Positions 1-64,000 of a DNA stretch of 64,000 nucleotides are shown piece after piece. The stretch comes from Mobula birostris (taxonomy: Eukaryota). The position numbers and the translations under genes were made by a program. How positions within the stretch are numbered: position 1 is the stretch's first letter; each line of letters starts with the position of its first letter. The stretch lies in contig NC_092398.1 of assembly GCF_030028105.1 (NCBI RefSeq), forward strand, positions 25,559,649-25,623,648. Reading direction: 5' to 3'. The notes beneath the pieces were generated by a model. That model saw nothing but the letters and a program-made list of their open reading frames with translations, made no database searches and was not told the DNA's origin.

Positions 1-399
1 CATTCTTTGCAAGCAAATCTATGCAAATAGCTCTTCAGTGATACTATTGTATCTGCCTCAACCACTTCCTCTGACAGATCATTCCATCTGCTTACCACCC
101 TCTGAATAAATAAATAGGTTGAACCACAGGTTCCTTGTATATGATCCTGTCTCACCCGACCATCGACAGTACAATTCCGTGTTGGTTTGCCTTCCCAGAA
201 TGCATCATTTTGTGTCATCCAGAACCTCAGTGATCAGGCCTGGTGAATTTGTGACTAATCCTGTGGCAGCCCATTCCGAGACAACCTTCAACCTTCAACC
301 ACCACCCTCTGCTTCCTACCCCATCGAGTCTGTTCCACCATGGTAACATGGCTGCTCCATTTTCCCTCTCAGCTCCAATCTTGTGCCTTCTTTCTGCAT

Positions 400-1800
400 C
401 TCTTCATGCCCTGATTAATCAAGAATCCTATCAACCTCTACCTTAAATATACTTAAAGACTTGCCCTCACAGCCACCTGTAGCAAAAAAATTCACAGATT
501 CACCACTCTCTGGCTAAATAAATTCCTCCTCATCTTCATTCAAAAAGAACATCTGTCTATTTTGAGGCTGTGTCCTCTGGTTTTAGATATTGCAACATAG
601 GAAGCATCCGCTCCATATTCACTTCAAAGAGGCCTTTCAAGATTCAATAAGTTTCAATTTGGTCACCCCTCGTCCTTCTGAATTCCAGTGAGTGCAGGCC
701 CAGAGCCATCAAATGCTCTTCCTATGACAAGCCTCTCAATCATGGAATTATTTTAATGAACTGCTCTTGAACCTTTCCAATGTCAACACATCCTTTGTTG
801 GATAAGGGGCACAAAACTGCTCAATACTGCAAGTGAGGCCTCACCAGTGCTTTATAAAGCCTCAACATTATATCCTTGCTTTTATATTCTAGTCCTCTTG
901 AAATGAATACTCACATCACATTTGCCTTCCTCACCACCAACTCAACCTTTAGGGAATCCTGCACAAGGACTCGCAAGTCCCCTTGCACCTCAGATTTTTG
1001 AATTTTATTTTCTACTTAGAAAATAATATACCCTTTTTATTTCTTCTACCAAAGTTCATAACCATACACTTCCTGACACTGTATTCATCTGCCACTTCTT
1101 TGCCTATTCTCTTAATGTCTAATCCTTCTGTATTCTTTCTACTTCCTGAAAACTACATACCCCTTCATCTATTTTAGTATTGTCTGAAAACTTTACAACA
1201 AAGCCATCAATTCTGTCATCCAAGTCATTGACATATAACGTAAGAAGAAGCCATCCCAACACAGACCCCTGTGGAACACAACTAATTACTGGCAGCCAAC
1301 CAGAAAAGGCTACCTTAATTTAAGTTCTTTGTCTCCTGCCAATTTGCTACTGTTTTCTCCATGCTAGTATCTTTCCTGTAATAACACAGATACTTATCTT
1401 GTTAAGCAGCCTTATGTGTGGCACCTTGTCAAAGGCCTTCTGAAGATCGAAGTACACAAAACTCACTGACTCTCCTTTGTCTATCGTGCCTGTTATTTCC
1501 TCAAAGAATTCCAACAGATTTGACAGGCAAGGTAGCTCCTTAAGGAAACCATGGCCTATTTTATCATGTGCCTCCAAGTACCCACAAAACCTCTTCCTTG
1601 AGAATCGGCTCCAACGTCTTCCCAACCACTGGAGTCAGACTAATTGACCTACCATTTTCTTTCTTTTGCTTCTCTCCTTTCTTGAAGAGTGGAGTGACAT
1701 TTGCAATTTTCCAGTACTCCAAAACGATTACAAGATCTAGTGATTCTTGAAAGATCATTATGAATGTCTCCACGATCTCCACAGACACCTCTTTCAGATC
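400..1800 (-). mobile_element. CR1 LINE ORF2/3' fragments
   Basis: Minus-strand ORFs with WKIANVTPLFKKG and YFDLQKAFDKVPH (CR1 RT motifs) plus CR1 3' region sequence. Confidence 0.85.
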
Positions 1801-1923
1801 TCTGGAGTGTAGTCCATCTCGTCCTTATTGCCTATCCCACAGAATATTCTCTGTTGCTCTGGCATTTTACTCTGAATTTTTTTTTTTTGCTTTACCTTGT
1901 TCTACCTCAATGCACCATGTAAT

Positions 1924-2563
1924 TGTAAGGGGTTTCTTCTTTTCTGTTACTGCGAAGGCTCTTAAAATGGCTTCTTTGTTATGTTAGAATTAAACATGGC
2001 GTGTCTGTAATAAATACTGTGATGTAAGGATGTTCTCTCTCTCTCTCTGCTTGTTTGGGTTATATTATTGATAAGGGAGCGAACGAACCAATGGGTGTCC
2101 ATGTTAATCTTTCTGTGGGTGATATTCTGTCTCGTATGGCTGGGAACCGTATGGTTTGGCGGGCTTTTCGGGAGGCGACCCGGAGAAGAAGGACGTGCTG
2201 GAGGCGCTCTGGTCGACCACCGTGGTTGGTCCCGAGCAGCAAGTCAGGGGGGTCAGAGAGGATCGCATGGTGGAGAGAAGACCCTGTTATTTGAGCTCCA
2301 ACTTGTGTGCACAAAGAGGTTGAACTCTGATAAGTCTGGCGCCTTTTTCTTTCCCCTTTATATCGTATCTCTATTTATTTCATAGTTCCAGTAAGATTTA
2401 TAAAGAGTAACTTGTAAATTGTACATTGTGTGCTGTCTGATATTTGATGTGTGAGTTTGTACCAGGTCGCATTATACAGCAATGACGCAACTGTGAGACA
2501 CGGTTCGGCGGGCGGACGGGGTTTCTCCTGGATAAACACGAGCCGATAGACCTGAGCGTTACA
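1924..2563. mobile_element. Solo LTR (640 bp)
   Basis: TGTAAG...GTTACA termini with a 4-bp TSD TAAT at 1920-1923 and 2564-2567. Confidence 0.85.
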
Positions 2564-2724
2564 TAATGATTTGATCTGCATGAACGCTATGCAAGATGCA
2601 CTTTTTATTGTTCTTTGCTGCATGCAACAATAGTAAAACAACTTATGTATGACTTGGTACACCTCTGCAAGGTCACCCCACATTCTCACTGCACCCTTCT
2701 TACAGCACCGCCAGAAGAGACCAT

Positions 2725-3240
2725 AAGACACAGGAGTAGTTTTAGGCTTTTCGACCCATCTATTATGTTCTGCCTTTCCATCATCCCATTTTCCCTCTCT
2801 GCCCCATTCTCTAGCCTTGCCCGGTAACCTTTGACACCCTTACTAACCTAGAATCTATCAACCTCCACTTTAAAGACATCCCTTGTCTCGATCTCCACAG
2901 CTGACTGTGACAATGAATTTTACAGATTCACCACTAAAGAAATTCCTCCTCATCTCTGTTCTAAAGCTGTGCCCTCTGTTCCTAGACTCCCCCATGATAA
3001 GAAATATTCTCTCCTCATGTTCTCTGTCTAGGCCTTTCACTAACTAGTAGATTACAATGAAATTCCCCCTGATTCTTCCAAACTCCAGTGAGTACAGGCC
3101 CAGAAAATCAAACGCTCCTCATAAGTTAACTCTTGCATTCCAGGAATCATTCTCATTCACATGAACCTCCTGTAGACTCCCTCCAACGCCAGCAAATCTT
3201 TTCTCAGGTAAAGGGCCCAAAACTGCTCACAATACTCTGA
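2725..3240 (-). mobile_element. CR1 3' end fragment
   Basis: accataag tail followed by typical CR1 3' sequence; many similar copies in the window. Confidence 0.8.
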
Positions 3241-3340
3241 CCTCTTCCCATCACACCATCCTGGGTTCTGAATGCACCTTACAGGGCAAGAAATAATTCA
3301 CTTATATTTTTTCCCATCTAGTCCACAGCATTCAATATTC

Positions 3341-3383
3341 ATGCTGTGGTTTCTTCTACCAGAGGAACCAAACATAGGCTTAG
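3341..3383 (+). pseudogene. Candidate leader exon for psi-A
   Basis: ATG-MLWFLLPEEPNIGL, then a consensus phase-1 donor AG|GTGAGT. Would join in frame to 16032 as L-G, like gene B. The hydrophobic core is short, so support is weak. Confidence 0.3.
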
Positions 3384-4442
3384 GTGAGTGGCAGAATTCA
3401 GTCAGTGGGGGTGAGCTGAGACCTCCCATTCCCTACTGGAGGGAAGTCAGTGGCTTGAGTAGAAATGTCAGGGGGTGGGGGAGATGCAGCGAGGGAGACT
3501 CCCATTTCACGAGGACTAGAATATAAAAGCAACAATGTCTTGCTGAAGCTTTTTAAGGCATTGGCGAGAGTATTGTGGACACTTCTAGGCCCCTTATTGA
3601 AGAAAGGATGTGCTGGAACTAACTCTAAGCCTCTAAACTAAATCCTAAACATTACCAGAAATTTATAATATGTCAGGAGTAACATGACGACTGGAGATGA
3701 GGTAAGAGTTGGGACTAGTTCAGAGACTAGGGGCTTAGGGTTAGTAATGGGGGTTAGGGTTTTAAATTGGGGTATGGCCTTTGTCTCTCAGTCGCTCTTT
3801 TTCTGTCTTCCCCCCTGCACCATCTCCCCCATCAGCCCCCACTCTGTTTCCCCGAACCTTTCTATCTCTGCTTCTCCTCCTACCCTCCACCTGCCTCTTC
3901 TCCTTCCCTTCTCTCTCCCTCCTTCTCTCTCTCCCTCTCTCTCTTTCACCTTTCATCTTCCTCCCTCTCTGTATCTCTCTTTGTCCGTCTTTCTCTCTGT
4001 TACTGTCCACTTCCCTGTCCTTCCATGTTTCTTCCCCATGCCTTTCTGTTACTGCCCGGGACAGCTTCTAACTCATATCATAGAGTCTTGAAGAGTCAAA
4101 GAGCAGTCCAGCATGGATACAGGCCTTTCGGCTCAGCCAATCCATGTAAACCATGCTGCCCCCTCAGCTTGTCCCAGTTTCCTGAATTTGGACAATATCT
4201 CTCCAATCCTCACCATCACAATGATGCACACTAATCTAAAAACACGGTAAATATAAAACAGCATGTCTCTTTGCAACCAAATCTATGCAAATACCTCTTC
4301 AGTGATACTGTTATGTCCGCCTCAACCACTTCCTCTTGACAGGTCATTCCATCTACTTACAACCCTCTGTGTAAATAAAAACGTTGATCCTCAGGTCCCA
4401 TGTAAATGATCCTGTCTCATCCGGCCACTGACAATACAGTTC

Positions 4443-4816
4443 AACGTTTTCATATGATGTAATCTGACCTTTCCGAATCTTTTTTCTAAATTTAAATTAT
4501 ATGATGAGAGGAGCAGAGTTAACGGCATTATTGAACATGTCCGACATAAGCTGTTGGTCTAGCCCTGTTTTGTTTTTTTTCTTGGGGGGTTTTTTTCTTT
4601 TTTTTCTTTTGGGGTTTTTTTTGTTTATATATTTTTTTTTCTTTTTATTTTTTTTTAATGTTTAATTTCATTATGAGTTTGGAAGTCTTTTATATCTATG
4701 TTACTTAAAATTCATTTTATATATGCTGATGAACATTTTTCCAATCTCTTCGTACCAGCTTTGTTACTGAGTTTGTAATTTTTAAAAAATAATAAAAAGA
4801 TTTAAAAAGAAAGAAA
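4443..4816 (+). mobile_element. 5'-truncated L1/Tx1-type 3' UTR insertion
   Basis: T-rich 3' UTR with AATAAA and an A-rich tail, flanked by a 13-bp TSD GACAATACAGTTC (4430-4442, 4817-4829). Confidence 0.75.
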
Positions 4817-5149
4817 GACAATACAGTTCTGTGTTGGTTTGCCTTCCCAGAATGCATCATTTTGTGTTGTCCACAACTTTAGTGATCAGGCCTGGTGAAT
4901 TTGTGACCAACCCTGTGGCAGCCCACTAGTCACCAGCTGCCATTCCGAGACACAACCTTCAACCCCCACTCTCTGCTTCCTGCCTCCTATCATAAGACCA
5001 TAAGATATAGGAGCAGAGTAGGCCATTTGGCCCATCGCATTTTCTCCACCATTTCATCATGGCTGATCCATTTTCCTTCTCAGCCACAATCTCCAAGCTT
5101 GGTATTGTACCTCAATACATGTGAAAATTGTAAAACAACTTAAGTTTGA

Positions 5150-5985
5150 AGGTGGGACAAAGTTAAGATGGCACCAAATGGTGACTCCTTTACTTGCATC
5201 TTTGGAAACACCTTTATTTCTATCTTAAATATCTCTTTTTTTCCCCTTTTCAGGGTGTCCTATTGACCTGGAGTTACACTCTGACCAGTTCTTTGCGGGA
5301 ATGGAATCCGCTCTCAGGGCTCATGACCTGCCGGTTTTTGATATCCCAAGGACGTGTCCTGGAACACGAGCACGCTCTCAGGGTTTCGGGATTTCGTGTC
5401 TCTGGGGAAGCGCTGACTCTAGGCTAGTGCCACTCACTGAAGCGTCGTGGGAGAACACGGAACATCAGGAGCCGCAGGTTAGCTGCCAGGGGTTGTGTGT
5501 CCGGGGAGCTGCGCCTTTCTGATGCCAAGTCTCTGGGCATACAGCTCGGAAAAAGTGACGCAACAGACTTTTAACATCATAACTCAGCGAGTTGTTTGTT
5601 ATGTCTCCCCTCTCACTGTGAAACGAGGACTCCTCTTTTTCCCTTAGGAGGGAGAGAAAGAGCCTGTGGTACGTCGAATTACTGGGTGAACAAGTAGCTT
5701 TTGGCGAACTGCAAGTCTGTGTCTTTACTGATGCTTTGTTGCACGCTTGAGTGCTCAGTGGAGGGTGCTGATGCTTTTGTGCTGGTTGGGGTGGAAGGGT
5801 GTCATTGCCTTGATGCTGCTTGTGGGTGGGAGGGGGAGTTGGGGGGCACTTTGGTGTTCAAATGTTTTAACTGTCATTCATTCTTTGGGGCACTCCTCTG
5901 TTTTTGTGGATGTCTGCGAAGAAAAAGAATTTCAGGATGTATTTCGTATACATTTCTCTGACATAAAATGCACCTATTGAATGAC
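5150..5985 (+). mobile_element. Non-autonomous interspersed repeat of about 830 bp; inverted copy at about 28390-29130
   Basis: Starts aagatggcaccaaatgg. Reverse-complement match to 28390-29130. No coding capacity; family not identified. Confidence 0.7.
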
Positions 5986-7189
5986 CTTATACACCTCTAC
6001 AAGGTCGCCCCATATTCTGACCACCTCTCCTCTTACAGCACCTCCCCTTGCAACATACCATATGCCATAAGAGACCATAAGACATAAGAGAAGTGTTAGG
6101 TTATTCAGCCTATTGATTCTATTTTGCCATTCAGTCATGACTGATCTATTTTCCTTCTCTACCCCATTCTCCAGTCTTGTCCCATAACCTTTGACACCCT
6201 TTGTAACCATGAACCTATGACAAGAATCTCCCCTTGTAATATTGATCAGTGAGGCACACAGTATCTGTAATTACCGACAAGTAACCTTTATTGTCTCATC
6301 TGAAAAGCACATGGGTTCACAAACTAACTACCTGTGTGGACCCCACTAGAATCCCTGATGCCCCCCCCATGAACAGTAAATAAAAAGAAAAGATATTACC
6401 CAGGGAAAGGAGGCTACACTGCCGAGGCGTTCTTCGTGTTTCCGAGTTCCACGTGTCCGTGGGATTCTCCTTATCCGTGATGGTTGGTGTCTGGCAGCTG
6501 GAGAGTTATTGCCCCGACATATTTAGAGCTCCTGGCTCTTATAGTGTTCCGCATCAATTGAACTGGTGGATCTCCATCCCATTGACTCAAGCTCACCTGA
6601 CCTACCTGTGTCACCTTCTTATTGGTTCTAGTCCAGGGCTACAACCAACATTGTTTCATGGTTCTGCCCAGCTCACCCTTGTGTGTATGTGTCTTTCAAC
6701 TCTGACTGGTCCAAACCAGTTTAACGAGGTGACCCAGAAAGAGATTACAGGTTGCTTCTTTGGTAGGTCAGGCATTTTACATTATAAGTAGCTACTCGTC
6801 TGAGAATGGTCTCAGGTTTAGCAAGTCATTACCCGAAGCTGCTAGTGTCCACTTTCAATTGCTCTGATTAGGGTATCCAGGAGCAAGAAACAGTTCAAAG
6901 TCTACAAAATTGAGAGAACCAAAGACTGTCTGCTTCCCCTGTCCTTGATTCATCAAATCCAGTAATTGCAGATTGTAGTTTCTTCTGGCCAACATCTCCC
7001 TCCTCTTGATGCAAAAATATTTGCCAGGATCATTATCCTCCTCTCATTCAGTTGACTGCCCATAGGACTGCCATGGAACCCCCAATAGGTGTGCAATATT
7101 TACATTCTATAAATAATATTAGCAGTTACTTACTAAATTCACCCAGTTTATACTGACAATCATCTTTGATGTTTCATGAAAGCATTATC

Positions 7190-7660
7190 CTCTATTTTTT
7201 CCACTTTGTTCCATTATTTCAGCCTTCCATCTTCTCAGTTGATATACATTGAGCAATACAATTATCAGGGTACATAAAATTAGTATTACAGCACCATGTG
7301 ATACTACCCTCACCCACGGATGTACTTAAACATTTGTTCCCCAATTGCAAAACTTACACTAAAAGCCTGGGTCACTCAATATTTCATTTGCCTTACCAGC
7401 ACGTGTTTTAATTACTTTAGTGAGCTCAGTCCATTGATGGATTATCTACCTTGACTTCTCCACAACACGTGTCCAGTCTGCAATCAAGTGAGGAATTGGT
7501 GGCAGCTCACTAACAACATAAGTCCCACAGATATTCATTTGTATCAGAGCTTTGGATCCAGAAATTCTCCTTCATTACTGTGTCTCCTGCTGGCTGAGGC
7601 AAAGTTTCTTCTCCAATGGCCAGATCTAAAGTCACATTCCCTTTGGCGGCATTGTGACTT
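7190..7660 (-). pseudogene. env-like glycoprotein C-terminal remnant with TM helix
   Basis: One frame with stops: ICGTYVVSELPPIPHLIADWTRVVEKSR*IIHQWTELTKVIKTRAGKANEILSDPGF*CKFCNWGTNV*VHPWVRVVSHGAVILILCTLIIVLLNVYQLRRWK. Heptad-like region, TM helix and basic stop-transfer residues, immediately upstream of the PPT. Confidence 0.6.
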
Positions 7661-8003
7661 TCCAAAGGGCATTGCTTCCATCCCTTGGTATAACTTGTGG
7701 CCCCTGTTGCTCTATAACATTGTCTGTCCCACCAATCATATTGTAAATAGACTGATTATTCAGAGGCAAAGTAGACAATGAATAACTTTCATAAGTACTG
7801 AAACCACTATTTGTAAGCTTCTGCTTTGTAATTTCTTTTGAACAAGACCGGTGGACCTGATGGCATCTTGATAATCTATCCCTTTCCCAGTACTATCATA
7901 ATAATAGCATGTGTTGGTGGGTTAGTTAAGGATATCTTCTATTCTCATGATATTTACCAACGTTGTGAAACCTTTTCAAAGGGTAGGTTGAATTATTTCC
8001 ATG

Positions 8004-9119
8004 TCAGGGAATGTGGAATACTGCTCCGAAATAAAACCTTCCTTTAAGGCTTCTTATATGATACAATGGCACCCTTTGTCTGACCCATTCTTTTATCTGC
8101 TCATCTGAGACCCAATTAAGTACTTGATGTGCATCAAGTTGCAATAAATTAGTGCCAAGGGGTGCCAATCGTGCAGACAGTAGCACCAGCTCCCACTGGT
8201 AGGGTGTTGGTGGGAGTTCCTCGGGAAACGGTGCTTCGTAGTTATCGTAGCCGTATCGAGTAGCTTCATCTGCTAAATCATGCCAATCAATATCTCCATA
8301 TTCACCTTCCTCCCCTTTTTCAGATCCAAAAGCACATATTATTCCTCGCTGTGCAGAAAGTTGGTCCTGCAGCTTTTGAATCTGCTTTAAACTCTTTGCA
8401 TGTTCGCCAGTGTTACTCTTGCTCTCCTGTGCTGATTTCTGAATCACATTCATAGCCGTCTTTAAATCACCGCACTGTTTCCTTAATCCCTCCACTTCAT
8501 CCTTCGCTAGTTCGACTGCTTCCTCTAGTTTACTTTTTTCTTTGTAATGGCTCACACTTCAAATGAAACTGGTTCATAAGCAATTAAGCATCAACTCCAT
8601 ACCTCACTGACCCTGGAAATCAGTAACCCTTTCTCTAAAGGTTTCTATCCCCCTTTGCAGCCTTTTGTGTTCTCCTTCTAACCTAGCTCGCTGGCGTCTG
8701 CGTTATGCTGCTATTCTAGAATTTCCTGTCGTAACCTATCTCGCTGGGCTTCAGTTTTCTTCTGATATGCTAGGATTTCCTGTTGTAATCTTTCCCGCTC
8801 GGCTTCTGCCTTATGCCGACATTTGTTTTTCGTGTCTGATCTGTGCCGTTCTGCTTTGGCATTCTGTCATAATTCTATCAAATCCTCAATTAAACAGGCA
8901 AACGCTACTTTTTTTTTGCAATTGTTTAAACTTCCTGCCCGACAGCTTCCCTGGAGCAACTTTCCACAGGGCATCCCCAACAGTTTTCCCTTCACAGCCA
9001 GGGGGGCCGACTAGCACCTCATATTGCGGCCACATCTCCAACACATATTTCTGGAGGTATCCGCTCCAACCAAAACAACCCAAGATCTTCGGACTTGTAG
9101 AATTTCCTGAATTCTTCAT
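8004..9119 (-). pseudogene. gag-like remnants of the LTR element
   Basis: Two broken minus-strand ORFs (8886-9119, 8004-8555) just downstream of the PBS, including a coiled-coil-like LEEAVELAKDEVEGLRKQCGDLKTAM stretch. Assignment rests mainly on position. Confidence 0.6.
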
Positions 9120-9802
9120 CTTGGGTTAGTAACCGCTAACTACCCAGCCCCAGACCTCTCTACCTCACCCATGTGGTCCGACTCGAGTCTCCCGCTGAAT
9201 GAAGAGATTTATCCCCGAGCACCCAACAGCGGACGCCAATTCTGTTACAAGAATCATCATCCTTTGTAATAATTATCAGTGAGGCATAGAGAATTTGTAT
9301 TTACCGACAAGTAACTTTATTTGTCTTATCTAAAAAGCACGTGGTTTCACAAACTAACTATGTTTGTGCAACCTACTAGACTCCCTGCCCGCCCTCACCC
9401 CGCCCAGTTACCCGGGAAAGGAGTCTGTCCTGGCCAGGCGTTCCTCGCAGTCCCGATCTCCACGTGTCCAGAGTGTCCTTCTTATCCGCGACGGTTGGTC
9501 TCTGGTTGCTGCAGGGTCTTCACCCCTGTGTATTTTGAGCTCCTGACTCGTTGTGTTCCTCAGAAATTGAACTGGTGGATCTCCATCCCATTGGCTCAAG
9601 GTCACCTGACCTACTTAGGTCACCTTCTCACTGATCCTTATACAGAGCTACAACCAATTTTGTTTCATGGTTCTGCCCAGCTTGTGTATTTGTATCTTTG
9701 GTGCAAAGCAGTTAAATGAGGCGACCCAGACAGAGTCTAACGAGATTACAGATGGTTTCTTTGGCAGGGCTAGCACCTTACGCAAATAGCTACTTGTCTG
9801 AA

Positions 9803-11158
9803 AGAGACTTGTTCTGGATTCTCCGGCCGATGGTCAGGCCACACTTAGATCCCCTCCAGTTCGCCTACCAGCCAAGACTAGGAGTTGAGGATGCCATCGT
9901 CTACCTGCTGAACCGTGTCTACGCCCACCTGGACAAGCCAGCGAGCACTGTGAGGGTCATGTTTTTTCACTTCTCCAGTGCGTTCAACACCATCCGCCCG
10001 GCTCTGCTGGGGGAGAAGCTGACAGCGATGCAGGTGGATGCTTCCCTGGTGTCATGGATTCTTGATTACCTGGCTGGCAGACCACAGTGTGCTTGCAACA
10101 CTGTGTGTCCGACAGAGTGATCAGCAGCACTGGGGCTCCACAGGGGACTGTCTTGTCTCCCTTTCTCTTCACCATTTACACCTCGAACTTCAACTACTGC
10201 ACAGAGTCTTGTCATCTTCAGAAGTTTTCTGATGACTCTGCCATAGTTGGATGAATCAGCAAGGGAGATGAGGTTGAGTACAGGGCTACGGTAGGAAACT
10301 TTGTCACATGGTGTGAGCAGAATTAACTGCAGCTTAATGTGAAAAAGACTAATGAGCTGGTGGTACACCTGAGGAGAGCTAAGGTACCGGTGACTCCTGT
10401 TTCTATCCAGGGGGTCAGTGTGGACATGGTGGAGGATTACAAATACCTGGAGATACAAATGGACAATAAACTGGACTGGTCAAAGAACACTGAGTCTGTC
10501 TACAAGAAGGGTCAGAGCCGTCTCTATTTCCTGAGGAGACTGAGGTCCTTTAACATCTGCTGGACAATGCTGAGGATGTTCTACGAGTCTGTGGTGGCCA
10601 GTGCTATCATGTTTGCTGTTGTGTGCTGGGGCAGCAGGCTGAGGGTAGCAGACACCAACGGAATCAACAAACTCATTCGTAAGGCCAGTGATGTTGTGGG
10701 GATGAAACTGGACTCTCTCACGGTGGTGTCTGAAAAGAGGATGCTGTCTAAGTTGCTGCCATCTTGGACAATGTCTCCCATCCACTACATAATGTACTGG
10801 GTGGGCACAGGAGTACATTCAGCCAGAGACTCATTCCTCCGAGATGCAGCACAGAGCATCATAGGAAGTCATTCCTGCCTGTGGCCATCAAACTTTACAA
10901 CGCCTCCCTTGGAGGGTCAGATAGGCTGGTCCTGGACATTTCATAATTTACTGGTATAATTTACATATTACTATTTAACTATTTATTACTATTTTCTATT
11001 ACCATTCTATTACTATTTATTATTTCTATGACTATTACTATTACTATTTACTAATTGTAATATTACTATTACTATTTGTATTACTATTTATTATTTATGG
11101 TGCAACGGTAACGAAAACCAATTTCCCCCGGGATCAATAAAGTATGACTATGACTATG
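9803..11158 (+). mobile_element. Rex1/Babar LINE, 5'-truncated RT fragment nested in the 5' LTR
   Basis: LDPLQFAYQPRLGVEDA and FSSAFNTI RT motifs; 3' end gatcaataaag followed by a (tatgac)n tail. Splits LTR sequence that is contiguous in the other LTR. Confidence 0.9.
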
Positions 11159-11321
11159 AAATGGTCTCAGGTTTAACGTCATTACCTGAAGCTTCTTTGT
11201 GTCAACATTCAATTACTCTGATTAGATTATCCCAGAGCAATAATCAGTTCAGAGTCCACAAAATGGAGCGGGAGGGGAAACAGAGATAATTAGTTTGTCT
11301 GCTTCCCCGTTTTGATACGTC

Positions 11322-11414
11322 TGTAATGTACCCCTAGGGTTCATATTTTCTGAGGACTGTCACTTTAAAATGTCGGGAGAATGAGACTGACTTTTGGACA
11401 CTGTTTGAGCTGCT

Positions 11415-11458
<44 letters not shown>

Positions 11459-12620
11459 TTATTTGATGGACAATCGATGTTATGGTTTCTCTGCAGCTTG
11501 TTTTGAATATACAAGGACACACAGACACACACAGTTAGAGTGAAGATGGATTAGGTCGATGGAAGACACCAGTGAGTTGGTCGCTGGTTTAAACTTTTAG
11601 TAGCCCAAAACGGGTGAGTTGAGATCGATTCTGAGTATTGACAAATGACTCTCACAAGTTTTCTGCAACTAGGCCAAGTTTGCAGGAAGAGAAGAGAGGA
11701 GAGATAGGTTTGAAACAGAAGAAACCTAGAGACAAAGAGATCACTGTTTGGACTCTCTCTCCAAGTAGCCCGTGAAGGTGAGTTGGTTTCTATTCAACTG
11801 CAAAAGTGTGATTGTCACTTAGTTAATCCACAGGAGTGGGTTCTCTGGTGAGGGGAAAACCTTTGTGAACACCACGTGTGTGTTTACCCTTTTGTCTGGG
11901 TGTGGTAGTTCACTGAAGAACTACCCTGTGGCAAATCACTGTTGCAGTTATTTCGTATGTCGCGGAACTGGTAAGTGGCTATCATGTTGTGTGTTTGGGG
12001 TAACCTTGTGGAACCTACCGGTGTGTCGACCCTTTGCCTGGGTGGTGGTTCCCTTGAAGAAGGGCCCCTTTGTGATAAGCTACTATTGGTGATAATCCAT
12101 ACGTGGATTCTGTTGGAGTATCCTGTGGCCACCACTTTGAGATGTCCCATAGCTGAATTCGGGCATGGTACCACTTGTGTTAAAAGGATATTTGTTGAAG
12201 ATCACTGTCGGTGAAATTTTGTGTGTGGAGTGGAACAACTTCGGAGATAAAACCTATTACTATTGTTATTTTGTATTGCTGTCATGGAATCTGTGGAATA
12301 TCGATGTAATTGCCTTCTCACAACATCCGCCTTTGAATTACAAACATCTCGCATTAATTAGCCCGTGCATCACGAACTGAATTTACTTCGCTTACATACC
12401 ATCGTAAGACTGTATCAATTACCACCTAAGCTTGAAGAAGTTTAGGTTCTGTATTTCCACACCTATATATGCATAAACTGTGCTAACCTGTTCGATTTAT
12501 CTGATTTTATGTTACTTTATTACGTAGTTACTAATAAAATAGAATTAGTTAACAGCAAAACCAGACTCCAGGTGTGTTCCATTTCTGCTGGTTCTTTAAC
12601 CCATTACGGGGTACATAACA
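11322..12620. mobile_element. Solo LTR (about 1.3 kb) nested in the 5' LTR
   Basis: Inverted termini TGTAATGTACCCC...GGGGTACATAACA; 4-bp TSD CGTC/CATC (11318-11321, 12621-12624); internal (GA)n. Confidence 0.85.
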
Positions 12621-13934
12621 CATCAATCCACTGACTGCATAACATAGTTTCTTCTGGCCAGTAGTATATTTCTCCCAATTACGTTACCCTACACCCTATA
12701 ACTCAGGTTCTCAAATCTCATCAACGTATTGTAATCTTTTTCTGTACACTTTTAATCTTATTGATATTCTTCCTTAGGTGAGTGATAAAAACTACACAAT
12801 ACTCCAAATTAGGCCTCACCTACGTCTTACACAATTTCAATGTAATATCCCAAACTCCTGTACTCAGTCCATTGATTTATGAATGTCAATGCACCAAAAG
12901 CTCCCTTCACAACCCTATCTACCTGTGACACCTCCTTAAAGGAATTATTCACATTTAAACTCATCAGGGCTCACTTTATTCACGGGAATAATTATTTCAT
13001 TATCATTCATACGTTAAAAATAAAATTGCGCAGGCAGGGGTGTTAAAAGACAACATCCAACAGCCTAGAAAATCAGCCAGTCTGGCACATCATTAGGATT
13101 TTGCAGCATTGTAGCATAGCAGTTAGCAAAATGCCATTAAAGCGCCAGCAATCACCAATCGGAGATCAATTCCTGCTGCTGTCTGTAAGGAGTTTGTACT
13201 TTCTCCCCATGACGGTGTGTGTTTCCTCCAGGAGCTCCCGTTTCCTCCCACGTACAGTTAGGGTTAGCAAGCTGTGGGCAGGCTAACCTGGTGCCAGAAG
13301 CATGGTGACACTCGCAGCCTGCCCTTGGCACAATCTTCACTGATTGATTCGATGCAAACATCGCATTTCACTGTCTGTGTCAAGGTACATGTGACAATAA
13401 AGCCAATCTTCACCTTAATCTTTAAGAAGACAGATAGATTTCTGCAAGTAGAAGTCATCGAAGAGTGTGAGGAAAGAACAAAAGCATCATGTTTTGATGG
13501 GATTAGACATTATCGTAATGAATGAGGCAAAATACTTGAGGTGTAAGTGAAATAACACAGAGATACTGGAAATCTTGGGCAATTCCAATCAGGTATCTGC
13601 AGTGTTTTTTTTCCTGAGTTTCACAGACCTCAAAAGCCAACCACCTGTTCCAGCTTATATGAAGAGGGTTACCTTCAAGATGGGCCAATATGCACTGACC
13701 CCCTGAATCTGCCCGGGTCTGTGGATTCACGTGGGCAGGAGGCATGAGGACAGGTGATCCCTTTGGTGCACGAGTTGGCGAGGCTGGAGTTGAAGGTCCT
13801 TTCACTGGCAGGTCCTGGGGTCAATAACAAATATCGAAGCCTGAAGGTCAAACGGAAGTCTGGAGGTTGATATCGCCAAGATCATCGGAGGTTGGATGCT
13901 CAAAGGTGGACTGTCCTGGCGTTGGAGGACCATC

Positions 13935-13937
13935 TGT

Positions 13938-14018
<81 letters not shown>
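13935..14018. repeat. (TG)n microsatellite
   Basis: Near-perfect TG dinucleotide run. Confidence 0.98.
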
Positions 14019-14020
<2 letters not shown>

Positions 14021-16031
14021 TGGGTGGTCGGGAGGAATGAAGTCTGCTTTGTTGTCGTTGATTTATTGCTGTTCTGTTGTTGTTTTGTTGCTCGTATTGT
14101 TCTGATAAACATTATGTTGGCGCCAGAATGTGTGGCGACCTTAAGTTATGTTGGTTGTTAATGCAAACGACATATTCCTCTGTATGCTTGCTTTCAATAT
14201 ACGTGTGACAAATTAATCTTTATCGTTACCTTTAAGAAGAAAGATAGATTTCTGGATGTAGAAATTATCAAAGTGAGTAAAGAAAGAGAAAGAATATGTT
14301 GAGATCAGAGTATCAGTTCCCAATTATATTGAATGCAGCAAAAGGCTTGAAGTATTGAAATAGGCAAGTGAAAAAACACGGAATAGATTTAGTGGCTATC
14401 CACTTGATATCATCTTGTAGACCTCCATGAAGTCATCTCTTGCCTTCCTTCGCTCCAAAGAGAAAAGCCTGAGCTCGCTTAATCTTTTCTAAGACATGCT
14501 CACCAATCCAGGCAGAATCCTGGTAAATCACCTCTGCACCCTCTCTAAAGCTTCCATGTCCTTCCTATGAGGTAACCAAAACTGAACACACTACTCCAAA
14601 TGGGGTCAAACCAGAATTTAATTGAGCTGCAACATTACCTCCTCACTCTTGAATTGAATTCCCTGACTAATTGAAGGCAAGTACACCATACCCTTTCTTA
14701 AAGCGTAACAGTGGAAATGTGAGCAGTTTCCAGTTCTTGGGTGTTAACACCTCTGAAGATCTAATCTAGGTTCAACATATTGATGCAATTACAAAGAAGT
14801 CTCAATGGCGGCTGTATTTCATTGGGAGTTGGAAGAAAATTGGTATGTCACTACGGACTCATGCAGATTTCTATAGATGTGCTATGGGGAGCATTCAAAC
14901 TGGTTGCATCGCAGTTTGGTATGGCAAGGCCGTGACACAGGATCAGAAAACTCTGTAGAAAGTTGTAAACTCAGCCAGCGGCATCATGGGCACTAGCCTC
15001 CTCAACATCCAGGACATCTTCAAAAGGCGATACGTCAGGCAGGTAGCATTCATCACAAAGGACCCCATCACCTAGGACATGTCTTCTCTTTGCTACCATC
15101 AAGGAGGAGGTATGGGAGCCTGAGGAGGCACATTCAATGTTTCAGGGACAGAATCTTCCCATCGTCCATCAGATTTCTGAATGGACAATGAACCCATGAA
15201 CACCACCTCAGAATTTTTCCCTCTCTTTTTGCACTACGAATTTAATTTTATATGTCCTTCTTATTGTAATTCATAGTTTTATATGTCAACAAGACAACAA
15301 ATCAACAATTTACATGACATAAAAGGCATCCGTTAGTCTTACGAGACCATGGATCTGCACTTGGAAGGTCTTCACTCTCCAGGGCACAGTCCTGGGCAAG
15401 GTTGTATGGAAAACCGGCAGTTGCCCATGCTGCAAGACTCCCCTCTCTACGACACCAATGTTGTCCGAGGGAAGGGCACTAGAATCCATACAGCTTGGCA
15501 CCAGTGTCGTCGCAGAGCAATGTGTAATTAAGTGCCTTGCTCAAGGACACAACACATGCTACCTCGGCTGGGGCTCAAACTCACGACCTTCAGGTCACTA
15601 ATCCAATGCCTTAACTACTTGGCCACATTACGTATGCCAGTGGTATTAAACCTGATCTGATAACTTGTCCTATCAATCTTTGAGCGATCTATGGATGTGA
15701 GCCCCAAGATCCCTTTGCTTCTCCCCACTATTCATTAGAGGCATGCCTAGTTCTGGTCTACAGCACTACAGCTGGGGTGGCTTCTGTTCCGGTAAACTTT
15801 GTTGTATCCAATACTCTCAGCCATTTCTGATAGTCACGCGGTCAACGTAAGTGTGGTCTAACAAGTGTGTTGTCTAACATGGGAGCAAAGGGATTGAAAT
15901 TGTAACTTATGGTCAGATGGAACCTGCAACTCAGAAGACAGAAATCACCATGTTTCATGCAATTCATTCGCAACACACCCTACCCTTGAGACGACTCTTC
16001 AACTATCCTTCTTCTCAATTGTGTTCATCAG

Positions 16032-16269
16032 GGAAGACAGTCGACTCCAACACAGCTCTGTGGTTCTCAGAAACAGGCCTGCGATTTGGTTACGATGGCA
16101 AAGACGACACCTGTTTTGATTTCTCTGTCAGGAAATCTGTGGCCAGTATTCCACTGTTGGAAGACTTTATCAGTGGTCTGAGCCACCACAAACCCTGTCT
16201 TTGAAGTCAACCGTACCAAGGAAGTTCTGATCCTGAATGCCAAGCTGTCTACATCATAACATCATGGAA
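16032..16269 (+). pseudogene. psi-A membrane-distal domain exon (paralog of gene B exon 2), disrupted
   Basis: Acceptor ttctcaattgtgttcatcag|, phase 1. Encodes GKTVDSNTALWFSETGLRFGYDGKDDTCFDFSVRKSVASIPLLEDFISGLSHHKP, which aligns by eye with gene B LQFAYNSEVAVRFDYATGKIVAINPLVKSFVDDL. TGA at 16202-16204; a frameshift and a second stop are needed to reach a weak donor near 16270, so the 3' end is uncertain. Confidence 0.7.
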
Positions 16270-16955
16270 GTTATGTTGAACTTGGAACAGAGCCAACTCG
16301 ACAAATGCAAGGCAAATTGCTGACAACAGCGCCCCCACCAGTTTCTTTACAAAACTACATTTATTATAAATTCAAACCACTGCAGTGTTCTGATACACTG
16401 CATTACAAACAAAAACCAGGCAAATCATGTCTAACACAGATTAAGCTAACACATTCCTATCCTCAGTGAGGATAACATTTAGCTCCTCCCCCCCCCCCCA
16501 CCAAAGGAATCCCCCTGTCCCTCAAACATTGCCAGGTAATCAGCTCAGTCAGAACCCTCCACTACCCACCTCCAAAACACACAGGTAATTATCTTACCCA
16601 GCTACCAGGAGCAGGTTAACTAGGACATCCTCCTTTCTCCCTGACCCTCTGTACTGGATAACCAAGGATGAAAATGGTGTGGCTAACAGTGTCCCCACCT
16701 TCTGTGCATTGACACAATAAGGTCAGTCAGCATAGGAGCAGGCCCTGTGGCCCATCATGACTATGCTGTCCATCAGAGTCACACAGCTCGGGAACAGGCC
16801 TTGTTCCTGTCAGTAACCTTATGTACATGTAATGCCCTGGTTAGTATTTTTTTTACTGTTATGCTGTTCTGTATCTCATTTTATGCTGTTCTGTGCAAGC
16901 TGCTTGTTTTCAGCTTATGTTTGGGTTATTGTTGAAGATAAGAGATAGGAGAATT

Positions 16956-17690
16956 GCGTGCTATCCAATTATGGGCAATTACGGGTAATGTGAGATCGCT
17001 GGGAAATAAAATGGATGAGTTGACAGCACTATCCAGGAGTCAGAGAACATTTTGGGAGTGCGGTGTTATGTGTTTTACTGAAACGTGGCTGCACGAGGAC
17101 ATACCTGACCAAAACGTTTCCATAAAGGGCTTCCAGACCGTTTGGGCTGACTGGAAGTGCACTGAGAGCAGTAAGCGTAAAGGAGGGGGGCTTGCTGTGC
17201 TGGTTAACGACAGATGGTGCAGTCCGGGTCATATTACGATCAAGGAACGTGTTTGTAGCCCGGATATTGAACTTTTTGCTGTTAGACTCAGGCCATATTA
17301 TTTGCCAAGGGAAATCTCACATTCAATTGTGGTTGCTGTGTACATCCTCCCTCTGCCAACCCGAGATCGGTGTGTAACATCATTTATACCGTTAGGCACA
17401 GGAGTACATTCAGCTAGAAACTCATTCCACCGGGATGTAGCACTGTCATGGAAAGTAATTCCTGCCTGTGGCCATCAAACTTTGCAGCTCCTCCCTTGGA
17501 GGGTCAGACACCCTGGGTCAATGGGCTGGTCCTGGACTTATTTCCATCTGGCATGGTTTACATATTATTATTTGAATGTTTGTGGTTTTGTATTGCTATG
17601 TTTGTACTCTGTCCTTGGTTGGTGCAACTGTAACGAAACCTAATTTCCCTTGGGATCAATAAAAGATGTCTATCTATCTATCTATCTATT
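16956..17690 (+). mobile_element. Internally deleted Rex1/Babar element inserted in an LTR (about 16828-18150)
   Basis: APE motifs NVRSLGNKMDEL and CFTETWL joined to the same C-terminal/3' sequence seen at about 10800-11150; (tcta)n tail. The flanks resemble the LTR at 1924-2563. Confidence 0.8.
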
Positions 17691-20214
17691 AGGATGGTTG
17701 GATTAAGGGAGGTTTCTCTGGTGAGGGACACTAAGGCTGGGCTTGGGGATCTTGTCAGAGAGAGATGAAGAGAGAAGACGCAGGAGAGAAGAGGTTGTAG
17801 GGTTCGACCCAGAGCAAGACCATGATTCGACAAAACCTGGGGTGATCGATGGAGGATCACCGATGGGGAAACGGTGAGCTCCAACTTGTGCACATTAGAC
17901 TTTTTCACAAAAATGGGCCCTTTTCTTTTTTTTTGTTCTTTCTTTACTAACCCTTTAGTCAAGTTAGGAATTGTAAAGCTAAATCTTTTAACTGTATGCA
18001 TTGTATTGTCTGTAATTTCATGCACTCATTTGTAACCGGGTAACGAATTACTCACAAACAGGAGGCTTCGGGCTGGGCTCGTGACTTAGTCTCACACGTT
18101 TGGCGGGGCCGGAGATTGCCTTCCCTGGACTGACAAAGCCGAGGATAACAGAATCCTGTACCTACTGTCACTTTGTGTACGTAGAATCAGTCCCTGTGTA
18201 TAAGCTAATCTTGAGTATATGTGGCTGCACTCAAACTCTCACTTGTACATTCTGTTTTATAGAATTGCTTTTATATTTACTGGTCTTTTTATTGTATTGT
18301 TTTGTGCTGCGTTGGACTGGAAGTAACAATCATTTTCTTTTCCTTTACGCTTGTGTACTGAAGAATGATAATAAATAATATTCGATCTTGAACTGAATTA
18401 ATCTGAGCGAGTAGCCTAACGAAGGTACAGTACATGTCATCCATGCAGATCATTCCATTACAACTGTGCATTGAGGTAGTACGAGGATAAAACAATGATA
18501 GAATACAGAACAAAGAGATACAGTTTCAGAGTGTAAGTAGGTAGACAATAAGATGTAAGGCCATGGAGAGGCACACGGTGTGATCCAGAGCCCATCTTGT
18601 CTCACTAGGGAATGATTCAATAGTCTTCAAACAGCAGGACAGAAACCTGCATTTGGTCCATGTCCCTCTGAACCAGAGGTTCTCAACATTGTTTTATGCC
18701 ACGGACCCCGACCATTAACAGAGCATCTGAGAACCCCAGGAAGGGAACCACTGCTCTAAACCTTTCCTATCCATGTGGGAATGCTACGAAGGCTTCAAAA
18801 GCATGGCTAGGCCTGCAGCGCAATCCTCAGTCTGTGATCATCGTTCACACAAAGTGTTGCTCTGGATTTCCAGCATCCGCAGAAGCTCTTGTGTTTGTGA
18901 TTCGATATGTGTTTCGATGTACATGTGACAAGTGAGGCTAATCTATAGATCATTTAATCTTTAATGGCCCAAAGGCCTTTTAAATGTCATAACTATATCT
19001 GCCTCAAATATTCCTCTGCCAGCTCATTCCCAATAACTACATGACTTCATGTGGAACAAGTTTCCCCTCAGGTCCTTTATAAGTCTTTCTTTCTCACTCT
19101 CTCACTTCTACCCAACCTGGAGAAAAAGATTGTATTCACCTTCTCTATGTCCCTTATGACTTCACAGAACATTACAGCACAGTCAGACCCTTTGGTGCAC
19201 AATGTTGTGCAGACCTTTAAACCTACTCCTAGATCAATCTACCTCTACACTCCCACATAGACCTCCATTTTCCTATCATTCATGTACCTATTTAAGAGTT
19301 TCTTAAAAGCCCCTAATGTATCTGCCTCCACCACTACCCCAGTAGTGCATTCCACACACCCACCACTCCGTGTAAAAACTTATCTCTGACATCTCCCCCC
19401 ACCCCCATACTTCCCATCAATCACCTTAAAATTATGCCCTCTTGTATTAGGCATTTCAGCCTTGGGAAAGAGTTTCTGGCTACCTACTTGATCTATGCCT
19501 CTTATCATTTTACACCTCTATGAAGTCAACTTTCATCTTATTTGCTCCAAAGAGAAAATCCCTAGCTTGCTCAAACTGTCCTCATAAGACATGCCCTCTA
19601 GAACAGACAACATCCTGATAAATCTCATCTGCATCCTCTCTAAAGTGTCGATGTCCTTCCTATAATGAAGCAAACATGGCTGAACACAATATTCCAAGAG
19701 TGGTCTTATAAACCTCAAAAGTTTATAAGGTCACCTTTCAAACTCCTACAATTGAGAAGGCAAAGACCCAGCCTATCCAGCTTCTTATAATCTCTTGTCT
19801 TGGTAACATCCTGTTTGCAACTTATTCATTTAATAAAATTCTTCCTACAGGAGAGTGACCAGAACTGTACATTGATTCAAGAATCAAGTGCATTTATTAT
19901 CAAAGAATGTAAAAATTAAACAACATTGAGATTTGTTTGCTCACAGGTGGCCACAAAGCAAGGAACCTGAAATAACCTTATTAAAGAAAAAACAACATTC
20001 ACTGTGCAAGAGAAAGCAAAAAGAAGTCATGCAGACAACAGCATTCCAAACCAAAAATGATCCTTAGATCCGAACCCTGGAGCAGCCCAAAGCCTGGCTT
20101 ATCAGTTTATCATGTTAGCAGGCATGGAGCACAGAAGCTGGGGCAGTCTTCATAGCCTCAGCACTATGGAGGTGACCTTACCAATATGCTATAACGTGAT
20201 ATTCCCTCTCCTGT

Positions 20215-20527
20215 ACTGAGCATTCTCAGTAATACTGAGGCACTGCATCGGAATGGAAGTGCGTCCCTTTAGAACAGAGCCGAGGAGGAATTTCTTCAGC
20301 CAGAGGGTGGTGAATTTGTGAAATTCATTGTCACAAACAGCCGTGGAGGTCAAGTCATTGGGTATATTTAAAGTGGAGGTTGTTAGTTCTTGATTAGTAA
20401 TGGCATCAAAGGTTCCGGGAAGAAGACAGGAGAATGGAGTTGAGAGGGATAATGAATCAGCCATGATGGAAAGGCAGAGCAGACTCGATGGGCCGAATGA
20501 CCTAATTCTGCTCCTGTGTCTTATGGT
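20215..20527 (+). mobile_element. CR1 3' end abutting the psi-A Ig exon acceptor
   Basis: CR1 terminal sequence (agaacagagccgaggaggaatttcttcagcc...ctcctgtgtcttatgg) ends about 16 nt before the AG at 20541-20542. Confidence 0.8.
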
Positions 20528-20542
20528 TTCTCTCCACTGCAG

Positions 20543-20815
20543 TGAAACGTTCCATCACCATAACGTTAACACAGCTGAACGTGGGAGTAAAGCCCTTAGT
20601 CCTGATGTACAGAGTGGATGGAATTTACCCAACGGACGTCAACACAGCATGGCTGCGGAATGGCGAAGCCATCAAGCAGAAGGTGTTCAGGAGCAGCATT
20701 TTGCCAAACTGACACATTCCAACTCAGACTTCATGTCAGCGTTGACCCCAGCAGGGGAGCACCTACACTTCTCAACTGGAGCACAGGGGTGTCCTGGAGA
20801 GATGTGCAGTTTGGG
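20543..20815 (+). pseudogene. psi-A Ig C1 exon (paralog of gene B exon 3), disrupted
   Basis: Acceptor tttctctccactgcag| and donor gtttggg|gtaagg nearly identical to those of gene B exon 3. Encodes VKRSITITLTQLNVGVKPLVLMYRVDGIYPTDVNTAWLRNGEAIKQKVFRSSILPN*, then TFQLRLHVSVDPSRG, then TYTSQLEHRGVLERCAVW. 5-bp and 1-bp deletions, a TGA stop, both Ig cysteines lost (TAC, TCT). Roughly 40-45% amino-acid identity to gene B by hand count. Confidence 0.9.
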
Positions 20816-21999
20816 GTAAGGTCCAGAGTCTGCACCGATCACAATTACTGTACGCACTGCTCTGGTGTTCATGGAACTACAAATTATTTTCATCCTGCAG
20901 CTCAAAACTCTTTCCAAAACCGTGGCGATGATCTTCAGACACATGACAGTTGGGACGAGCACTTGTGGTTATCTGCATTGTCCGGTGTCAGATCCCAGGC
21001 AGAACAGTTGCCGAACCAAGTCATAATACATCCACGTAACATGGTGCATCGATAAAACTTGGAGAGGGTACAAAGGGGGCAGACAAATTTCTTTATCCTC
21101 CAGACCACGTGGAAGAGATGGTGCATTTTCTTAGCTGCGGCGTGGAGCAGAACTTATTGATAATGTTCACTATTAAAAATTTTCAGCTCTCCACCCCGGC
21201 ACCAGTGCTGTAAATAGGAGTGCGTGCGCCGCTCCCTTCCAGAAGTCAAGGACCAGCTCTTTCGTTCTCCCGACAGTCGGGGAGAGGTTGTTAGCGCGGA
21301 TCCGTGCCCCTGGGCTCTCTCTTTCTTTCCTCCACTTCCTCTCATTAGTATCTGAGATCCAGCCCGCCACAGTGGTCTCATCTGCAAACTTGTGGGTGGG
21401 GTTCGACCAGAATCCGGCCAGGAGGTCGTGAGTCGACAGGGAGAAGCGGATTAACAATGCACCTTGTGGAATTCCAGTGAGGACACCTACCTCATCTCTG
21501 GTCTCTTACACCACCTAGTGTTCAGTGGCAGCACCTCTTAAAATTATCACCCATAATACAGTACCTGTGTCCCTCTGGTCCTTTCTGATGCTAGTTACCT
21601 ATTTGTTCACGTATTCAACTATTACCTTGAGGTTTCCGTAATACACAGAATTTGGCCATTCAGTCTATCGAATCCGCACCACCATTTCATCAAGGTTAAT
21701 TTATTTTTCCAATCAACCCCATTCTCCTGCTTTCTCCCCATACCTTTGACGCCCTTACTAAACAAGAACCTATCAACCTCTCTTTAATTATACCCAAAGA
21801 TTTGGCCTTCACTGCCGTCTGTGGCAATGAATTCCATCTCTGGATAAAGAAATTTCTCCTCATTTCTGTCTAAAGGCTGTACCCTTTGGACCTAGACCTC
21901 TCACTATTGGTAGCATCCTCTCTACATTCACTGTATTTTAGGTTTCAATGAGATCTACACTCATTCTTCTAAACTCCAGCAAGTACAGACTCAGAGCCA

Positions 22000-22420
22000 T
22001 TTGTTAACCGTTTCATTCCCAGGATCATTCTCGTGAACCTCCTCTGGAGCCTATCTAATACCGTCACATCCTTTCTGAGCTAAGGGTCCGAAAACTGCTC
22101 ACAATACTCCAAATGTGGTCTGGCCAGTGCCTTATAAATCCTCAGCATTTCATCCTTGCTTTTATCGTCAAGCCCTCTTGAAATGAATGTCAATATTGTA
22201 TTTGCCTTCCTTAGTAATGACTCAACCTGCAAGTTAATCTTCGGGAAATCTTGCATGAGGACTACCAAGTGCTTTTGCACCTCTGTTTTCTGAATTTTCT
22301 CCCCATTTATAAAACAGCCAACACCTTTATTCCTTCTACCAAAGTGCAAGAGCATACATATCCCTACATTGTATTCCACCTGCCACTTCTTTGCCTATTC
22401 TCCTAATCTGTCCAAAGCAC
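22000..22420 (-). mobile_element. CR1 RT fragment
   Basis: ORF with LHFGRRNK and ALARPHLEYCEQF. Confidence 0.85.
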
Positions 22421-22839
22421 CGTTTCATGTTAGCTGCACGGGTGCACAGCCGTGGTGTAACTGAAATGCTCCCACACACATAGCCTTCGTTGCCACGCAG
22501 CTGGAAGAAAAACAGACAAGAAAAGGTTTATGAAGCATGAAAGATTTTCTTTTTTGTATTCTATCTCATTATACACTTCAGTTTATAAATAAAATCAAAA
22601 GTATGTGATCTTTCAATTTTCATCCTAGATATTCAATAGTATTCATACTAAAGAAAAAGATAACATTCAAAGTACCACACAGTTTTCAGGCCATGTAAAA
22701 AATTCCTGCTCAGAACAACTGTTGGTCTATGCAGCTTTAAAAAAAGATAAAGGGAACATTGGTCCAAGGCCTTTTGCAGCTCCAGAAGTTGAAACAGTAT
22801 GTTTCAATATCACATTTTCTTTAATAATAAATAATTTCT

Positions 22840-23355
22840 TTGGTACACCTGTACACCTGCTCATTATTGCAAATATCTAATCAGCCATTCATGAGGCAGC
22901 AACTCGATGAATAAAAGCACGTAGAGATGGTCAAGAGATTCAGTTGTTGTTTAGACCAAACATCAGAATGGGGAAGAAATGTGATCTAGGTGACTTTGAA
23001 AATGAAGTGATTGTTGGTGCCACATTTGGGTGTTTTGAGTATCTCAGAAACTACTGATTTCCTGTAATTTTAACACACAATCATCTCTAGAGTTGACAGA
23101 GACTAGTGAAAAAATTTTTAAAAAAACATCCAGTGAGGATCAATTCTGTGGGTGAAAAAACTCTGTTAATGAGAGAGGTCAGAGGAGAACAGCCAGACTG
23201 GCCCACGCTGACAGTAACTTAAATAACCATGCGTTACAACAGTGGTGTGCAGAAGAGCATCCCTGAATGCACAATACATCGAACCTTGACATGGACAGGG
23301 TACAGCAGCAAGGTAACCATGAATGTAAACTCAGTGGCTACTTTATTAGGTACCA
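22840..23355. mobile_element. Tc1/mariner-derived MITE (further copies at about 24740-25140, 33512-45385 split, 46559-47870 split)
   Basis: Recurring ends cactcagtggccactttattagg / ctaataaagtggccactgagtg with shared internal sequence. Confidence 0.75.
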
Positions 23356-25793
23356 ACTGTATGCTTTAATCACAGTGTACTTCCCCTTGTTCTGACTGAA
23401 ACAAGTTGCAGAGATTGTTTATAGATACTGTTTACAGCTGGTGTTCTATAGATTTGCTAAGTATGCCCACAGATAAAGAATTTCAGGGTTGTATGCGGTG
23501 ACATATGTGTACTCTGATAGTAAGCTTTACTTTGAACTCTGAATTTTGAAATACCCAATCCAAACTACATGAAACACTGGGGCAGAAAGGCTCTTCCAAA
23601 TGAAGTTCAGTAGATGTTCCTCCTACTTTATTTAAATCTGTTGCATTTCACCCTTCCTGTTATTCATAAGATTCACGCATGAGTCATCTCATAATCTTTT
23701 CTCTGCTTAGTGTTTTACCCAGGACTTCAGACCAGAGTCACACTGCATCACTTAGCCTGGCCAGAGGAAAATCCAGTATTTTCCACTTTTGAGTAACAGA
23801 CACAAAATGCCAGAAGAACTCAGCTACAGGAATAAGAGTTGATCCTTTGGGCCAAGACCCTTCATAGGTCTCCCATTTTTCCAGTTTTGTAAACTTTTGG
23901 GGGTTAACCTCCCAAATGGACATTAAGTATGTGATGCTACTTTTCTACAGTTAAATTTTGTACTCATGGGTTCTCAAAGAAGAATCCGGAACATTGGTGA
24001 CACATTGGATTTACTATGTACGTATGCCCACAAGGAAATGAATCTCAGAGTTCTATATGGTGACATATATGTACTTTAATAGTACACTTACTTTGAACCT
24101 TGAACAAGGGACATATGATAGAAAAGAAAACAGATCTTATTGAGTTAACTGCCGCTCTCTGCTCAAAAAATTATTGTTATGTGGATAATCCGATGTAATT
24201 GGTTGTAAGGATATTTAAATGAGACCAGTTCCTGGTTGAACAAAGGAACACAGCTTGAGAAATCCCCCAGGTCAGGTTCAGTGCATTTCAGTGTGCTGCA
24301 GAATGTAATTTAGTGTCTTGGGCACAGAGCTAACACAGGAGCTCCCATGTGAAACTTCTCCGAAGCTGAGTTAAGTTCCTCATCTGAGACCACCAGAATG
24401 CACAGAATTTAAAATATGCAAATTTATGGAGGATGGAACTGGAAATTTATGTAATATATAGTGTGGCTTGCCATCTTTCTTCCACTTCGAAATTGGTAAA
24501 TTGGTTGATTATTGTTAAGTGTAGGTTTATTGTTTATTTAGTGATAAATATTTAAGAGTACACCCTTCTTCTCCTTTGAGCTGCGCCATCCAGAAACCCC
24601 ATTTTAATGCTAGCCTAATCACAGGACAATTTACAAAGACCAGTTAACCTACCAACCAGTAGGTCTGGGGACTGTGGGAGGAAACCAGAGCACCCAGAGG
24701 AAACCCACATGGTCATAGGGAGAACGTACAAACTTCAAGGTCCACATGCTGTGCATTCAAGATGCTCTTTTGCACACTGCTGTTTTAATGTGTGGTTATT
24801 TGACTCACTGTTGTCTTCCTGTCAGTATGAACCAATCTGGCCGTTCGCCTCTGACTTCTCTCATTAAGAAATTGTTTTCACCCACAGGTCTGCCGCTTTT
24901 GTTCCTCGTACCAGTTCTTGTAAACTCTAGAGACTTGTATGTGAAAATCCCAGGAGATCAGCAGTTTCTGAGATACTCAAACCACCCCAACTGGCACCAA
25001 CAGTCAAAGTCACTTAGATCACATTTCTTCCCCCATTCTGATGTTTGGTCTGAACAAAAACATATGCATTGAGTTGCTGTCAAATGATGGGTTGATTAGA
25101 TATTTGCATTAAAGTACCTAATAAAGTGGCCCCGAGTGAATATCAAGCATTCACTGGAAACATGTGCAATATGTTGTGTGGCTTGTCCATGTTTCTCCCA
25201 CACTGAAATTGTCATGTGACCCAAAGCACAAAATCAGGTTTATTATCACTGACATGTGTCGTGAAAGCGATTGTTTTGCAACAGCAGAATATTGCAATGC
25301 ATAAAAAATGCTATAGATTACAATATATAAATTACAATATATTAAAAATAAATACGTAGAGAGAAAAGGGAGCAAAATAGTACTCATGAGGTAACGGACC
25401 ATTTGGAAATGTGGTGGAGGGGGAGAAGAAGCTGTTTCTAAAACATTGAGCGTGTGCCTTCAGGTCCGTGTACCTCCTCTCCGATGGTAGCAATGAGAAG
25501 AGGGTACATCCTGGGTGATGGGGGTCCTTAATGACGGATGCCCCCCTTTTCAGGCATTGCCTTTTGAAGATGGCCTCAAACATCTTGAAAGCAGTGGGGA
25601 ATTTTGGTTTTTGCATGTCACACCAGCAAATCATTTATCACATCAGCACACTGAGATGGACAAGGGGAAAGCAATTATACAATGAAGAGTAGGGTCTTCC
25701 AATAACAGGGAAGCACAGCGCAGGCAACAACCAGAGAGATTATGAGGTCCAGATTCCACCTCATCTGACTAGAGGGCCATTCAACGGCCTTAT

Positions 25794-27105
25794 TGTCTCA
25801 ATGGCGGGCCATTGGGAGCAAGGGTGGACCCAAATGCAAGACACATCTTGTGAAGTTACTTAGATTTGGTTTATTGTTCGATACCAGGAGAGCTCGGCAG
25901 GAGCAGGAGTAGCGAACTGGACAAGGACTCGGGACTACGACTAGGCTGGGACCAAGGGTCTGGGCTTGGACTCGGAATCGGCTCCCAGAACTAGGGGAGA
26001 CATGAAGAGGCTAGGGCATGGACATGACATGGGCTAGGGAGAGGAGGAACATGGAAAACAGAGCCTCGGTCTCAGGAGAGCAGGTACATGAAACCATAGA
26101 CACATACACAGATCAGAGAGCCGGAACCCCTCCTTGGGTACAGGACATAGGGCCGAGACTCACACACAGAACAGAGAGCTGGGACCCCGCCTTGGGTACA
26201 GGACATAGGACTGGGACTCTCACACAGAACAGAGAGCCGGGACCCCTCCTTGGGTTCAGGACATAGGGCCGGGACTCATGACACCCCGCGGGGCAACGGC
26301 AAGACGGCCTGACTTATCCCGCGGAGGCGAGGACCAGACACGACAAGACATGACCCCCCGTGGGGCAACGGCAAGATGGCTTGACTCACCCCACGGAGGC
26401 AAGGACAGGACAAGACCAACACGAATGAACACCAGACAGTACCTATCTAGCTCCGGTGATGGAACTGAACCGAAGTGCAGACGGGGGCTGCAGACGAGGG
26501 CTAGAGGCGAGAGGGGCAGAGCACGGATTCAGACAAGGGGGTTGGACAGGAATCACAGACCGCCAGGGCCAGGACTTGACTCAGAACTGCGAAGCCGCCA
26601 GGGCCAGGACTCGACCTGGTGCTTGAATGCCGCCAGGGCCAGGACTCGACCTGGTGCTTGAATGCCGCCAGGGCCCGGAATCGACTTGGAGCCTCCGGGT
26701 AGTGGCGAGCTCTCGACTCGGCCCGGGAACAATAGACAGCGGTTCTTGATTCTCTCCGGTGGGTTAACTGACGGACCCACCTCGGTGAGGAAACTTTGCA
26801 GGCTCGCTTTGGTGAGGTAACTGGACTGGGTTGCTCCAGTGAGGAGAGGCAAATTACCGGCTTATGCTTTGGCAGAGACTAGGCTTGCTCCGGCCAGATG
26901 ACATTGGCACGCCGTACCTTAGATGACTTTGCAGATGCTCCCGCACCGAACGGCTGAAAGCCGGAGACTATAAACTACTGGTTCAGCCGAGTGTTAATTG
27001 CCTCTAATCAACAAAGTCGAGGGGCACGGGACAACAGGGAATCAACGGTCCGGATCGTAAAATAAACAAGCTAAATTTAAAGGGACCCCGATCCAGACCA
27101 TGACA
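25794..27105. mobile_element. Solo LTR (about 1.3 kb) with internal tandem repeats
   Basis: TGTC...GACA termini; 5-bp TSD CTTAT (25789-25793, 27106-27110); internal repeats of about 58 bp and about 35 bp. Confidence 0.85.
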
Positions 27106-29499
27106 CTTATAACCAGGATGGAATCTGGCCTTGAGCCCGGTTGTGCATGCTTTCACGCTTTCAGACTTTTGCCCAATGGAGAGGGGAGAAGAGAGAATGT
27201 CTGGGCTGGGTGGGGTCCTTGGTTATGCTGGCTGTTTTGCTGAAGCAGCAAGCAGTGTATGGAGGAGAAGCCGGTTTCCGTGATGTGCTGAGTTGTGTCC
27301 GCAGCTCTACAGTTTCGTGCAGTCACGTGCAGAGCCGTTACCCCATCAAACCATGATGGCATTCTCTGGTGCCGCTGCATATGAGGGTAGAACGGTCACT
27401 CGAGTCGGGTATGACACTCTCCAAAGGGGTTATTCCCTTAATGGAGAACAGCTATGCGTGGCATTGTTCGACGTGGAGATGCTGATGCGCAGTCATTGAC
27501 AGATTCAGGACAGGGTCTAGTGGCATGGAGTGCAAGGCGACTGGAGACCCGTCACTGCTACAGCCGTCCCCGGCCCTCACTGTCATTGTGATGTGTCATT
27601 ATCTTCCACCAGCCCTACAACTGAGGTCTTAGTTGCATCGCTCTTTGTCTGGAACTTCTCCGTTAACCTTACCACCGTGCGTGACCCTACCAGGGCCTAA
27701 GCTCCAGGCGGCATCACTCTCAGGAACTCACGAGCCTCCCCACCATGATAAGGTGATGACCCTCTGAGAGGGTCAAAAGGGATATGCTAGATTTCTTTAG
27801 CCTCTTGAGGAAACAGAGGCATTGGTGAGTGCTCTTGGCCTTGGCGTTTAGGTGGTTGGACAAGGATAGAACATTAGTGATGTTCACACCTAAGAACATG
27901 AAGCTCTTAACCCTCTGAGCCTCAGTACCAATGATGTACACAAGAACATGTGCCCCACCCTCTTTCCTAATGTTACTGACAAAGCCTTTTGTTCTGCTGA
28001 CAGTCAGGGAGAGGCTGTCGTCACGACTCCATGCCACTAGGCTCTCTTGTATCTTCCTCTCCTCCTCCTCATTGCTTTCTGAGGTTCATCCCACTACAAT
28101 GGTGTCTTCCTCAAACCTGTAAATGGGGTAGCACAGACTGTGGCCGCACAGTTGTGAGTGTACAAGAAACAGAGAAGGAGGCTGAGGCCACAGCCTAGTG
28201 AGATTCCAGAGAAGGTAGTCACCTCATCCCTGGTTTCTTACACCACCCAGTCCATTGTCGGCAGCTCTTAAGAATTATCACCTGTAATATCTGCACCTCT
28301 CTGCTCCTCTAAGTAGCTTAGTTACCTCTTCCTTCAAACATCTGTTGACCTTTGCAACTTTTGCCATTGGCATCTCAACGTCACATTTCAAAGGTGCATT
28401 GAATGTCAGAGGAATATATACAATATACACCCTGAAACTCCCTTTCTTCACAAACATCCATGAAAACAGAGGAGTTCCCCAAAGAATAAATGACAGTTAA
28501 ATATTAGAACCCCAAAGCCTACCCCCAGCTCACCCCTCTCACGCATAAGCAGCTGCAAGGCAACAACCCCCCTCTCCCCCACCAGTAAAAAAGCATCAGC
28601 ACCCCCCACGAAGAACTCAAGCGTGCAGCAAAGCATCAATAAAGACAGAGACTTGCAGTACCCCAAAGACTACTCGTTCACCTGGTATTCAACATACCAT
28701 GGGCTCTTTCTCTCTCTCTCTCTCTCTCTCCCTAATAAGGGAAAAAAGATGTCCCCATTTCACAGTGAGAGGGGAGGTATAATAAACAACAGTCTTAAAA
28801 TTCTGCTGCGTTGCTTTTTCTGAGCTCTGTGTCCTTTCGTCTCCCACAACACACCAGGCACTGGCACCAACCTCGAGTCCGCCTGCCTCCAGAGCCACCG
28901 GAATCCGGCACACGAAAGGTGCGCGAGTCTTCCAGGCCGCGTCCATGGCATATCAAAAAGCAGCCAGTCCTGAGACCCCAAGAGCGGGTCCCAATCCCGC
29001 AAAGAACCGAAGTTAGCGTGTCACTCCAGGTCAGGATCTTCAAAAGAACCCCGAAAAGGGAAAAAAGAAAGAAATAGAGCTGTTTCCAAAGATGCAAGCA
29101 AAGGAATCGCCATTAGGTGCCATCGGCCTCCTGAGCATTTGATGACACATTTAATTGACACGGAATCTCTTCAAAGATGCTACATAAATGTAAGACACAC
29201 AAACTGCCGGAGGAACCCATCAGGTCAGGCAATGTCTAGAGAGGGAAATGGACAATCAATGTCTCACACCGAGAACCTTCATCAGGACTGGAAAGGAAGG
29301 TGGGGGGGGGGTGGGGAGAAGCCAGAATAAGAAGGTGGGAGGTGGGGAAGGTGTACATGCTTGCAGGTGATAGGTGAGGTCAGGAGAGGGGGAAGGTGGG
29401 TGGGATGGGTTGAGGTATTGGGATAAGAAGCTGGAAGGTGATTGGTGGAAGAGGTTAAGGCTGAAGAAGAAGGAATCTGATAGGAATGGAAAATGGAGC

Positions 29500-30480
29500 A
29501 AACTCACACCTTCCCCTTCATCTGGCATATCCCCATCCACTACCCACCTGTCTACCATCCAAACACCTGCTATCCCCTCTTACCTGGTAGCCCCCCTCCA
29601 CACACACATCACACACACACACAAACACAGTTCCTCTCATCTGGTATACTCCCTCCCCCTATCACCCACCTTATTGCTCAACTGGTATCCCATCCACCCA
29701 CCTTCCCCCTCACCTGCTTTCCCCTCATTCCACCTCCCCCTCGCCTGGTATTACACCCGCCCACCTCCCTTCTCACCTGGAATCCCACCCTCAGCTGGTG
29801 TCCCACCCACACACCTACCTCCTGCTCACCTGGTATCCCACCCACACACCTACCTCCCCCTCACTTGGTATCCCACCCACACACCTACCTCCCCCTCCCC
29901 TGGTATCCCACCCATACATCTACCTCCCCCTCACCTGGTGTCCCACCTACCTCCCCCCTCACCTGGTGTACCACCCACAAACATACCTCCTCCACACCTG
30001 GTGTCCCACCTACCTTCCCCCTCACCTGCTTTCCCCCCATTCCACCTCCCCCTCGCCTGGTATTACACCCACCCACCTCCCTTCTCACCTGGAATCCCAC
30101 CCACCCAACCACCTCCCTTCTCACCTGGCATCCCACCCACCCTCCTCCCCTCAGCTGGTATCCCACCCACACACCTACCTCCCACCTCACCTGTTATCCC
30201 ACCCACACACCTACCTCCCACCTCACCTGTTATCCCACCCACCAACCTACCTCCCCCTCACCTGGTGCCCCACCCACACACCTACCTCCCCCTCACCTGG
30301 TATCTCACCCACACACCTACCTCCCCCTCACTTGGTGTCTCACCCACACACTTACCACCCCTCACCTGGTGTCCCACCCACACACCTACCTCCCCCCTCA
30401 CCTGGTGTCCCACCCACACACCTACCACCCCCTCACCTGTTATTACCCGACCCCATCCACGCTCCTCTCAGCCGGTATCC
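29500..30480. repeat. C-rich minisatellite (about 30-35 bp unit, cccctcacctggtatcccacccacacacctacct)
   Basis: Many degenerate tandem copies visible. Source of the spurious Pro-rich ORFs. Confidence 0.9.
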
Positions 30481-30529
30481 CAATCACCTTTCGTCGTGTG
30501 TTGTTGAGTCTCATTGACAATAAAGCGCC

Positions 30530-30900
30530 AAGTTGAAACAAAAGGGGTTCCCTCCCGCCTCGCCCCGCCTGTCTGTGGCAGCGGCCGCCCGCTCAGCCGG
30601 GGAAACTTCTACATCGATCGCCTCCCGTTACGGGACCTGCCGGCTGGCGATCGGTTTCGCGCGTAGCCGCTGTGTGACAAGGTCCTCAGCCTTCGGCGGA
30701 AGGGATGTGGGGAACGTTGCCGTCTCCGCGAACCGTGAGCCAGCTGCTCCTCCCGCTGTCTCAGGAGCCGCCGGCCGGCGTGAGGCGACGCCGCTCTCCC
30801 TCTCTGCTCGCCGCCTTCCTCCTCCTCCTCCTCAACGGCTCCACTGCCCTGGGTGAGGAGCGCAGCGCCCCAGGGATGGGAGGCGCCGGGGGAGGGGGCA
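30530..30900. promoter_or_regulatory. CpG island promoter of gene B
   Basis: The most conspicuous CpG-dense segment of the window. GC boxes (ccccgcct, ctcccgcct) and a kB-like GGGGTTCCCT near 30544, directly upstream of the leader ATG. Confidence 0.75.
30705..30852 (+). CDS. Gene B exon 1: leader/signal peptide of an MHC class II-architecture (W-category beta-like) gene
   Basis: ATG at 30705 inside a CpG island. Encodes MWGTLPSPRTVSQLLLPLSQEPPAGVRRRRSPSLLAAFLLLLLNGSTAL (basic n-region, hydrophobic core LLAAFLLLLL, small-residue c-region). Phase-1 donor G|GTGAGG at 30853, in frame with the exon at 32031. Confidence 0.8.
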
Positions 30901-31800
30901 CCGATGGAGCGTAGGGAGGTAGAGGGGGGTGGGGACACTGAGGGAGGGTGGGCAAGAGAGGGAAGAGGGCAACTAGGGAGGGAGGGTAAAGGTCAGGAGG
31001 GAAAGGGAGACCTCGCTGAAGGAAGGTGGAGAGAGTAGCACCAAGGGAGGGTGGGGAGGGGAACTGAGGGAGGGTTAAGAGGGGAGGGGAGCGGAGGGAA
31101 ATGGGCACCGATGGAGGGTGGGGAGGAGAGGGGAGTGACATTGAGGCAGGGTGGGGAGTGAGCACCAAAGGAGGGTGCAGAGCTGGGGGGAAGGGTGCCA
31201 ATGGAGGATGGAGAGGGGTGCAAAGGGAGGGTGGGGAGGAGGGGGTGCCAATGGAGGGTAGTGAAGTGGGCACCATGGGAGGGGAAGGGGTTCCAAAGGA
31301 GAGGAGAGAGGGCAGCGAATGGGCATGGGAAGGGAAGGACGGACTGAGAGAGAGCAGGGAGGGAGGGAGTGGAGGTGGATTGAGTATCGTTGAGGGGATG
31401 CAGAAGGGGAGGGGTCATTGGGGATGGTTGTGTGGGAAAGGAATTAGGGTGCCAAAGGTGTGAGGGGAGGGAGAGGGGTTCTAAGGGTGGGATGGAAGGC
31501 TGAGGAGTGGAGTTGTGGGAGTGCAGAGAGTGGGGAGGATAGAGGGCATGGAGATTGGGAGGGGAGAGGGCCATGGGTGAGTGGGTGGGGAGGGTCTGCC
31601 AAGGATGTTTGGGGAGGGAGGGAAGTAGTCACTGAGGGTGGGTAGGGAGAGAGGGGGTGGGTGGAGAGTTGGGTGTGGACGGTGAGGAGAGATGTCTGTG
31701 GGGAGAAGTGTTGAAGGAAGGGCACTTCGATGGCGAGGAGGGGTTTGGGCGAAGAGGCGGGTGGGGACGTGGGCATCGAACTGAGGAACAGGTGGGTGCA
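30860..31800. repeat. G-rich purine low-complexity tract in intron 1 of gene B
   Basis: Dense GGG/GGAGGG runs on the + strand with no domain-like coding signal. Confidence 0.85.
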
Positions 31801-32030
31801 GAGAGTGAGGGTGAAAGGTCAGCAGCACCACCACCAAATCCTAACTATTGGAGTTTTACGGTGGGAGGGAGAGGTGGCTCTGGAGGAGTGGCACCTTTTT
31901 GCTGTCAGAATGGTGTGGTATCCACAGAAGGGAGAGATAAATTCTTTCAGGTTGATTAATTTTAAGGTTTTAAAATGAGCCATTTCACTCTCACAAATGG
32001 TTAATGGATCGATTATTATTTGCTTGCCAG

Positions 32031-32288
32031 GAATGCACATCGGTCAAGTGACTTTCTCTGGTAAAGGTTCGGAGTTCTCAATGGCTACCCTGCAGTTTGC
32101 TTACAATAGCGAAGTAGCTGTTCGCTTTGATTATGCTACAGGAAAGATTGTGGCCATCAATCCACTTGTGAAGTCTTTCGTGGACGATCTGAACTGCAAT
32201 CGAAAGGTTATCAGAAATGTTGCCCGCTATGTTAATGACATGCCTGTTGCCATGGAGATTGTTCACCAGGCTGTTCAAGCTCTGACGG
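32031..32288 (+). CDS. Gene B exon 2: MHC membrane-distal (beta1/alpha2-like) domain
   Basis: Acceptor ttatttgcttgccag|, 258 bp, phase 1-1, donor G|GTAAGT. Encodes GMHIGQVTFSGKGSEFSMATLQFAYNSEVAVRFDYATGKIVAINPLVKSFVDDLNCNRKVIRNVARYVNDMPVAMEIVHQAVQALT. The FAYNxxxxVRFD strand pattern followed by a helical region matches the MHC groove-domain layout. Confidence 0.85.
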
Positions 32289-32399
32289 GTAAGTTTATTT
32301 TCACAAAAAAAAAAATCTGCAGATGCTGGAAATCCAAGCAGCACCCACAAAGTGCTGGAGGAGCTCAGCAGGCCAGGCAGCATCTATGAAAAAGAGTAC

Positions 32400-32435
32400 A
32401 GTCAACGTTTCGGGCTGAGACCCTTCATCAGGACT
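32400..32435 (-). ncRNA. Minimal type I hammerhead ribozyme in a Penelope-derived repeat (about 32310-32750)
   Basis: Minus strand reads AGTC-CTGATGA-A-GGGTCTCAGCCC-GAA-ACGT-T-GACT: catalytic core, stem I AGTC/GACT, stem II and palindromic ACGT stem III. Confidence 0.7.
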
Positions 32436-35400
32436 GGAGAAACAAGTTGAGGAGTCAGAGTTAGGAGGTGGAGAGGGGTGAAGTAAGGAGCTGGGGAGTT
32501 GATTGGGAAAAGAGGTGCAGGGCTGGAGGAGGACGAATCTGATAGGAGAGGACAGAAGGGCATGGAAGAAAGAAAGGGGGGAGGTGATGTGCAGGTAAGG
32601 TGAGAGAGTGAAAAGGGAATGGGGAATGATGAAATGGGGGGGGGTGTTATTACTGGAAGTATGAGAAATCGATGTTCATGCAATTAGGTTGGAGGCTACC
32701 CAGGCGGAATATGAGATGTTACTCCTCCAACCTGAGTGTGGCCTCATCCTGACAGAAGAGGAGGCCATGGCATGGGAATGGGAAGTGGAATTAAAGTTTT
32801 GTTTTCAAAGCGATGTTCAAGCAGGCTGTGTGGCATAGGCTGACAGAGAGGGCAAAACAAGGGAACACACGCACCAGTCCTCAAAGAGGAATCAGAAGCG
32901 GAGGGAGTGAGCAATTTCAAGTTATTAGGCGACAATATCTCTGAGGATCTATCCTGGGCCCTACATGTCCAGGCAGTTATAAAAAGGCACAACAGTGGCT
33001 ATATTTTATTACGAGTTTGAGGAGATTTGGTATGTCAAATTTCTACAGATATACCATGGAGAGGTACAACTGGCTGCCCATGTGGGGAGGGGGTGTAGAT
33101 ACTGCAAAGGGTTGAAAGAAGCTGCAGAAAGTTGTGAACTCAGTTAGTTCCATCATGCGTACGATCCTCCTTAGCATTCAGGAAACTTCAAGGAGTGATG
33201 CCTCAAAAAGGCAACATCCATTATTGAGGACCCTCACCACCCAGGACATGCCCTCTTCTCAGTGCTCCCTTCAGGGAGGAGGTCCAGGAGCCTGAAGGCA
33301 CACACCAAAGGATTCAGGAAAAGCTTCTTCCCTTCTGCCATCAGCTTTATGAACAGTCCATGAAAAACCCATGAACATAACCTCACTATTTTTGCTCTCT
33401 ATCTGAACTATTTATTTCATTTAAATATGTTTATAATTGTAATTTATTCCTTTTATGTATCACACCATATTGCTGGCAGAAGACAGCAAACTTGTCAGCA
33501 AGAAGACCTGATACTCAGTGACCACTTTATTAGGTTTTTCCTGTGGCTAATAAAGTGGCCACTGAGTGTATGTTCGTGGTCTTCTGTTGCTGTAGCCCAC
33601 TGTTTCCCAACTTCTTTTAGCCCCATGCCTCCCTAAAGCACTTTCATACTAGCCAATACTCCTGTTAGGCACAATGTACTTTCTGGCACCCCCATGGTGT
33701 AAAAACATGTCTACCATATGCTAACATGAGAAAACTGATTCTGATTTAAATTGTTATTTGTCTTTAAACCTAGCTTACACAGTACCTACACACTATACAG
33801 CAGCTTTGACATGAATGTGATCCTTAAGCTTGAAGGTTTTTTAGCAAGAATTGAAATATCTGGTTCAAGTTGTGACAGCAAAAGCCTTAAGTCAAGGCTT
33901 TAGAATCACACCTGACAATATCCAAGCGGTTTCTGTTTTTTTGTGAGTTTGTGGCTCATTGCACTTTCAATAAGGTAGGAGGATAGAAATGCAATGAAGA
34001 ACAGTTTGGCTCTTCTTCAAAGACCAGGAAACTTCATATGACCCTCTAGCCACATACCACAGAAGTCGACATCTTTTAATTTTTTTTATTTTTTATTTTT
34101 ATTGAAGGAAGGACACAATACAGAATACATGGATTACATTTTCCTCCATTTTGCTTTTATATCTTACCCCTAAACAAACCTCCCCTCGCCTGCCCTCCCC
34201 GAACATACCATGGCAGCTGTATTTATAATATTATTTATTGTATTTACAATACAACAATTCACAAATACAAGTACAGACATTGCACAGCCATACCCCCACA
34301 CTACTTCAAGACGAAGGCCCACATACATCCACAACACGTCAGATGATCCAAAATACACTCATATTACAGCTCAACAACCATCCATAAACCATATGCGTGT
34401 TAAAAGGGAGGCAACTTCCCAAGTACAATCAAATGCCCTCAGCTCGTAGGTAATTCCTTAAGACCTCCAAAATATGACAAGAAAGGTCCCCATTTTGAAT
34501 AGAATTTTTTCACAAACCCTCTCAAAGTGAATTTAATCTTTTCTAATTTTAGAAAAAACATTACGTCCTCTAACCAAGCAGCAGCAGATGGGGGAGTGGC
34601 AGATTTCCAGACCAGCAAGATTCTCCTACAGGCCAATAGTGATGTAAATGCAATGATATCCGACTGGCTTGCATTTAAACCCAAAACATCATCTGCCACA
34701 CCAAATACAGCTATAAGCGGGCAAGGTCTCGGTGTCACCCCCAAAACCTCACTGATAATTTTAAAAACCAGTGCCCGATAGCCATCAAGCCGAGAACAAG
34801 ACCAAAATGTATGCACTAAACCAGCCGGAGAGAACACTTGTCACAGCCAGCGTCTGTCCCGGGATATATGTCAGCAAGGCTGGCTTTACATAAATGTACC
34901 CTGTGTAAAACTTTAAATTGTATGAGCCCCAGTCTAGCACATGATGATGAGGAATGAACCTTATTCAATGCTTTTGTCCAATATTCCTCAACCAGATCCA
35001 TTCCAAGGTCATTCTCCCACCTAGTTTTAGTTTTGTTTAGATCTTGAACTCCCAAAGACATCAGCTGAGAGTATAGTACAGAGATCAGCCCTTTATTATT
35101 AAAGCTAAGAGTGCGTTTTTCCCACAATATAGCAGGGGGTAGATCAGAAAAAGAGGGAAATTTTTCCTTGACAAAGTGGCGAATCTGCAGGTATTTAAAA
35201 AAATGATTATGCAGAAGGCCATATTTACTGCACAGGTTATCAAAACTATCAAATATGTCATCAGTGCAAATTCTTAATGCGCATAAGACCGTTCAAATCC
35301 CATTGTCTCAAAAGTGAATCGAGTGTGGAGGAAAGAAATAGATGGTTTCTATGAATGGGACCCAAAACTGAAGCTGATGTGAACTTACAGTGGAGCGAAA

Positions 35401-37500
35401 TTGATTAAAAATTTTGAGGGTGGAGAGCACGACCGAGTTAGATGTGAATTGAGAGGATTTCAATGGTAAGGAAGAATACACTAAAGCTGAGAGAGACGAG
35501 GAGTGGCAAGACCATGTCCCAAGCGGGCACCAGTTTATATCTGGCCGGTGGAGCCAAAATAATACTTTTTGAATGTTCGATGCCCAGTAATAATGAATAA
35601 AGCTAGGAAGACCCATTCCACCTACGTCACGACCTCTTTGGAGAGTGTGCTCATTAACCCTTGAGACCTTATTTTCCCAAATAAAGGAAGTTATAGCTTG
35701 GTCGACTGATTTGAAAAATAACTTAGATAAGAAAACTGGCAAGCACTGGAACAAATAAAGAAATCTGGGAAGTTTAGACATTTTCACTGATTGAATTCTC
35801 CCAGCTATAGTAAGAGGTAAACTGCACCATCTCTCAAAATCAGCCTTTACTTGGCTAACCTGAGGCCTGTAGTTAGCTTCAGAGATGTAAAAGAGCAAGT
35901 AACATGTATTCCTAGGTATACAAAACCATCTTGAGATACAGGAAAAGGCAAAGATTCCTGTCGGATCTGTAGGGCCAAGTTATTAATGGGAAATCATTTG
36001 CTTTTTTGAAGGTTCAGTTTATAGCCAGAGAAGGCTCCAAATTGACCTAATAATGACGCAATAGCAGGACTGCTACCTGCAGGGTCGCTACCGTAAAGTA
36101 AGAGGTCATCAGCATATAGGGATACACGGTGTTCCACCAAGCTACCAATATTCTGCCAAATCCAAATTTCTCCAAAACACTAAACAAGTATACCCACTCC
36201 ACTCTATCAAACGCCTTCTCCACGTCCAAGGAAATAACAACCTCCGGACTCGGAGAATCACTGGGTGAATAAACCACGTCAGCCAGTTGACGGATATTAA
36301 AAAAAGAATGGCAATTTTTAATAAAACCTGTTTGATCATCTGAGATTATCTTGGGAAGGGGGCGTTCTAAACGGCACGCAAGCACTTCACCAAAATTTTC
36401 ACGTCCACATTCAAAAGTGAGATGGGGCGATATGATCCACATTGAGTCGGGTCCTTGTCCTTTTTAAGAAGTAGTGAAATAGCTGCCTGTGAAAGAGTAG
36501 GGGGTAAGGGACCATTCTCCAAAGATTCCTGAAACACTTCTAGAAGGACCGGTATGAGCTTATCCTTAAATTTCTTATAAAATTCTATCAGATCACCATC
36601 AGGACCTGGGGACTTACCACTCTGCATAGCCATAATGGCATTATTAATCTCTTCCTGCCCCAAGAGCCCGATCTAAATTCTCCACTTCCTCTGGTTCAAG
36701 AGTTGGTATTTCCAAATTATCTAAAAAACGTTCCATATTTGTTATATCTGATGGAAACTCTGAGGTATACAGAGAGGAATACAAAGTTGCAAAGATGTTA
36801 TTAATCTCTTTTGGATTGCTTGTCAAGCTTTGGTGCGTGTCTCTTATCTGGGGAATAAGTCGTGATGCAGCTTGATGCTTCAACTGATGAGCCATAAGCC
36901 GGCTCGCCTTGTCACCATATTCATAATAGAGGCCACGTGTCCTAAGAATTAATTGTTCTGATAGGTTTGTAGAGAGAAGATTAAACTTCACTTGCAAATC
37001 AGCCCAGCTTTTATATAATTCTGCAGTGGGTGCCTCAGAATATTGCCTATCCAGGTCCAAAATAGATTGCGATAACACTTGCATTTCCTTCCTATGCTCT
37101 TTATTGGCATGTGAAGTATAAGATATTATTTGATCCCTCAAGTAAGCTTTTAAAGTTCCCCAAAGTAAAGAGTACGATACCGACTCAGTTTTGTTGGTCT
37201 CGAAGAATGTGTCAATTTTAGCCGATATACAACTACAAAATTTCTCATTGGAAAGTAAAAGGGGGCTAAGTCTCCGCAGAGGCCGTTCTCTAATGTTTAA
37301 AGGAAAACATAGGTCCAATTTCACGGGCGAGTGATTGGATATAACTATAGCAGTGTACTCAATTTGTCTAATCATTGGTATCAAGGAGCTATCTATAAAG
37401 AAATAGTCTAGCCTGGAATAGGAGTGGTGAACATGAGAAAAGAAAGAGAATTGCCTAACTGATGGATTCAAAAATCTCCAAGATTCCATATAACCATTTT

Positions 37501-40449
37501 CATAGAAAATAGGTGCAGGAGTAGGACATTCAGCCCTTCGAGCTGGCACCACCATTCAGTATGATCATGGCTGATCATCCAACTCAGAACCCTGTACCTG
37601 CCTCCTCTCCATCCCCCCTGATCCCTTTACCCACAAGGGCCATATCTAACTCCCTCTTAAATATAGCCAATGAACTGGCCTCAACTGTTTCCTGTGGCAG
37701 AGAATTCCACAAATTCACCAATCTCTGTGTGAAGAAGTTTTTCCACATCTAGGTCCTAAAAGGCTTCCCCTTTATCCTCAAACTGTGACCCCTCGTTCTG
37801 GACTTCCCCAACATCGGGAACAATCTTCCTGCATCTAGCCTGGCCAATTCCTTTAGAATTTTATACATTTCAATAAGATCCTTTCTGAATCTTCTAAATT
37901 CCAGAGACTATAAGCCTAGTCAATCCAGTCTTTCATCATATGAAAGTCCTGCCATCCCACGAATCAATCTGGTGAACCTTCTTTGTACTCCCTCTATGGC
38001 AAGAATGTCTTTCCTCAGATTAGGGAACCAAAACTGCACACAATGCTCCAGGTGTGGTCTCACCAAGGCCTTGTACAACTGCAGTAGTACCTCCCCGCTC
38101 CTGTACTCGAATCCTCTTGCTATGAATGCCAGCATACCATTTGCCTTTTTCACCGCCTGCTGTACCTGCATGCCCACTTTCAATGACTGGTTTACAATGA
38201 CACCCAGGTCTCGTTGCACCTCCCCTTTTCCTAATCGGCCACCATTCAGATAATAATCTGTTTTCCTGTTCTTGCCACCTCACATTTACCCACATTAAAT
38301 TGCATCTGCCATAAATTTGCCCACCCACCTAACCTATCAAAGTCACCCTGCATCCTCTTAGCATCCTCCTCACAGCTAACACTGCCGCCCAGCTTCGTGT
38401 CATCCATGAACTTAGAGACAGTGCATTTAATTCCCTCCTCTAAGTCATTAATATATATTGTAAACAACTGGGGTCCCAGCACTGGGCCTTGCAGTACCCC
38501 ACTAGTCACTGCCTGCCATTCTGAAAAGGTCCCGTTTATTCCCACTCTTTGCTTCCTGTCTGCCAACCAATTCTCTATCCACATCAATACCATACCCCCA
38601 ATACCGTGTGCTTTAAGCTTGCACACTAATCTCCTGTGTGGGACCTTGACAAAAGCCTTTTGAAATCCAAATATACCACATCCACTGGTTCTCCCCTATC
38701 CATTCTACTAGTTACATCCTCAAAAAATTCTATGAGATTCATCAGACATGATTTTCCTTTCACAAATCCATGCTGACTTTGTCCAATGATTTCATTGCTT
38801 TCCAAATCTGCTGTTATCACATCCTTGATAACTGACTCTAGCATTTTCCCCATCACCGATGTCAGGCTTACCGGTCTATAATTCCCCGGTTTCTCTCTCC
38901 CTCTTTTTTTAAAAAGCGGGGTTACATTAGCCACCCTCCAATTCTCAGGAACTAATCCAGAATCTAAAGAGTTTTGAAAAATTATCACTAATGCATCCAC
39001 TATTTCTTGGGCTACTTCCTTAAGCACCCTGGGATGCAGACCATCTGGCCCTGGGGATTTATCTGCCTTTAATCCCTTCAATTTACCTAACACCACTTCC
39101 CTACTGACATGTATTTCCTTCAGTTCCTCCATCTCACTAGACCCTCGGTCCCCTACTATTTCCAGAAGATTATTTATGTCCTGCTTAGTGAAGACAGAAC
39201 CAAAGTAGTTATTCAATTGGTCTGCCATGTCCTTGTTCCCCATAATCAATTCACCTGTTTCTGTCTGCAGGGAACCTACATTTGTCTTAACCAATCTTTT
39301 TCTTTTCACATATCTATAAAAGTTTTTACAGTCAGTTTTTATGTTCTCTGCCAGCTTTCTCTCATAATCTTTTTTCCCTTTCCTAATTAAGCCCTGTGTC
39401 CTCCTCTGCTGGACTCTGAATTTCTCCCAGTCCTCAGGTGTGATGCTTTTTCTGACTAATTTGTAGGTTTCTTCTTTAGAATTGATACTATCCCTAATTT
39501 CCCTTGTCAGCCACGGGTGCACTACTTTCCCTGGTTTATTCTTTTGACAAACTGGGATGAACAATTGTTGGAGTTCATCCATGCGATCTTTAAATGCTTG
39601 CCGTTGCATATCCACCTTCAACCCTTTCAGTATCACTTGCCAGTCTATCTTAGCTAATTCACGTCACATACCTTCAAAGTTACCCTTCTTTAAGTTCAGA
39701 ACCTTTGTTTCTGAATTAAATATATCACTCTCCATCTTAATGAAGAATTCCACCATATTATGGTCACTCTTACCCCAAGGGCCTCACACGACAAGATTGC
39801 TAACTAACCCTTCCTCATTGCTCAATACCCAGTCTAGAATGGCCTGCTCTCTAGTTGGATCCTCGACATGTTGGTTCAGAAAACTATCCCGCATACATTC
39901 CAAGAAATCCTCTTCCTCAGCACCCTTACCAATTTGGTTCACCCAATCTATATGTAGATTGAAGTCACCCAGTATAACTGCTGTTCCTTTATTGCACGCA
40001 TTTCTAATTTCCTGTTTAATACCATCCCCAAACTTACTACAACTGTTAAGTGGCCTGTACACAACTCCCACCAGTGTTTTCTGCCCCTTAGTGTTATGCA
40101 GCTCCACCCATATCGATTCCACATCCTCCCGGCTAATGTCTTTCCTTTCTATTGCGTTAATCTCCTCTCTAACCAGCAATGTCACCCCACCTTCTTTCCT
40201 TTCATGTCTATCCCTCCTGAATATTGAATATCCCTGAATGTTGAGCTCCCATCCTTGGTCACTCTGGAGCCATGTCTCTGTGATCCCAACTATATCATAT
40301 TCATTAATAACTATCTGCACATTCAATTCATCCACCTTGTTACGAAGGCTCCTTGCATTGACACACAAAGCCTTCAAGCTTGCTTTTACAACACTCTTAG
40401 CCCTTATGCAATTATGTTGAAAAGTGGCCCTTTTTGATTTTTGCCCTGG
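37501..40449 (-). mobile_element. CR1 LINE (ORF2 EN plus RT) nested in L1 ORF2
   Basis: CVNARSLRNK, GITETWL, KSPGPDG and FMDDTKLG motifs; 3' tail at 37501; 5-bp TSD ATTTT (37496-37500, 40450-40454). Confidence 0.95.
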
Positions 40450-41587
40450 ATTTTGTTGCATAAACATCGAGAAGGCCTTTGCCATACCAGAAAATGTTCC
40501 CCTAGAGCTAGACCTATCAAGCAGTGGGTCAATAGCACAGTTCAAATCTCCTGAAAAGATTAGATGGTGTGTATTCAGGTTAGGTATTATTGACAAGACC
40601 TTATTCGCAAAGTGGACGTCGTCCCAATTAGGGGCATAAGCATTTACCAAAATGACAGGTATCTGAAAAAGAGATCCAGAGACTATAATAAAGCGACCAT
40701 TAGGGTCACTGATTACATCAGATGGTGTAAACTGCATTCTATTGGTGATTAATATTGCCACCCCCCTGGACCTACTATTAAATCTGGAATGAAAACCTAA
40801 CTAATCCATGCTTTATGAAGTCTATTATGGTCTGCCACTCTTAAATGTGTCTCTTGTAGAAATAGTATATCTGCCTTTAATTCTTTCAGATGAGAGAAAA
40901 CTTCAGCTCTTTTAACAGGACCATTGACCCCTTTACACTCCAAGAAGTAAACCTCACAGGGTGGACTCCATCAGCAGCACTCACGTTAACCATATTAAAA
41001 GACAAACAGGACCTACAATCCAAACAGTGCGAGGGCACAAGCTGCACACAATAACGCACAATGAAAAGAAAGTCTGGCCAATCCATAACACACAAAACAA
41101 TAAGCTGCCATGGAAATACCCCAAAACACTCCCCCCCACCCCTTTACACAAACAACAAAAAAACCCAATTAACCCCCGAAAACTAGATCTACCTCCCCAA
41201 CTGAGGATGATAGCAGGCATTACCAAACAAAAAATTTCCAAAGCGTTCCCCATACAACCAAACTTTCAATCTAATCTAGGGTGGCTCCCCTCCTTAAAAT
41301 TTTTACCGTCACTTATTCTACCTTTAATATATATAGGCTAAGAATAACACAGGTCAAGCAAAACATCTTAAAAAAATTAGGAAACTAAATGCCAGAGATA
41401 CAAATCCCGAATGTTTACATTTTTCTGGTTAAAAGTTTTTGTTAATCAGATTCCGCAGCACAGCAGTTCGACCCGATTGTGTTCCTCAAATTAAAATGGA
41501 AAAAAATGAACAAAGTGAATTGCGAAAATTAACAGTTTGCCTCGGCAGGAGGCCCCTTCAATGCTGCATGAATAACCTAAAAGAAAG

Positions 41588-42502
41588 TCATTGCTCTTCT
41601 TGTTCTTCTTCTCCCCAGTGTGAATGGTAAAACTCTTTGGCCGCCTCTGGTGAATCGAAATAATGTTTTTTACCTTCATGCATGATCCGGAGCCAGGCAG
41701 GATACAAGAGGCCAAACCTGACCCCTTTCCCATAAAGCAGGGATTTCACCTCCTTGAAAGCTGCTCGTTTTTCCCCCAGCTCCGCACTAAAATCTTCATG
41801 AAAAAACACACGATGTCCACAGAAATACAGCTTCTGCTTCCTTCTATTGATGCATTGCTTATCTTGAAAGAAGTGAAAGAGAACCAGGAACGTTCTTGGT
41901 CTCGTTTGTTTAGCTTCAGAGACACCGGCTGGTTTAGGCCTGACTCGGTGAGCACGCGAAAGCACGAGAGGCCTTGGGAAGAAATTTGTCCACAGCACTT
42001 CGTCAAAAAACTCAGTCATAAATTTAACAGGGTCCGAACCTTCCAAGTTTCCAGGAATGCTGACCAATCTCAAATTGGATTTCTGCGACCGATTTTCAAG
42101 GCCATCAAGCTTTCTCTTCAGAAATGCGTTTTCGCTCTGCAACGCTGCAATGGCGGCTTCGGCGCTCACCAGTCGGTCACTGTAATCATTCAGGCCATCT
42201 TCAACCTCACGAATGCGTTCGTCATGTGACTCGTAATAAGACATAATTTGTTCCATGGTTACATTCACTGGTGACAAAGCATCTTCAAGTTCTCTTTTTA
42301 GGGCAGAATGCATCGCTTGCATCATGTCAGTAAGAAGTACTAAACAAAACCTCTCCAAGTCATCGGGCAGTGCAGGTCCAGGTCCAGCAACATGCAATAG
42401 CACCATTACTGTAACATCAGCTTTCTTGCTCGAGGCTTCACTATCTGTTTCCCCAGTTTTACTTCGAAGGTACATTTTATTTGCCATTTCAGTGTCCAGC
42501 AA
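41588..42502 (-). CDS. L1 ORF1p (304 aa, open)
   Basis: Coiled coil (ERIREVEDGL...LENRSQKSNLRL), RAHRV and FHEDFS motifs typical of L1 ORF1. Confidence 0.85.
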   Translation of the reverse strand: MLDTEMANKMYLRSKTGETDSEASSKKADVTVMVLLHVAGPGPALPDDLERFCLVLLTDMMQAMHSALKRELEDALSPVNVTMEQIMSYYESHDERIREVEDGLNDYSDRLVSAEAAIAALQSENAFLKRKLDGLENRSQKSNLRLVSIPGNLEGSDPVKFMTEFFDEVLWTNFFPRPLVLSRAHRVRPKPAGVSEAKQTRPRTFLVLFHFFQDKQCINRRKQKLYFCGHRVFFHEDFSAELGEKRAAFKEVKSLLYGKGVRFGLLYPAWLRIMHEGKKHYFDSPEAAKEFYHSHWGEEEQEEQ

Positions 42503-45500
42503 TGTCCTGGGTTGTTCACAATGTTAAATATTCAGTTATCTCAAGCATACGGCAAAGGTAAACAGGTAGATTTTCAATAAAAATTGGGAGCCACATTCAC
42601 ACGCACCCAGTCACTCCATGCCCAACCTGGAAGTCCCAAAAGTCGACATTTTTAAATAAACATTTTTTCTTCTCCCTTATTCTGAATTTTGATAATTTCT
42701 TCTTGCAAGCTCTCTTTCTGTTCTTCCACCTTGCAAAGGAATGGGCTAATTACCCAGTCCGAAATTTCTGGATCATTCAAATCCTTGAATCAATTCTGAA
42801 AATCATTCTTTGGTGACTGCAGGTGTAAGGAGCACTCTTGCAAATCACCATCTGTGAAAGAGAGTGCCATACTTTCCATGCAGGGAAACTGAGAATGTTC
42901 TTCTCCCAATGTTTTACTTGTATATTTCCAATTTTCTGATAAGAGTGGACATTGCACTTTTTGCCTGGATGAAATTGAAGTTTTCACCCTGCAGTTTCAT
43001 ATTTAGAATATTCAGTTTGTCATACAGATTGGCTTCGTTTGCCACATCTCCATATAGAAGTTCAATCTTGTTGAATTCCACCAGTGTCAAAAAGATCAAA
43101 GAAACGTTTTAAGCAGCAACCTTTTGACAGCCAACACACTTCAGTATGAAGAAGCATGCGTTCAATCTCTGCATTGTTATCTTGGCATAAATGGTGAAAT
43201 ATTCTGCTATTTAATGGATGAGCTTTAATTTTGTTGATAGCAGATATTACAAGAGTTATGCTTGAAAAAACTCACGAGCTGAGGTTTTTGGCTGCGAGAT
43301 GTTGACGATGAATTACACAATGGATTGCAAACAGACTTGGAATTTCCTTTTTCATTAATGCCACTAAACCGGCCATGGCAACCTGTCATTTATGGTGCTC
43401 CATCTCTTGTACAAGAAATCATGTTCCTAATTGAAATACTTTCATCCTCAATATACATTTTACAAATGAGAATTTCTTCATAAACTTTCCCCTTTTTGAC
43501 AAACCGTACATATGACTTTAGCAATGCCGCGTTGCCTTACGCTGTTTACTCATCCAGTTGTATCCCAAATTCTGTTTTCTGTGGCTCTGTGTACAGTTGA
43601 TATTCCACATCTTCACTCATTTCATCAATATGATGAGCTATCGCTCAGAGGAATTGATTTTAAAATACTGGTTTCCATTTTGAGAACAGTGGTGAAGCAC
43701 TTCTGATACAGCCGGCATTATTAATCTTTCACCAATTCTATGAGATTTTCCACACCTTGTTATCATTTTGGAAATGATATAAGAAGCAATAAGACCACAA
43801 GCAACGTCATTTCTTGGCAAATGACTCGAGTGTGCAATGGTTTTCCAATGCTTCTTTCATCTTCTTGAACCGATTAATACCATAAGTAGCCTTTTCAGGG
43901 TGTCTTTTACAGAAGTGTTCCTGCAATCTTGATGGTTTCATGGATTCATTAGACAGTACAGTATTACAAATAGGAAACATGGGGCGCTGCTGATCTAACA
44001 GGATGGAATAAAACCATATTCCAGGTATGTAACTTTGTATTGACACACTTTGTGTAATTTCTGTTTCTTAGCAGGATTAGAATCCAAGGCTTCACCACCT
44101 TCAAACTTGTAGAGATCGCACCGTACATACTTACCCATTGTTAACGGGGCTAAATTAAAATAATAAATTAACACCACTGGGAATGCCTATCGGATGTTGA
44201 TGGCAGTGAGTTGACACGGATGGAACGATGGCAGTGGCACGCAAAGGAACAGCGAGGCAAAGGTGAAGACGATCACAACTGCAAAAATTACATTGACAAG
44301 GATTCAGATTGGAATCGAATGTTAGTCGGGACAGAGCTTGTGTTTGGGAGGCCATCTTCTTACTATTCCAGTCAGCACGATTGACCAGTCACGTAAAGTT
44401 TCGTAATCCCCAAAGATGGTTCTTGACCGCACATATGAAGCCGAGGTCACTTTGAACACCTCAAGAGGATTCCTCAGTGTTGACGGGTTCACTGATTGAC
44501 TCTATTTCTCCATTTGGTTCTGGCCAGCGCTGTATCATTGCGTGACCTGTTTTCCATAGATCTGTTGCGAAGGTGGAGAGAGTGTACTTGACCTATCAAC
44601 TATTAAATTGCACGAACTCGTTCCGTGCTGCAAGCCAAGGGTAATTGTTGGACACCCTGTTTGTTAATTTATGCATCCCCAATAATGTCTGTTTGGTTGG
44701 TAAGGTTGGATGAGATTGTCAAATTTCAGACTTGTTGTGATGACGGGTGCTCACCGCCTGCTGAGCTGTGGTTCTTCCTGTGTTCCAGTGCCTCATCCTT
44801 TTTGTCCGAAGTGCCTAGTCTACTAACGGTCGGTCAGGTCTCGAGCCTCAAGTAGGGGTGTCACTCTTCCCCCATGACATCATACAATACCGCACTCCCC
44901 TTGGGAATCACTGCTGCAGCTCAGTCACTTTGAGGTGTGACATGTTGTACGTTCAGAGATGCTCTTCTGCACACCACTGCTGTAACACATGGTGATTTGA
45001 GTTACTGTCCCCATCCTGTCAGATTGAACCAGTCTGGCCATCCTCCTCTGACCTCTCTCATTAACAAGGTGCTTTCACCCACAAAACTGCCGCTCACTGG
45101 ATGTTTTTTCTTTGTCGCACTGTTCTCTGTGAACTCGAGAGACCGTTGTGTATGAAAATCCCAGGAGATTAGCAGTTTCTGAGATACTCAGACCACCCCA
45201 TCTGGTCCATGGTCAAAGTTAATTAGATTGTATTTCTTCCCCATTCTGATGTTTGGTCTGAACAACAACTGAACCTCTTGACAACGTCTGCATGCTTTTA
45301 TGCATTGAGTTGCTGGCACATGATTGGCTGATTAGAGGTTTATATTAACGAGCAGGCGTACCTAATAAAGTGGACACTGAGTCTATGTCATTGATATCAG
45401 ACCTGATTCTGATATGCACTAACCTGTAACTAATTAACCTCACTATGCAAATATTTATTCCTAAGTATTTCCACCTTACGGAAACTTTGGGTTACCGACA

Positions 45501-46196
45501 GTTCTTGAAACACTTGTGACTTAGGAGTGACTGAAAGAACCATACCGCTGGTGAGAGGCAGATGAGCAGGGGACAGTTTCTAAACACAAAAGATTCTGCA
45601 GATGGTGGCAATCCAAAGCAGTTCCGGATTGGCACACACTCACACTCACACTCACACTGACACTCACACTCACACACTCACACTCACACACACACACACA
45701 CACACACACAAATTCAGCAGGCCAAGCAGCATCTAGGGAGGTGAATAAACATAGGAACAGAATTAGGCCATTCGACCTATTGTGTCTGTTCCACCATTCC
45801 GTCATGGTGGAATCTCAAGGTTATATACGTTATACTTTATTGTCGCCAAACAATTGATACTAGAACGTACAATCATCACGATCATATTTGATTCTGCACT
45901 TCCCGCTCCCTGGATTACAAATTGATAGTAAATATTAAAAATTTAAATTATAAATCATAAATAGAAAATAGAAAAATGGAAAGTAAAGTAGTGCAAAAAA
46001 ACCGAGAGGCAGGTCCGGATATTTGGAGGGTACGGCCCAGGTCCGGGTCAGGATCCGTTCAGCAGTCTTCTCACATAAAGTATATCGTACACATGCTTTA
46101 ATAATAAACATACTTTGAACTTTGAAATTCTGTTGCTCTTTACTTTTCCTGATCCTGTAACCAAGTTCAGCTTCAATGTGTTTCTGTCCACTGCAG

Positions 46197-46478
46197 CGAA
46201 GCTGACGATCACAATAACCTCAAGACACCTGAAGAACAGAGAGAATAACTTGGCCCTGACATGCCAAGTGCATGGATTTTATCCCAAGAAAATCCACGCA
46301 ACGTGGCTGCGGAATGGTGTGGCGATCGATCAGGAAGTGCTAATGACGAAAATTTTACCCAACCAGGATAGGATGTTCCAAGTCCGGCTACAGGTCGAAA
46401 TTGACCCTGGGAAGGGTGACACTTACACTTGTGAAATCGAGCATCTGAGCGTCCCTGACAAGCTGCATACAGTTTGGG
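46197..46478 (+). CDS. Gene B exon 3: MHC-type Ig C1-set domain
   Basis: Acceptor tttctgtccactgcag|, 282 bp, phase 1-1, donor G|GTAAGG. Encodes AKLTITITSRHLKNRENNLALTCQVHGFYPKKIHATWLRNGVAIDQEVLMTKILPNQDRMFQVRLQVEIDPGKGDTYTCEIEHLSVPDKLHTVW, with canonical C1 motifs (LTCxVxGFYP, W, YxCxxxH). In frame with exon 2. Confidence 0.95.
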
Positions 46479-48009
46479 GTAAGGCTCAGTGTCTGAGTAA
46501 TTTGGGGTCCAGTGTACTGGTGATGATCTGGTTCACACTCTGTCCAACACTATATTATACACTCAGTGGCCACTTTATCAGGCACCTCCGCTACATAATA
46601 AAGTGACCATTGAGTGTAAGGTCGTGGTCTTATGCTGCTGTAGCTCATCCGCTTCAAGGTTGGAAATGTTTGCGTTCAGTGACGCTCTTCCGCACACCAA
46701 CATTGTATCAGGCGGTTCTTTCAGTTACTGTCGTGTTCCTGTTAGCGTGAACCAGTCTGGCCATTCTCCTCTGAAATCTCACTAACAAGGCACTTTTGCC
46801 CACAACTGCCACTCAGTAGATGATTTTTTTTTTTGTTTTTCACACTGTTCACTTTAAACTCTCGAGACTTGTGCCTGAAAATCCCGCGAGCTCAACAATT
46901 TCTGAGGTACTCAAACCACCCCGTCGTGCATCAGCATCGTTCAAAGGTACATTTATTATCAAACTATGTATTCAGTATTCAACTCTGAGATTCATCTTCT
47001 CCAGACAGCCACAAAAAAAAAGAAATCCATGGAAGTCATTCAAAGATAAACGTCAACCCTCACCCTCCACTGCACAAAAAAATCAAAACTTAACAAGAAC
47101 ATCAACCCCCCCAAACCCCCACCCTGCAGGAAAAAAATCAAAATGCAACAAGAACATCAACCCAGCAAAACCCCACTCCCCCGCACAAAAAACTAACAAA
47201 ACATGCTCTGCAACAACAAGGTGAAAGAACAGGGGAAAACACAGAATATGAAAATCATAGTCCAATCCATAAATTCAGAACCTTGGTAATGTCCTCTGAC
47301 TAACAGCGGGAGAGAGAGAGAGACCACTCAAACACAGAGGCCTACCCGCCAACAACAGTGAGTGAAAGGCACCACACAAACTCCTCTCACAGCAGAGAAA
47401 TCCATCCCTGCAATCAAAAGGCAAGCAGTTGCCTCAGATTCAATCTTCCTCGACACTTTAATCGGCAAAATGGAGTCGATTATTGGCCCCTGCCTTATCT
47501 TTAAGTTGCTTCACCTTGAGGCTGTTTGAGCTTCCCGGAATCTTCCCGGAGACAGCAAAGCACTAGATCACTCAATTGATCTGCAAACTGTAAATCACAG
47601 GCTCTTGACAGTTTCAGAAACACAGTTAAGATGAAAAGCAGACATAAAAGAAGTGAAATAAACAGTTTCATGGACTATCTGGTAGATGTCGACCAGGGGG
47701 ACGTTGTACACAGGCGCCAACTTGACTAGATTCCATGGTGAAAGTCACTCGGATCACATTTCTTCCCCAATCTGATGTTTGGTCTGAACAACAACTGGAC
47801 CTCTTGGCCTTGTCTGTATGCTTTGATGCATTGAGTTGCTGCCACATGATTGGGTGATTTGGTTCACATTTTCAACCCATTCAGGTTATGATTGTTTCGC
47901 AGGAACAGAATCCTGCTGTAACCTGGTGAGGATCAGTATCTCCCCTTTCTACATCAGTCATGGAGTAATACAGATATGGGCTCTTCAGCTCAACTGGACC
48001 ATGCTGATC

Positions 48010-49300
48010 ACCATAAGATCGTAAATTATAGGAGCAGAATTTGTCCATTTGGCCTATTGAATCTGCTTTGGCATTTCATGGCTAATTTATTATCCTCTGA
48101 ACCCCATATTTCTGCCTTCTCCCCGTAACCTTTGACACCCTTAATAATCAAGAACCTATCAACTTCATCTTTAAATATACCCAGTGACGTAGCCTCCAGA
48201 GCAGTCTGTGGCAATGAATTAAGGGACTTACCTAACAAAATTCCTTCTCATTTCTGTTCTAAAGGTATGTCCTTTTATTCTGAGGCTGTGGCCTCTGCTC
48301 CTAGACTCCCCCACGAGAGGAAACATCCTCTCCACGTCCACTCTATCTAGGCTTTTCAGTATTTGATAGGATTCAATGAGATTTACGCTCCCACCCCCCA
48401 CCCCCACCATTCTTCTAAACTCCACCAAGTACAGGCCCAGAGCCATCAAATGCTCATCATATGTTAACCCTTGCATTGTCAGGATCATTCTTGTTAACCT
48501 CATTCGGACCCTCTCCAGTACTCAAACTGCATCAGACCAATCTCTTATGAAGCCTCAGCATTACATCCTAACTTTTATATTCTAGTCTCTTGGAAAAGAA
48601 TGGTAACACTGCATTTGCCTTCCTTACTCCCGACTCAACCTGCAAATTAACCTTTAGGGAATCCTGTTCGAGGACCTCCAACTCCCTTTGCACCTTGGAT
48701 TTGTGTTTTCTCACGGTTAATACTTTCCTTCCTGGGATCATTCTCATAAACCTCCTCTGGGCCCTCTCTAAACCCGGTACATCCTTTTTAGATAAGAGGC
48801 CCGAAACTGCTCATAATACTTCAAGTGAGGTCTCACCAGTACCTTATAAAGCCTCAGTATCACGCCCTTGCTTTTATGTTCTAGTCCTCTCAAAACAAAT
48901 GCTCACATTGCATTTGCCTTCCTCAGCACCGACTCAAGCTGCAAATTAACCTTTAGGGAATCCTGCATAAGTACTCTCAAGTCCCTTCACACTTCTGAGT
49001 TCTGAATTTCCTCCCATTCAGAAAAATAATCTACGCCTTTATTCCTTCTGCCAAAATACACTTCCCGACACTTTTCCATCTGCTACTTCTTTGCCAATTC
49101 TCCCAATCTAAGTTCTTCTACTGACACCCTGCTTCCTTGATGCTACTTTCCCTTCACCTGTGAAATGCTCTCCGCATGTTAACCCTTTCATTCCCAGGAG
49201 TATTTCCCGTGAACCTCCTCTGAACCCTCGCCAACGCAAGCACATCTATTCTCAGATAAAACTGCTCACAATACTACAAGTGCGGATTTGACAAATGCCT
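48010..49300 (-). mobile_element. Cluster of CR1 3' fragments in intron 3 of gene B
   Basis: RMFPLVGESRSRGHSLRIKG-type ORF remnants and repeated CR1 segments. Confidence 0.8.
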
Positions 49301-49576
49301 AATGAGGCCTAGGGAGTGATGGGCAGTTCTAGGACAGTGGTCTCCAACCTCCGGGCCGTGAAGCATGCAGGGGTGCAACGGTAGCCGGAGCGCACCCAGC
49401 ACATCTTTAAGAAAAAAGCTAAACAAGCTAATTAATTAGGTGCCGTCCAGCATGTAAATGTTGGCCCAGATCAGAGGCTCTTGGCTTCATCCCTCCCCCT
49501 CCTGTCCTGTCCTATCATTTCGGGTCTCCTCCTCCCCCTTCCTCTCTCAAATCTCTTACTATGTCTTTTTTCCGTT

Positions 49577-49612
49577 AGTCCTGACGAAGAGTCTCGACCC
49601 AAAACGTCGTCT
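49577..49612 (+). ncRNA. Degenerate hammerhead copy (GAAA mutated to AAAA)
   Basis: AGTC-CTGACGA-A-GAGTCTCGACCC-AAAACGTC-GTCT within the same repeat family. Confidence 0.55.
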
Positions 49613-51301
49613 GTACTTCTTCTTATAGATGCTGCCTGGACTGCTGCATTCCACCAGCATTTTGTGTGTGTTAATTGAATTTCCAGCATCTGCAGATTTT
49701 CTTGTGTTTGCATTTTTAGAATCACATACATTTTATTTTACTTATTAATTGAAGGGCATAATTAAATACAGCACAACAAAGAAAATCTTGCTAGTTTCGT
49801 AAACTTTTTCTTGTCTGTCTTTATTACGAATCCATTGCCTGTAAACACCATCCAGTTGAAAGATACTTTTTAGCCCTGATCAGATCATCTAAATGTTCCA
49901 CTTGTAGTCTGTTCCCAGATTTACATATGATTTAATTCATAAAACTGAATCCACGTTCGCAGTGAGCACTAAAGAAAATTCCAGCTGTGCAGCTACGAAG
50001 GCTATGTGAGCGGGAGCATTTCAGTAACTGCGCGGCCACACATCTGGACGGCTTAGATGGAACAGGGATAGGGTGTCGAGCAGATGGATTCAGAAGGGTG
50101 GCTACAGAGAATGGGAGTGATGTGTGGGTGCGCAGGGAGGGGGGAGAGGGCATGAACTGACAAGGGTGGGTGCATTAGGTGTTGAGAAGGTAGATACAGA
50201 GGGTGGGGTGAAGAATGGTGCAGAGGGTGGAAAGAATGAGACAGTTGCAGAGCATGGGATTCAGGTGTGGGTGCATTGAGTGTGTGTGTTACTGGGTGGT
50301 GCAGGGGTTGGAAGGTGATTACAGATGGTGGGACTGAAGGGTTGGAGTACTGGTTGAAGCTAACCAGGTCTGTGCAAAGTGTGAGCAGGTAAATATGGAG
50401 TGAGTGATGAGTGGGGGTGCTGAGGTTAAGGGGGTGGTTTCAGATATTTGTGCTGAAGGGGTGTGTGTGAGGAGGCTGTGCAGACTGATCCTCGGGGGTG
50501 AAGAAATGGGTTCAATAGGTGGGGGGGGGGGGAACGTCTACTCAGACCATGAGAGGTCTGCGTCCGGCATTTTTCATGTCTTACAAGGCGCAGATTGGAA
50601 GTCTGTGTGGGACGCCACTCCTCGCACAGACTAGAGCAATGTGTGATCAAGTGCCTTGCTCAAGAGCACAAACACGCTGCCGCAGCTGAGGCTCGAACTA
50701 GAAACCTTGAGGTAGCTAGACGAACGCCTTAACCACTTGGCCACATGCCCATCATGCAATAGGTGAGAGGGAATAAATGGAAGGAGGAATTGGTTTATGA
50801 TGGGGGATTGTTATCAAGGTGCCTGGGGGATTAGAGGGAAATGTGTGTGGGAGGGACAAATGCGAGGAGATGGCTTTGGGTGTCACTTAAATGGAGGGAA
50901 TTTATGGAGATGGCTTTTGCCTCTCCTCCACCTCCTTCTTAATCTTGCTCACTTTGATCCCCCTCATTTCCATCTTGCCAAATCCTGAACAGCATACTTA
51001 GGGTGAATGTGCAGTCTTTTTCCCAGCGATGGGGAATCAAGAACTAGAGAGTGTGGGTTTAAAATGAGAGGAAAGAGATTCACTATGAGCCTGAGGTGCA
51101 ACTTTTTCACCCAGAGGGTGGTCAGTATCGGAATCAGTTTAAATTATAAGTTTCATATAGGACACAATGAGAGAGTAAGCGATTTCAAGTCCTGGGTGTC
51201 AAGATCTCTGAGGACCTAACCTGGTCCCAACATATTGAGCAACACACATCAAAGTTGCTGGTGAACGCAGCAGGCCAGGCAGCATCTCTAGGAAGAGGTA
51301 C

Positions 51302-51333
51302 AGTCGACGTTTCGGGCCGAGACCCTTCGTCAG
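51302..51333 (-). ncRNA. Hammerhead core with the 5' stem I strand lost
   Basis: Minus strand CTGACGAAGGGTCTCGGCCCGAAACGTCGACT; the repeat is truncated right at the core. Confidence 0.55.
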
Positions 51334-53759
51334 TCCTGAAAACATGAACACTGCCTCACTTCTTTTAAATATATATTTTTAATCGATTCAATATACACAT
51401 ATACTTACTGTAATTGATTTACTTGGTTATTTAAATTTCCTTCTCTAAAATCATTTATTGCCGCTGCTAATATACGCCGGTGAAAATAAACCTGATTCTG
51501 ATCATTTGTAGTTTTACAGCGGCAGTACGGTGCATAGACCATAAATTAGTGCAAAAAAAGAGAACAGTGTTCATGGATTCATGAACTGTTCCGAAATCTG
51601 ATGGCAGAAGCTGGCTCTTCAGCCTCCTGAAGCTCATCCCGACGATTGTAATGAGAAGAGGGCTTGTCCCAGTTGGAGAACTATGTGTGTATACATCCGT
51701 ATAGAACATAGAATAGTACAGCACAGTACAGGCCCTTCGGTCCACAATGTAGTGCCGACCCTCAATCCTTGCCTCCCATATAAGCCTCCACCTTAAATTC
51801 CTCCATATGCCTGTCTAGTAGTCTCTTAAATTTCACTATTATATGTACTAGTACTAGTGAACTAGTGTACTAGTACTAGTACGAGTATATCATATACTAG
51901 TATAGTATATGATCTGTATATGGTCACTCCTCTGACGAATCTGCTCTTTCAATACATGTTCGAGATCCTCATTTTTCACTTTAAGCAGTGTTTTCTATTT
52001 TTCATTAAGTTCTGATCATCACATATGTGAGGTCACTTCTCAGAGCTGTCTGTGGTGTGCAGAGACCTGCACATTGTCTGGGAACCTTCCCTGCACCTCG
52101 TGGAATTTTCCATCCGTGACATCATGTCAGCACTAAAAAAAATAAGGATTTCAGAGGTTTCAGATACTGGAATTTCAGATAAGATGTCCTCGACCTTTAT
52201 TATGGGTAACATGAGAAGGCACAATTTTAAGGTGCTTGGAATTAGATACAGAGGAGATGTCAGGGGTAAGTTTTTTTACAAACAGTGCTGAGCGTGTGGA
52301 ATGGGCTGCTGGTGATGGTGGAGGAGGCAGAGAAAATAGGGTCTTTTAAGAGGCTCCTGGAGGTACATGGAGCTTAGAAAAATCGAGGGCTATAGGTAAC
52401 ACGAGGTAATATCTAAAGTAAGTACATGTTAGGCACAGCATTGTGGGCCGAAGGGCCTGTATTGTGCTGTAGGTTTTCGATGTTTCTATTATTATTTGTT
52501 TTTTTTGTATGTATTTGCACAGTCTGTCTTCTTTTGCAGATTGGTTGTCTGTAGTTTTTCATTGATTCTAATGTATTTCTTTGTTCTGCTGTGAATGCCC
52601 ACAAGAAAATGAATCTCAGGGAAGTATATGGTGACATATACGTACTTTGATAATAAATTAACTTTGAACTTTGAACTTTGATATATGAGGAATGGTTGGA
52701 TCTGCACTGAAAGGGACATCAAATTCCAGTTTACTGTCATCTGCACAAGTACACATGCGCACTCAGGAAATGAAAGATAATGAATAAATAATGTCATATA
52801 AGCAATGTTTACCAGAAAAACGTAAATCGCACACTATTTTTACAAGAAAGAACAGAATAACAAAACAAAGACTATTTTAGTGCAAAATGGTGAGAGTTCG
52901 TTCAACTCTCAAGATTGGGATTTTGTCAGCAGGTTTGAGAACACGTGGTTGAAGTGAAGGTGCTGTTCCTGAACCAGGTGACATGGGACTTCAAACTTCT
53001 ACACCCTCCTACCCCCTTCTATCAGTCAGAGGCTCGTACGAGTCCAGGGTTCAAGGCCTGGAGTTTGGGGTCCCGTGAAGGTGAATACCGCAGAATGGCA
53101 ACCCATAGGTCAAAGACCGAAGTCATTGGGTCCCAAAGTCTCGTTCTGATGTTTGACACCCTGGGTCGGCATGTCTGGAAGTCAGAGGCCTGATGTTAGC
53201 AAATGCACCAGAGGCGTCCTGTCCTGGGATTGGAGGCCTGTCTGTGTGGGTGGGTGGAAGAGAGGATAGGGCTTTGCGTCGCTGTCATCGTCATTGCTTG
53301 TGTTGTTCTGCTGAACATTGAGACCACGCGATGTTGGTGCCAGGATGTGTGGCGACACTTGCAGGCACGTCTTTAGGTTGTGTTGTTTGTTAATGCAAAT
53401 GGCGAGCTTCACTGTATGTTGCTATAACAAGAGAGCAATGAACGGTGGTGAACACAGGTGCAGAGTGCTGTCTAGAATACACCTAGACTCAGACTTAGAC
53501 ACAGACTCGAAATAACCAAGACGACACAAACAAACTCCAAAGGTGAAATCACAGAAATGGAACTCCTATGATTGAGCACAGAGTGCTCAGCACGAGGCCG
53601 TACAGAAATGTGGCATGCAATAATTGGCAGTCTGACTCAGGGACAGCGGCAGCCAACCATACTCCTTGGTCTCTCTGTTCTACAACCGACCTTTCCTCTA
53701 ATTCTTTTTACCACTGAGTGGACTAACCACTGCTCTGAAAACTACCTGGCACTTTAAAT

Positions 53760-54132
53760 GTTTTTTTTTAATATGAATATGACAGCATCAACATTCAGCA
53801 GACGGGCAGTTTATTAACAATGAGCTGCCGACTTCCATTCTGTGTTTATTGTTACAGTGTTGTAACTTGTTACATTGACAATGTAAATGCATTGAAGGTC
53901 TAAGATGTTTCAAAGTAAAGTTTGTGGTATGTTTATTATTTAGAAAATTAATAAACTCTTTTCATTAACATAATTAATTACAGGGTATTTCTCAATTATA
54001 TTAACATAGATTCCAAAATTATATTAACATTATATAAAAGAGAATTTCAGCTGCGCAGTAACAACGGCTATGTGCGCGGGAGCATTTCAGTTACTGCATG
54101 GTTGCACATCCACACAGGTTAGAGGGAACAGT
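53760..54132. mobile_element. hAT-like MITE (related copies at about 22430-22800 and 49740-50060)
   Basis: Shared gcgggagcatttcagt segment and a ttagagggaacagtg terminus resembling CAGTGTTCCCTCTAA TIRs. Confidence 0.6.
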
Positions 54133-54379
54133 GTCTACAACACTCACCAGGACTTGCCTGTTCACTGTGTATGCCCTGTCCTGGTTTGATCCATGAAAAT
54201 GTAACACCTTGCATTTATCTGAATTGAACTTCATCTGCCATTCCTGACAGATGTCAGGAGTAAGTGTATTGTAGCCTTGCCCTATAACGCCCTCTGCTGT
54301 TCACTCTCTCTTATTCAAGTTTATTGTCATGGGAACAGATGCACTGCTTATAAACACCAGTTCCTTAAGGTTGTTAAAG

Positions 54380-54900
54380 CCTGGGAAGGTAGTGGGAATG
54401 AGCTCTCAATGGTGCACAGCTCAAATAGCCTCTGACATCCAAGTCCAGCTCCTGGAACTTCACATGTGGCTTAGCTATTAAGCCCAGCAGAACCATTTCT
54501 ACTAACAGGGAAAAAGGCAAAGGTGGGTTATTGGTCCCGTAAAACTAACCGCTTCAGGCAGATGGGGCTCATCAGCTCCGGTTGGCATTCCATCGAAGAG
54601 AAGGAAAAGTCTGATCTCAAACCTCCGCTGCCTTCCATGGGGAAGGCTTTGGGAGTAAACCCCGAGGGAAAAATCCAGAGCCAGATAAGGCAGTCGACCG
54701 TTGAGTTCAACACTGACTAGCAACTCCTGCGATGCTGCTGGTGCCAAACTGTATCGGTCTCTGGCATTCCTTTGGCTTTATCAGCAGCATGGAGAGGGGG
54801 GAGTCTGTTGTGTCAGCAACGGCTTGCTCACCGTATCGTACTGCTCTGAGTTGTGTACCATCTTGTGTATCATGTAGACAGCTAGGACTCTGTGGTCAAC
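54380..54900 (+). mobile_element. RTE 5' UTR-derived non-autonomous element (second copy at about 57040-57590)
   Basis: The two copies are colinear and contain a gagaaggaaaa(g/c)tctga..tcaaacc motif resembling RTE 5' UTRs. No ORF. Confidence 0.55.
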
Positions 54901-55139
54901 CTGGACCAACAGAGGGACTCAATCAGTATAAATACCATCAAAATCAATTTTTTCCAGCAGCAGAAGTGTACATCACAAACAAAGGTTAATCTAAACTGTG
55001 TAATTAACATAATCAGGAACTGCACAATATCGTAGCAGATAGCACAATTGCTCTATAGTGCCAGTGACTATTGATCGGGGTTTGATTCCCACTGATGTCT
55101 GTATGTTTGATGTCTGACTTCGAATGTTCTCCCCGTGAC

Positions 55140-55740
55140 CATCAGACCATAAGATATAGGAACAGAGGTAGGCCATTCAGCCCATCGAGTCTGCTCCACC
55201 ATTCTATCATGGGCTGATGCAATTCTACCAGTCATCCCCACTTCCCTGCCTTCTCCCCATACCCTTTGATGCCCTGGCTAAACAGGAACCGATCTATCGC
55301 TGCCTTAAATGTACCCAGTGACTTGGCCTCCACAGCTGCTCTTGGCAACAAATTCCACAGATTTACCACCCTCAGACTAAAGTAATTTCCCCGCATCTCA
55401 GTTCTAAATGGACGTCTTTCAATCCTGAAGTCATCCCCTCTTGTCCTAGAATCCCCTACCATGGGAAATAACTTTGCCATATCTAATCTGTTCAGGCCTT
55501 TTAACATTTGGAATGTTTCTATGAGATCCCCCCCTCACCCCCCTCATTCTGCTGAACTCCAGGGAATACAGCCCAAGGGCTGCGAGACGTTCCTCAAACA
55601 GTAACCCTTTCATTCCTGGAATCATTCTCGTGAATCTTCTCTGAACCCGCTACAATGTCAGTATATCCTTTCTATAATAAGGAGCCCAAAACTGCACGCA
55701 ATACTCCAAGTGTGGTCTCACGAGTGCCTTATAGAGCCTC
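55140..55740 (-). mobile_element. CR1 3' end
   Basis: LKGLNRLDMAKLFPMVGDSRTRG ORF remnant and accataag tail. Confidence 0.85.
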
Positions 55741-58700
55741 AATATCACCTCCGGGTGATGTTTCCTCCGGGTGCTCCAGATTCCTCCCACATTCCAAAGA
55801 CGTACAGGTTAGAGTTAGTGAGTCATGCTCACGTTATGTTGGCACTGAAAGTGTGGTGACGTTTATGTTCAGCGTCCAGCACACTTGTTGATAATTTGAT
55901 TTGACACAGTTTTCACTGCTGTCAGTCATGCAAATCCTCAGGAATACTGTCACACTCAGACGTAGAAGGATGCTTCGTTGCTGTTTGCATAACAATATTG
56001 TTTGACCAGTCAGGTTTATTGGCCCTGAGCTGAACCCCCTGAACCTGGAGGACTGGTGGACCACTCTTAATCTGGCCTCTACCCTTTGACCTGTATGGCA
56101 CGGCTGACCCTACCAAGAGCCAAAGCGTAAAGCCCGGACTCCAGCCAACATAGCTCTCCAGCTCTAAACCGTACCGCAAGATTGTGGTCCTCTTGGACGT
56201 GTGTTCAATTTTGGTCACCTCATTATAGGAAGGATGTGGAAGGAGAGAGTGCAGAGGAGATTCAGCAGAATACTACCTGGACCAGGAGACATGTGTCATG
56301 AGGATAAGTTAAACGAGCTAGGGATTTTCTCTTCAGAGTGAACAAGGATGAGAGGCATAGATCGGGTGGACAGGCAGAAACTTTTCCCAGAGCGGAAATG
56401 ACTAAGATAGGCATAATTTTTAGATGATTGGAGGAAAGGAGAAGAGCTTTTCAGAGGCAAGTTCTTTACACAGAGTGGTGCGTGCACAAAACGCCCTGCC
56501 AGGGGTGGTAGAGGCAGATATATTAGGGGCATTTAAGAGACTCAGATAGGCACATGGATGATAGAGAAAATGCAGGGCTATGTAGGAGGGAAGGGTTAGT
56601 TTGATCTTGGAGGAAGTTAAAAGGTTGTGGGCCGAATGGCCTGTGCTGTGTTATATGTCCTATGGCTTTCATTGCACCTACACAGATAACAGTACGCTCA
56701 ATCTTGATGTCTTTCTCTCTCTCTCTCAAGTGCAGACCCTAACTGGTCATACCTTCCCTTATATATCAATCCCTTCATCTCCAGAACTCACCCTGAAAAC
56801 GAATTCTGCATTAAGGACCAAGATCAGAACTGTACACAGTACACCAGGCATGGTCTTACCAACATCCTTATAAACATTCATCTGTGCTTCCATATGCCAA
56901 ATCCCTCACAATAGAGGCCATCGTTCTATTTGATCTAGTTCCAGTTTACTGTCATTCAACCATACACCTATATACAACTAAAGTAAAGATCGTTCCTCTG
57001 GGACCAAGATGGAAAACACATAAAGTCACTTAAGATTGTTATAGCCGAGTGTGGTGATGTGGACAAGCTCCCACTAGCTATTAGATGTTCCCGATGGTGT
57101 GCACCTCAAATAGCCTCTGACAACCAAGTCCAGCTCCTGACCTTCATGTGTGGTTTAGCTACGAAGCTCGGCGGAAATGTTTCTACTGACAGGGGATGGA
57201 GCAAAGGCAGATTACTGATTCCTTAGTACCAATTGCTCTGGGCATATGGAACTCACCAGCTGTGGTTGGCATCTCATCTCAGAGAAAGGTAAACTCTGAC
57301 CTCAAACCTTCGCTGCATTCCGGCCGTACCCACTCACGGGGAAGTCTTAGGGAGTAAATCCCGAGAGAAAAATCCGGAGCTGGAGTCCCTCAGGCATTGA
57401 GGTCAACACTGACTGGCAACTCCTGCGACACTGCTGGTACCAAACTGTATCGGTCTCTGCCGTTCCTTTGGGTTCATCAGATGCGAGGAGAGGGGGAGCT
57501 TGTCACATGGGCAGCAACTTGCTCTCCAGATCGTACTGCCCTGGCTTGTGTATCTAGACAGCTGGGACTGACATAGGCCTGAACGTACATTCACAAAATG
57601 ATATTAGCACAGGTCCGAGTGGCCTGTCCTGAACACTGACAGGTTGCCATGAGGTGTGAGCTGCATCGTTACCGAAGACAGCGTAATGTTACTGGCTGTA
57701 TTATAATGAAACAAGTAGTCGTATCAGTACGTGAAATACCAGTAATTAAAGGTGAAAAGTGACCAGGAGATTCACACAGGGTGTACCTGTATGCTGGGTG
57801 TCAGCAGGGTGTTACAAGTCTAACAGCACGGGGAAAGAAGCTATAACTCAACCTGTCAGTCCTGGTCCTCCTGCAGTGGTACATTCTCCCTGACGGCAGG
57901 AGATCAACGGGATTGTGGGAAGGATGGGAGCGTCTTTGACAAAGCTGAAAGCACTGTTATGCAGGACCTCTGACATATGTCCGGAATGGGGGTGGGGGTT
58001 TGTGGGGAGAGAGAGAGGGAAAGAGAGAAGGAGAGACAGAGGAGAGAGAAAGAGAGAGAGGGGAGAGAGAGAGAGAGTGAGAGAGAGGGCAGAGAGAGAG
58101 TGAAAGAGAGGGTAGAGAGCAGGGTGGTGGGAAGGGAGAGCGGGTAGACAGAGAGAGCAAGGGGAGGGGGAGAGGGGGAGGGGGAAGAGGGAGGAAGAGG
58201 GAGGAAGAGAGGGAGACAGAGATGTTATATTTTGTATCTAAGCTAATTAAACTAATTCAAAAAGATGTGGGTCTAACTTCAAGATTAGTTTAAGCGAGGC
58301 CCGCACGTATCATGTGATCACGTGATGACGTATGTAATTCATGTACTTCTACATTTCAAGTTTCTAAATACATTTATTGTCAAAGAATGTATGAATTATA
58401 CAATCTTAAAATTTGTTTGCATATAGAAACGTATAACCAGAAATTAATTATTTAAATGAACAAGAATGCTTAATCAAACAATATAAATATCTACAAGATT
58501 ATTCCAATATTATTGAAACATTAAATGCACACTGGAGACCTCAATGCTTTCATCAGCAGTCCTCACTACATGATGTACGATCTTATGACCTGCAGTAGTG
58601 CAGTTCCCGTACCAGGTGATGCTGCTAGTCAGGACGTGGTTCTCCGGGGGAAGTGTGCGGGGCGAGGGTGGGGGAGGTTTTGTAATTGCTTACTGTATCT

Positions 58701-58939
58701 GCAAACTAACCTTTCAAGTTGCATTTACTAGTCCCTTGTACTGGGACATCTTGTAAAAATGTACTTTCAATTTCTTCATTGTGACATGGATAACCACGTA
58801 CTTTCCCACTATTATTCTCCATCTGTCAATTTCCTGCTCACCCAATTAACCTGTCATTGGCATGGAACCGAACACTCCTAACCAAAGGGAAAGTCAGGGT
58901 GTGCTCAATTCTTAGTCACAACACAGGAGTGTTTAATAG

Positions 58940-59515
58940 CCTGGTGAGACCACACCTGGAATATTGTGTACAGTTTTGGTCTCCAAATTTGAGGAAGGAC
59001 ATTCTAGCTATTGAGGGAGTGCAGCGTAGGTTCACGAGGTTAACTCCCGGGTGGAGGGACTGTCATCTGTTGAAGATTTGAGCGACTGGGGTTGTATACA
59101 TTGGAAGTTACGAGGATGAGAGGGGATCTGATTGAAAAAATATAAGATTATTAAGGGATTGGACATGCTAGAGGCAGGAAACATATTCCCGATGTTGGGG
59201 GAGTCGAGAACCAGAGGCCACAGTTTAAGAAGTAGGGGTAGACAATTTAGAACGGAGTTGAGGAAAAACTTTTTCACACAGAGGGTTGTGGTTCTGTGGA
59301 ATGTTCTGCCTCAGAAGGCATAGAGGCCAATTCTCTGGATTATTTCAAAAAAGAGTTAGAACTTTTAAAGATGGCGGAGTGAAGGGATACGGGGAGAAGA
59401 CAGGAAAAGGGTACTGATTGTGGATGATCAGCCATGATCACAGTGAATAGTGGTGCTGGCTCGAGGGGCTGAATGGCCTACTCCTGCACCTATTGTCTAT
59501 TGTCTATTGTCTATT
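58940..59515 (+). mobile_element. CR1 3' end with (ctattgt)n tail
   Basis: [15 protein letters not shown] motif and CR1 3' terminus. Confidence 0.9.
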
Positions 59516-59519
59516 GTAA

Positions 59520-60800
59520 CTGTTGACTGCAATTTTCCCCTATCATCAGCCTCTCCTTGCTAGGAGTCTCACTCCACGTTGCCTCTGTTTGTAAACCAAC
59601 TACCACATCTTCAGCACTATCACTTTCGTTCCCATCTCCTTGCCAATTTAGTTTAAATCCACCCAAACAACTCCAGCCAACCTGCCCGCAAGGATATTGA
59701 ACCCCTCGGGTTCAGGTGTAACCTGTTCCTTTTGTACAGGTCATACCTTCCACAAAAGAGATCCCAATGATCTAAAACCCTGCACCCTGTATCAATTCTT
59801 CAGCCACGCATTCACCTGCCAAATCATCCTATTCTTACCTTCACTGGCGCGTGGCGCGGACAGCAATCCAGAGATTATTACACCGGAGGTCCTGTTTTTT
59901 CAGCTTTCTATGTAACTCCCTAAAAACTCTCTTCAGGACCTCTTCACCTGCTGTACCGGGGTCATCGGTGCCAATATGTACCAGGACTTCTGGCTGTTCA
60001 GCCTCGCCCTTGAGAATGGCATGGATACGATCCGAGTTATTCCTGGCACCAGGAAGGCAACATACCATCTGGGTGTCTATCACGGCCACAGAACCTTGTC
60101 TCTGTTCCTCTGACTAAGGAATCTCCTATCACCACTGCAGTCCTCTTCACCTTTCTACTCTACTGAGCCACAACAGCAGACTCAGAGCCAGAGACCCAGT
60201 CACTGTGGCTTCCCCGTAAGGTCATCCTCCTCAATAGTATCTAAAGTTATATATTATTTTTGAGGAGAACGGCCACAAGTGTACTCTGCACTGGCTGTGA
60301 ATTTCCCTTCTTTCTCCTGACAGTCATCCAGTTACCCGTCTCCTGCAATCTCGCGGTGACTACCTCCCTGTAGCTCCTGTCTACAACCTCCTCATTCCCC
60401 CTATGAGTCGAAGGTCATCGAGCTGCAGCTCTAATTCCTTAACACATTCTCTGAAGAGCTGCTGCTCAGTGCAACTGGTGCAGATGTGTGTATCTAGGAG
60501 ACTGGAGGTCTCCCAGACTTCCCACATCCCACACATAGTACAGACCACTGCCCCTGGAGCCATTCTCACTGTACTATACACTAACAGATGAGGAACGAAC
60601 AAACAAGAACAGAGGGAGAATAACTAACAGGACAATTTTACCTCACCCCTGCCTGATCTCTTAGCCACTCTAAAGACTGCACACTCCAAACAATGGCCGC
60701 TCCACTTGCACTTCAATTATTCTATTGGCCCTTTCTAATGAATTCCTCTTGCTGATTGGTCACTCCACAACTCAGAGAAACCGCCACAAATCTCTGCCTT
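59520..60800 (-). mobile_element. CR1 5' part: ORF1 (Cys-rich N-terminus plus SGNH esterase-like domain)
   Basis: MAPGAVVCTMCGMWEV...HICTSC...ELELQLDDLRLI and VCCLPGAR...QPEVLVHIGTDD motifs. Confidence 0.85.
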
Positions 60801-60839
60801 TAAAATCTTGATCGTCGCCCTAATTAAAAAGTAATTCTT

Positions 60840-62060
60840 TTATTGCATCCACTGTCCAGCACACCCTCTTTTTTAATAACTACATGCTCAAGCTTTTCAG
60901 TCCGCTGTAACTCATTCCTACAATTGCCAAGATCCTTTTCTATAGTGAATACTGAAGCAAAGTATTCATTAAGTACCTCTGCTGTCTCCTTGGTTCCATA
61001 CACACTTTTCTACTGCCACACTTGATGGGTCCTATTCTTTCACATCTTATCCTCTTGCTCTTCACATACCTGTAGAATGCCTTGGAGTTTTCCTTAATCC
61101 TGTCTGCCAAGGCCTTCTCCTGGCCCCTTCTGGCTCTCCTAATTCCATTCTTAAATCCTTCCTGCTAGCCTTATAATCTTCTAGATCTCTATCATTACCT
61201 AGTTTTTCTTAACCTTTCGCAAGCTTTTCTTTACTCCTTGACTAGATTTACAACAGTCTTTGTAGACCACGGTTCCTGTACCCTACCATCCTTTCCCTGT
61301 CTCATTGGAAAGTACCTATGCAGAACCCCACGCAAATATCCCCTGAGCATTTGCCATATTTCTTCTGTACGTTTCTCTGAGAACATTGTTTCTAATTTAT
61401 GCTTCAAAATTCCTGCCTGATAGCCTCATATTTCCCCTTACTTAAATTAAATGTTTCTCTAACTTGTCTGTTCCTATCCCTCTCCAATGCTCTGGTAAAG
61501 GAGAAAGAATTGTGATCATTATCTCCAAAATACTCTCCCACTGAGAGATCTGACACCTGACCAGGTTCATTTCCCAATACCAATCAAGTACAGCTTCTCT
61601 TCTTGTAGGCTTATCTACATATTATGTCAAGAAACCTTCCTGAACACACCTAACATACTCCACCCCATCTAAACCCCTCACTCTAGGGACATGCCAATCA
61701 ATCTTTGGGAAATTAAAATCTCCCACCATAACAACCCTGTTATTATTACACCTTTGCAGAATATGCCTCCCTATCTGCTCTTCGATGTCCCTGTAAAAAA
61801 CACCCAGTAGAGTTAATGATCACTTCCTATTCCTAACTTTCACCCACAGAGACTCTGTAGACAACCCCTCCATGACTTCCTCCTTTTCTGCAGCTGTGAC
61901 AATATCCCTGATCAACAGTGCCACGTCCCCAACTCTTTTGCCTCCCTCCCTGTCATTTCTGAAACATCTAAAGCCTGGCACTTGACGTAGCCATTCCTGC
62001 CCCTGCACCATCCACAACACCATAGCTCCAAGTGCTGATCCACACTCTAAGCTCATCTGC
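60840..62060 (-). mobile_element. CR1 ORF2 endonuclease-region fragment (separate copy)
   Basis: GFRCFRNDREGGKRVGDVALLIRD and LSTESLWVKVRNRK. Confidence 0.8.
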
Positions 62061-62869
62061 TTTTTAAGAGACTCCTAGACAGGTACATGGCGCTCAGAAA
62101 AATAGAGGGCTATGGGTAATCCTAGGTAATTTCTAAGGTAAGGACATGTTCAGCAGAGCTTTGTGGGCTGAAGGGCCTGTATTGTGCTGTCAGTTTTCTC
62201 TGCTCTATGTTCTATGAAGCCCACAAGGAGTTTGTCTATTGAACCAAACCGGCCCTGACATGCCAACCTTTTCAGTCTGGCTCAGCGCCTAAATCATCAT
62301 TCAAATATCATGTTCGGTCACATCGATACGCTCTCAGACCTGGAACCCGCTGCCTCCATTTGGCCTGTGCCCGTGCTTTCCCGTTTGGCCTAGTGCTTAA
62401 ATCGATAGACCCTCGGATCTTCCTCCCCTTTTCTCGCTTTTACCACACTGAATTGCCTCCAAGTCCAAGGGGAAGCTGCAGCCCTATTGTTTGTGGTGAT
62501 CGCTTTTACCAGGAAAAGAGCGATTAACACAAGTGTTTAGTTGTTTCCCTTGTCTCATCAGCCACCAGCCAGAAGTCGCTGACATTCACCAGCACCATCT
62601 TAACCCTGGAGTTATCATGCTCAGTTTTGGGCACCCTGCTATTGGAGAGAGGTGATTTAATTGGAACAAGTGCATAAAACAACTACAAAAATGTTGGCAG
62701 GACTTGAGGGACTGTGTTACCGGGAGAGGTCGGACAGGCTGGGACTTATTCCTCGGAGTGTAGGAGACCGAGGGCTGACATTGTAGAGGTGTATAAAATC
62801 AGGCAGGGGAATGGGGTTGAGAGGAGTAATGAATCAGCCATGATGGAATATCACAGCAGACTCATAGAA

Positions 62870-64000
62870 CATAGAAATCTACAGCACATTACAGGCCCTT
62901 CGGCCCACAATGTTGTGCTGACCATGTAACCTACTCTAGAAACCACCTAGAATTTCCTAGCGCATAGCCTTCTATTTTTCTAAGCTCCATGTACCTATCT
63001 GAGAGGCTCTTAAAAGACCATATTATATCCACTTCCACCACCGCCACCAGCAATGCATTCCACACACCCACCACTCCCTGTGTGAAAAACTTACCCCAGA
63101 CATCCCCTCTGTACCTACCTCCAAGCACCTTAAAACTCTGCCCCCTCGTGTTAACCATTTCTGCCCTAGGAAAAAGCCTCTGGCTATCCACACGGTCAAT
63201 GCCGCTCATCATCTTATACACCTCTATCAGGTCAACTCCCATCCTCCGTCGCTCCGAGGAGAAAAGGCCGACTCGATGGGCTGAATGGCCTCATTCTTCG
63301 CCTACGATCTTATGGACATGTAAAATAATTTTTCTTTGCACTCAGGGCTGTGGGTGCCTTCAGGTGAGGTGGTAGAAGCAGACACTATAGTGGTGTTTAA
63401 ATAGTATTTGGTACATGAACAAGCTGGGATTGGAGGGATATGGGCCACGTACAGGCAGATAGGATTACATTATGCCAACTATTCTATGGTTGCTTCTGTA
63501 AACTCTATAAAACCCTGGTTAGATCACACTTCGAGTATTGTGTTCAGCACCGGTCACCTCATTATAGGAAGGATGTGGAAGCTTTAGAGAGAGGGTGCGG
63601 AGGAGATTTACCAGGATGCTGACGAGATTAGAGAGCACGTCTCACGGGGATAGGCTGGAGCGAGCTGGGACTTTTCTCGCTGGAGCGGAGGAGGATGAGA
63701 GGTGACCTGACAGAGGTGGGCAAGAGGCACAAGTGGACAGCCAGAGACTTTCTCCCAGGACGAAAATGGCTAATTACGAGAGGGCGTGATTTTAAGGTGA
63801 TTGGAAGATGGTATAGTCACAGCCATAGTCATACTTTATTGATCCCGGGGGAAACTGGTTTTCGTTACAACTGCACCATAAATAATAAATAGTAATAAGA
63901 CCATAAATAGTTAAATAGTAATATGTAAGTTATGCCAGGAAATAAGTGCAGGACCAGCCTATTGGCTCAGGGTGCCTGATCCTCCAAGGGAGGAGTTGTA
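62870..64000. mobile_element. CR1 3' fragments (both strands) and a Rex1/Babar 3' end (about 63820-64000, minus)
   Basis: CR1 C-terminal ORF remnants; catagtcatactttattgatccc is the reverse complement of the Rex1 tail at about 11130-11158. Confidence 0.8.

Follow-up and report, generated by a model that had tools for sequence, protein, structure and literature searches.

The window, the whole 64,000-nucleotide stretch of Mobula birostris (giant manta ray) DNA that was analysed, contains an MHC-type gene, termed gene B, together with the remains of a paralog, termed psi-A, of which only the beta1 and beta2 exons survive (Table 1). Gene B is WB_DS1-like; its beta1 exon matches the Pfam model MHC_II_beta and its Ig exon matches C1-set. 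The layout of psi-A is likewise that of a class II-type beta chain, with a single beta1 exon and, after it on the same strand, a single C1-set Ig exon. A preliminary description had presented psi-A as a pseudogene paralog of gene B with the same exon order and strand, conserved splice flanks around the Ig exon, frameshifts, stops, and loss of both Ig cysteines. Each of these points stands: both exons lie where they were described, are homologous to those of gene B and carry lesions, exon order and strand agree, the Ig-exon splice flanks TCCACTGCAG and CAGTTTGGGGTAAGG are common to both genes, and the frameshifts, stops and missing cysteines are evident from the sequence and from the alignment of paralogs.

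Table 1. Features of psi-A in the window (positions are those of the window).
Feature	Position	Strand	Evidence or occurrence
psi-A, two exon relics	16032-16239 and 20542-20815	+	both upstream of gene B
beta1 (groove) exon relic, subtype A1	16032..16239	+	WB beta1 profile, protein match, open frame
Premature TGA, groove relic	16202..16204	+	common to 5/5 A1 copies in the genome
Former intron between the relics, now mostly high-copy repeats	16240..20541	+	contig depth, matches within the window
beta2 (C1-set Ig) exon relic	20542..20815	+	DNA and protein similarity to gene B and WB chains
First Ig cysteine changed to Tyr (TAC)	20608..20610	+	4/4 A-type Ig relics, the older 28.761-Mb copy among them
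In-frame TGA (20710-20712) directly after LPN, and 5-bp deletion with frameshift at 20715/20716	20710..20716	+	three young copies
1-bp deletion in a G run, first reading frame regained	20754..20757	+	window and 25.378-Mb copies; absent at 28.690 Mb
Second Ig cysteine changed to Ser (TCT)	20770..20772	+	4/4 A-type Ig relics

The groove relic begins behind an acceptor AG at 16030-16031, which is rated good, and remains open for 56 codons in the intron phase of gene B, until its premature TGA. Among 2169 six-frame fragments of the window, a profile built from 10 WB beta1 domains, none of them from the psi-A lineage, retrieved gene B at E 2.6e-33 and the groove relic at E 8.6e-6, while the next unrelated fragment reached only 0.52, a gap that rules out a chance match. 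The top protein match of the relic is a WB chain of Heptranchias (P0156, 44% over 36 aa), and a Pfam search of the relic returned no match, MHC_II_beta included. Its identity to the gene B beta1 exon is 35% over 40 residues (E 9e-5). The groove similarity to gene B is as weak as had been described, but it is no sign of special decay, since the beta1 domain of gene B is itself only ~35% identical to shark WB_DS1 beta1 and such low identity is normal for the family. Relative to an older subtype, A2, the relic has deletions of 12 bp (16034/16035), 5 bp (16194/16195) and 35 bp (16218/16219), and its donor GT has become CC at 16240-16241, which abolishes the site. It is the 5-bp deletion that brings the TGA into frame. 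All three deletions recur in each of the five A1 copies, every one of which lacks the 52 bp and the donor. WB beta1 domains possess class I alpha2-like interface residues, namely A32, G35 and D37 (PMC8713811). By our own mapping of that numbering, G35 and D37 are present in the groove relic and A32 is Gly, as the relic reads G-Y-D-G-K-D where shark WB has A-Y-D-G-x-x; this class I-like YDGKD motif is better kept in psi-A than in gene B.

The Ig relic lies between an acceptor AG (20540-20541) and a donor GT (20816-20817) and matches the Ig exon of gene B (46199-46478) with 67% DNA identity over 316 bp (E 1e-19). The protein identity of about 40-45% counted by hand in the preliminary description is reproduced, with 45% over the first 55 residues and ~40% across the whole domain against B-type proteins. 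In Pfam, the first half of the relic scores 19 bits against C1-set, below the cut-off of 21. Its top protein matches are all W-category beta chains (13/13 of the top blastx matches are WB), led by Heptranchias P0156 with 48.5% over 101 aa. In WB beta2 domains P57 is present and Trp61, an invariant residue of class II beta2, is absent (PMC8713811). The Ig relic has P57, within an LPN motif that extends up to 20709, and position 61 falls inside the 5-bp deletion of this copy; in the older 28.761-Mb copy and in gene B it is Arg. A second in-frame TGA (20743-20745) precedes the 1-bp deletion. The 28.761-Mb copy retains the 5 bases, and has its own 28-bp deletion and a change of the acceptor from AG to GG. 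With respect to the features of a functional chain, psi-A has thus lost the cysteine pair, the reading frames of both exons and the groove donor.

The remaining parts of the gene are missing from the window. No leader, membrane-anchor or tail exon of psi-A was found there by tblastn, and the best hit of an anchor-region profile had an E of 3; the same anchor queries do find the anchor exon of a paralog at C34:25387465 (25.387 Mb). The former intron is heavily invaded. Summed contig depth in public runs is ~20 over the exons versus 1e3 to 1e6 over most of 16240-20541, and many pieces of this interval match elsewhere in the window. One repeat copy (20262-20531), whose end lies 10 bp upstream of the Ig acceptor, occurs in 4/4 A-type Ig copies. 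Neither the 229-aa repeat ORF (16954-17640) nor the ORF at 20400-20816 had a Pfam match.

The family to which psi-A belongs is clear from several comparisons. Both exons find their best matches among WB proteins of sharks and rays, and a tree of Ig domains unites the A copies in a clade (100/99) inside the WB group (83/87), apart from the same genome's exons of classes I and II; a second Ig-domain tree did not resolve the backbone. A profile search for relatives yielded 13 proteins, two of them pigeon proteins resembling CD1 and the others chiefly WB chains of sharks, and a fragment from the little skate used as query matched only itself and Heptranchias. The representative protein search covered the best 150 of 375 strong matches, crowded by multi-Ig proteins, and for this reason an A-type ortholog could have escaped notice. 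The W-category to which WB chains belong was described by Okamura et al. (2021, PNAS, PMC8713811) and has been proposed as an MHC group linking class I and class II. With the WB_DS1-like group of that study, psi-A shares the class II-type layout, the class I alpha2-like YDGKD of beta1 and the LPN (P57) of beta2; its best matches are the WB_DS1-like chains of Heptranchias, Heterodontus, Cetorhinus and Leucoraja, and the paralog next to it forms a pair with a WA_DS10-like gene, as WB_DS1L does in the great white shark. Unlike the members of this group, psi-A has no Ig cysteines, leader, anchor or tail, and it bears frameshifts, stops and deletions; moreover, it forms a clade of its own, ~40-48% identical to any intact WB. 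Gene B and the B-type paralogs (e.g., M. hypostoma P0003) agree with psi-A in strand, exon order, Ig splice flanks and family, whereas their Ig exons are open with both cysteines, and the identity of psi-A to them in the Ig exon amounts to 63.5-65.3% for DNA and ~40% for protein, and in beta1 to 35%. Taken as a whole, psi-A is very probably an unprocessed pseudogene, dead for a long time, that derives from a W-category MHC beta chain (WB, DS1-like), and presumably no protein is made from it.

Psi-A does not stand alone. The same chromosome has Ig exons of the B type (at least 7) as well as Ig relics (at least 4) and beta1 relics (at least 10) of the A type, and a unit consisting of a dead A and a B is repeated about five times. 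Protein searches of the whole assembly found no intact A-type copy; the 4 Ig and 10 beta1 relics each have stops, frameshifts or deletions. Psi-A belongs to a separate WB lineage, represented in Mobula birostris by no fewer than 10 beta1 relics and 4 Ig relics. The order beta1 then Ig is found again at 25.374/25.378 Mb and 28.701/28.690 Mb, and this recurrence of the exon pair in paralogous copies excludes an origin of the two exons from unrelated loci. The window copy itself is located within a segmental duplication of ~33 kb whose counterpart, at a distance of 202 kb, matches it with 97.6-99.6% identity, and a 19.4-kb tract of 99.6% identity is contained within the 97.6% duplication. Of the small multigene cluster proposed earlier, the multigene nature is upheld and the small size is not, given the numbers above. 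Similarly, psi-A is a paralog of gene B, yet not a private, one-off local copy in tandem with it, as it was already broken when the A-plus-B unit multiplied.

A residual role for the relic is unlikely. Under this reading, psi-A would be dead as a protein gene and still be active, either as non-coding or read-through RNA or as a gene-conversion donor for the B-type genes. Of the words sampled from the Ig relic, 13% and 5% occur in two runs that are guessed to be RNA and come from a related organism; the relic may therefore be transcribed in that organism, whereas the RNA-labelled runs of Mobula birostris itself contain none of these words. A banded houndshark cDNA that joins WA_DS10 to the Ig exon of a possible pseudogene, WB_DS1_n2 (PMC8713811 supplement), also speaks for such a role. 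As for conversion, the 19.4-kb tract does indicate conversion or very recent copying in the region; however, A and B show no stretch of raised similarity apart from motifs also conserved in the skate, and the relics diverge between species as their flanks do.

The lesions of psi-A are not assembly slips: they recur in paralogs along this chromosome, and none of the differences listed for public contigs is an indel that would correct them. Public contigs from the same species and three related organisms span both exons at ~95% identity, and no indel at either frameshift site is among the differences listed for the contigs of these four organisms; the contigs of one organism have an extra T inserted after 20735. 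These public runs were available as Logan contigs, which drop rare variants, and the differences were listed in part, so the read-level proof for the window copy is indirect. That psi-A is a working gene, with frameshifts and stops that are merely assembly errors, is highly improbable. A 1-bp deletion in a G run, such as the one at 20754-20757, would be a typical slip of long-read assembly, but the 5-bp deletion and the stop occur at 25.378 and 28.690 Mb as well, the two cysteine losses are substitutions rather than indels in all four copies, the groove lesions are common to every A1 copy, and leader and anchor exons are absent. Neither way in which the preliminary description could have failed, namely lesions that vanish in reads or exons that are unrelated, was encountered. 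It is next to inconceivable that psi-A is instead the WA alpha-chain partner of gene B and no beta-chain paralog at all, for while W-category alpha and beta genes do adjoin as pairs (PMC8713811), the Ig relic has WB-type GIYP and LPN motifs and best matches that are all WB, a true WA alpha2 exon of this genome (C34:25410828-25411055, minus strand) looks markedly different (LSFGKDWRFQ, with the hallmark Trp), and the window holds no further C1-set exon.

By tree path, the closest sequence from a ray other than Mobula is a WB_DS1-like gene of the little skate (P0118; JAMYXN010001503.1, locus L047). Its contig starts inside the Ig exon, and the skate comparison accordingly covers that exon. From the region of the first cysteine to LPN, psi-A and the skate chain are ~69% identical in amino acids by hand count; in the skate, unlike in psi-A, the exon has an uninterrupted frame and both cysteines, and an anchor exon follows. 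The DNA identities of the Ig exons are 63.5-65.3% for A and B, 68.6% for A and skate, and 64-67% for B and skate. The three are thus approximately equidistant (64-69%), which implies that the split between A and B is very old. Together with a dS between A and B of about 0.6-0.8, this agrees with the old duplication that had been suggested. In tree tests, the groupings A+B, A+skate and B+skate were each not rejected, with an AU p of 0.49 for the skate placed with A against 0.53 with B. No sign of constraint on the psi-A relics was observed: their divergence from the contigs of other organisms is 3.8-5.5% versus 4.3-7.2% for flanking and intron pieces, and dN/dS between the window copy and the 28.761-Mb copy is 0.49, a value which cannot show neutrality because it derives from only nine differences. 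The second deletion in the Ig relic regains the frame in the window copy, which has a one-in-three likelihood by chance and was counted against the pseudogene explanation, as was the possible transcription of the Ig relic in a related organism.

Based upon these data, the following course of decay may be proposed. Psi-A would derive from an old split within the WB_DS1-like genes of rays, roughly as deep as the divergence of manta and skate. The Ig disulfide was probably lost first, with frameshifts, deletions and repeat insertions following; thereafter, the dead psi-A would have been carried along passively with each segmental duplication of its B-type neighbour. It is also possible, albeit doubtful, that the ancestral WB_DS1 of rays, intact in the little skate, survives among mobulids as the remnant psi-A, and that the amplified B-type is a divergent paralog that took over. 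If so, mantas would have swapped one W-category beta lineage for another, with the dead original beside each new copy.

Psi-A is a real but ordinary pseudogene of a kind already known, the WB family having been published in 2021, and it leaves the understanding of how this family works unchanged. Its interest lies in the fact that the W-category is little known in rays. Psi-A shows that the WB_DS1-like genes of rays comprise two or more lineages of old origin, of which one is wholly extinct in the giant manta (14 exon relics, 0 intact copies), and that the locus grew through successive segmental duplications in which the dead gene was carried along. This is of use for the annotation of elasmobranch MHC regions and for trees built upon them, in which psi-A-type exons should not be counted as genes. 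A parallel may exist in the banded houndshark, whose possible pseudogene WB_DS1_n2 (PMC8713811 supplement) would represent an independent event in another species: it too is the second of two DS1-type loci, its neighbour being expressed, and it does not seem to yield a normal message.

Psi-A is a real but unremarkable unprocessed pseudogene that belongs to an already published family, the W-category MHC described by Okamura et al. 2021 (PMC8713811). Its Ig relic retains 67% DNA identity across 316 bp to the Ig exon of the neighboring WB_DS1-like gene B (E 1e-19) and 45% amino-acid identity over the first 55 residues, with both acceptor and donor flanks kept relative to that gene. The homologous reading starts in the third frame, shifts to the first, and then returns to the third: a TGA at 20710-20712, located after the LPN motif, is directly followed by a 5-bp deletion at 20715/20716, and the frame is restored where the G run at 20754-20757 has lost 1 bp. 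The two cysteine codons now read TAC (20608-20610) and TCT (20770-20772). The groove (beta1) relic begins behind a good acceptor, shares the intron phase of gene B beta1, and is open for 56 codons until a TGA at 16202-16204, while its donor has been lost (GT to CC at 16240-16241). It exhibits 35% identity to gene B beta1 across 40 residues (E 9e-5, search within the window). Run against 2169 six-frame window fragments, a profile of ten WB beta1 domains, with the psi-A lineage left out, gave the groove relic an E of 8.6e-6, compared to 2.6e-33 for gene B and 0.52 for the best unrelated fragment. The preliminary description of psi-A was thus fully correct with regard to its exon order and strand, Ig splice flanks, frameshifts, stops, and loss of both cysteines, as well as the closer resemblance of the Ig exon than the groove exon to gene B.

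Features of the psi-A and gene B region and their relatives on C34, the contig carrying the window (C34:25559649-25623648)
Feature	Position	Strand	Remark
psi-A groove (beta1) relic	window 16032-16239	+	
psi-A Ig relic	window 20542-20815	+	
A-type Ig relics (n=4)	25.378, 25.580, 28.690, 28.761 Mb		99%, window copy, 97%, 80%
Segmental duplication, ~33 kb	window 1-22745 plus C34:25549184-25559648		partner C34:25347171-25380278, ~202 kb away
Gene B leader	window 30705-30854	+	recognizable exon
Gene B beta1 exon	window ~32031-32288	+	Pfam MHC_II_beta, E 1.5e-6
Gene B C1-set Ig exon	window 46199-46478	+	E 6e-17

When the whole assembly was searched for A- and B-type exons, every match was located on C34. 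Besides the four A-type Ig relics, there are ten A-type beta1 relics (five young A1, 95-100% identical; three older A2, 75-82%; two more decayed) and seven B-type Ig exons, all with open frames and both cysteines, which bears out the earlier suggestion of a multigene cluster. A-beta1, A-Ig, and B follow one another in this order on a single strand at 25.374/25.378/25.385, 25.576/25.580/25.606, and 28.701/28.690/28.670 Mb, as do A-beta1 and B at 28.828/28.847 and 29.069/29.050 Mb, where an A-type Ig relic is undetectable. Both cysteine losses are common to all four A-type Ig relics, and the 5-bp deletion and TGA to the three young ones; the 28.761-Mb relic differs, having a 28-bp deletion and an acceptor changed from AG to GG. 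Similarly, deletions of 12, 5, and 35 bp occur in every one of the five A1 groove relics, together with the TGA and loss of the donor. Each of the three A2 relics has the same frameshift toward the 3' end, and in two of them CGA has become a TGA stop. Since these lesions are shared and no intact A-type exon was found in the whole assembly, the A-type gene was evidently dead before the A-plus-B unit was amplified. Disulfide loss would have come first, ahead of the frameshifts found in the young copies. For the banded houndshark, a second WB_DS1 locus has already been described as a possible pseudogene (PMC8713811 supplement); one modest new point is that the manta has lost an entire WB lineage, whose remains persist as passengers next to every amplified B-type gene.

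These same lesions common to the paralogs provide a stronger argument against assembly error than does contig coverage. Logan contigs, which omit rare variants, cover both relics in one same-species run and three other organisms (~95% identical to the window). Among the differences from the window that were listed, which are part of the total, the sole indel in the Ig relic is a T that one organism has inserted after 20735, an additional lesion and not a repair. Assembly error is therefore excluded as far as the analysis allows. Contig divergence is 3.8-5.5% over the relics vs 4.3-7.2% over flanking and intron pieces, so no constraint is seen. The window copy reads A at 20680 and G at 20683, and the same-species run only G and A, the state of the 25.378- and 28.690-Mb paralogs; the variant seen in the window could belong to this copy alone, or the contig builder could have discarded it.

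W-category beta chains account for all of the top protein matches to the Ig relic, led by a Heptranchias perlo WB protein (P0156, 48.5% over 101 aa), with B-type proteins ranking behind (37-41%); the groove relic best matches P0156 and Heterodontus P0152 (43-44%). A tree of Ig domains unites the A copies in one clade (100/99) nested in the WB group (83/87), separate from the DS3-type clade as well as from the exons for class I alpha3 and class II beta2 in the same genome. Around the first cysteine, psi-A is closely similar to the Ig exon of the little skate WB_DS1-like gene (PMC8713811 supplement alignment and skate contig L047). Over the whole Ig exon, A and B are 63.5-65.3% identical in DNA, A and skate 68.6%, and B and skate 64-67%; AU tests leave A+B and A+skate unseparated (p 0.53 vs 0.49), and dS between A and B is ~0.6-0.8. 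Taken together, these sequence comparisons support the old duplication proposed previously and make the A/B split very old, roughly matching the manta-skate divergence in depth. A second modest new point is that the extinct lineage may correspond to the WB_DS1-like gene that skate retains.

Downstream of the 25.385-Mb B-type gene, in tail-to-tail orientation, is an open WA_DS10-like alpha2 exon (L046; C34:25410828-25411055, minus strand) with the hallmark L55/F57/W61 motif (LSFGKDWRFQ). This fits the WA_DS10L/WB_DS1L pairing reported in the great white shark (PMC8713811 supplement). WB_DS1-like and WA_DS5-like are also tail-to-tail on L047, whereas W-category pairs in sharks and teleosts are reported to be head-to-head (PMC8713811).

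Psi-A itself resides within the segmental duplication, as judged from identity blocks on both sides. Window 1-19398, which contains the groove relic, is 99.6% identical to C34:25357633-25377026. Identity is 97.6% both for window 19493-22745 against the sequence next after C34:25377026 and for the 10.5 kb farther left; rightward of 22745, the gene B part is 81-91% identical to the paralogous stretch. The 19.4-kb core may have undergone recent gene conversion, may have been copied again very recently, or may have been duplicated in error by the assembly.

Other WB-like sequence was not found in the window (tblastn, 18 WB proteins), nor was a connecting-peptide/transmembrane region by queries or profile (best E 3); the same queries and profile do recover the anchor exon of a paralog (C34:25387465-25387566). 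No further C1-set exon was found in the window and hence no WA gene there. The former psi-A intron is mostly high-copy repeats, and the GC-rich island seen at the gene B leader is absent upstream of psi-A. None of the sampled words of the Ig relic is present in RNA-labelled runs of the manta itself. Two small runs (X11 and X25) from a related organism, classed as RNA by a guess, contain 13% and 5% of the words sampled from window 20535-20900; the relic may be transcribed in a sister species.

As for gene B, the M. birostris protein P0001 (XP_072102720.1) is 98% identical to its Ig exon. A membrane-anchor exon of gene B was not found in window 46479-64000 by profile search (best E 3), and homology to the paralog ends at ~48382, slightly before the expected anchor-exon position. 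In the 25.385-Mb B-type paralog, the cytoplasmic-tail exon (C34:25404478-25404564), 17 kb downstream of the anchor exon, has an in-frame stop (EEID*LPR). Within the repeat-filled intron of gene B, 126 aa on the minus strand (window 38662-39030) match the start of P0094, a long multi-Ig protein (43% identity, E 1e-21), and are probably a transposon-borne piece included in the P0094 gene model.

What the first reader, a model, noticed from the sequence alone, without database searches (positions are those of the whole stretch)
30705..46478. MHC gene with class II architecture but class I-type motifs (W-category beta-like)
Seen: three exons splice in phase 1 into one open frame (leader, a single groove domain, one Ig-C1). 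The 1178-bp intron 1 is mostly G-rich low complexity with no second groove exon, so this is not a class I heavy chain. Established: W-category MHC genes, described in cartilaginous fish and other jawed vertebrates, combine class II alpha/beta organisation with class I interdomain residues. Inference: this is a WB chain or a related divergent non-classical lineage, easily missed because only 688 coding bp are spread over 16 kb of TEs.
Basis: partly seen in the sequence, partly recalled or inferred. Interest (0 to 1): 0.92.

Follow-up and report, generated by a model that had tools for sequence, protein, structure and literature searches.

The report
Truncated W-category MHC beta gene copy
This is a real copy of a W-category MHC beta-chain gene in a manta/devil-ray-like genome, a family published in 2021, but it has no membrane-anchor exons and is most likely a decaying duplicate.

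Summary
Exons 30705-30852 (leader), 32031-32288 (groove domain) and 46197-46478 (Ig-C1) have AG/GT borders and join in phase 1 into one open 229-codon frame. No other groove exon exists in the window.

The W-category reading also holds. [quoted passage not shown] The ray family includes a thorny-skate protein whose Ig-domain start matches the published "little skate WB_DS1-like".

The gene is not complete. The CP/TM/CY exons are absent from the 17.5 kb downstream. Collinearity with the TM-bearing Mobula hypostoma paralog ends at 49309, about 500 bp before its TM exon. The two closest loci, one in M. birostris and one in M. hypostoma, share this truncation. Each also has its own frameshift in the groove exon. 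The window copy is still open but differs at three near-invariant family positions.

Verdict: a new member of a known kind, probably an unprocessed truncated pseudogene in a multicopy W cluster. NCBI already annotates its relatives as "class II beta-like". First-stage notes of this scan, not checked here, also report W-category clusters elsewhere in this genome. Interest is modest.

The parts
30705..30852 (+). Exon 1: start codon and a long leader with a hydrophobic core that ends ...STALG. Donor GT, phase 1.
   Evidence: 88-94% identical to the leaders of Mobula WB_DS1-like proteins.
30853..32030 (+). Intron 1: 1178 bp, G-rich imperfect repeats, no MHC-like exon.
32031..32288 (+). Exon 2: single membrane-distal (beta1) groove domain of 85 codons. 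It has no cysteine pair. Q6 and A32 are kept; G35 is S.
   Evidence: Pfam MHC_II_beta 28.6 bits. 88% identical to P0001 and 35% to shark WB_DS1-like. Family alignment.
32289..46196 (+). Intron 2: 13.9 kb filled with nested retrotransposons. LINE EN/RT ORFs lie on the minus strand at about 35.3-40.8 kb.
   Evidence: Parts are absent from the related loci L001, L003 and L006.
46197..46478 (+). Exon 3: Ig C1-set (beta2) domain with LPNQDRMFQ. P57 is present; position 61 is R, neither the class II W nor the usual WB G. Donor GT, phase 1.
   Evidence: 98% identical to P0033. RNA contigs of close paralogs end exactly at these borders.
49309..49310 (.). Point where collinearity ends with the TM-bearing paralog locus L003 (M. 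hypostoma), about 500 bp before that locus's CP/TM exon. The sequence beyond, up to 51838-51844, is shared only with the TM-less loci L006 and L007.
16031..16203 (+). Pseudo-beta1 exon of an upstream paralog (psi-A). It is 62% identical to the second Pristis sublineage (P0032), with a premature stop and a frameshift.
20543..20815 (+). Pseudo-beta2 exon of psi-A. The first Ig cysteine is replaced, and there are in-frame stops and a frameshift. It is also present at the start of L003.
29677..30443 (+). C-rich 35-bp minisatellite of about 20 copies, directly upstream of exon 1.
   Evidence: The proline-rich ORFs are its translation.

Best explanation
The stretch holds the 5' three exons (leader, beta1 groove half-domain, beta2 Ig-C1) of a W-category MHC beta-chain gene. 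It belongs to the WB_DS1-like lineage and sits in a ray close to Mobula.

Inferred from the published family, not shown for this copy: intact members are type I membrane glycoproteins with class II beta architecture. They pair with a WA alpha chain (WA_DS10-like in sharks) to form a class II-shaped heterodimer. The interdomain contacts of that dimer use class I-type residues: P57, no W61 in beta2, and Q6/A32/G35 in beta1 facing the W61 of the alpha chain. They are non-classical. They lack the groove disulfide and the class II peptide-anchoring W61/H81/N82, and their ligand is unknown.

Shown here: this copy has lost its connecting-peptide, transmembrane and cytoplasmic exons. The loss is shared with the two closest Mobula loci, and each of those has acquired its own frameshift in beta1.

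The window copy keeps an open frame. Even so, it is most likely an unprocessed, truncated pseudogene that has not yet been hit by a disabling mutation. At best it would give a non-anchored product.
For: Exon structure and open frame.

Family assignment:
- An exhaustive HMMER search with beta1 found only three proteins at E<1e-3: the Mobula relative and two lamniform-shark proteins.
- The start of the Ig domain of the Amblyraja family member P0019 reads the same as 'little skate WB DS1 like 01' in Dataset S2.
- Diagnostic residues can be read.
- Beta2 is closest to class I alpha3/MR1 in the PDB. The beta1 profile hits class II beta at 4e-5 and class I alpha2 at 3e-3.
- An AlphaFold model of the M. 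hypostoma relative has the order four strands, helices, Ig domain, TM helix. Its best structural matches are HLA-DR beta chains.
- In the trees the window is sister to P0033 inside the myliobatiform WB_DS1 clade. The IIB, IIA, class I and CD1 clades are separate. One clade of WB_DS1 plus the window is not rejected (AU p=0.31).

Truncation:
- No TM/CY match exists anywhere in the window.
- L003 has its TM exon 3.3 kb after beta2, and collinearity stops at 49309.
- L006 and L007 share the sequence after the break (95% identity) and have no TM exon within 23 kb in L006 or 13 kb in L007.
- Their gene models end in intron read-through or in a repeat-derived exon.

Decay:
- L006 has a 1-bp deletion in beta1. 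L007 has a 1-bp insertion plus a 7-bp deletion.
- The window's beta1 differs from L006 by 3.9%, the same as the flanking non-coding DNA (2.4-4.9%).
- The window alone has G76S, P138L and T195M at sites at least 94% conserved across 18 family members.
Against: All three exons are open, with canonical splice sites. Exon 3 differs from L006 by only 1.1%, less than the flanking DNA. That could reflect constraint or homogenisation by paralogs.

Three deviations at conserved sites is not an outlier count; other family members show 0-6.

The window ends 17.5 kb after exon 3, so a distant TM exon cannot be excluded. M. hypostoma has a gene model that spans more than 280 kb of the cluster.

Outside 23459-51838 the window is not collinear with L006 or L007. 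It may therefore be a recent paralog of those loci rather than their ortholog.

No RNA from the window's own species could be identified, so the expression and the 3' end of this copy are untested.
Confidence: 0.7

Rival explanations
1. It is a complete, functional WB_DS1-like gene. Its CP/TM/CY exons lie beyond the window's end, behind a large insertion or shared with a downstream unit of the cluster.
For: The frame is open and the splice sites are canonical. Introns in this family can be very long: 10.6 kb separates the last two exons in L003, and one M. hypostoma gene model covers more than 280 kb. Exon 3 is better conserved than its flanks.
Against: The closest loci share the same break and show no TM exon for 23 kb (L006) or 13 kb (L007) after beta2. 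Both carry frameshifts in beta1. Their annotated transcripts end in intron or repeat-derived sequence.
Confidence: 0.15
2. It is a TM-less variant kept as a soluble or secreted W beta chain, or as a decoy that pairs with WA.
For: The leader, beta1 and beta2 frame survives in the window. The related loci have annotated, spliced gene models without a TM exon.
Against: The two related copies are frameshifted in beta1, so no conserved TM-less product exists. Their tail exon is repeat-derived and absent from the window. The window copy has changes at the G35 and G61 contact positions.
Confidence: 0.08
3. It is a divergent conventional class II beta gene or a class I-derived gene, not W-category.
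For: There is a weak Pfam MHC_II_beta hit, and NCBI names the relatives 'class II beta chain-like'. The top structural matches are HLA-DR beta.
Against: It has no W61 in beta2 and no beta1 disulfide. P57 is present. No class IIB or class I protein reaches E<1e-3 with beta1 in the exhaustive search. Its relatives match the published WB_DS1-like sequences. It lies outside the IIB and class I clades. It has a single groove exon.
Confidence: 0.03

Closest known systems
W-category MHC beta chain, WB_DS1-like lineage (Okamura et al. 2021, PNAS, PMC8713811)
   Same: It has a leader, a single beta1 and an Ig beta2, in phase-1 exons. It has LPN.D with P57, no W at position 61, Q6 and A32 in beta1, and no beta1 disulfide. 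Beta1 is 35% and beta2 52% identical to the Cetorhinus (basking shark) WB_DS1-like protein P0002, which clusters at 90% identity with the white-shark protein P0006. [quoted passage not shown]
   Different: This copy has no CP/TM/CY exons. G35 is S, G61 is R and the following T is M. No WA partner gene lies in the 64-kb window.
Mobula birostris XP_072102720.1 (P0033) and M. hypostoma XP_062891232.1 (P0057) gene models, both named 'DLA class II DR-1 beta chain-like'
   Same: They share a collinear segment (window 23459-51838) at 93-94% identity. They share the break before the TM exon. Beta2 is 98% identical to P0033.
   Different: Both Mobula loci have frameshifts in beta1, while the window's beta1 is open. 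The flanks outside the shared segment differ. Their repeat-derived terminal exon is absent from the window.
Mobula hypostoma XP_062891132.1 (P0001), a TM-bearing WB_DS1-like paralog (locus L003)
   Same: Beta1 is 88% and beta2 89% identical. It is collinear with window 20526-49309, including the upstream pseudo-beta2 exon.
   Different: L003 goes on to a CP/TM exon 3.3 kb after beta2 and to cytoplasmic exons. It keeps G35 and G61.
Conventional MHC class II beta chains (e.g. HLA-DRB, chicken BLB2)
   Same: The domain order and fold are the same. They are the best structural match and give a weak beta1 sequence match.
   Different: It lacks the invariant W61 of beta2, the C15-C79 disulfide and the peptide-anchoring W61/H81/N82 of beta1.

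Membership tests
W-category beta chain (WB) | Class II-type extracellular exon organisation: a leader, one membrane-distal domain exon and one Ig C1 exon, all in phase 1 | tested here: met
W-category beta chain (WB) | CP/TM/CY exons with the beta-chain type glycine-rich TM | tested here: not met
   No match in the window. Present in relatives P0001, P0009 and others.
W-category beta chain (WB) | P57 in the Ig domain (class I alpha3-type contact to Y8 of the partner) | tested here: met
   ILPNQD in exon 3. The LPN motif is invariant in the family. Definition.
W-category beta chain (WB) | No tryptophan at Ig position 61; most WB have G | tested here: met
   Position 61 is R (DRMFQ), so it is not W. 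The usual G is replaced, as in P0008, P0009 and P0033.
W-category beta chain (WB) | Class I alpha2-type beta1 residues Q6, A32, G35 and D37 that face W61 of the alpha chain | tested here: inconclusive
   Q6 and A32 are present. G35 is S, although it is invariant in the 18 relatives. Position 37 is V, where shark DS1 has E and class I has D.
W-category beta chain (WB) | Sequence kinship with published WB sequences | tested here: met
W-category beta chain (WB) | Paired with a linked WA gene | tested here: not met
   No alpha2-type exon exists in the window. WA_DS10-like alpha2 exons do lie near WB genes in L001, L002 and L005. An earlier scan note puts an alpha/beta pair 144 kb upstream; this was not checked.
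W-category beta chain (WB) | Forms a heterodimer with WA and reaches the cell surface | not testable with these tools
   Shown only for tiger salamander WA and WB in PMC8713811.
Conventional MHC class II beta | Invariant W61 in beta2 and the C15-C79 disulfide in beta1 | tested here: not met
   Position 61 is R. Beta1 has a single cysteine and no pair. In the family-profile alignment, the position opposite class II beta1 W61 is the conserved L.
MHC class I heavy chain | Two groove exons (alpha1, alpha2) before the Ig exon | tested here: not met
   There is one groove exon only. No Pfam MHC_I hit and no further MHC-like exon in introns 1 or 2.

The most novel reading that the evidence does not exclude
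Two novel readings remain open. First, the open leader-beta1-beta2 frame could persist because this species uses a TM-less W beta chain. Second, and more broadly, the Mobula WB_DS1-like paralogs may be under diversifying selection in the strand-to-helix core of beta1. There, dN is 0.19-0.36 against dS 0.06-0.16 in codons 24-72, while introns differ by only 2-12%. That would imply a ligand- or receptor-binding role for a W-category lineage so far regarded as non-polymorphic and of unknown function.
Probability: 0.15. Interest if true: 0.55.

Novelty: new member of a known kind. Interest (0 to 1): 0.25.

Why it matters

This copy adds little to that question. It shows that the WB_DS1-like lineage in manta/devil-ray relatives is a birth-and-death multigene cluster, with truncated and frameshifted copies beside intact ones. 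It also shows that automatic annotation files these genes under "class II beta-like".

Practical lesson for the scan: an open three-exon frame is not enough to call an intact gene here. The 3' exons and the state of related copies have to be checked.

Tried and rejected
1. TM/CY exons. I searched with the tails of five relatives at word size 2 and E up to 200. Only chance hits came back.

2. L001 as ortholog. I first took L001 (M. birostris P0009) as the ortholog and saw an oddly divergent beta1 exon, 86% against 96-98% in the flanking introns. L001 turned out to be a paralog. Against the closest locus L006, beta1 diverges at the intron rate. The 'hypervariable exon' is therefore a difference between paralogs, kept only as a side note.

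3. TE insertion at 49310. I looked for terminal inverted repeats or a second copy of the junction sequence. None was found.

4. SRCR neighbour gene. It lies next to L006 and L007, but no SRCR motif is present in the window.

5. Protein searches. The word-indexed searches returned no cartilaginous-fish class IIB or class I and no WB_DS3 or WB_Nds5 full-length proteins. The trees therefore use three teleost IIB, reptile and teleost class I, CD1, IIA and one white-shark WB_DS3 Ig exon. The backbone is unresolved, as Okamura et al. also report for this domain group.

6. Read laying. Only contigs about 95% identical to exon 3 were found. Their changes match paralog L003 (organism B) or an unsampled paralog (organism A), not this copy.

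7. P0001 and P0013. Neither could be located by exact look-up. Longer isoforms were used instead.
Full report
**Observation.** Exon 1 (30705-30852) starts with ATG and ends before GT. Exon 2 (32031-32288) and exon 3 (46197-46478) are each flanked by AG and GT. Joined in phase 1, the 688 bp give an open 229-residue frame. Intron 1 is 1178 bp of G-rich imperfect repeats. Intron 2 is 13.9 kb and carries LINE endonuclease and reverse-transcriptase ORFs on the minus strand. Pfam assigns exon 2 to MHC_II_beta (28.6 bits against a cut-off of 20.9) and exon 3 to C1-set. A tblastn of all 56 MHC-family proteins gathered up to that call finds only five MHC-like exon regions in the window. These are the three exons and an upstream pseudo-pair. 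There is no second groove exon, no alpha-chain exon and no TM exon.

**Family assignment.** An exhaustive HMMER search of 1.84 billion representative proteins with the 85-residue groove exon returned three hits at E<1e-3:
- a Mobula hypostoma protein (88% identity), and
- two lamniform-shark proteins (32-35%).

[quoted passage not shown] 2021 (PMC8713811).

Word-indexed searches then recovered a ray family from Mobula, Hemitrygon, Hypanus, Pristis, Rhinoraja and Amblyraja. All are named class II beta-like by NCBI. The start of the Ig domain of the Amblyraja member reads the same as "little skate WB DS1 like 01" in the paper's Dataset S2.

The diagnostic residues defined in the paper are mostly present:
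- P57 is present, in LPNQD.
- Position 61 is not W.
- Q6 and A32 are present in beta1.
- There is no beta1 disulfide.

In the PDB, beta2 is closest to class I alpha3 and MR1. A beta1 family profile hits chicken class II beta at 4e-5 and class I alpha2 at 3e-3. That is the mixed signature expected of the W-category.

An AlphaFold model of the M. hypostoma relative shows four strands, helices, an Ig domain and a TM helix. Its domain pLDDT is mostly 73-90, and its best structural matches are HLA-DR beta chains.

Domain trees place the window's beta2 as sister to M. birostris P0033, inside the myliobatiform WB_DS1 clade. The IIB, IIA, class I and CD1 sequences form separate supported clades. For beta1, one clade of WB_DS1 plus the window is not rejected (AU p=0.31). 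The backbone is unresolved, and the outgroup sample lacks cartilaginous-fish class IIB and class I. The trees therefore exclude nesting in the sampled clades but do not prove a WB clade.

**The gene is incomplete.** Intact relatives continue after beta2 with a CP/TM exon (VPKNTYPVYGY...) and cytoplasmic exons. Nothing like them lies anywhere in the window, even at very permissive settings.

The M. hypostoma locus L003 encodes P0001 and is collinear with window 20526-49309. Its TM exon lies about 500 bp beyond the point where collinearity stops.

The sequence after 49309 is shared, at about 95% identity, only with two other loci:
- L006 (M. birostris, model P0033), and
- L007 (M. hypostoma, models P0057, P0013 and P0058).

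These two loci lie 3.7-4 Mb from the main WB cluster on their chromosomes. L006 shows no TM exon for 23 kb after beta2, and L007 for 13 kb. Their annotated transcripts end in retained intron, in a repeat-derived terminal exon, or (P0058) in another short exon.

Both have disabling changes in beta1. L006 has a 1-bp deletion. L007 has a 1-bp insertion plus a 7-bp deletion.

**State of the window copy.** It is still open, but several signs point to weak constraint:
- Its beta1 differs from L006 by 3.9%, the same as the surrounding non-coding DNA at 2.4-4.9%.
- It alone has G35S, P-to-L at the first beta2 strand and T-to-M after position 61. All three sites are at least 94% conserved among 18 relatives.

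The most economical reading is an old truncated duplicate that is decaying independently in each lineage. Here it has not yet been hit by a frameshift.

**Caveats.**
- Exon 3 is only 1.1% diverged from L006.
- Three deviations is within the family's range of 0-6.
- Outside 23459-51838 the window is not collinear with L006 or L007. Window, L006 and L007 are about equally distant from each other at 93-95% identity. The window may therefore be a recent paralog rather than the strict ortholog.
- A TM exon more than 17.5 kb downstream cannot be excluded.

**Expression.** RNA contigs from two ray species cover exactly 46196-46478 at about 95% identity. One of them is a 1843-nt contig. Their base changes match paralog L003 in organism B and an unsampled paralog in organism A. 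This confirms the exon 3 borders for the family, not transcription of this copy.

**Surroundings.**
- Upstream lies a pseudogene pair: beta1-like at 16031-16203 and beta2-like at 20543-20815. It has stops and frameshifts and belongs to a second ray sublineage, closest to Pristis P0032.
- A C-rich 35-bp minisatellite abuts exon 1.
- WA_DS10-like alpha2 exons (L37, W61, Y8) sit near WB genes in L001, L002 and L005, but none is in the window.

**Comparison with the literature.** The W-category was described in 2021. WB_DS1-like genes were reported there in sharks and the little skate, along with a possible pseudogene and read-through transcripts. Veríssimo et al. 2023 (PMC10751288) reported W-type genes as multicopy and outside the MHC in elasmobranchs. 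First-stage notes of this scan report W clusters 144 kb upstream and 3.1-3.4 Mb downstream in the same genome. I did not check those notes.

**Verdict.** The W-category reading is supported and refined to WB_DS1-like. The "hidden intact gene" reading is not supported: this is probably a truncated pseudogene copy. It is a new member of a known kind, and interest is modest.

Noticed in passing
window 32111-32250 compared with L001, L003 and L004: Among Mobula WB_DS1-like paralogs the central part of the beta1 exon (codons 24-72) has dN 0.19-0.36 against dS 0.06-0.16. The flanking introns differ by only 2-12%. This pattern fits diversifying selection or exon-limited gene conversion in the groove region of a W-category lineage.
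   Followed up: partly
window 16031-16203 and 20543-20815: The upstream pseudogene exons belong to a different WB_DS1-like sublineage. They are 56-62% identical to Pristis P0032, which is intact in sawfish. The pseudo-beta2 exon is conserved at the start of the M. hypostoma locus L003.
   Followed up: partly
L006 35837-35938 and L007 41422-41523: The terminal exon of the TM-less Mobula gene models (...VHNPDVME.DVKS.EKHLENFRNAWFAAAATV) lies in a repeat that has 75-80% identical copies in several loci. It is therefore an exonised repeat. It is absent from the window.
   Followed up: partly
L001 about 36838-37029 (-), L005 about 31683-31940 (-), L002 about 4213-4566 (-): These are WA_DS10-like alpha2 exons with the W-category hallmarks: L at position 37, the DW(R)F tryptophan at 61, and Y8. 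In L001 and L005 they lie downstream of the WB gene on the opposite strand. In L005 the annotation fuses one to an SRCR gene model.
   Followed up: partly
window 29677-30443 and 30853-31800: Exon 1 is bracketed by a C-rich 35-bp minisatellite upstream and G-rich imperfect repeats in intron 1. Whether the two are inverted relatives was not tested.
   Followed up: no
window 23459 and 51838-51844: Collinearity with both L006 and L007 begins and ends at the same two window positions. This suggests a segment of about 28.4 kb that was duplicated, or whose flanks were rearranged, in one lineage.
   Followed up: partly
M. hypostoma OY992621.1 27.87-28.15 Mb (loci L003-L005): One NCBI gene model with a 321-aa product spans more than 280 kb and overlaps several separate WB_DS1-like genes. 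The cause could be read-through or shared-exon transcripts, or a merging artefact.
   Followed up: no

What the first reader, a model, noticed from the sequence alone, without database searches (positions are those of the whole stretch)
32031..32288. Groove domain has class I alpha2-like contacts, no disulfide and no peptide-anchor residues
Seen: the N-terminus GMHIGQ parallels class I alpha2 GSHTLQ (Q96), and FAYN parallels YAYD (A117). The G120 and D122 positions appear replaced by S and V. The canonical Cys pair is absent, a lone Cys sits in the helix (LNCNRK), there is no N-glycan sequon, and the helix is hydrophobic with an internal Pro (DMPVAMEIV). Established: Q96/A117/G120/D122 contact beta2-microglobulin W60. 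Inference: the partner chain is beta2m-like in its Ig domain, the ligand may be non-peptide or absent, and the free Cys could form an interchain bond.
Basis: partly seen in the sequence, partly recalled or inferred. Interest (0 to 1): 0.72.

Follow-up and report, generated by a model that had tools for sequence, protein, structure and literature searches.

The report
Truncated manta W-category MHC beta1 exon
The flagged stretch is the groove-domain (beta1) exon of a manta-ray copy of the W-category MHC beta-chain family described in 2021, but this copy has lost its membrane-anchor exons and its partner gene and is most likely a decaying duplicate.

Summary

It is not a new kind of groove domain. 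It is the beta1 exon of a WB_DS1-like gene of the W-category MHC (Okamura et al. 2021, PMC8713811), in a genome that is very probably Mobula birostris.

Some flagged features are family traits of ray and skate WB_DS1-like genes: the missing disulfide and the Pro-containing helix.

Others are private changes. Gly to Ser at the class I G120 position is unique among 16 relatives. The lone Cys is a CpG transition (CGC to TGC) found only in this copy and its frameshifted inverted duplicate.

Only Q96 and A117 of the four beta2m-W60 contact positions are kept. By sequence profile and by predicted fold the domain is nearest to class II beta1.

The copy has leader, beta1 and beta2 exons only. No connecting-peptide/transmembrane/cytoplasmic exon lies within 57 kb downstream, and no WA gene sits beside it. 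RNA-like runs carrying the same species label show a paralogue, not this copy.

Verdict: a known family, and this member is probably a 3'-truncated pseudogene. Interest is low.

The scan had already noted this gene, and W-category WA genes, elsewhere on the same chromosome.

The parts
30705..30852 (+). Exon 1 coding part: start codon and signal peptide (49 codons plus 1 nt), followed by donor GTGAGG.
   Evidence: Read. tblastn to P0001 residues 1-49 gives 88% identity. A spliced contig of the P0001-type relative covers 30650-30803 and then continues into 32030-32288.
32031..32288 (+). Exon 2: the beta1 (membrane-distal, half-groove) domain of a WB_DS1-like W-category beta chain. This is the finding itself.
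32045..32047 (+). Gln codon, column 6, equivalent to HLA-A2 Q96. Kept, and invariant in 16 of 16 family members.
32099..32101 (+). Ala codon, column 32, equivalent to HLA-A2 A117. Kept, and invariant in 16 of 16.
32108..32110 (+). Ser codon AGC at column 35, equivalent to HLA-A2 G120. It is Gly in all 15 relatives, and GGC or GGA in the three paralogues compared. This change is private to this copy.
32114..32116 (+). Val codon at column 37, equivalent to HLA-A2 D122. It is acidic in sharks, skates, sawfish and stingrays. It is V, T or A in all long-type Mobula copies.
32195..32197 (+). The lone Cys codon TGC. It is CGC (Arg) in three paralogues with complete exon sets and in the P0001-type transcript, so it arose by a CpG transition. 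It is shared only with the frameshifted inverted duplicate.
32243..32245 (+). Pro codon inside the long helix. It is conserved in the long-type ray, sawfish and skate WB_DS1-like proteins of the alignment, and absent from the two short-beta1 ray proteins (P0010, P0013) and the lamniform sharks. It lies at or next to the position expected for the second canonical Cys; that placement is an inference from spacing.
   Evidence: for conservation. for spacing.
46197..46478 (+). Exon 3: the beta2 Ig C1-set domain. It has Pro at position 57 and Arg (not Trp) at position 61. Donor is GTAAGG.
   Evidence: One search gives C1-set 62.2 bits.
46479..51844 (+). Sequence after beta2 that is shared with the inverted duplicate. 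It holds no CP/TM/CY exon. Homology to copies that do have a TM exon stops at about 48382 and 48982, before their TM exon.
29063..51844 (.). Extent of the segmental duplication shared, at 90-95% identity and in inverted orientation, with G000:C34:25128100-25153500.

Best explanation
The flagged stretch is the beta1 exon of a W-category MHC beta-chain gene of the WB_DS1 lineage, in a genome that is very probably the giant manta ray.

How the family works. A WB chain pairs with a WA chain. Their alpha1 and beta1 domains form a class II-style groove platform. The WA Ig domain is beta2m-like and carries Trp61, which packs under the platform against beta1 positions 6, 32, 35 and 37. This is established for the family by Okamura et al. 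2021.

Why this copy probably does not work. It is one arm of an inverted segmental duplication that carried only the leader, beta1 and beta2 exons. It lacks the connecting-peptide, transmembrane and cytoplasmic exons, and it lacks the neighbouring WA gene. It therefore most likely makes no functional chain and is drifting.

The drift explains its private changes at otherwise conserved positions: Gly35 to Ser, loss of the NYT glycan site, Phe to Ile, and Arg to Cys by CpG deamination.

The missing disulfide and the Pro-containing helix are not peculiar to this copy. They are traits of ray and skate WB_DS1-like genes in general.
For: Family assignment.
- The only hits among 1.8 billion representatives are a Mobula hypostoma class II beta-like protein (P0001, 88% identity) and two lamniform proteins. 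One of these, P0003, equals the paper's great white shark WB_DS1L row.
- The full-length search gives a graded series from Mobula to stingrays, sawfish and skates. The skate proteins equal the paper's little skate WB_DS1-like beta2 row.

Fold.
- The model has pLDDT 85.8 with four strands plus helices.
- Top structural matches are class II beta1, then class I alpha2.

Truncation.
- No TM or cytoplasmic exon was found by tblastn in the window, nor in 40 kb beyond it, which contains no N.
- Five other copies have a TM exon 2-6 kb after beta2.
- Homology to those copies ends before their TM exon.
- Five of the six WA alpha2 copies lie tail-to-tail beside a WB copy. None lies beside this copy.

Sister copy.
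- The inverted duplicate is 90-95% identical and has a 1-nt deletion in beta1.
- Beta1 identity between the two copies (95.7%) is no higher than intron identity (93-95.6%).

Private changes at conserved sites.

Expression.
- RNA-like runs with the same species label show a P0005-type paralogue over beta1 (18 differences). They hold only 0.27-0.31 of the beta2 words, against 0.54-0.61 in the DNA runs.
Against: - All three exons keep open frames and canonical splice sites.
- The beta2 and leader exons are more alike between the two duplicates (98.9% and 98.0%) than the introns are. This could mean constraint, or gene conversion from expressed paralogues.
- The closest relative in the other Mobula species (P0001) is annotated as a full-length protein with a TM region. 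A spliced transcript contig matching it over exons 1-2 was seen.
- The expression evidence is weak. It rests on assembled contigs from a few small runs of unknown tissue, and such data cannot show absence.
- dN/dS near 1 in beta1 is also seen among paralogues with complete exon sets, so it does not discriminate.
- A 3' exon more than 57 kb away, or one unrelated to known family members, cannot be excluded.
Confidence: 0.66

Rival explanations
1. This is a working but anchor-less gene. The leader, beta1 and beta2 exons are transcribed. The message ends by read-through into intron 3, or in an unrecognised 3' exon, and yields a secreted or loosely anchored W-category beta chain. Such a chain could act as a soluble partner or decoy for WA chains.
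For: - Frames and splice sites are intact.
- Beta2 is 98.9% identical to the sister copy, against about 94% for introns.
- Reading through the beta2 donor gives 43 more codons with a hydrophobic stretch. These are followed by a stop that overlaps an AATAAA.
- RefSeq predicts a TM-less isoform for a Mobula hypostoma relative (P0009).
Against: - No transcript of this copy was seen.
- The read-through tail lies in what looks to me like transposon-derived sequence (read by eye, not tested) and has no counterpart in relatives.
- The sister copy is frameshifted.
- Three private replacements sit at conserved positions.
- No window-encoded protein appeared among the annotated hits.
Confidence: 0.2
2. 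The exon encodes a functional groove domain whose altered class I-type contacts (Ser and Val for G120 and D122) fit a beta2m-like partner. Its groove takes a non-peptide ligand or none, and its free Cys makes an interchain disulfide.
For: - Q and A are kept.
- WA chains with Trp61 exist in the genome.
- The class II peptide-backbone residue W61 is Leu.
- The paper reports that peptide-anchoring residues of both classes are not conserved in teleost W-category molecules.
Against: - The Cys is a CpG transition confined to the two truncated copies.
- Ser35 is unique against 15 of 15 Gly.
- The copy has no anchor exons and no adjacent partner gene.
- The complex prediction gave no answer.
Confidence: 0.08
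3. The exon is a divergent conventional class II beta gene, either classical or DM/DO-like, and not a W-category gene.
For: - The Pfam and PDB-profile best hits are class II beta.
- NCBI names the relatives class II beta chain-like.
Against: - The beta2 domain has Pro57 and lacks the Trp61 that is invariant in conventional class II beta.
- The relatives equal the paper's WB_DS1-like rows.
- The neighbouring alpha genes of the family carry the beta2m-type Trp61 and Leu37.
Confidence: 0.03

Closest known systems
W-category MHC beta chain, WB_DS1 lineage (Okamura et al. 2021, PNAS 118:e2108104118; PMC8713811)
   Same: - Exon layout: leader, beta1, beta2.
- Beta1 N-terminus of the form G-x-H-x-x-Q.
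- An F-A-Y-[DN]-x-E motif.
- Beta2 with Pro57 and no Trp61.
- Gapless alignment to the shark and skate WB_DS1-like proteins.
- The great white shark WB_DS1L row also lacks the first Cys.
   Different: - No CP/TM/CY exons and no adjacent WA gene.
- Gly35 is Ser and Asp37 is Val.
- The glycan site is lost and an extra Cys is present.
- In this genome WA and WB neighbours lie tail-to-tail, whereas the paper describes head-to-head pairs in sharks.
Conventional MHC class II beta chain, beta1 domain (Pfam PF00969; HLA-DR/DQ/DP, chicken BLB2)
   Same: - Best sequence-profile matches: 28.6 bits to PF00969 and 32.8 bits to chicken BLB2.
- Best fold matches: Z 8.7-9.4 and TM 0.65-0.80.
- A shared Y-N-x-E-x-x-V-R-F-D stretch and an A-x-x-P-L ... 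L/W-N stretch.
   Different: - No Cys15-Cys79 disulfide.
- W61 is Leu.
- The S1-S2 hairpin is three residues shorter.
- The N-terminal strand is class I-like (G1, H3, Q6).
- The linked Ig domain lacks the invariant class II Trp.
MHC class I heavy chain, alpha2 domain (HLA-A2)
   Same: - G1, H3, Q6 (Q96) and A32 (A117) are shared.
- The same half-groove fold, Z 5.8-7.1 over about 85 residues.
   Different: - G120 and D122 equivalents are Ser and Val.
- No Cys101-Cys164.
- Only 2 of 13 identities over columns 32-44.
- It is not fused to an alpha1 domain.
Unprocessed pseudogenes and gene fragments in MHC multigene families (birth-and-death evolution), for example the banded houndshark WB_DS1_n2 'possible pseudogene' noted in the same paper
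   Same: - A partial duplicate inside a tandem or inverted gene cluster.
- The sister copy is frameshifted.
- Another broken copy lies 10 kb upstream.
   Different: The three retained exons are still open. Pseudogene status is therefore inferred from the missing exons and from drift, not from a disabling mutation.

Membership tests
W-category MHC beta chain (WB) | Class II-type beta-chain architecture: signal peptide, membrane-distal domain, Ig C1 domain, and CP/TM/CY region. | tested here: not met
   Leader, beta1 and beta2 exons are present. No CP/TM/CY exon was found in the window or in 40 kb beyond it. The exon is therefore family-derived, but this copy is not a complete member.
W-category MHC beta chain (WB) | Beta1 carries the class I-type interface residues Q6, A32, G35 and D37, which contact Trp61 of the partner Ig domain. 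| tested here: inconclusive
   Q6 and A32 are present. G35 is Ser, unique against 15 of 15 Gly. D37 is Val, and it is V/T/A in all long-type Mobula copies.
W-category MHC beta chain (WB) | The beta2 Ig domain has Pro57 and lacks the Trp61 that is invariant in conventional class II beta (it is mostly Gly). | tested here: met
   The exon reads L-P-N-Q-D-R-M-F. Pro57 is present and position 61 is Arg. It is Gly in P0001 and most relatives.
W-category MHC beta chain (WB) | Sequence relationship to published WB_DS1 sequences. | tested here: met
   The exon hits P0002 and P0003 (lamniform WB_DS1L) at E 1.5e-6 and 1.1e-5 against 1.8 billion proteins. Beta2 is 52% identical to P0002. P0003 and the skate proteins equal rows of the paper's datasets.
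W-category MHC beta chain (WB) | A linked WA partner gene whose Ig domain is beta2m-like (L55, F/Y57, W61, and no Trp37). | tested here: not met
   Six WA_DS10-like alpha2 exons lie on the same chromosome, and the four translated carry LSFGKDW. The nearest one is 180 kb upstream of this copy. Five of the six WA copies sit 6-23 kb from a WB copy that has a TM exon.
Conventional MHC class II beta | A beta1 disulfide (Cys15-Cys79), and invariant Trp61 in the beta2 Ig domain numbering of the paper. | tested here: not met
   Gly sits at the first Cys column and there is no second Cys. Beta2 position 61 is Arg.
MHC class I alpha2 | Fused downstream of an alpha1 domain in one chain, with a Cys101-Cys164 disulfide and the A-Y-D-G-K/x-D motif. 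| tested here: not met
   The exon follows a leader exon directly. There is no Cys pair. The motif reads A-Y-N-S-E-V.
Expressed functional gene | Copy-specific spliced transcripts. | tested here: inconclusive
   Only P0001-type and paralogous transcripts were seen in assembled contigs. RNA-like runs with the same species label hold 0.27-0.31 of the beta2 words, against 0.54-0.61 in DNA runs. Contigs cannot show absence.

The most novel reading that the evidence does not exclude
The three-exon copy is not dead. It is expressed in some tissue as an anchor-less, secreted W-category beta chain. Its altered Trp61 pocket (Ser35, Val37) and its exposed Cys would let it act as a soluble or disulfide-linked modulator of WA chains. 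That would be the first soluble member of the W-category.
Probability: 0.08. Interest if true: 0.55.

Novelty: new member of a known kind. Interest (0 to 1): 0.2.

Why it matters

This window adds a manta-ray WB_DS1-like copy. It also shows that rays have expanded the WB_DS1/WA_DS10 pair into at least seven WB and six WA copies in two clusters on one chromosome.

Two points may interest specialists:
- The acidic residue that hydrogen-bonds the partner's Trp61 has been replaced in all long-type Mobula copies, while the WA chains keep the Trp.
- The beta1 disulfide is absent throughout ray and skate WB_DS1-like genes.

The flagged exon itself does not open a new question. Its most unusual residues are best read as drift in a truncated duplicate.

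Tried and rejected
- Complex prediction of the WA alpha1 exon with this beta1 exon. The result was no answer: score 0.01, and the chains were folded without alignments at pLDDT 48 and 37. It is evidence neither for nor against binding.
- Search for a TM exon by hydrophobicity scan, by tblastn with seven different family tails, and in 40 kb downstream plus 20 kb upstream flanks. Nothing was found.
- Look-up of the contig that encodes P0001, to see whether the Mobula hypostoma relative has its own TM exon. It is not on record.
- dN/dS as a test of constraint. Values of 1.0-1.8 were also found among paralogues with complete exon sets, so the test does not discriminate.
- WB_DS3 assignment. The paper mentions a Cys 'highly characteristic for WB_DS3'. 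I rejected this: WB_DS3 rows have a different beta1 (L-D-C-D ... A-Y-N-G) with a longer hairpin, and the window aligns gaplessly to the DS1 rows.
- Dataset S1 of the paper is stored only up to column 48. The published register for the helix half could therefore not be read. Helix equivalences rest on the HMM alignment to chicken BLB2 and on the aligned ranges from the fold search.
- A polymorphism survey across individuals was not possible, because the single read-laying run had been used on exons 1-2.

Full report
**1. What is at the coordinates**

Window 32031-32288 on the + strand is a well-formed exon. It has an AG acceptor at 32029-30 and a GT donor at 32289-90. It is 258 nt long and is phase 1 at both ends.

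Its 86 codons read G-MHIGQVTFSGKGSEF at the start and HQAVQALT at the end.
- Gln at codon 6.
- F-A-Y-N followed by Ser-Glu-Val.
- Gly where MHC domains carry the first Cys.
- One Cys, in L-N-C-N-R-K.
- No N-x-S/T sequon.
- A Pro inside the long helix.

The window has no N.

**2. Gene context**

- A leader exon lies at 30705-30852. It runs from the ATG to CTG-G, followed by GTGAGG.
- An Ig C1-set exon lies at 46197-46478. Pfam C1-set scores 62.2 bits.
- Intron 2 is 13.9 kb long and carries reverse-transcriptase-like ORFs on the minus strand.
- The exon borders have independent support. In runs of coded organism A (X1, X2), one assembled contig (run X2) covers 30650-30803 and then 32030-32288 in one piece, and a second contig (X1) covers 32030-32288 with the same differences. 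Its listed differences in beta1 (15 counted) reproduce, residue for residue, the Mobula hypostoma protein P0001.

**3. What family it is**

The exon alone passes Pfam's MHC_II_beta threshold: 28.6 bits against a cut-off of 20.9, E 1.7e-6. It hits no other family at E up to 10.

An exhaustive HMMER search of 1.84 billion representatives found only three proteins:
- P0001, 88% identical, 291 aa.
- P0002 and P0003, 35% and 32% identical.

P0003 reproduces the 'great white shark WB DS1L' row of Dataset S1 of Okamura et al. 2021.

A full-length search with P0001 gave a graded series of NCBI 'class II beta chain-like' proteins:
- Mobula hypostoma and M. birostris.
- The stingrays Hemitrygon and Hypanus.
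- The sawfish Pristis.
- The skates Amblyraja and Rhinoraja.

The skate proteins reproduce the paper's 'little skate WB DS1 like' beta2 row. The TM region of P0001 also matches the WB_DS1 rows of Dataset S3.

The exon is therefore the beta1 exon of a WB_DS1-like gene of the W-category. That family has class II architecture with class I-type interdomain motifs.

The genome is very probably Mobula birostris. The window's contig is 40,552,194 bases long, which is the 'longest contig' of the two M. birostris proteins.

**4. Residue-level register**

The exon aligns without gaps to P0003, so its residues can be placed in the published columns.

| Column | HLA-A2 residue | This exon |
|---|---|---|
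| 6 | Q96 | Gln |
| 12 | first Cys | Gly |
| 32 | A117 | Ala |
| 35 | G120 | Ser |
| 37 | D122 | Val |

The paper states that beta2m Trp61 contacts A32, G35, D37 and Q6, and hydrogen-bonds D37 and Q6. It also states that Q6 is conserved to some extent in class II as well. Only one of the three W/class I-specific residues (Ala32) remains here.

The domain is a mosaic, as the W-category is described:
- Over columns 1-8 it shares G1, H3 and Q6 with HLA-A, and only Q6 with DRB1.
- Over columns 32-44 it shares 7 of 13 residues with DRB1 (Y, N, E, V, R, F, D) and 2 of 13 with HLA-A.
- A profile of 16 family members finds chicken class II BLB2 first in the PDB (32.8 bits, E 5e-7). HLA-DO beta is next. 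Class I follows only at 18.8 bits.
- In that alignment the class II peptide-backbone residue beta-Trp61 corresponds to Leu53 of the exon, and Asn62 corresponds to Asn54.
- Extending this with the aligned ranges of the fold search, the positions of class II Cys79, His81 and Asn82 fall on Met/Pro, Val/Ala and Ala/Met. This is an inference, accurate to within one residue.

**5. Fold**

AlphaFold2 was run with the 16-sequence alignment. The model has mean pLDDT 85.8, with strands at 4-11, 17-24, 27-33 and 38-41 and helices at 44-55 and 57-84. This is the MHC half-groove topology.

Foldseek's top 50 PDB matches are all class II beta chains, with TM 0.65-0.80.

An independent all-against-all aligner ranks the matches as follows, nearly all over 76-85 aligned residues:

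| Match | Z |
|---|---|
| HLA-DP, DQ and DR beta | 9.4, 8.9, 8.7 |
| HLA-DM beta | 8.5 |
| Class II alpha chains | 8.2-7.1 |
| Class I-type alpha2 domains (ZAG, CD1, HFE, FcRn, MHC-I, shark UGA) | 7.1-5.8 |

**6. Which features are family traits and which are private**

In the 16-sequence alignment:
- Q6, A32, A41, P44, L53 and N54 (alignment numbering) are invariant.
- The Gly at column 35 is present in 15 of 15 relatives. The window's Ser is unique.
- No ray, sawfish or lamniform shark sequence has the Cys pair. Skates keep only the first Cys.
- The helix Pro is conserved in the long-type ray, sawfish and skate sequences. It is absent from the two short-beta1 ray proteins (P0010, P0013) and the lamniform sharks.
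- The acidic residue at column 37 is kept in sharks, skates, sawfish and stingrays, which read A-Y-N-G-K-D. It is V, T or A in every long-type Mobula copy, including annotated full-length ones.

Four residues are unique to the window copy:
- Ser for Gly.
- Ala for the Thr/Ser of the N-Y-T glycan site.
- Ile for Phe (Phe in 13 of 15).
- Cys.

The Cys codon is TGC where three paralogues with complete exon sets and the P0001-type transcript have CGC. It is therefore a CpG transition from Arg.

**7. This copy is truncated**

The own-genome search shows at least seven WB_DS1-like copies on the same chromosome. They lie at about 25.14, 25.38, 25.59 (this one), 28.67, 28.75, 28.84 and 29.05 Mb.

- Five copies have a TM exon 2-6 kb after beta2. 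This copy and the one at 25.14 Mb have none.
- tblastn with P0001-P0003 and with seven family C-terminal tails finds no CP/TM/CY exon. This holds for the 17.5 kb of window after beta2 and for the next 40 kb, which contains no N.
- DNA homology to two TM-bearing copies stops about 1.9 and 2.5 kb after beta2, before their TM exon.

The 25.14 Mb copy is an inverted duplicate of window 29063-51844 at 90-95% identity.
- Its beta1 has a 1-nt deletion after A-I-N-P-L, which shifts the frame.
- It shares Ala35, Ile39 and the Cys with the window copy, but it still has Gly35.
- So three of the private changes arose in the common ancestor of the two truncated copies, and Ser35 arose afterwards.

Identity between the two copies:

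| Region | Identity |
|---|---|
| Beta1 exon | 95.7% |
| Introns | 93.2-95.0% |
| Sequence downstream of beta2 | 95.6% |
| Leader exon | 98.0% |
| Beta2 exon | 98.9% |

The beta1 exon has thus evolved about as fast as non-coding DNA. The higher identity of the leader and beta2 exons may reflect gene conversion or residual constraint.

**8. Partner genes**

I located one such gene with alpha1, alpha2 and TM exons present:
- An alpha1 exon (L024:2656-2919).
- An alpha2 exon reading L-S-F-G-K-D-W, which gives L55, F57 and W61, with Leu at the position of the usual Ig Trp.
- A TM exon.

Six such alpha2 exons exist on the chromosome. The four I translated all keep LSFGKDW.

Five of the six WA copies lie convergently, tail to tail, 6-23 kb from a WB copy that has a TM exon. 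The nearest WA to this copy is 180 kb upstream.

It is already published, and this copy has no such neighbour.

**9. Expression**

- No run holds this copy's beta1 at 99% identity or more.
- One RNA-like run with the same species label (X8) has a contig that starts exactly at the exon border. It carries 18 differences, which match the P0005-type paralogue.
- For beta2, DNA runs of the species hold 0.54-0.61 of the sampled words. Four RNA-like runs of the species hold only 0.27-0.31.
- This is weak negative evidence. The data are assembled contigs from small runs of unknown tissue.
- No row of the full-length protein search was marked as encoded by the window itself. This suggests the copy is not annotated as a coding gene of comparable length.

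**10. Conclusion**

The object is a member of a family described in 2021. Its distinctive residues split into two groups:
- Lineage traits of ray and skate WB_DS1-like genes: no disulfide, and a Pro in the helix.
- Drift in a 3'-truncated duplicate: Ser35, the lost glycan site, and the CpG-derived Cys.

I put about 0.95 on the family assignment and about two-thirds on the copy being non-functional.

The main rival is an anchor-less expressed chain, at about 0.2. The open frames, the well-conserved beta2 exon and a possible read-through tail that ends at an AATAAA keep it alive.

The complex prediction gave no answer and is not used as evidence.

Noticed in passing
window 16031-16183 and 20545-20814 (+): A second, older WB-like remnant lies about 10 kb upstream. 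Its beta1 piece reads L-R-F-G-Y-D-G-K-D (the class I-like Y-D-G-K-D motif). Its beta2 piece is 38-41% identical to relatives and has two in-frame stops.
   Followed up: partly
G000:C34 25.13-25.61 Mb (window = 25559649-25623648): The local cluster looks palindromic. In order it holds: truncated WB (-) at 25.14-25.15, WA (+) at 25.326, a WB with a TM exon (+) at 25.382-25.388, WA (-) at 25.411, and truncated WB (+) at 25.59-25.61. Only the inverted duplication of 23 kb or more around the two truncated WB copies was verified.
   Followed up: partly
G000:C34 28.63-29.06 Mb: WA_DS10-like and WB_DS1-like genes lie tail-to-tail (convergent), 6-17 kb apart, in four neighbouring pairs. The 2021 paper describes head-to-head pairs in sharks.
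   Followed up: partly
alignment A1, column of HLA-A2 D122: All long-type Mobula WB copies, including annotated full-length ones, have replaced the acidic residue that hydrogen-bonds the partner's Trp61 with V, T or A. The WA alpha2 exons still carry the Trp. Stingrays keep A-Y-N-G-K-D.
   Followed up: partly
P0004, P0005; L010:1558-1812(-), L011:1540-1794(+): One Mobula WB sub-lineage carries two adjacent Cys (V-T-C-C-V) in the beta1 helix, just before the conserved Pro. This is a different placement from the window's Cys.
   Followed up: no
window 46479-46606 (+): Reading through the beta2 donor keeps the frame open for 43 codons. These include a hydrophobic stretch and end at a stop that overlaps AATAAA. 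The sequence resembles the end of a Tc1-like element; that is my reading by eye and was not tested.
   Followed up: no
window 29374-30504 and 30853-31800: Long low-complexity repeats flank exon 1. Upstream is a C/T-rich repeat that translates as P-T-H-L-P-P-type units. Intron 1 holds a G-rich repeat, and GC reaches 0.61. The read-laying tool skipped 30804-30842 as repeat.
   Followed up: no
window 36647-39663 (-): Long reverse-transcriptase and endonuclease-like ORFs (LINE-type) lie inside intron 2. They account for much of the 13.9 kb intron.
   Followed up: no
P0009, P0011 (RefSeq isoforms of relatives): Annotated isoforms of neighbouring family members skip beta1 (P0011) or end in an alternative exon without a TM region (P0009). 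Unusual splice forms are therefore predicted in this family.
   Followed up: no
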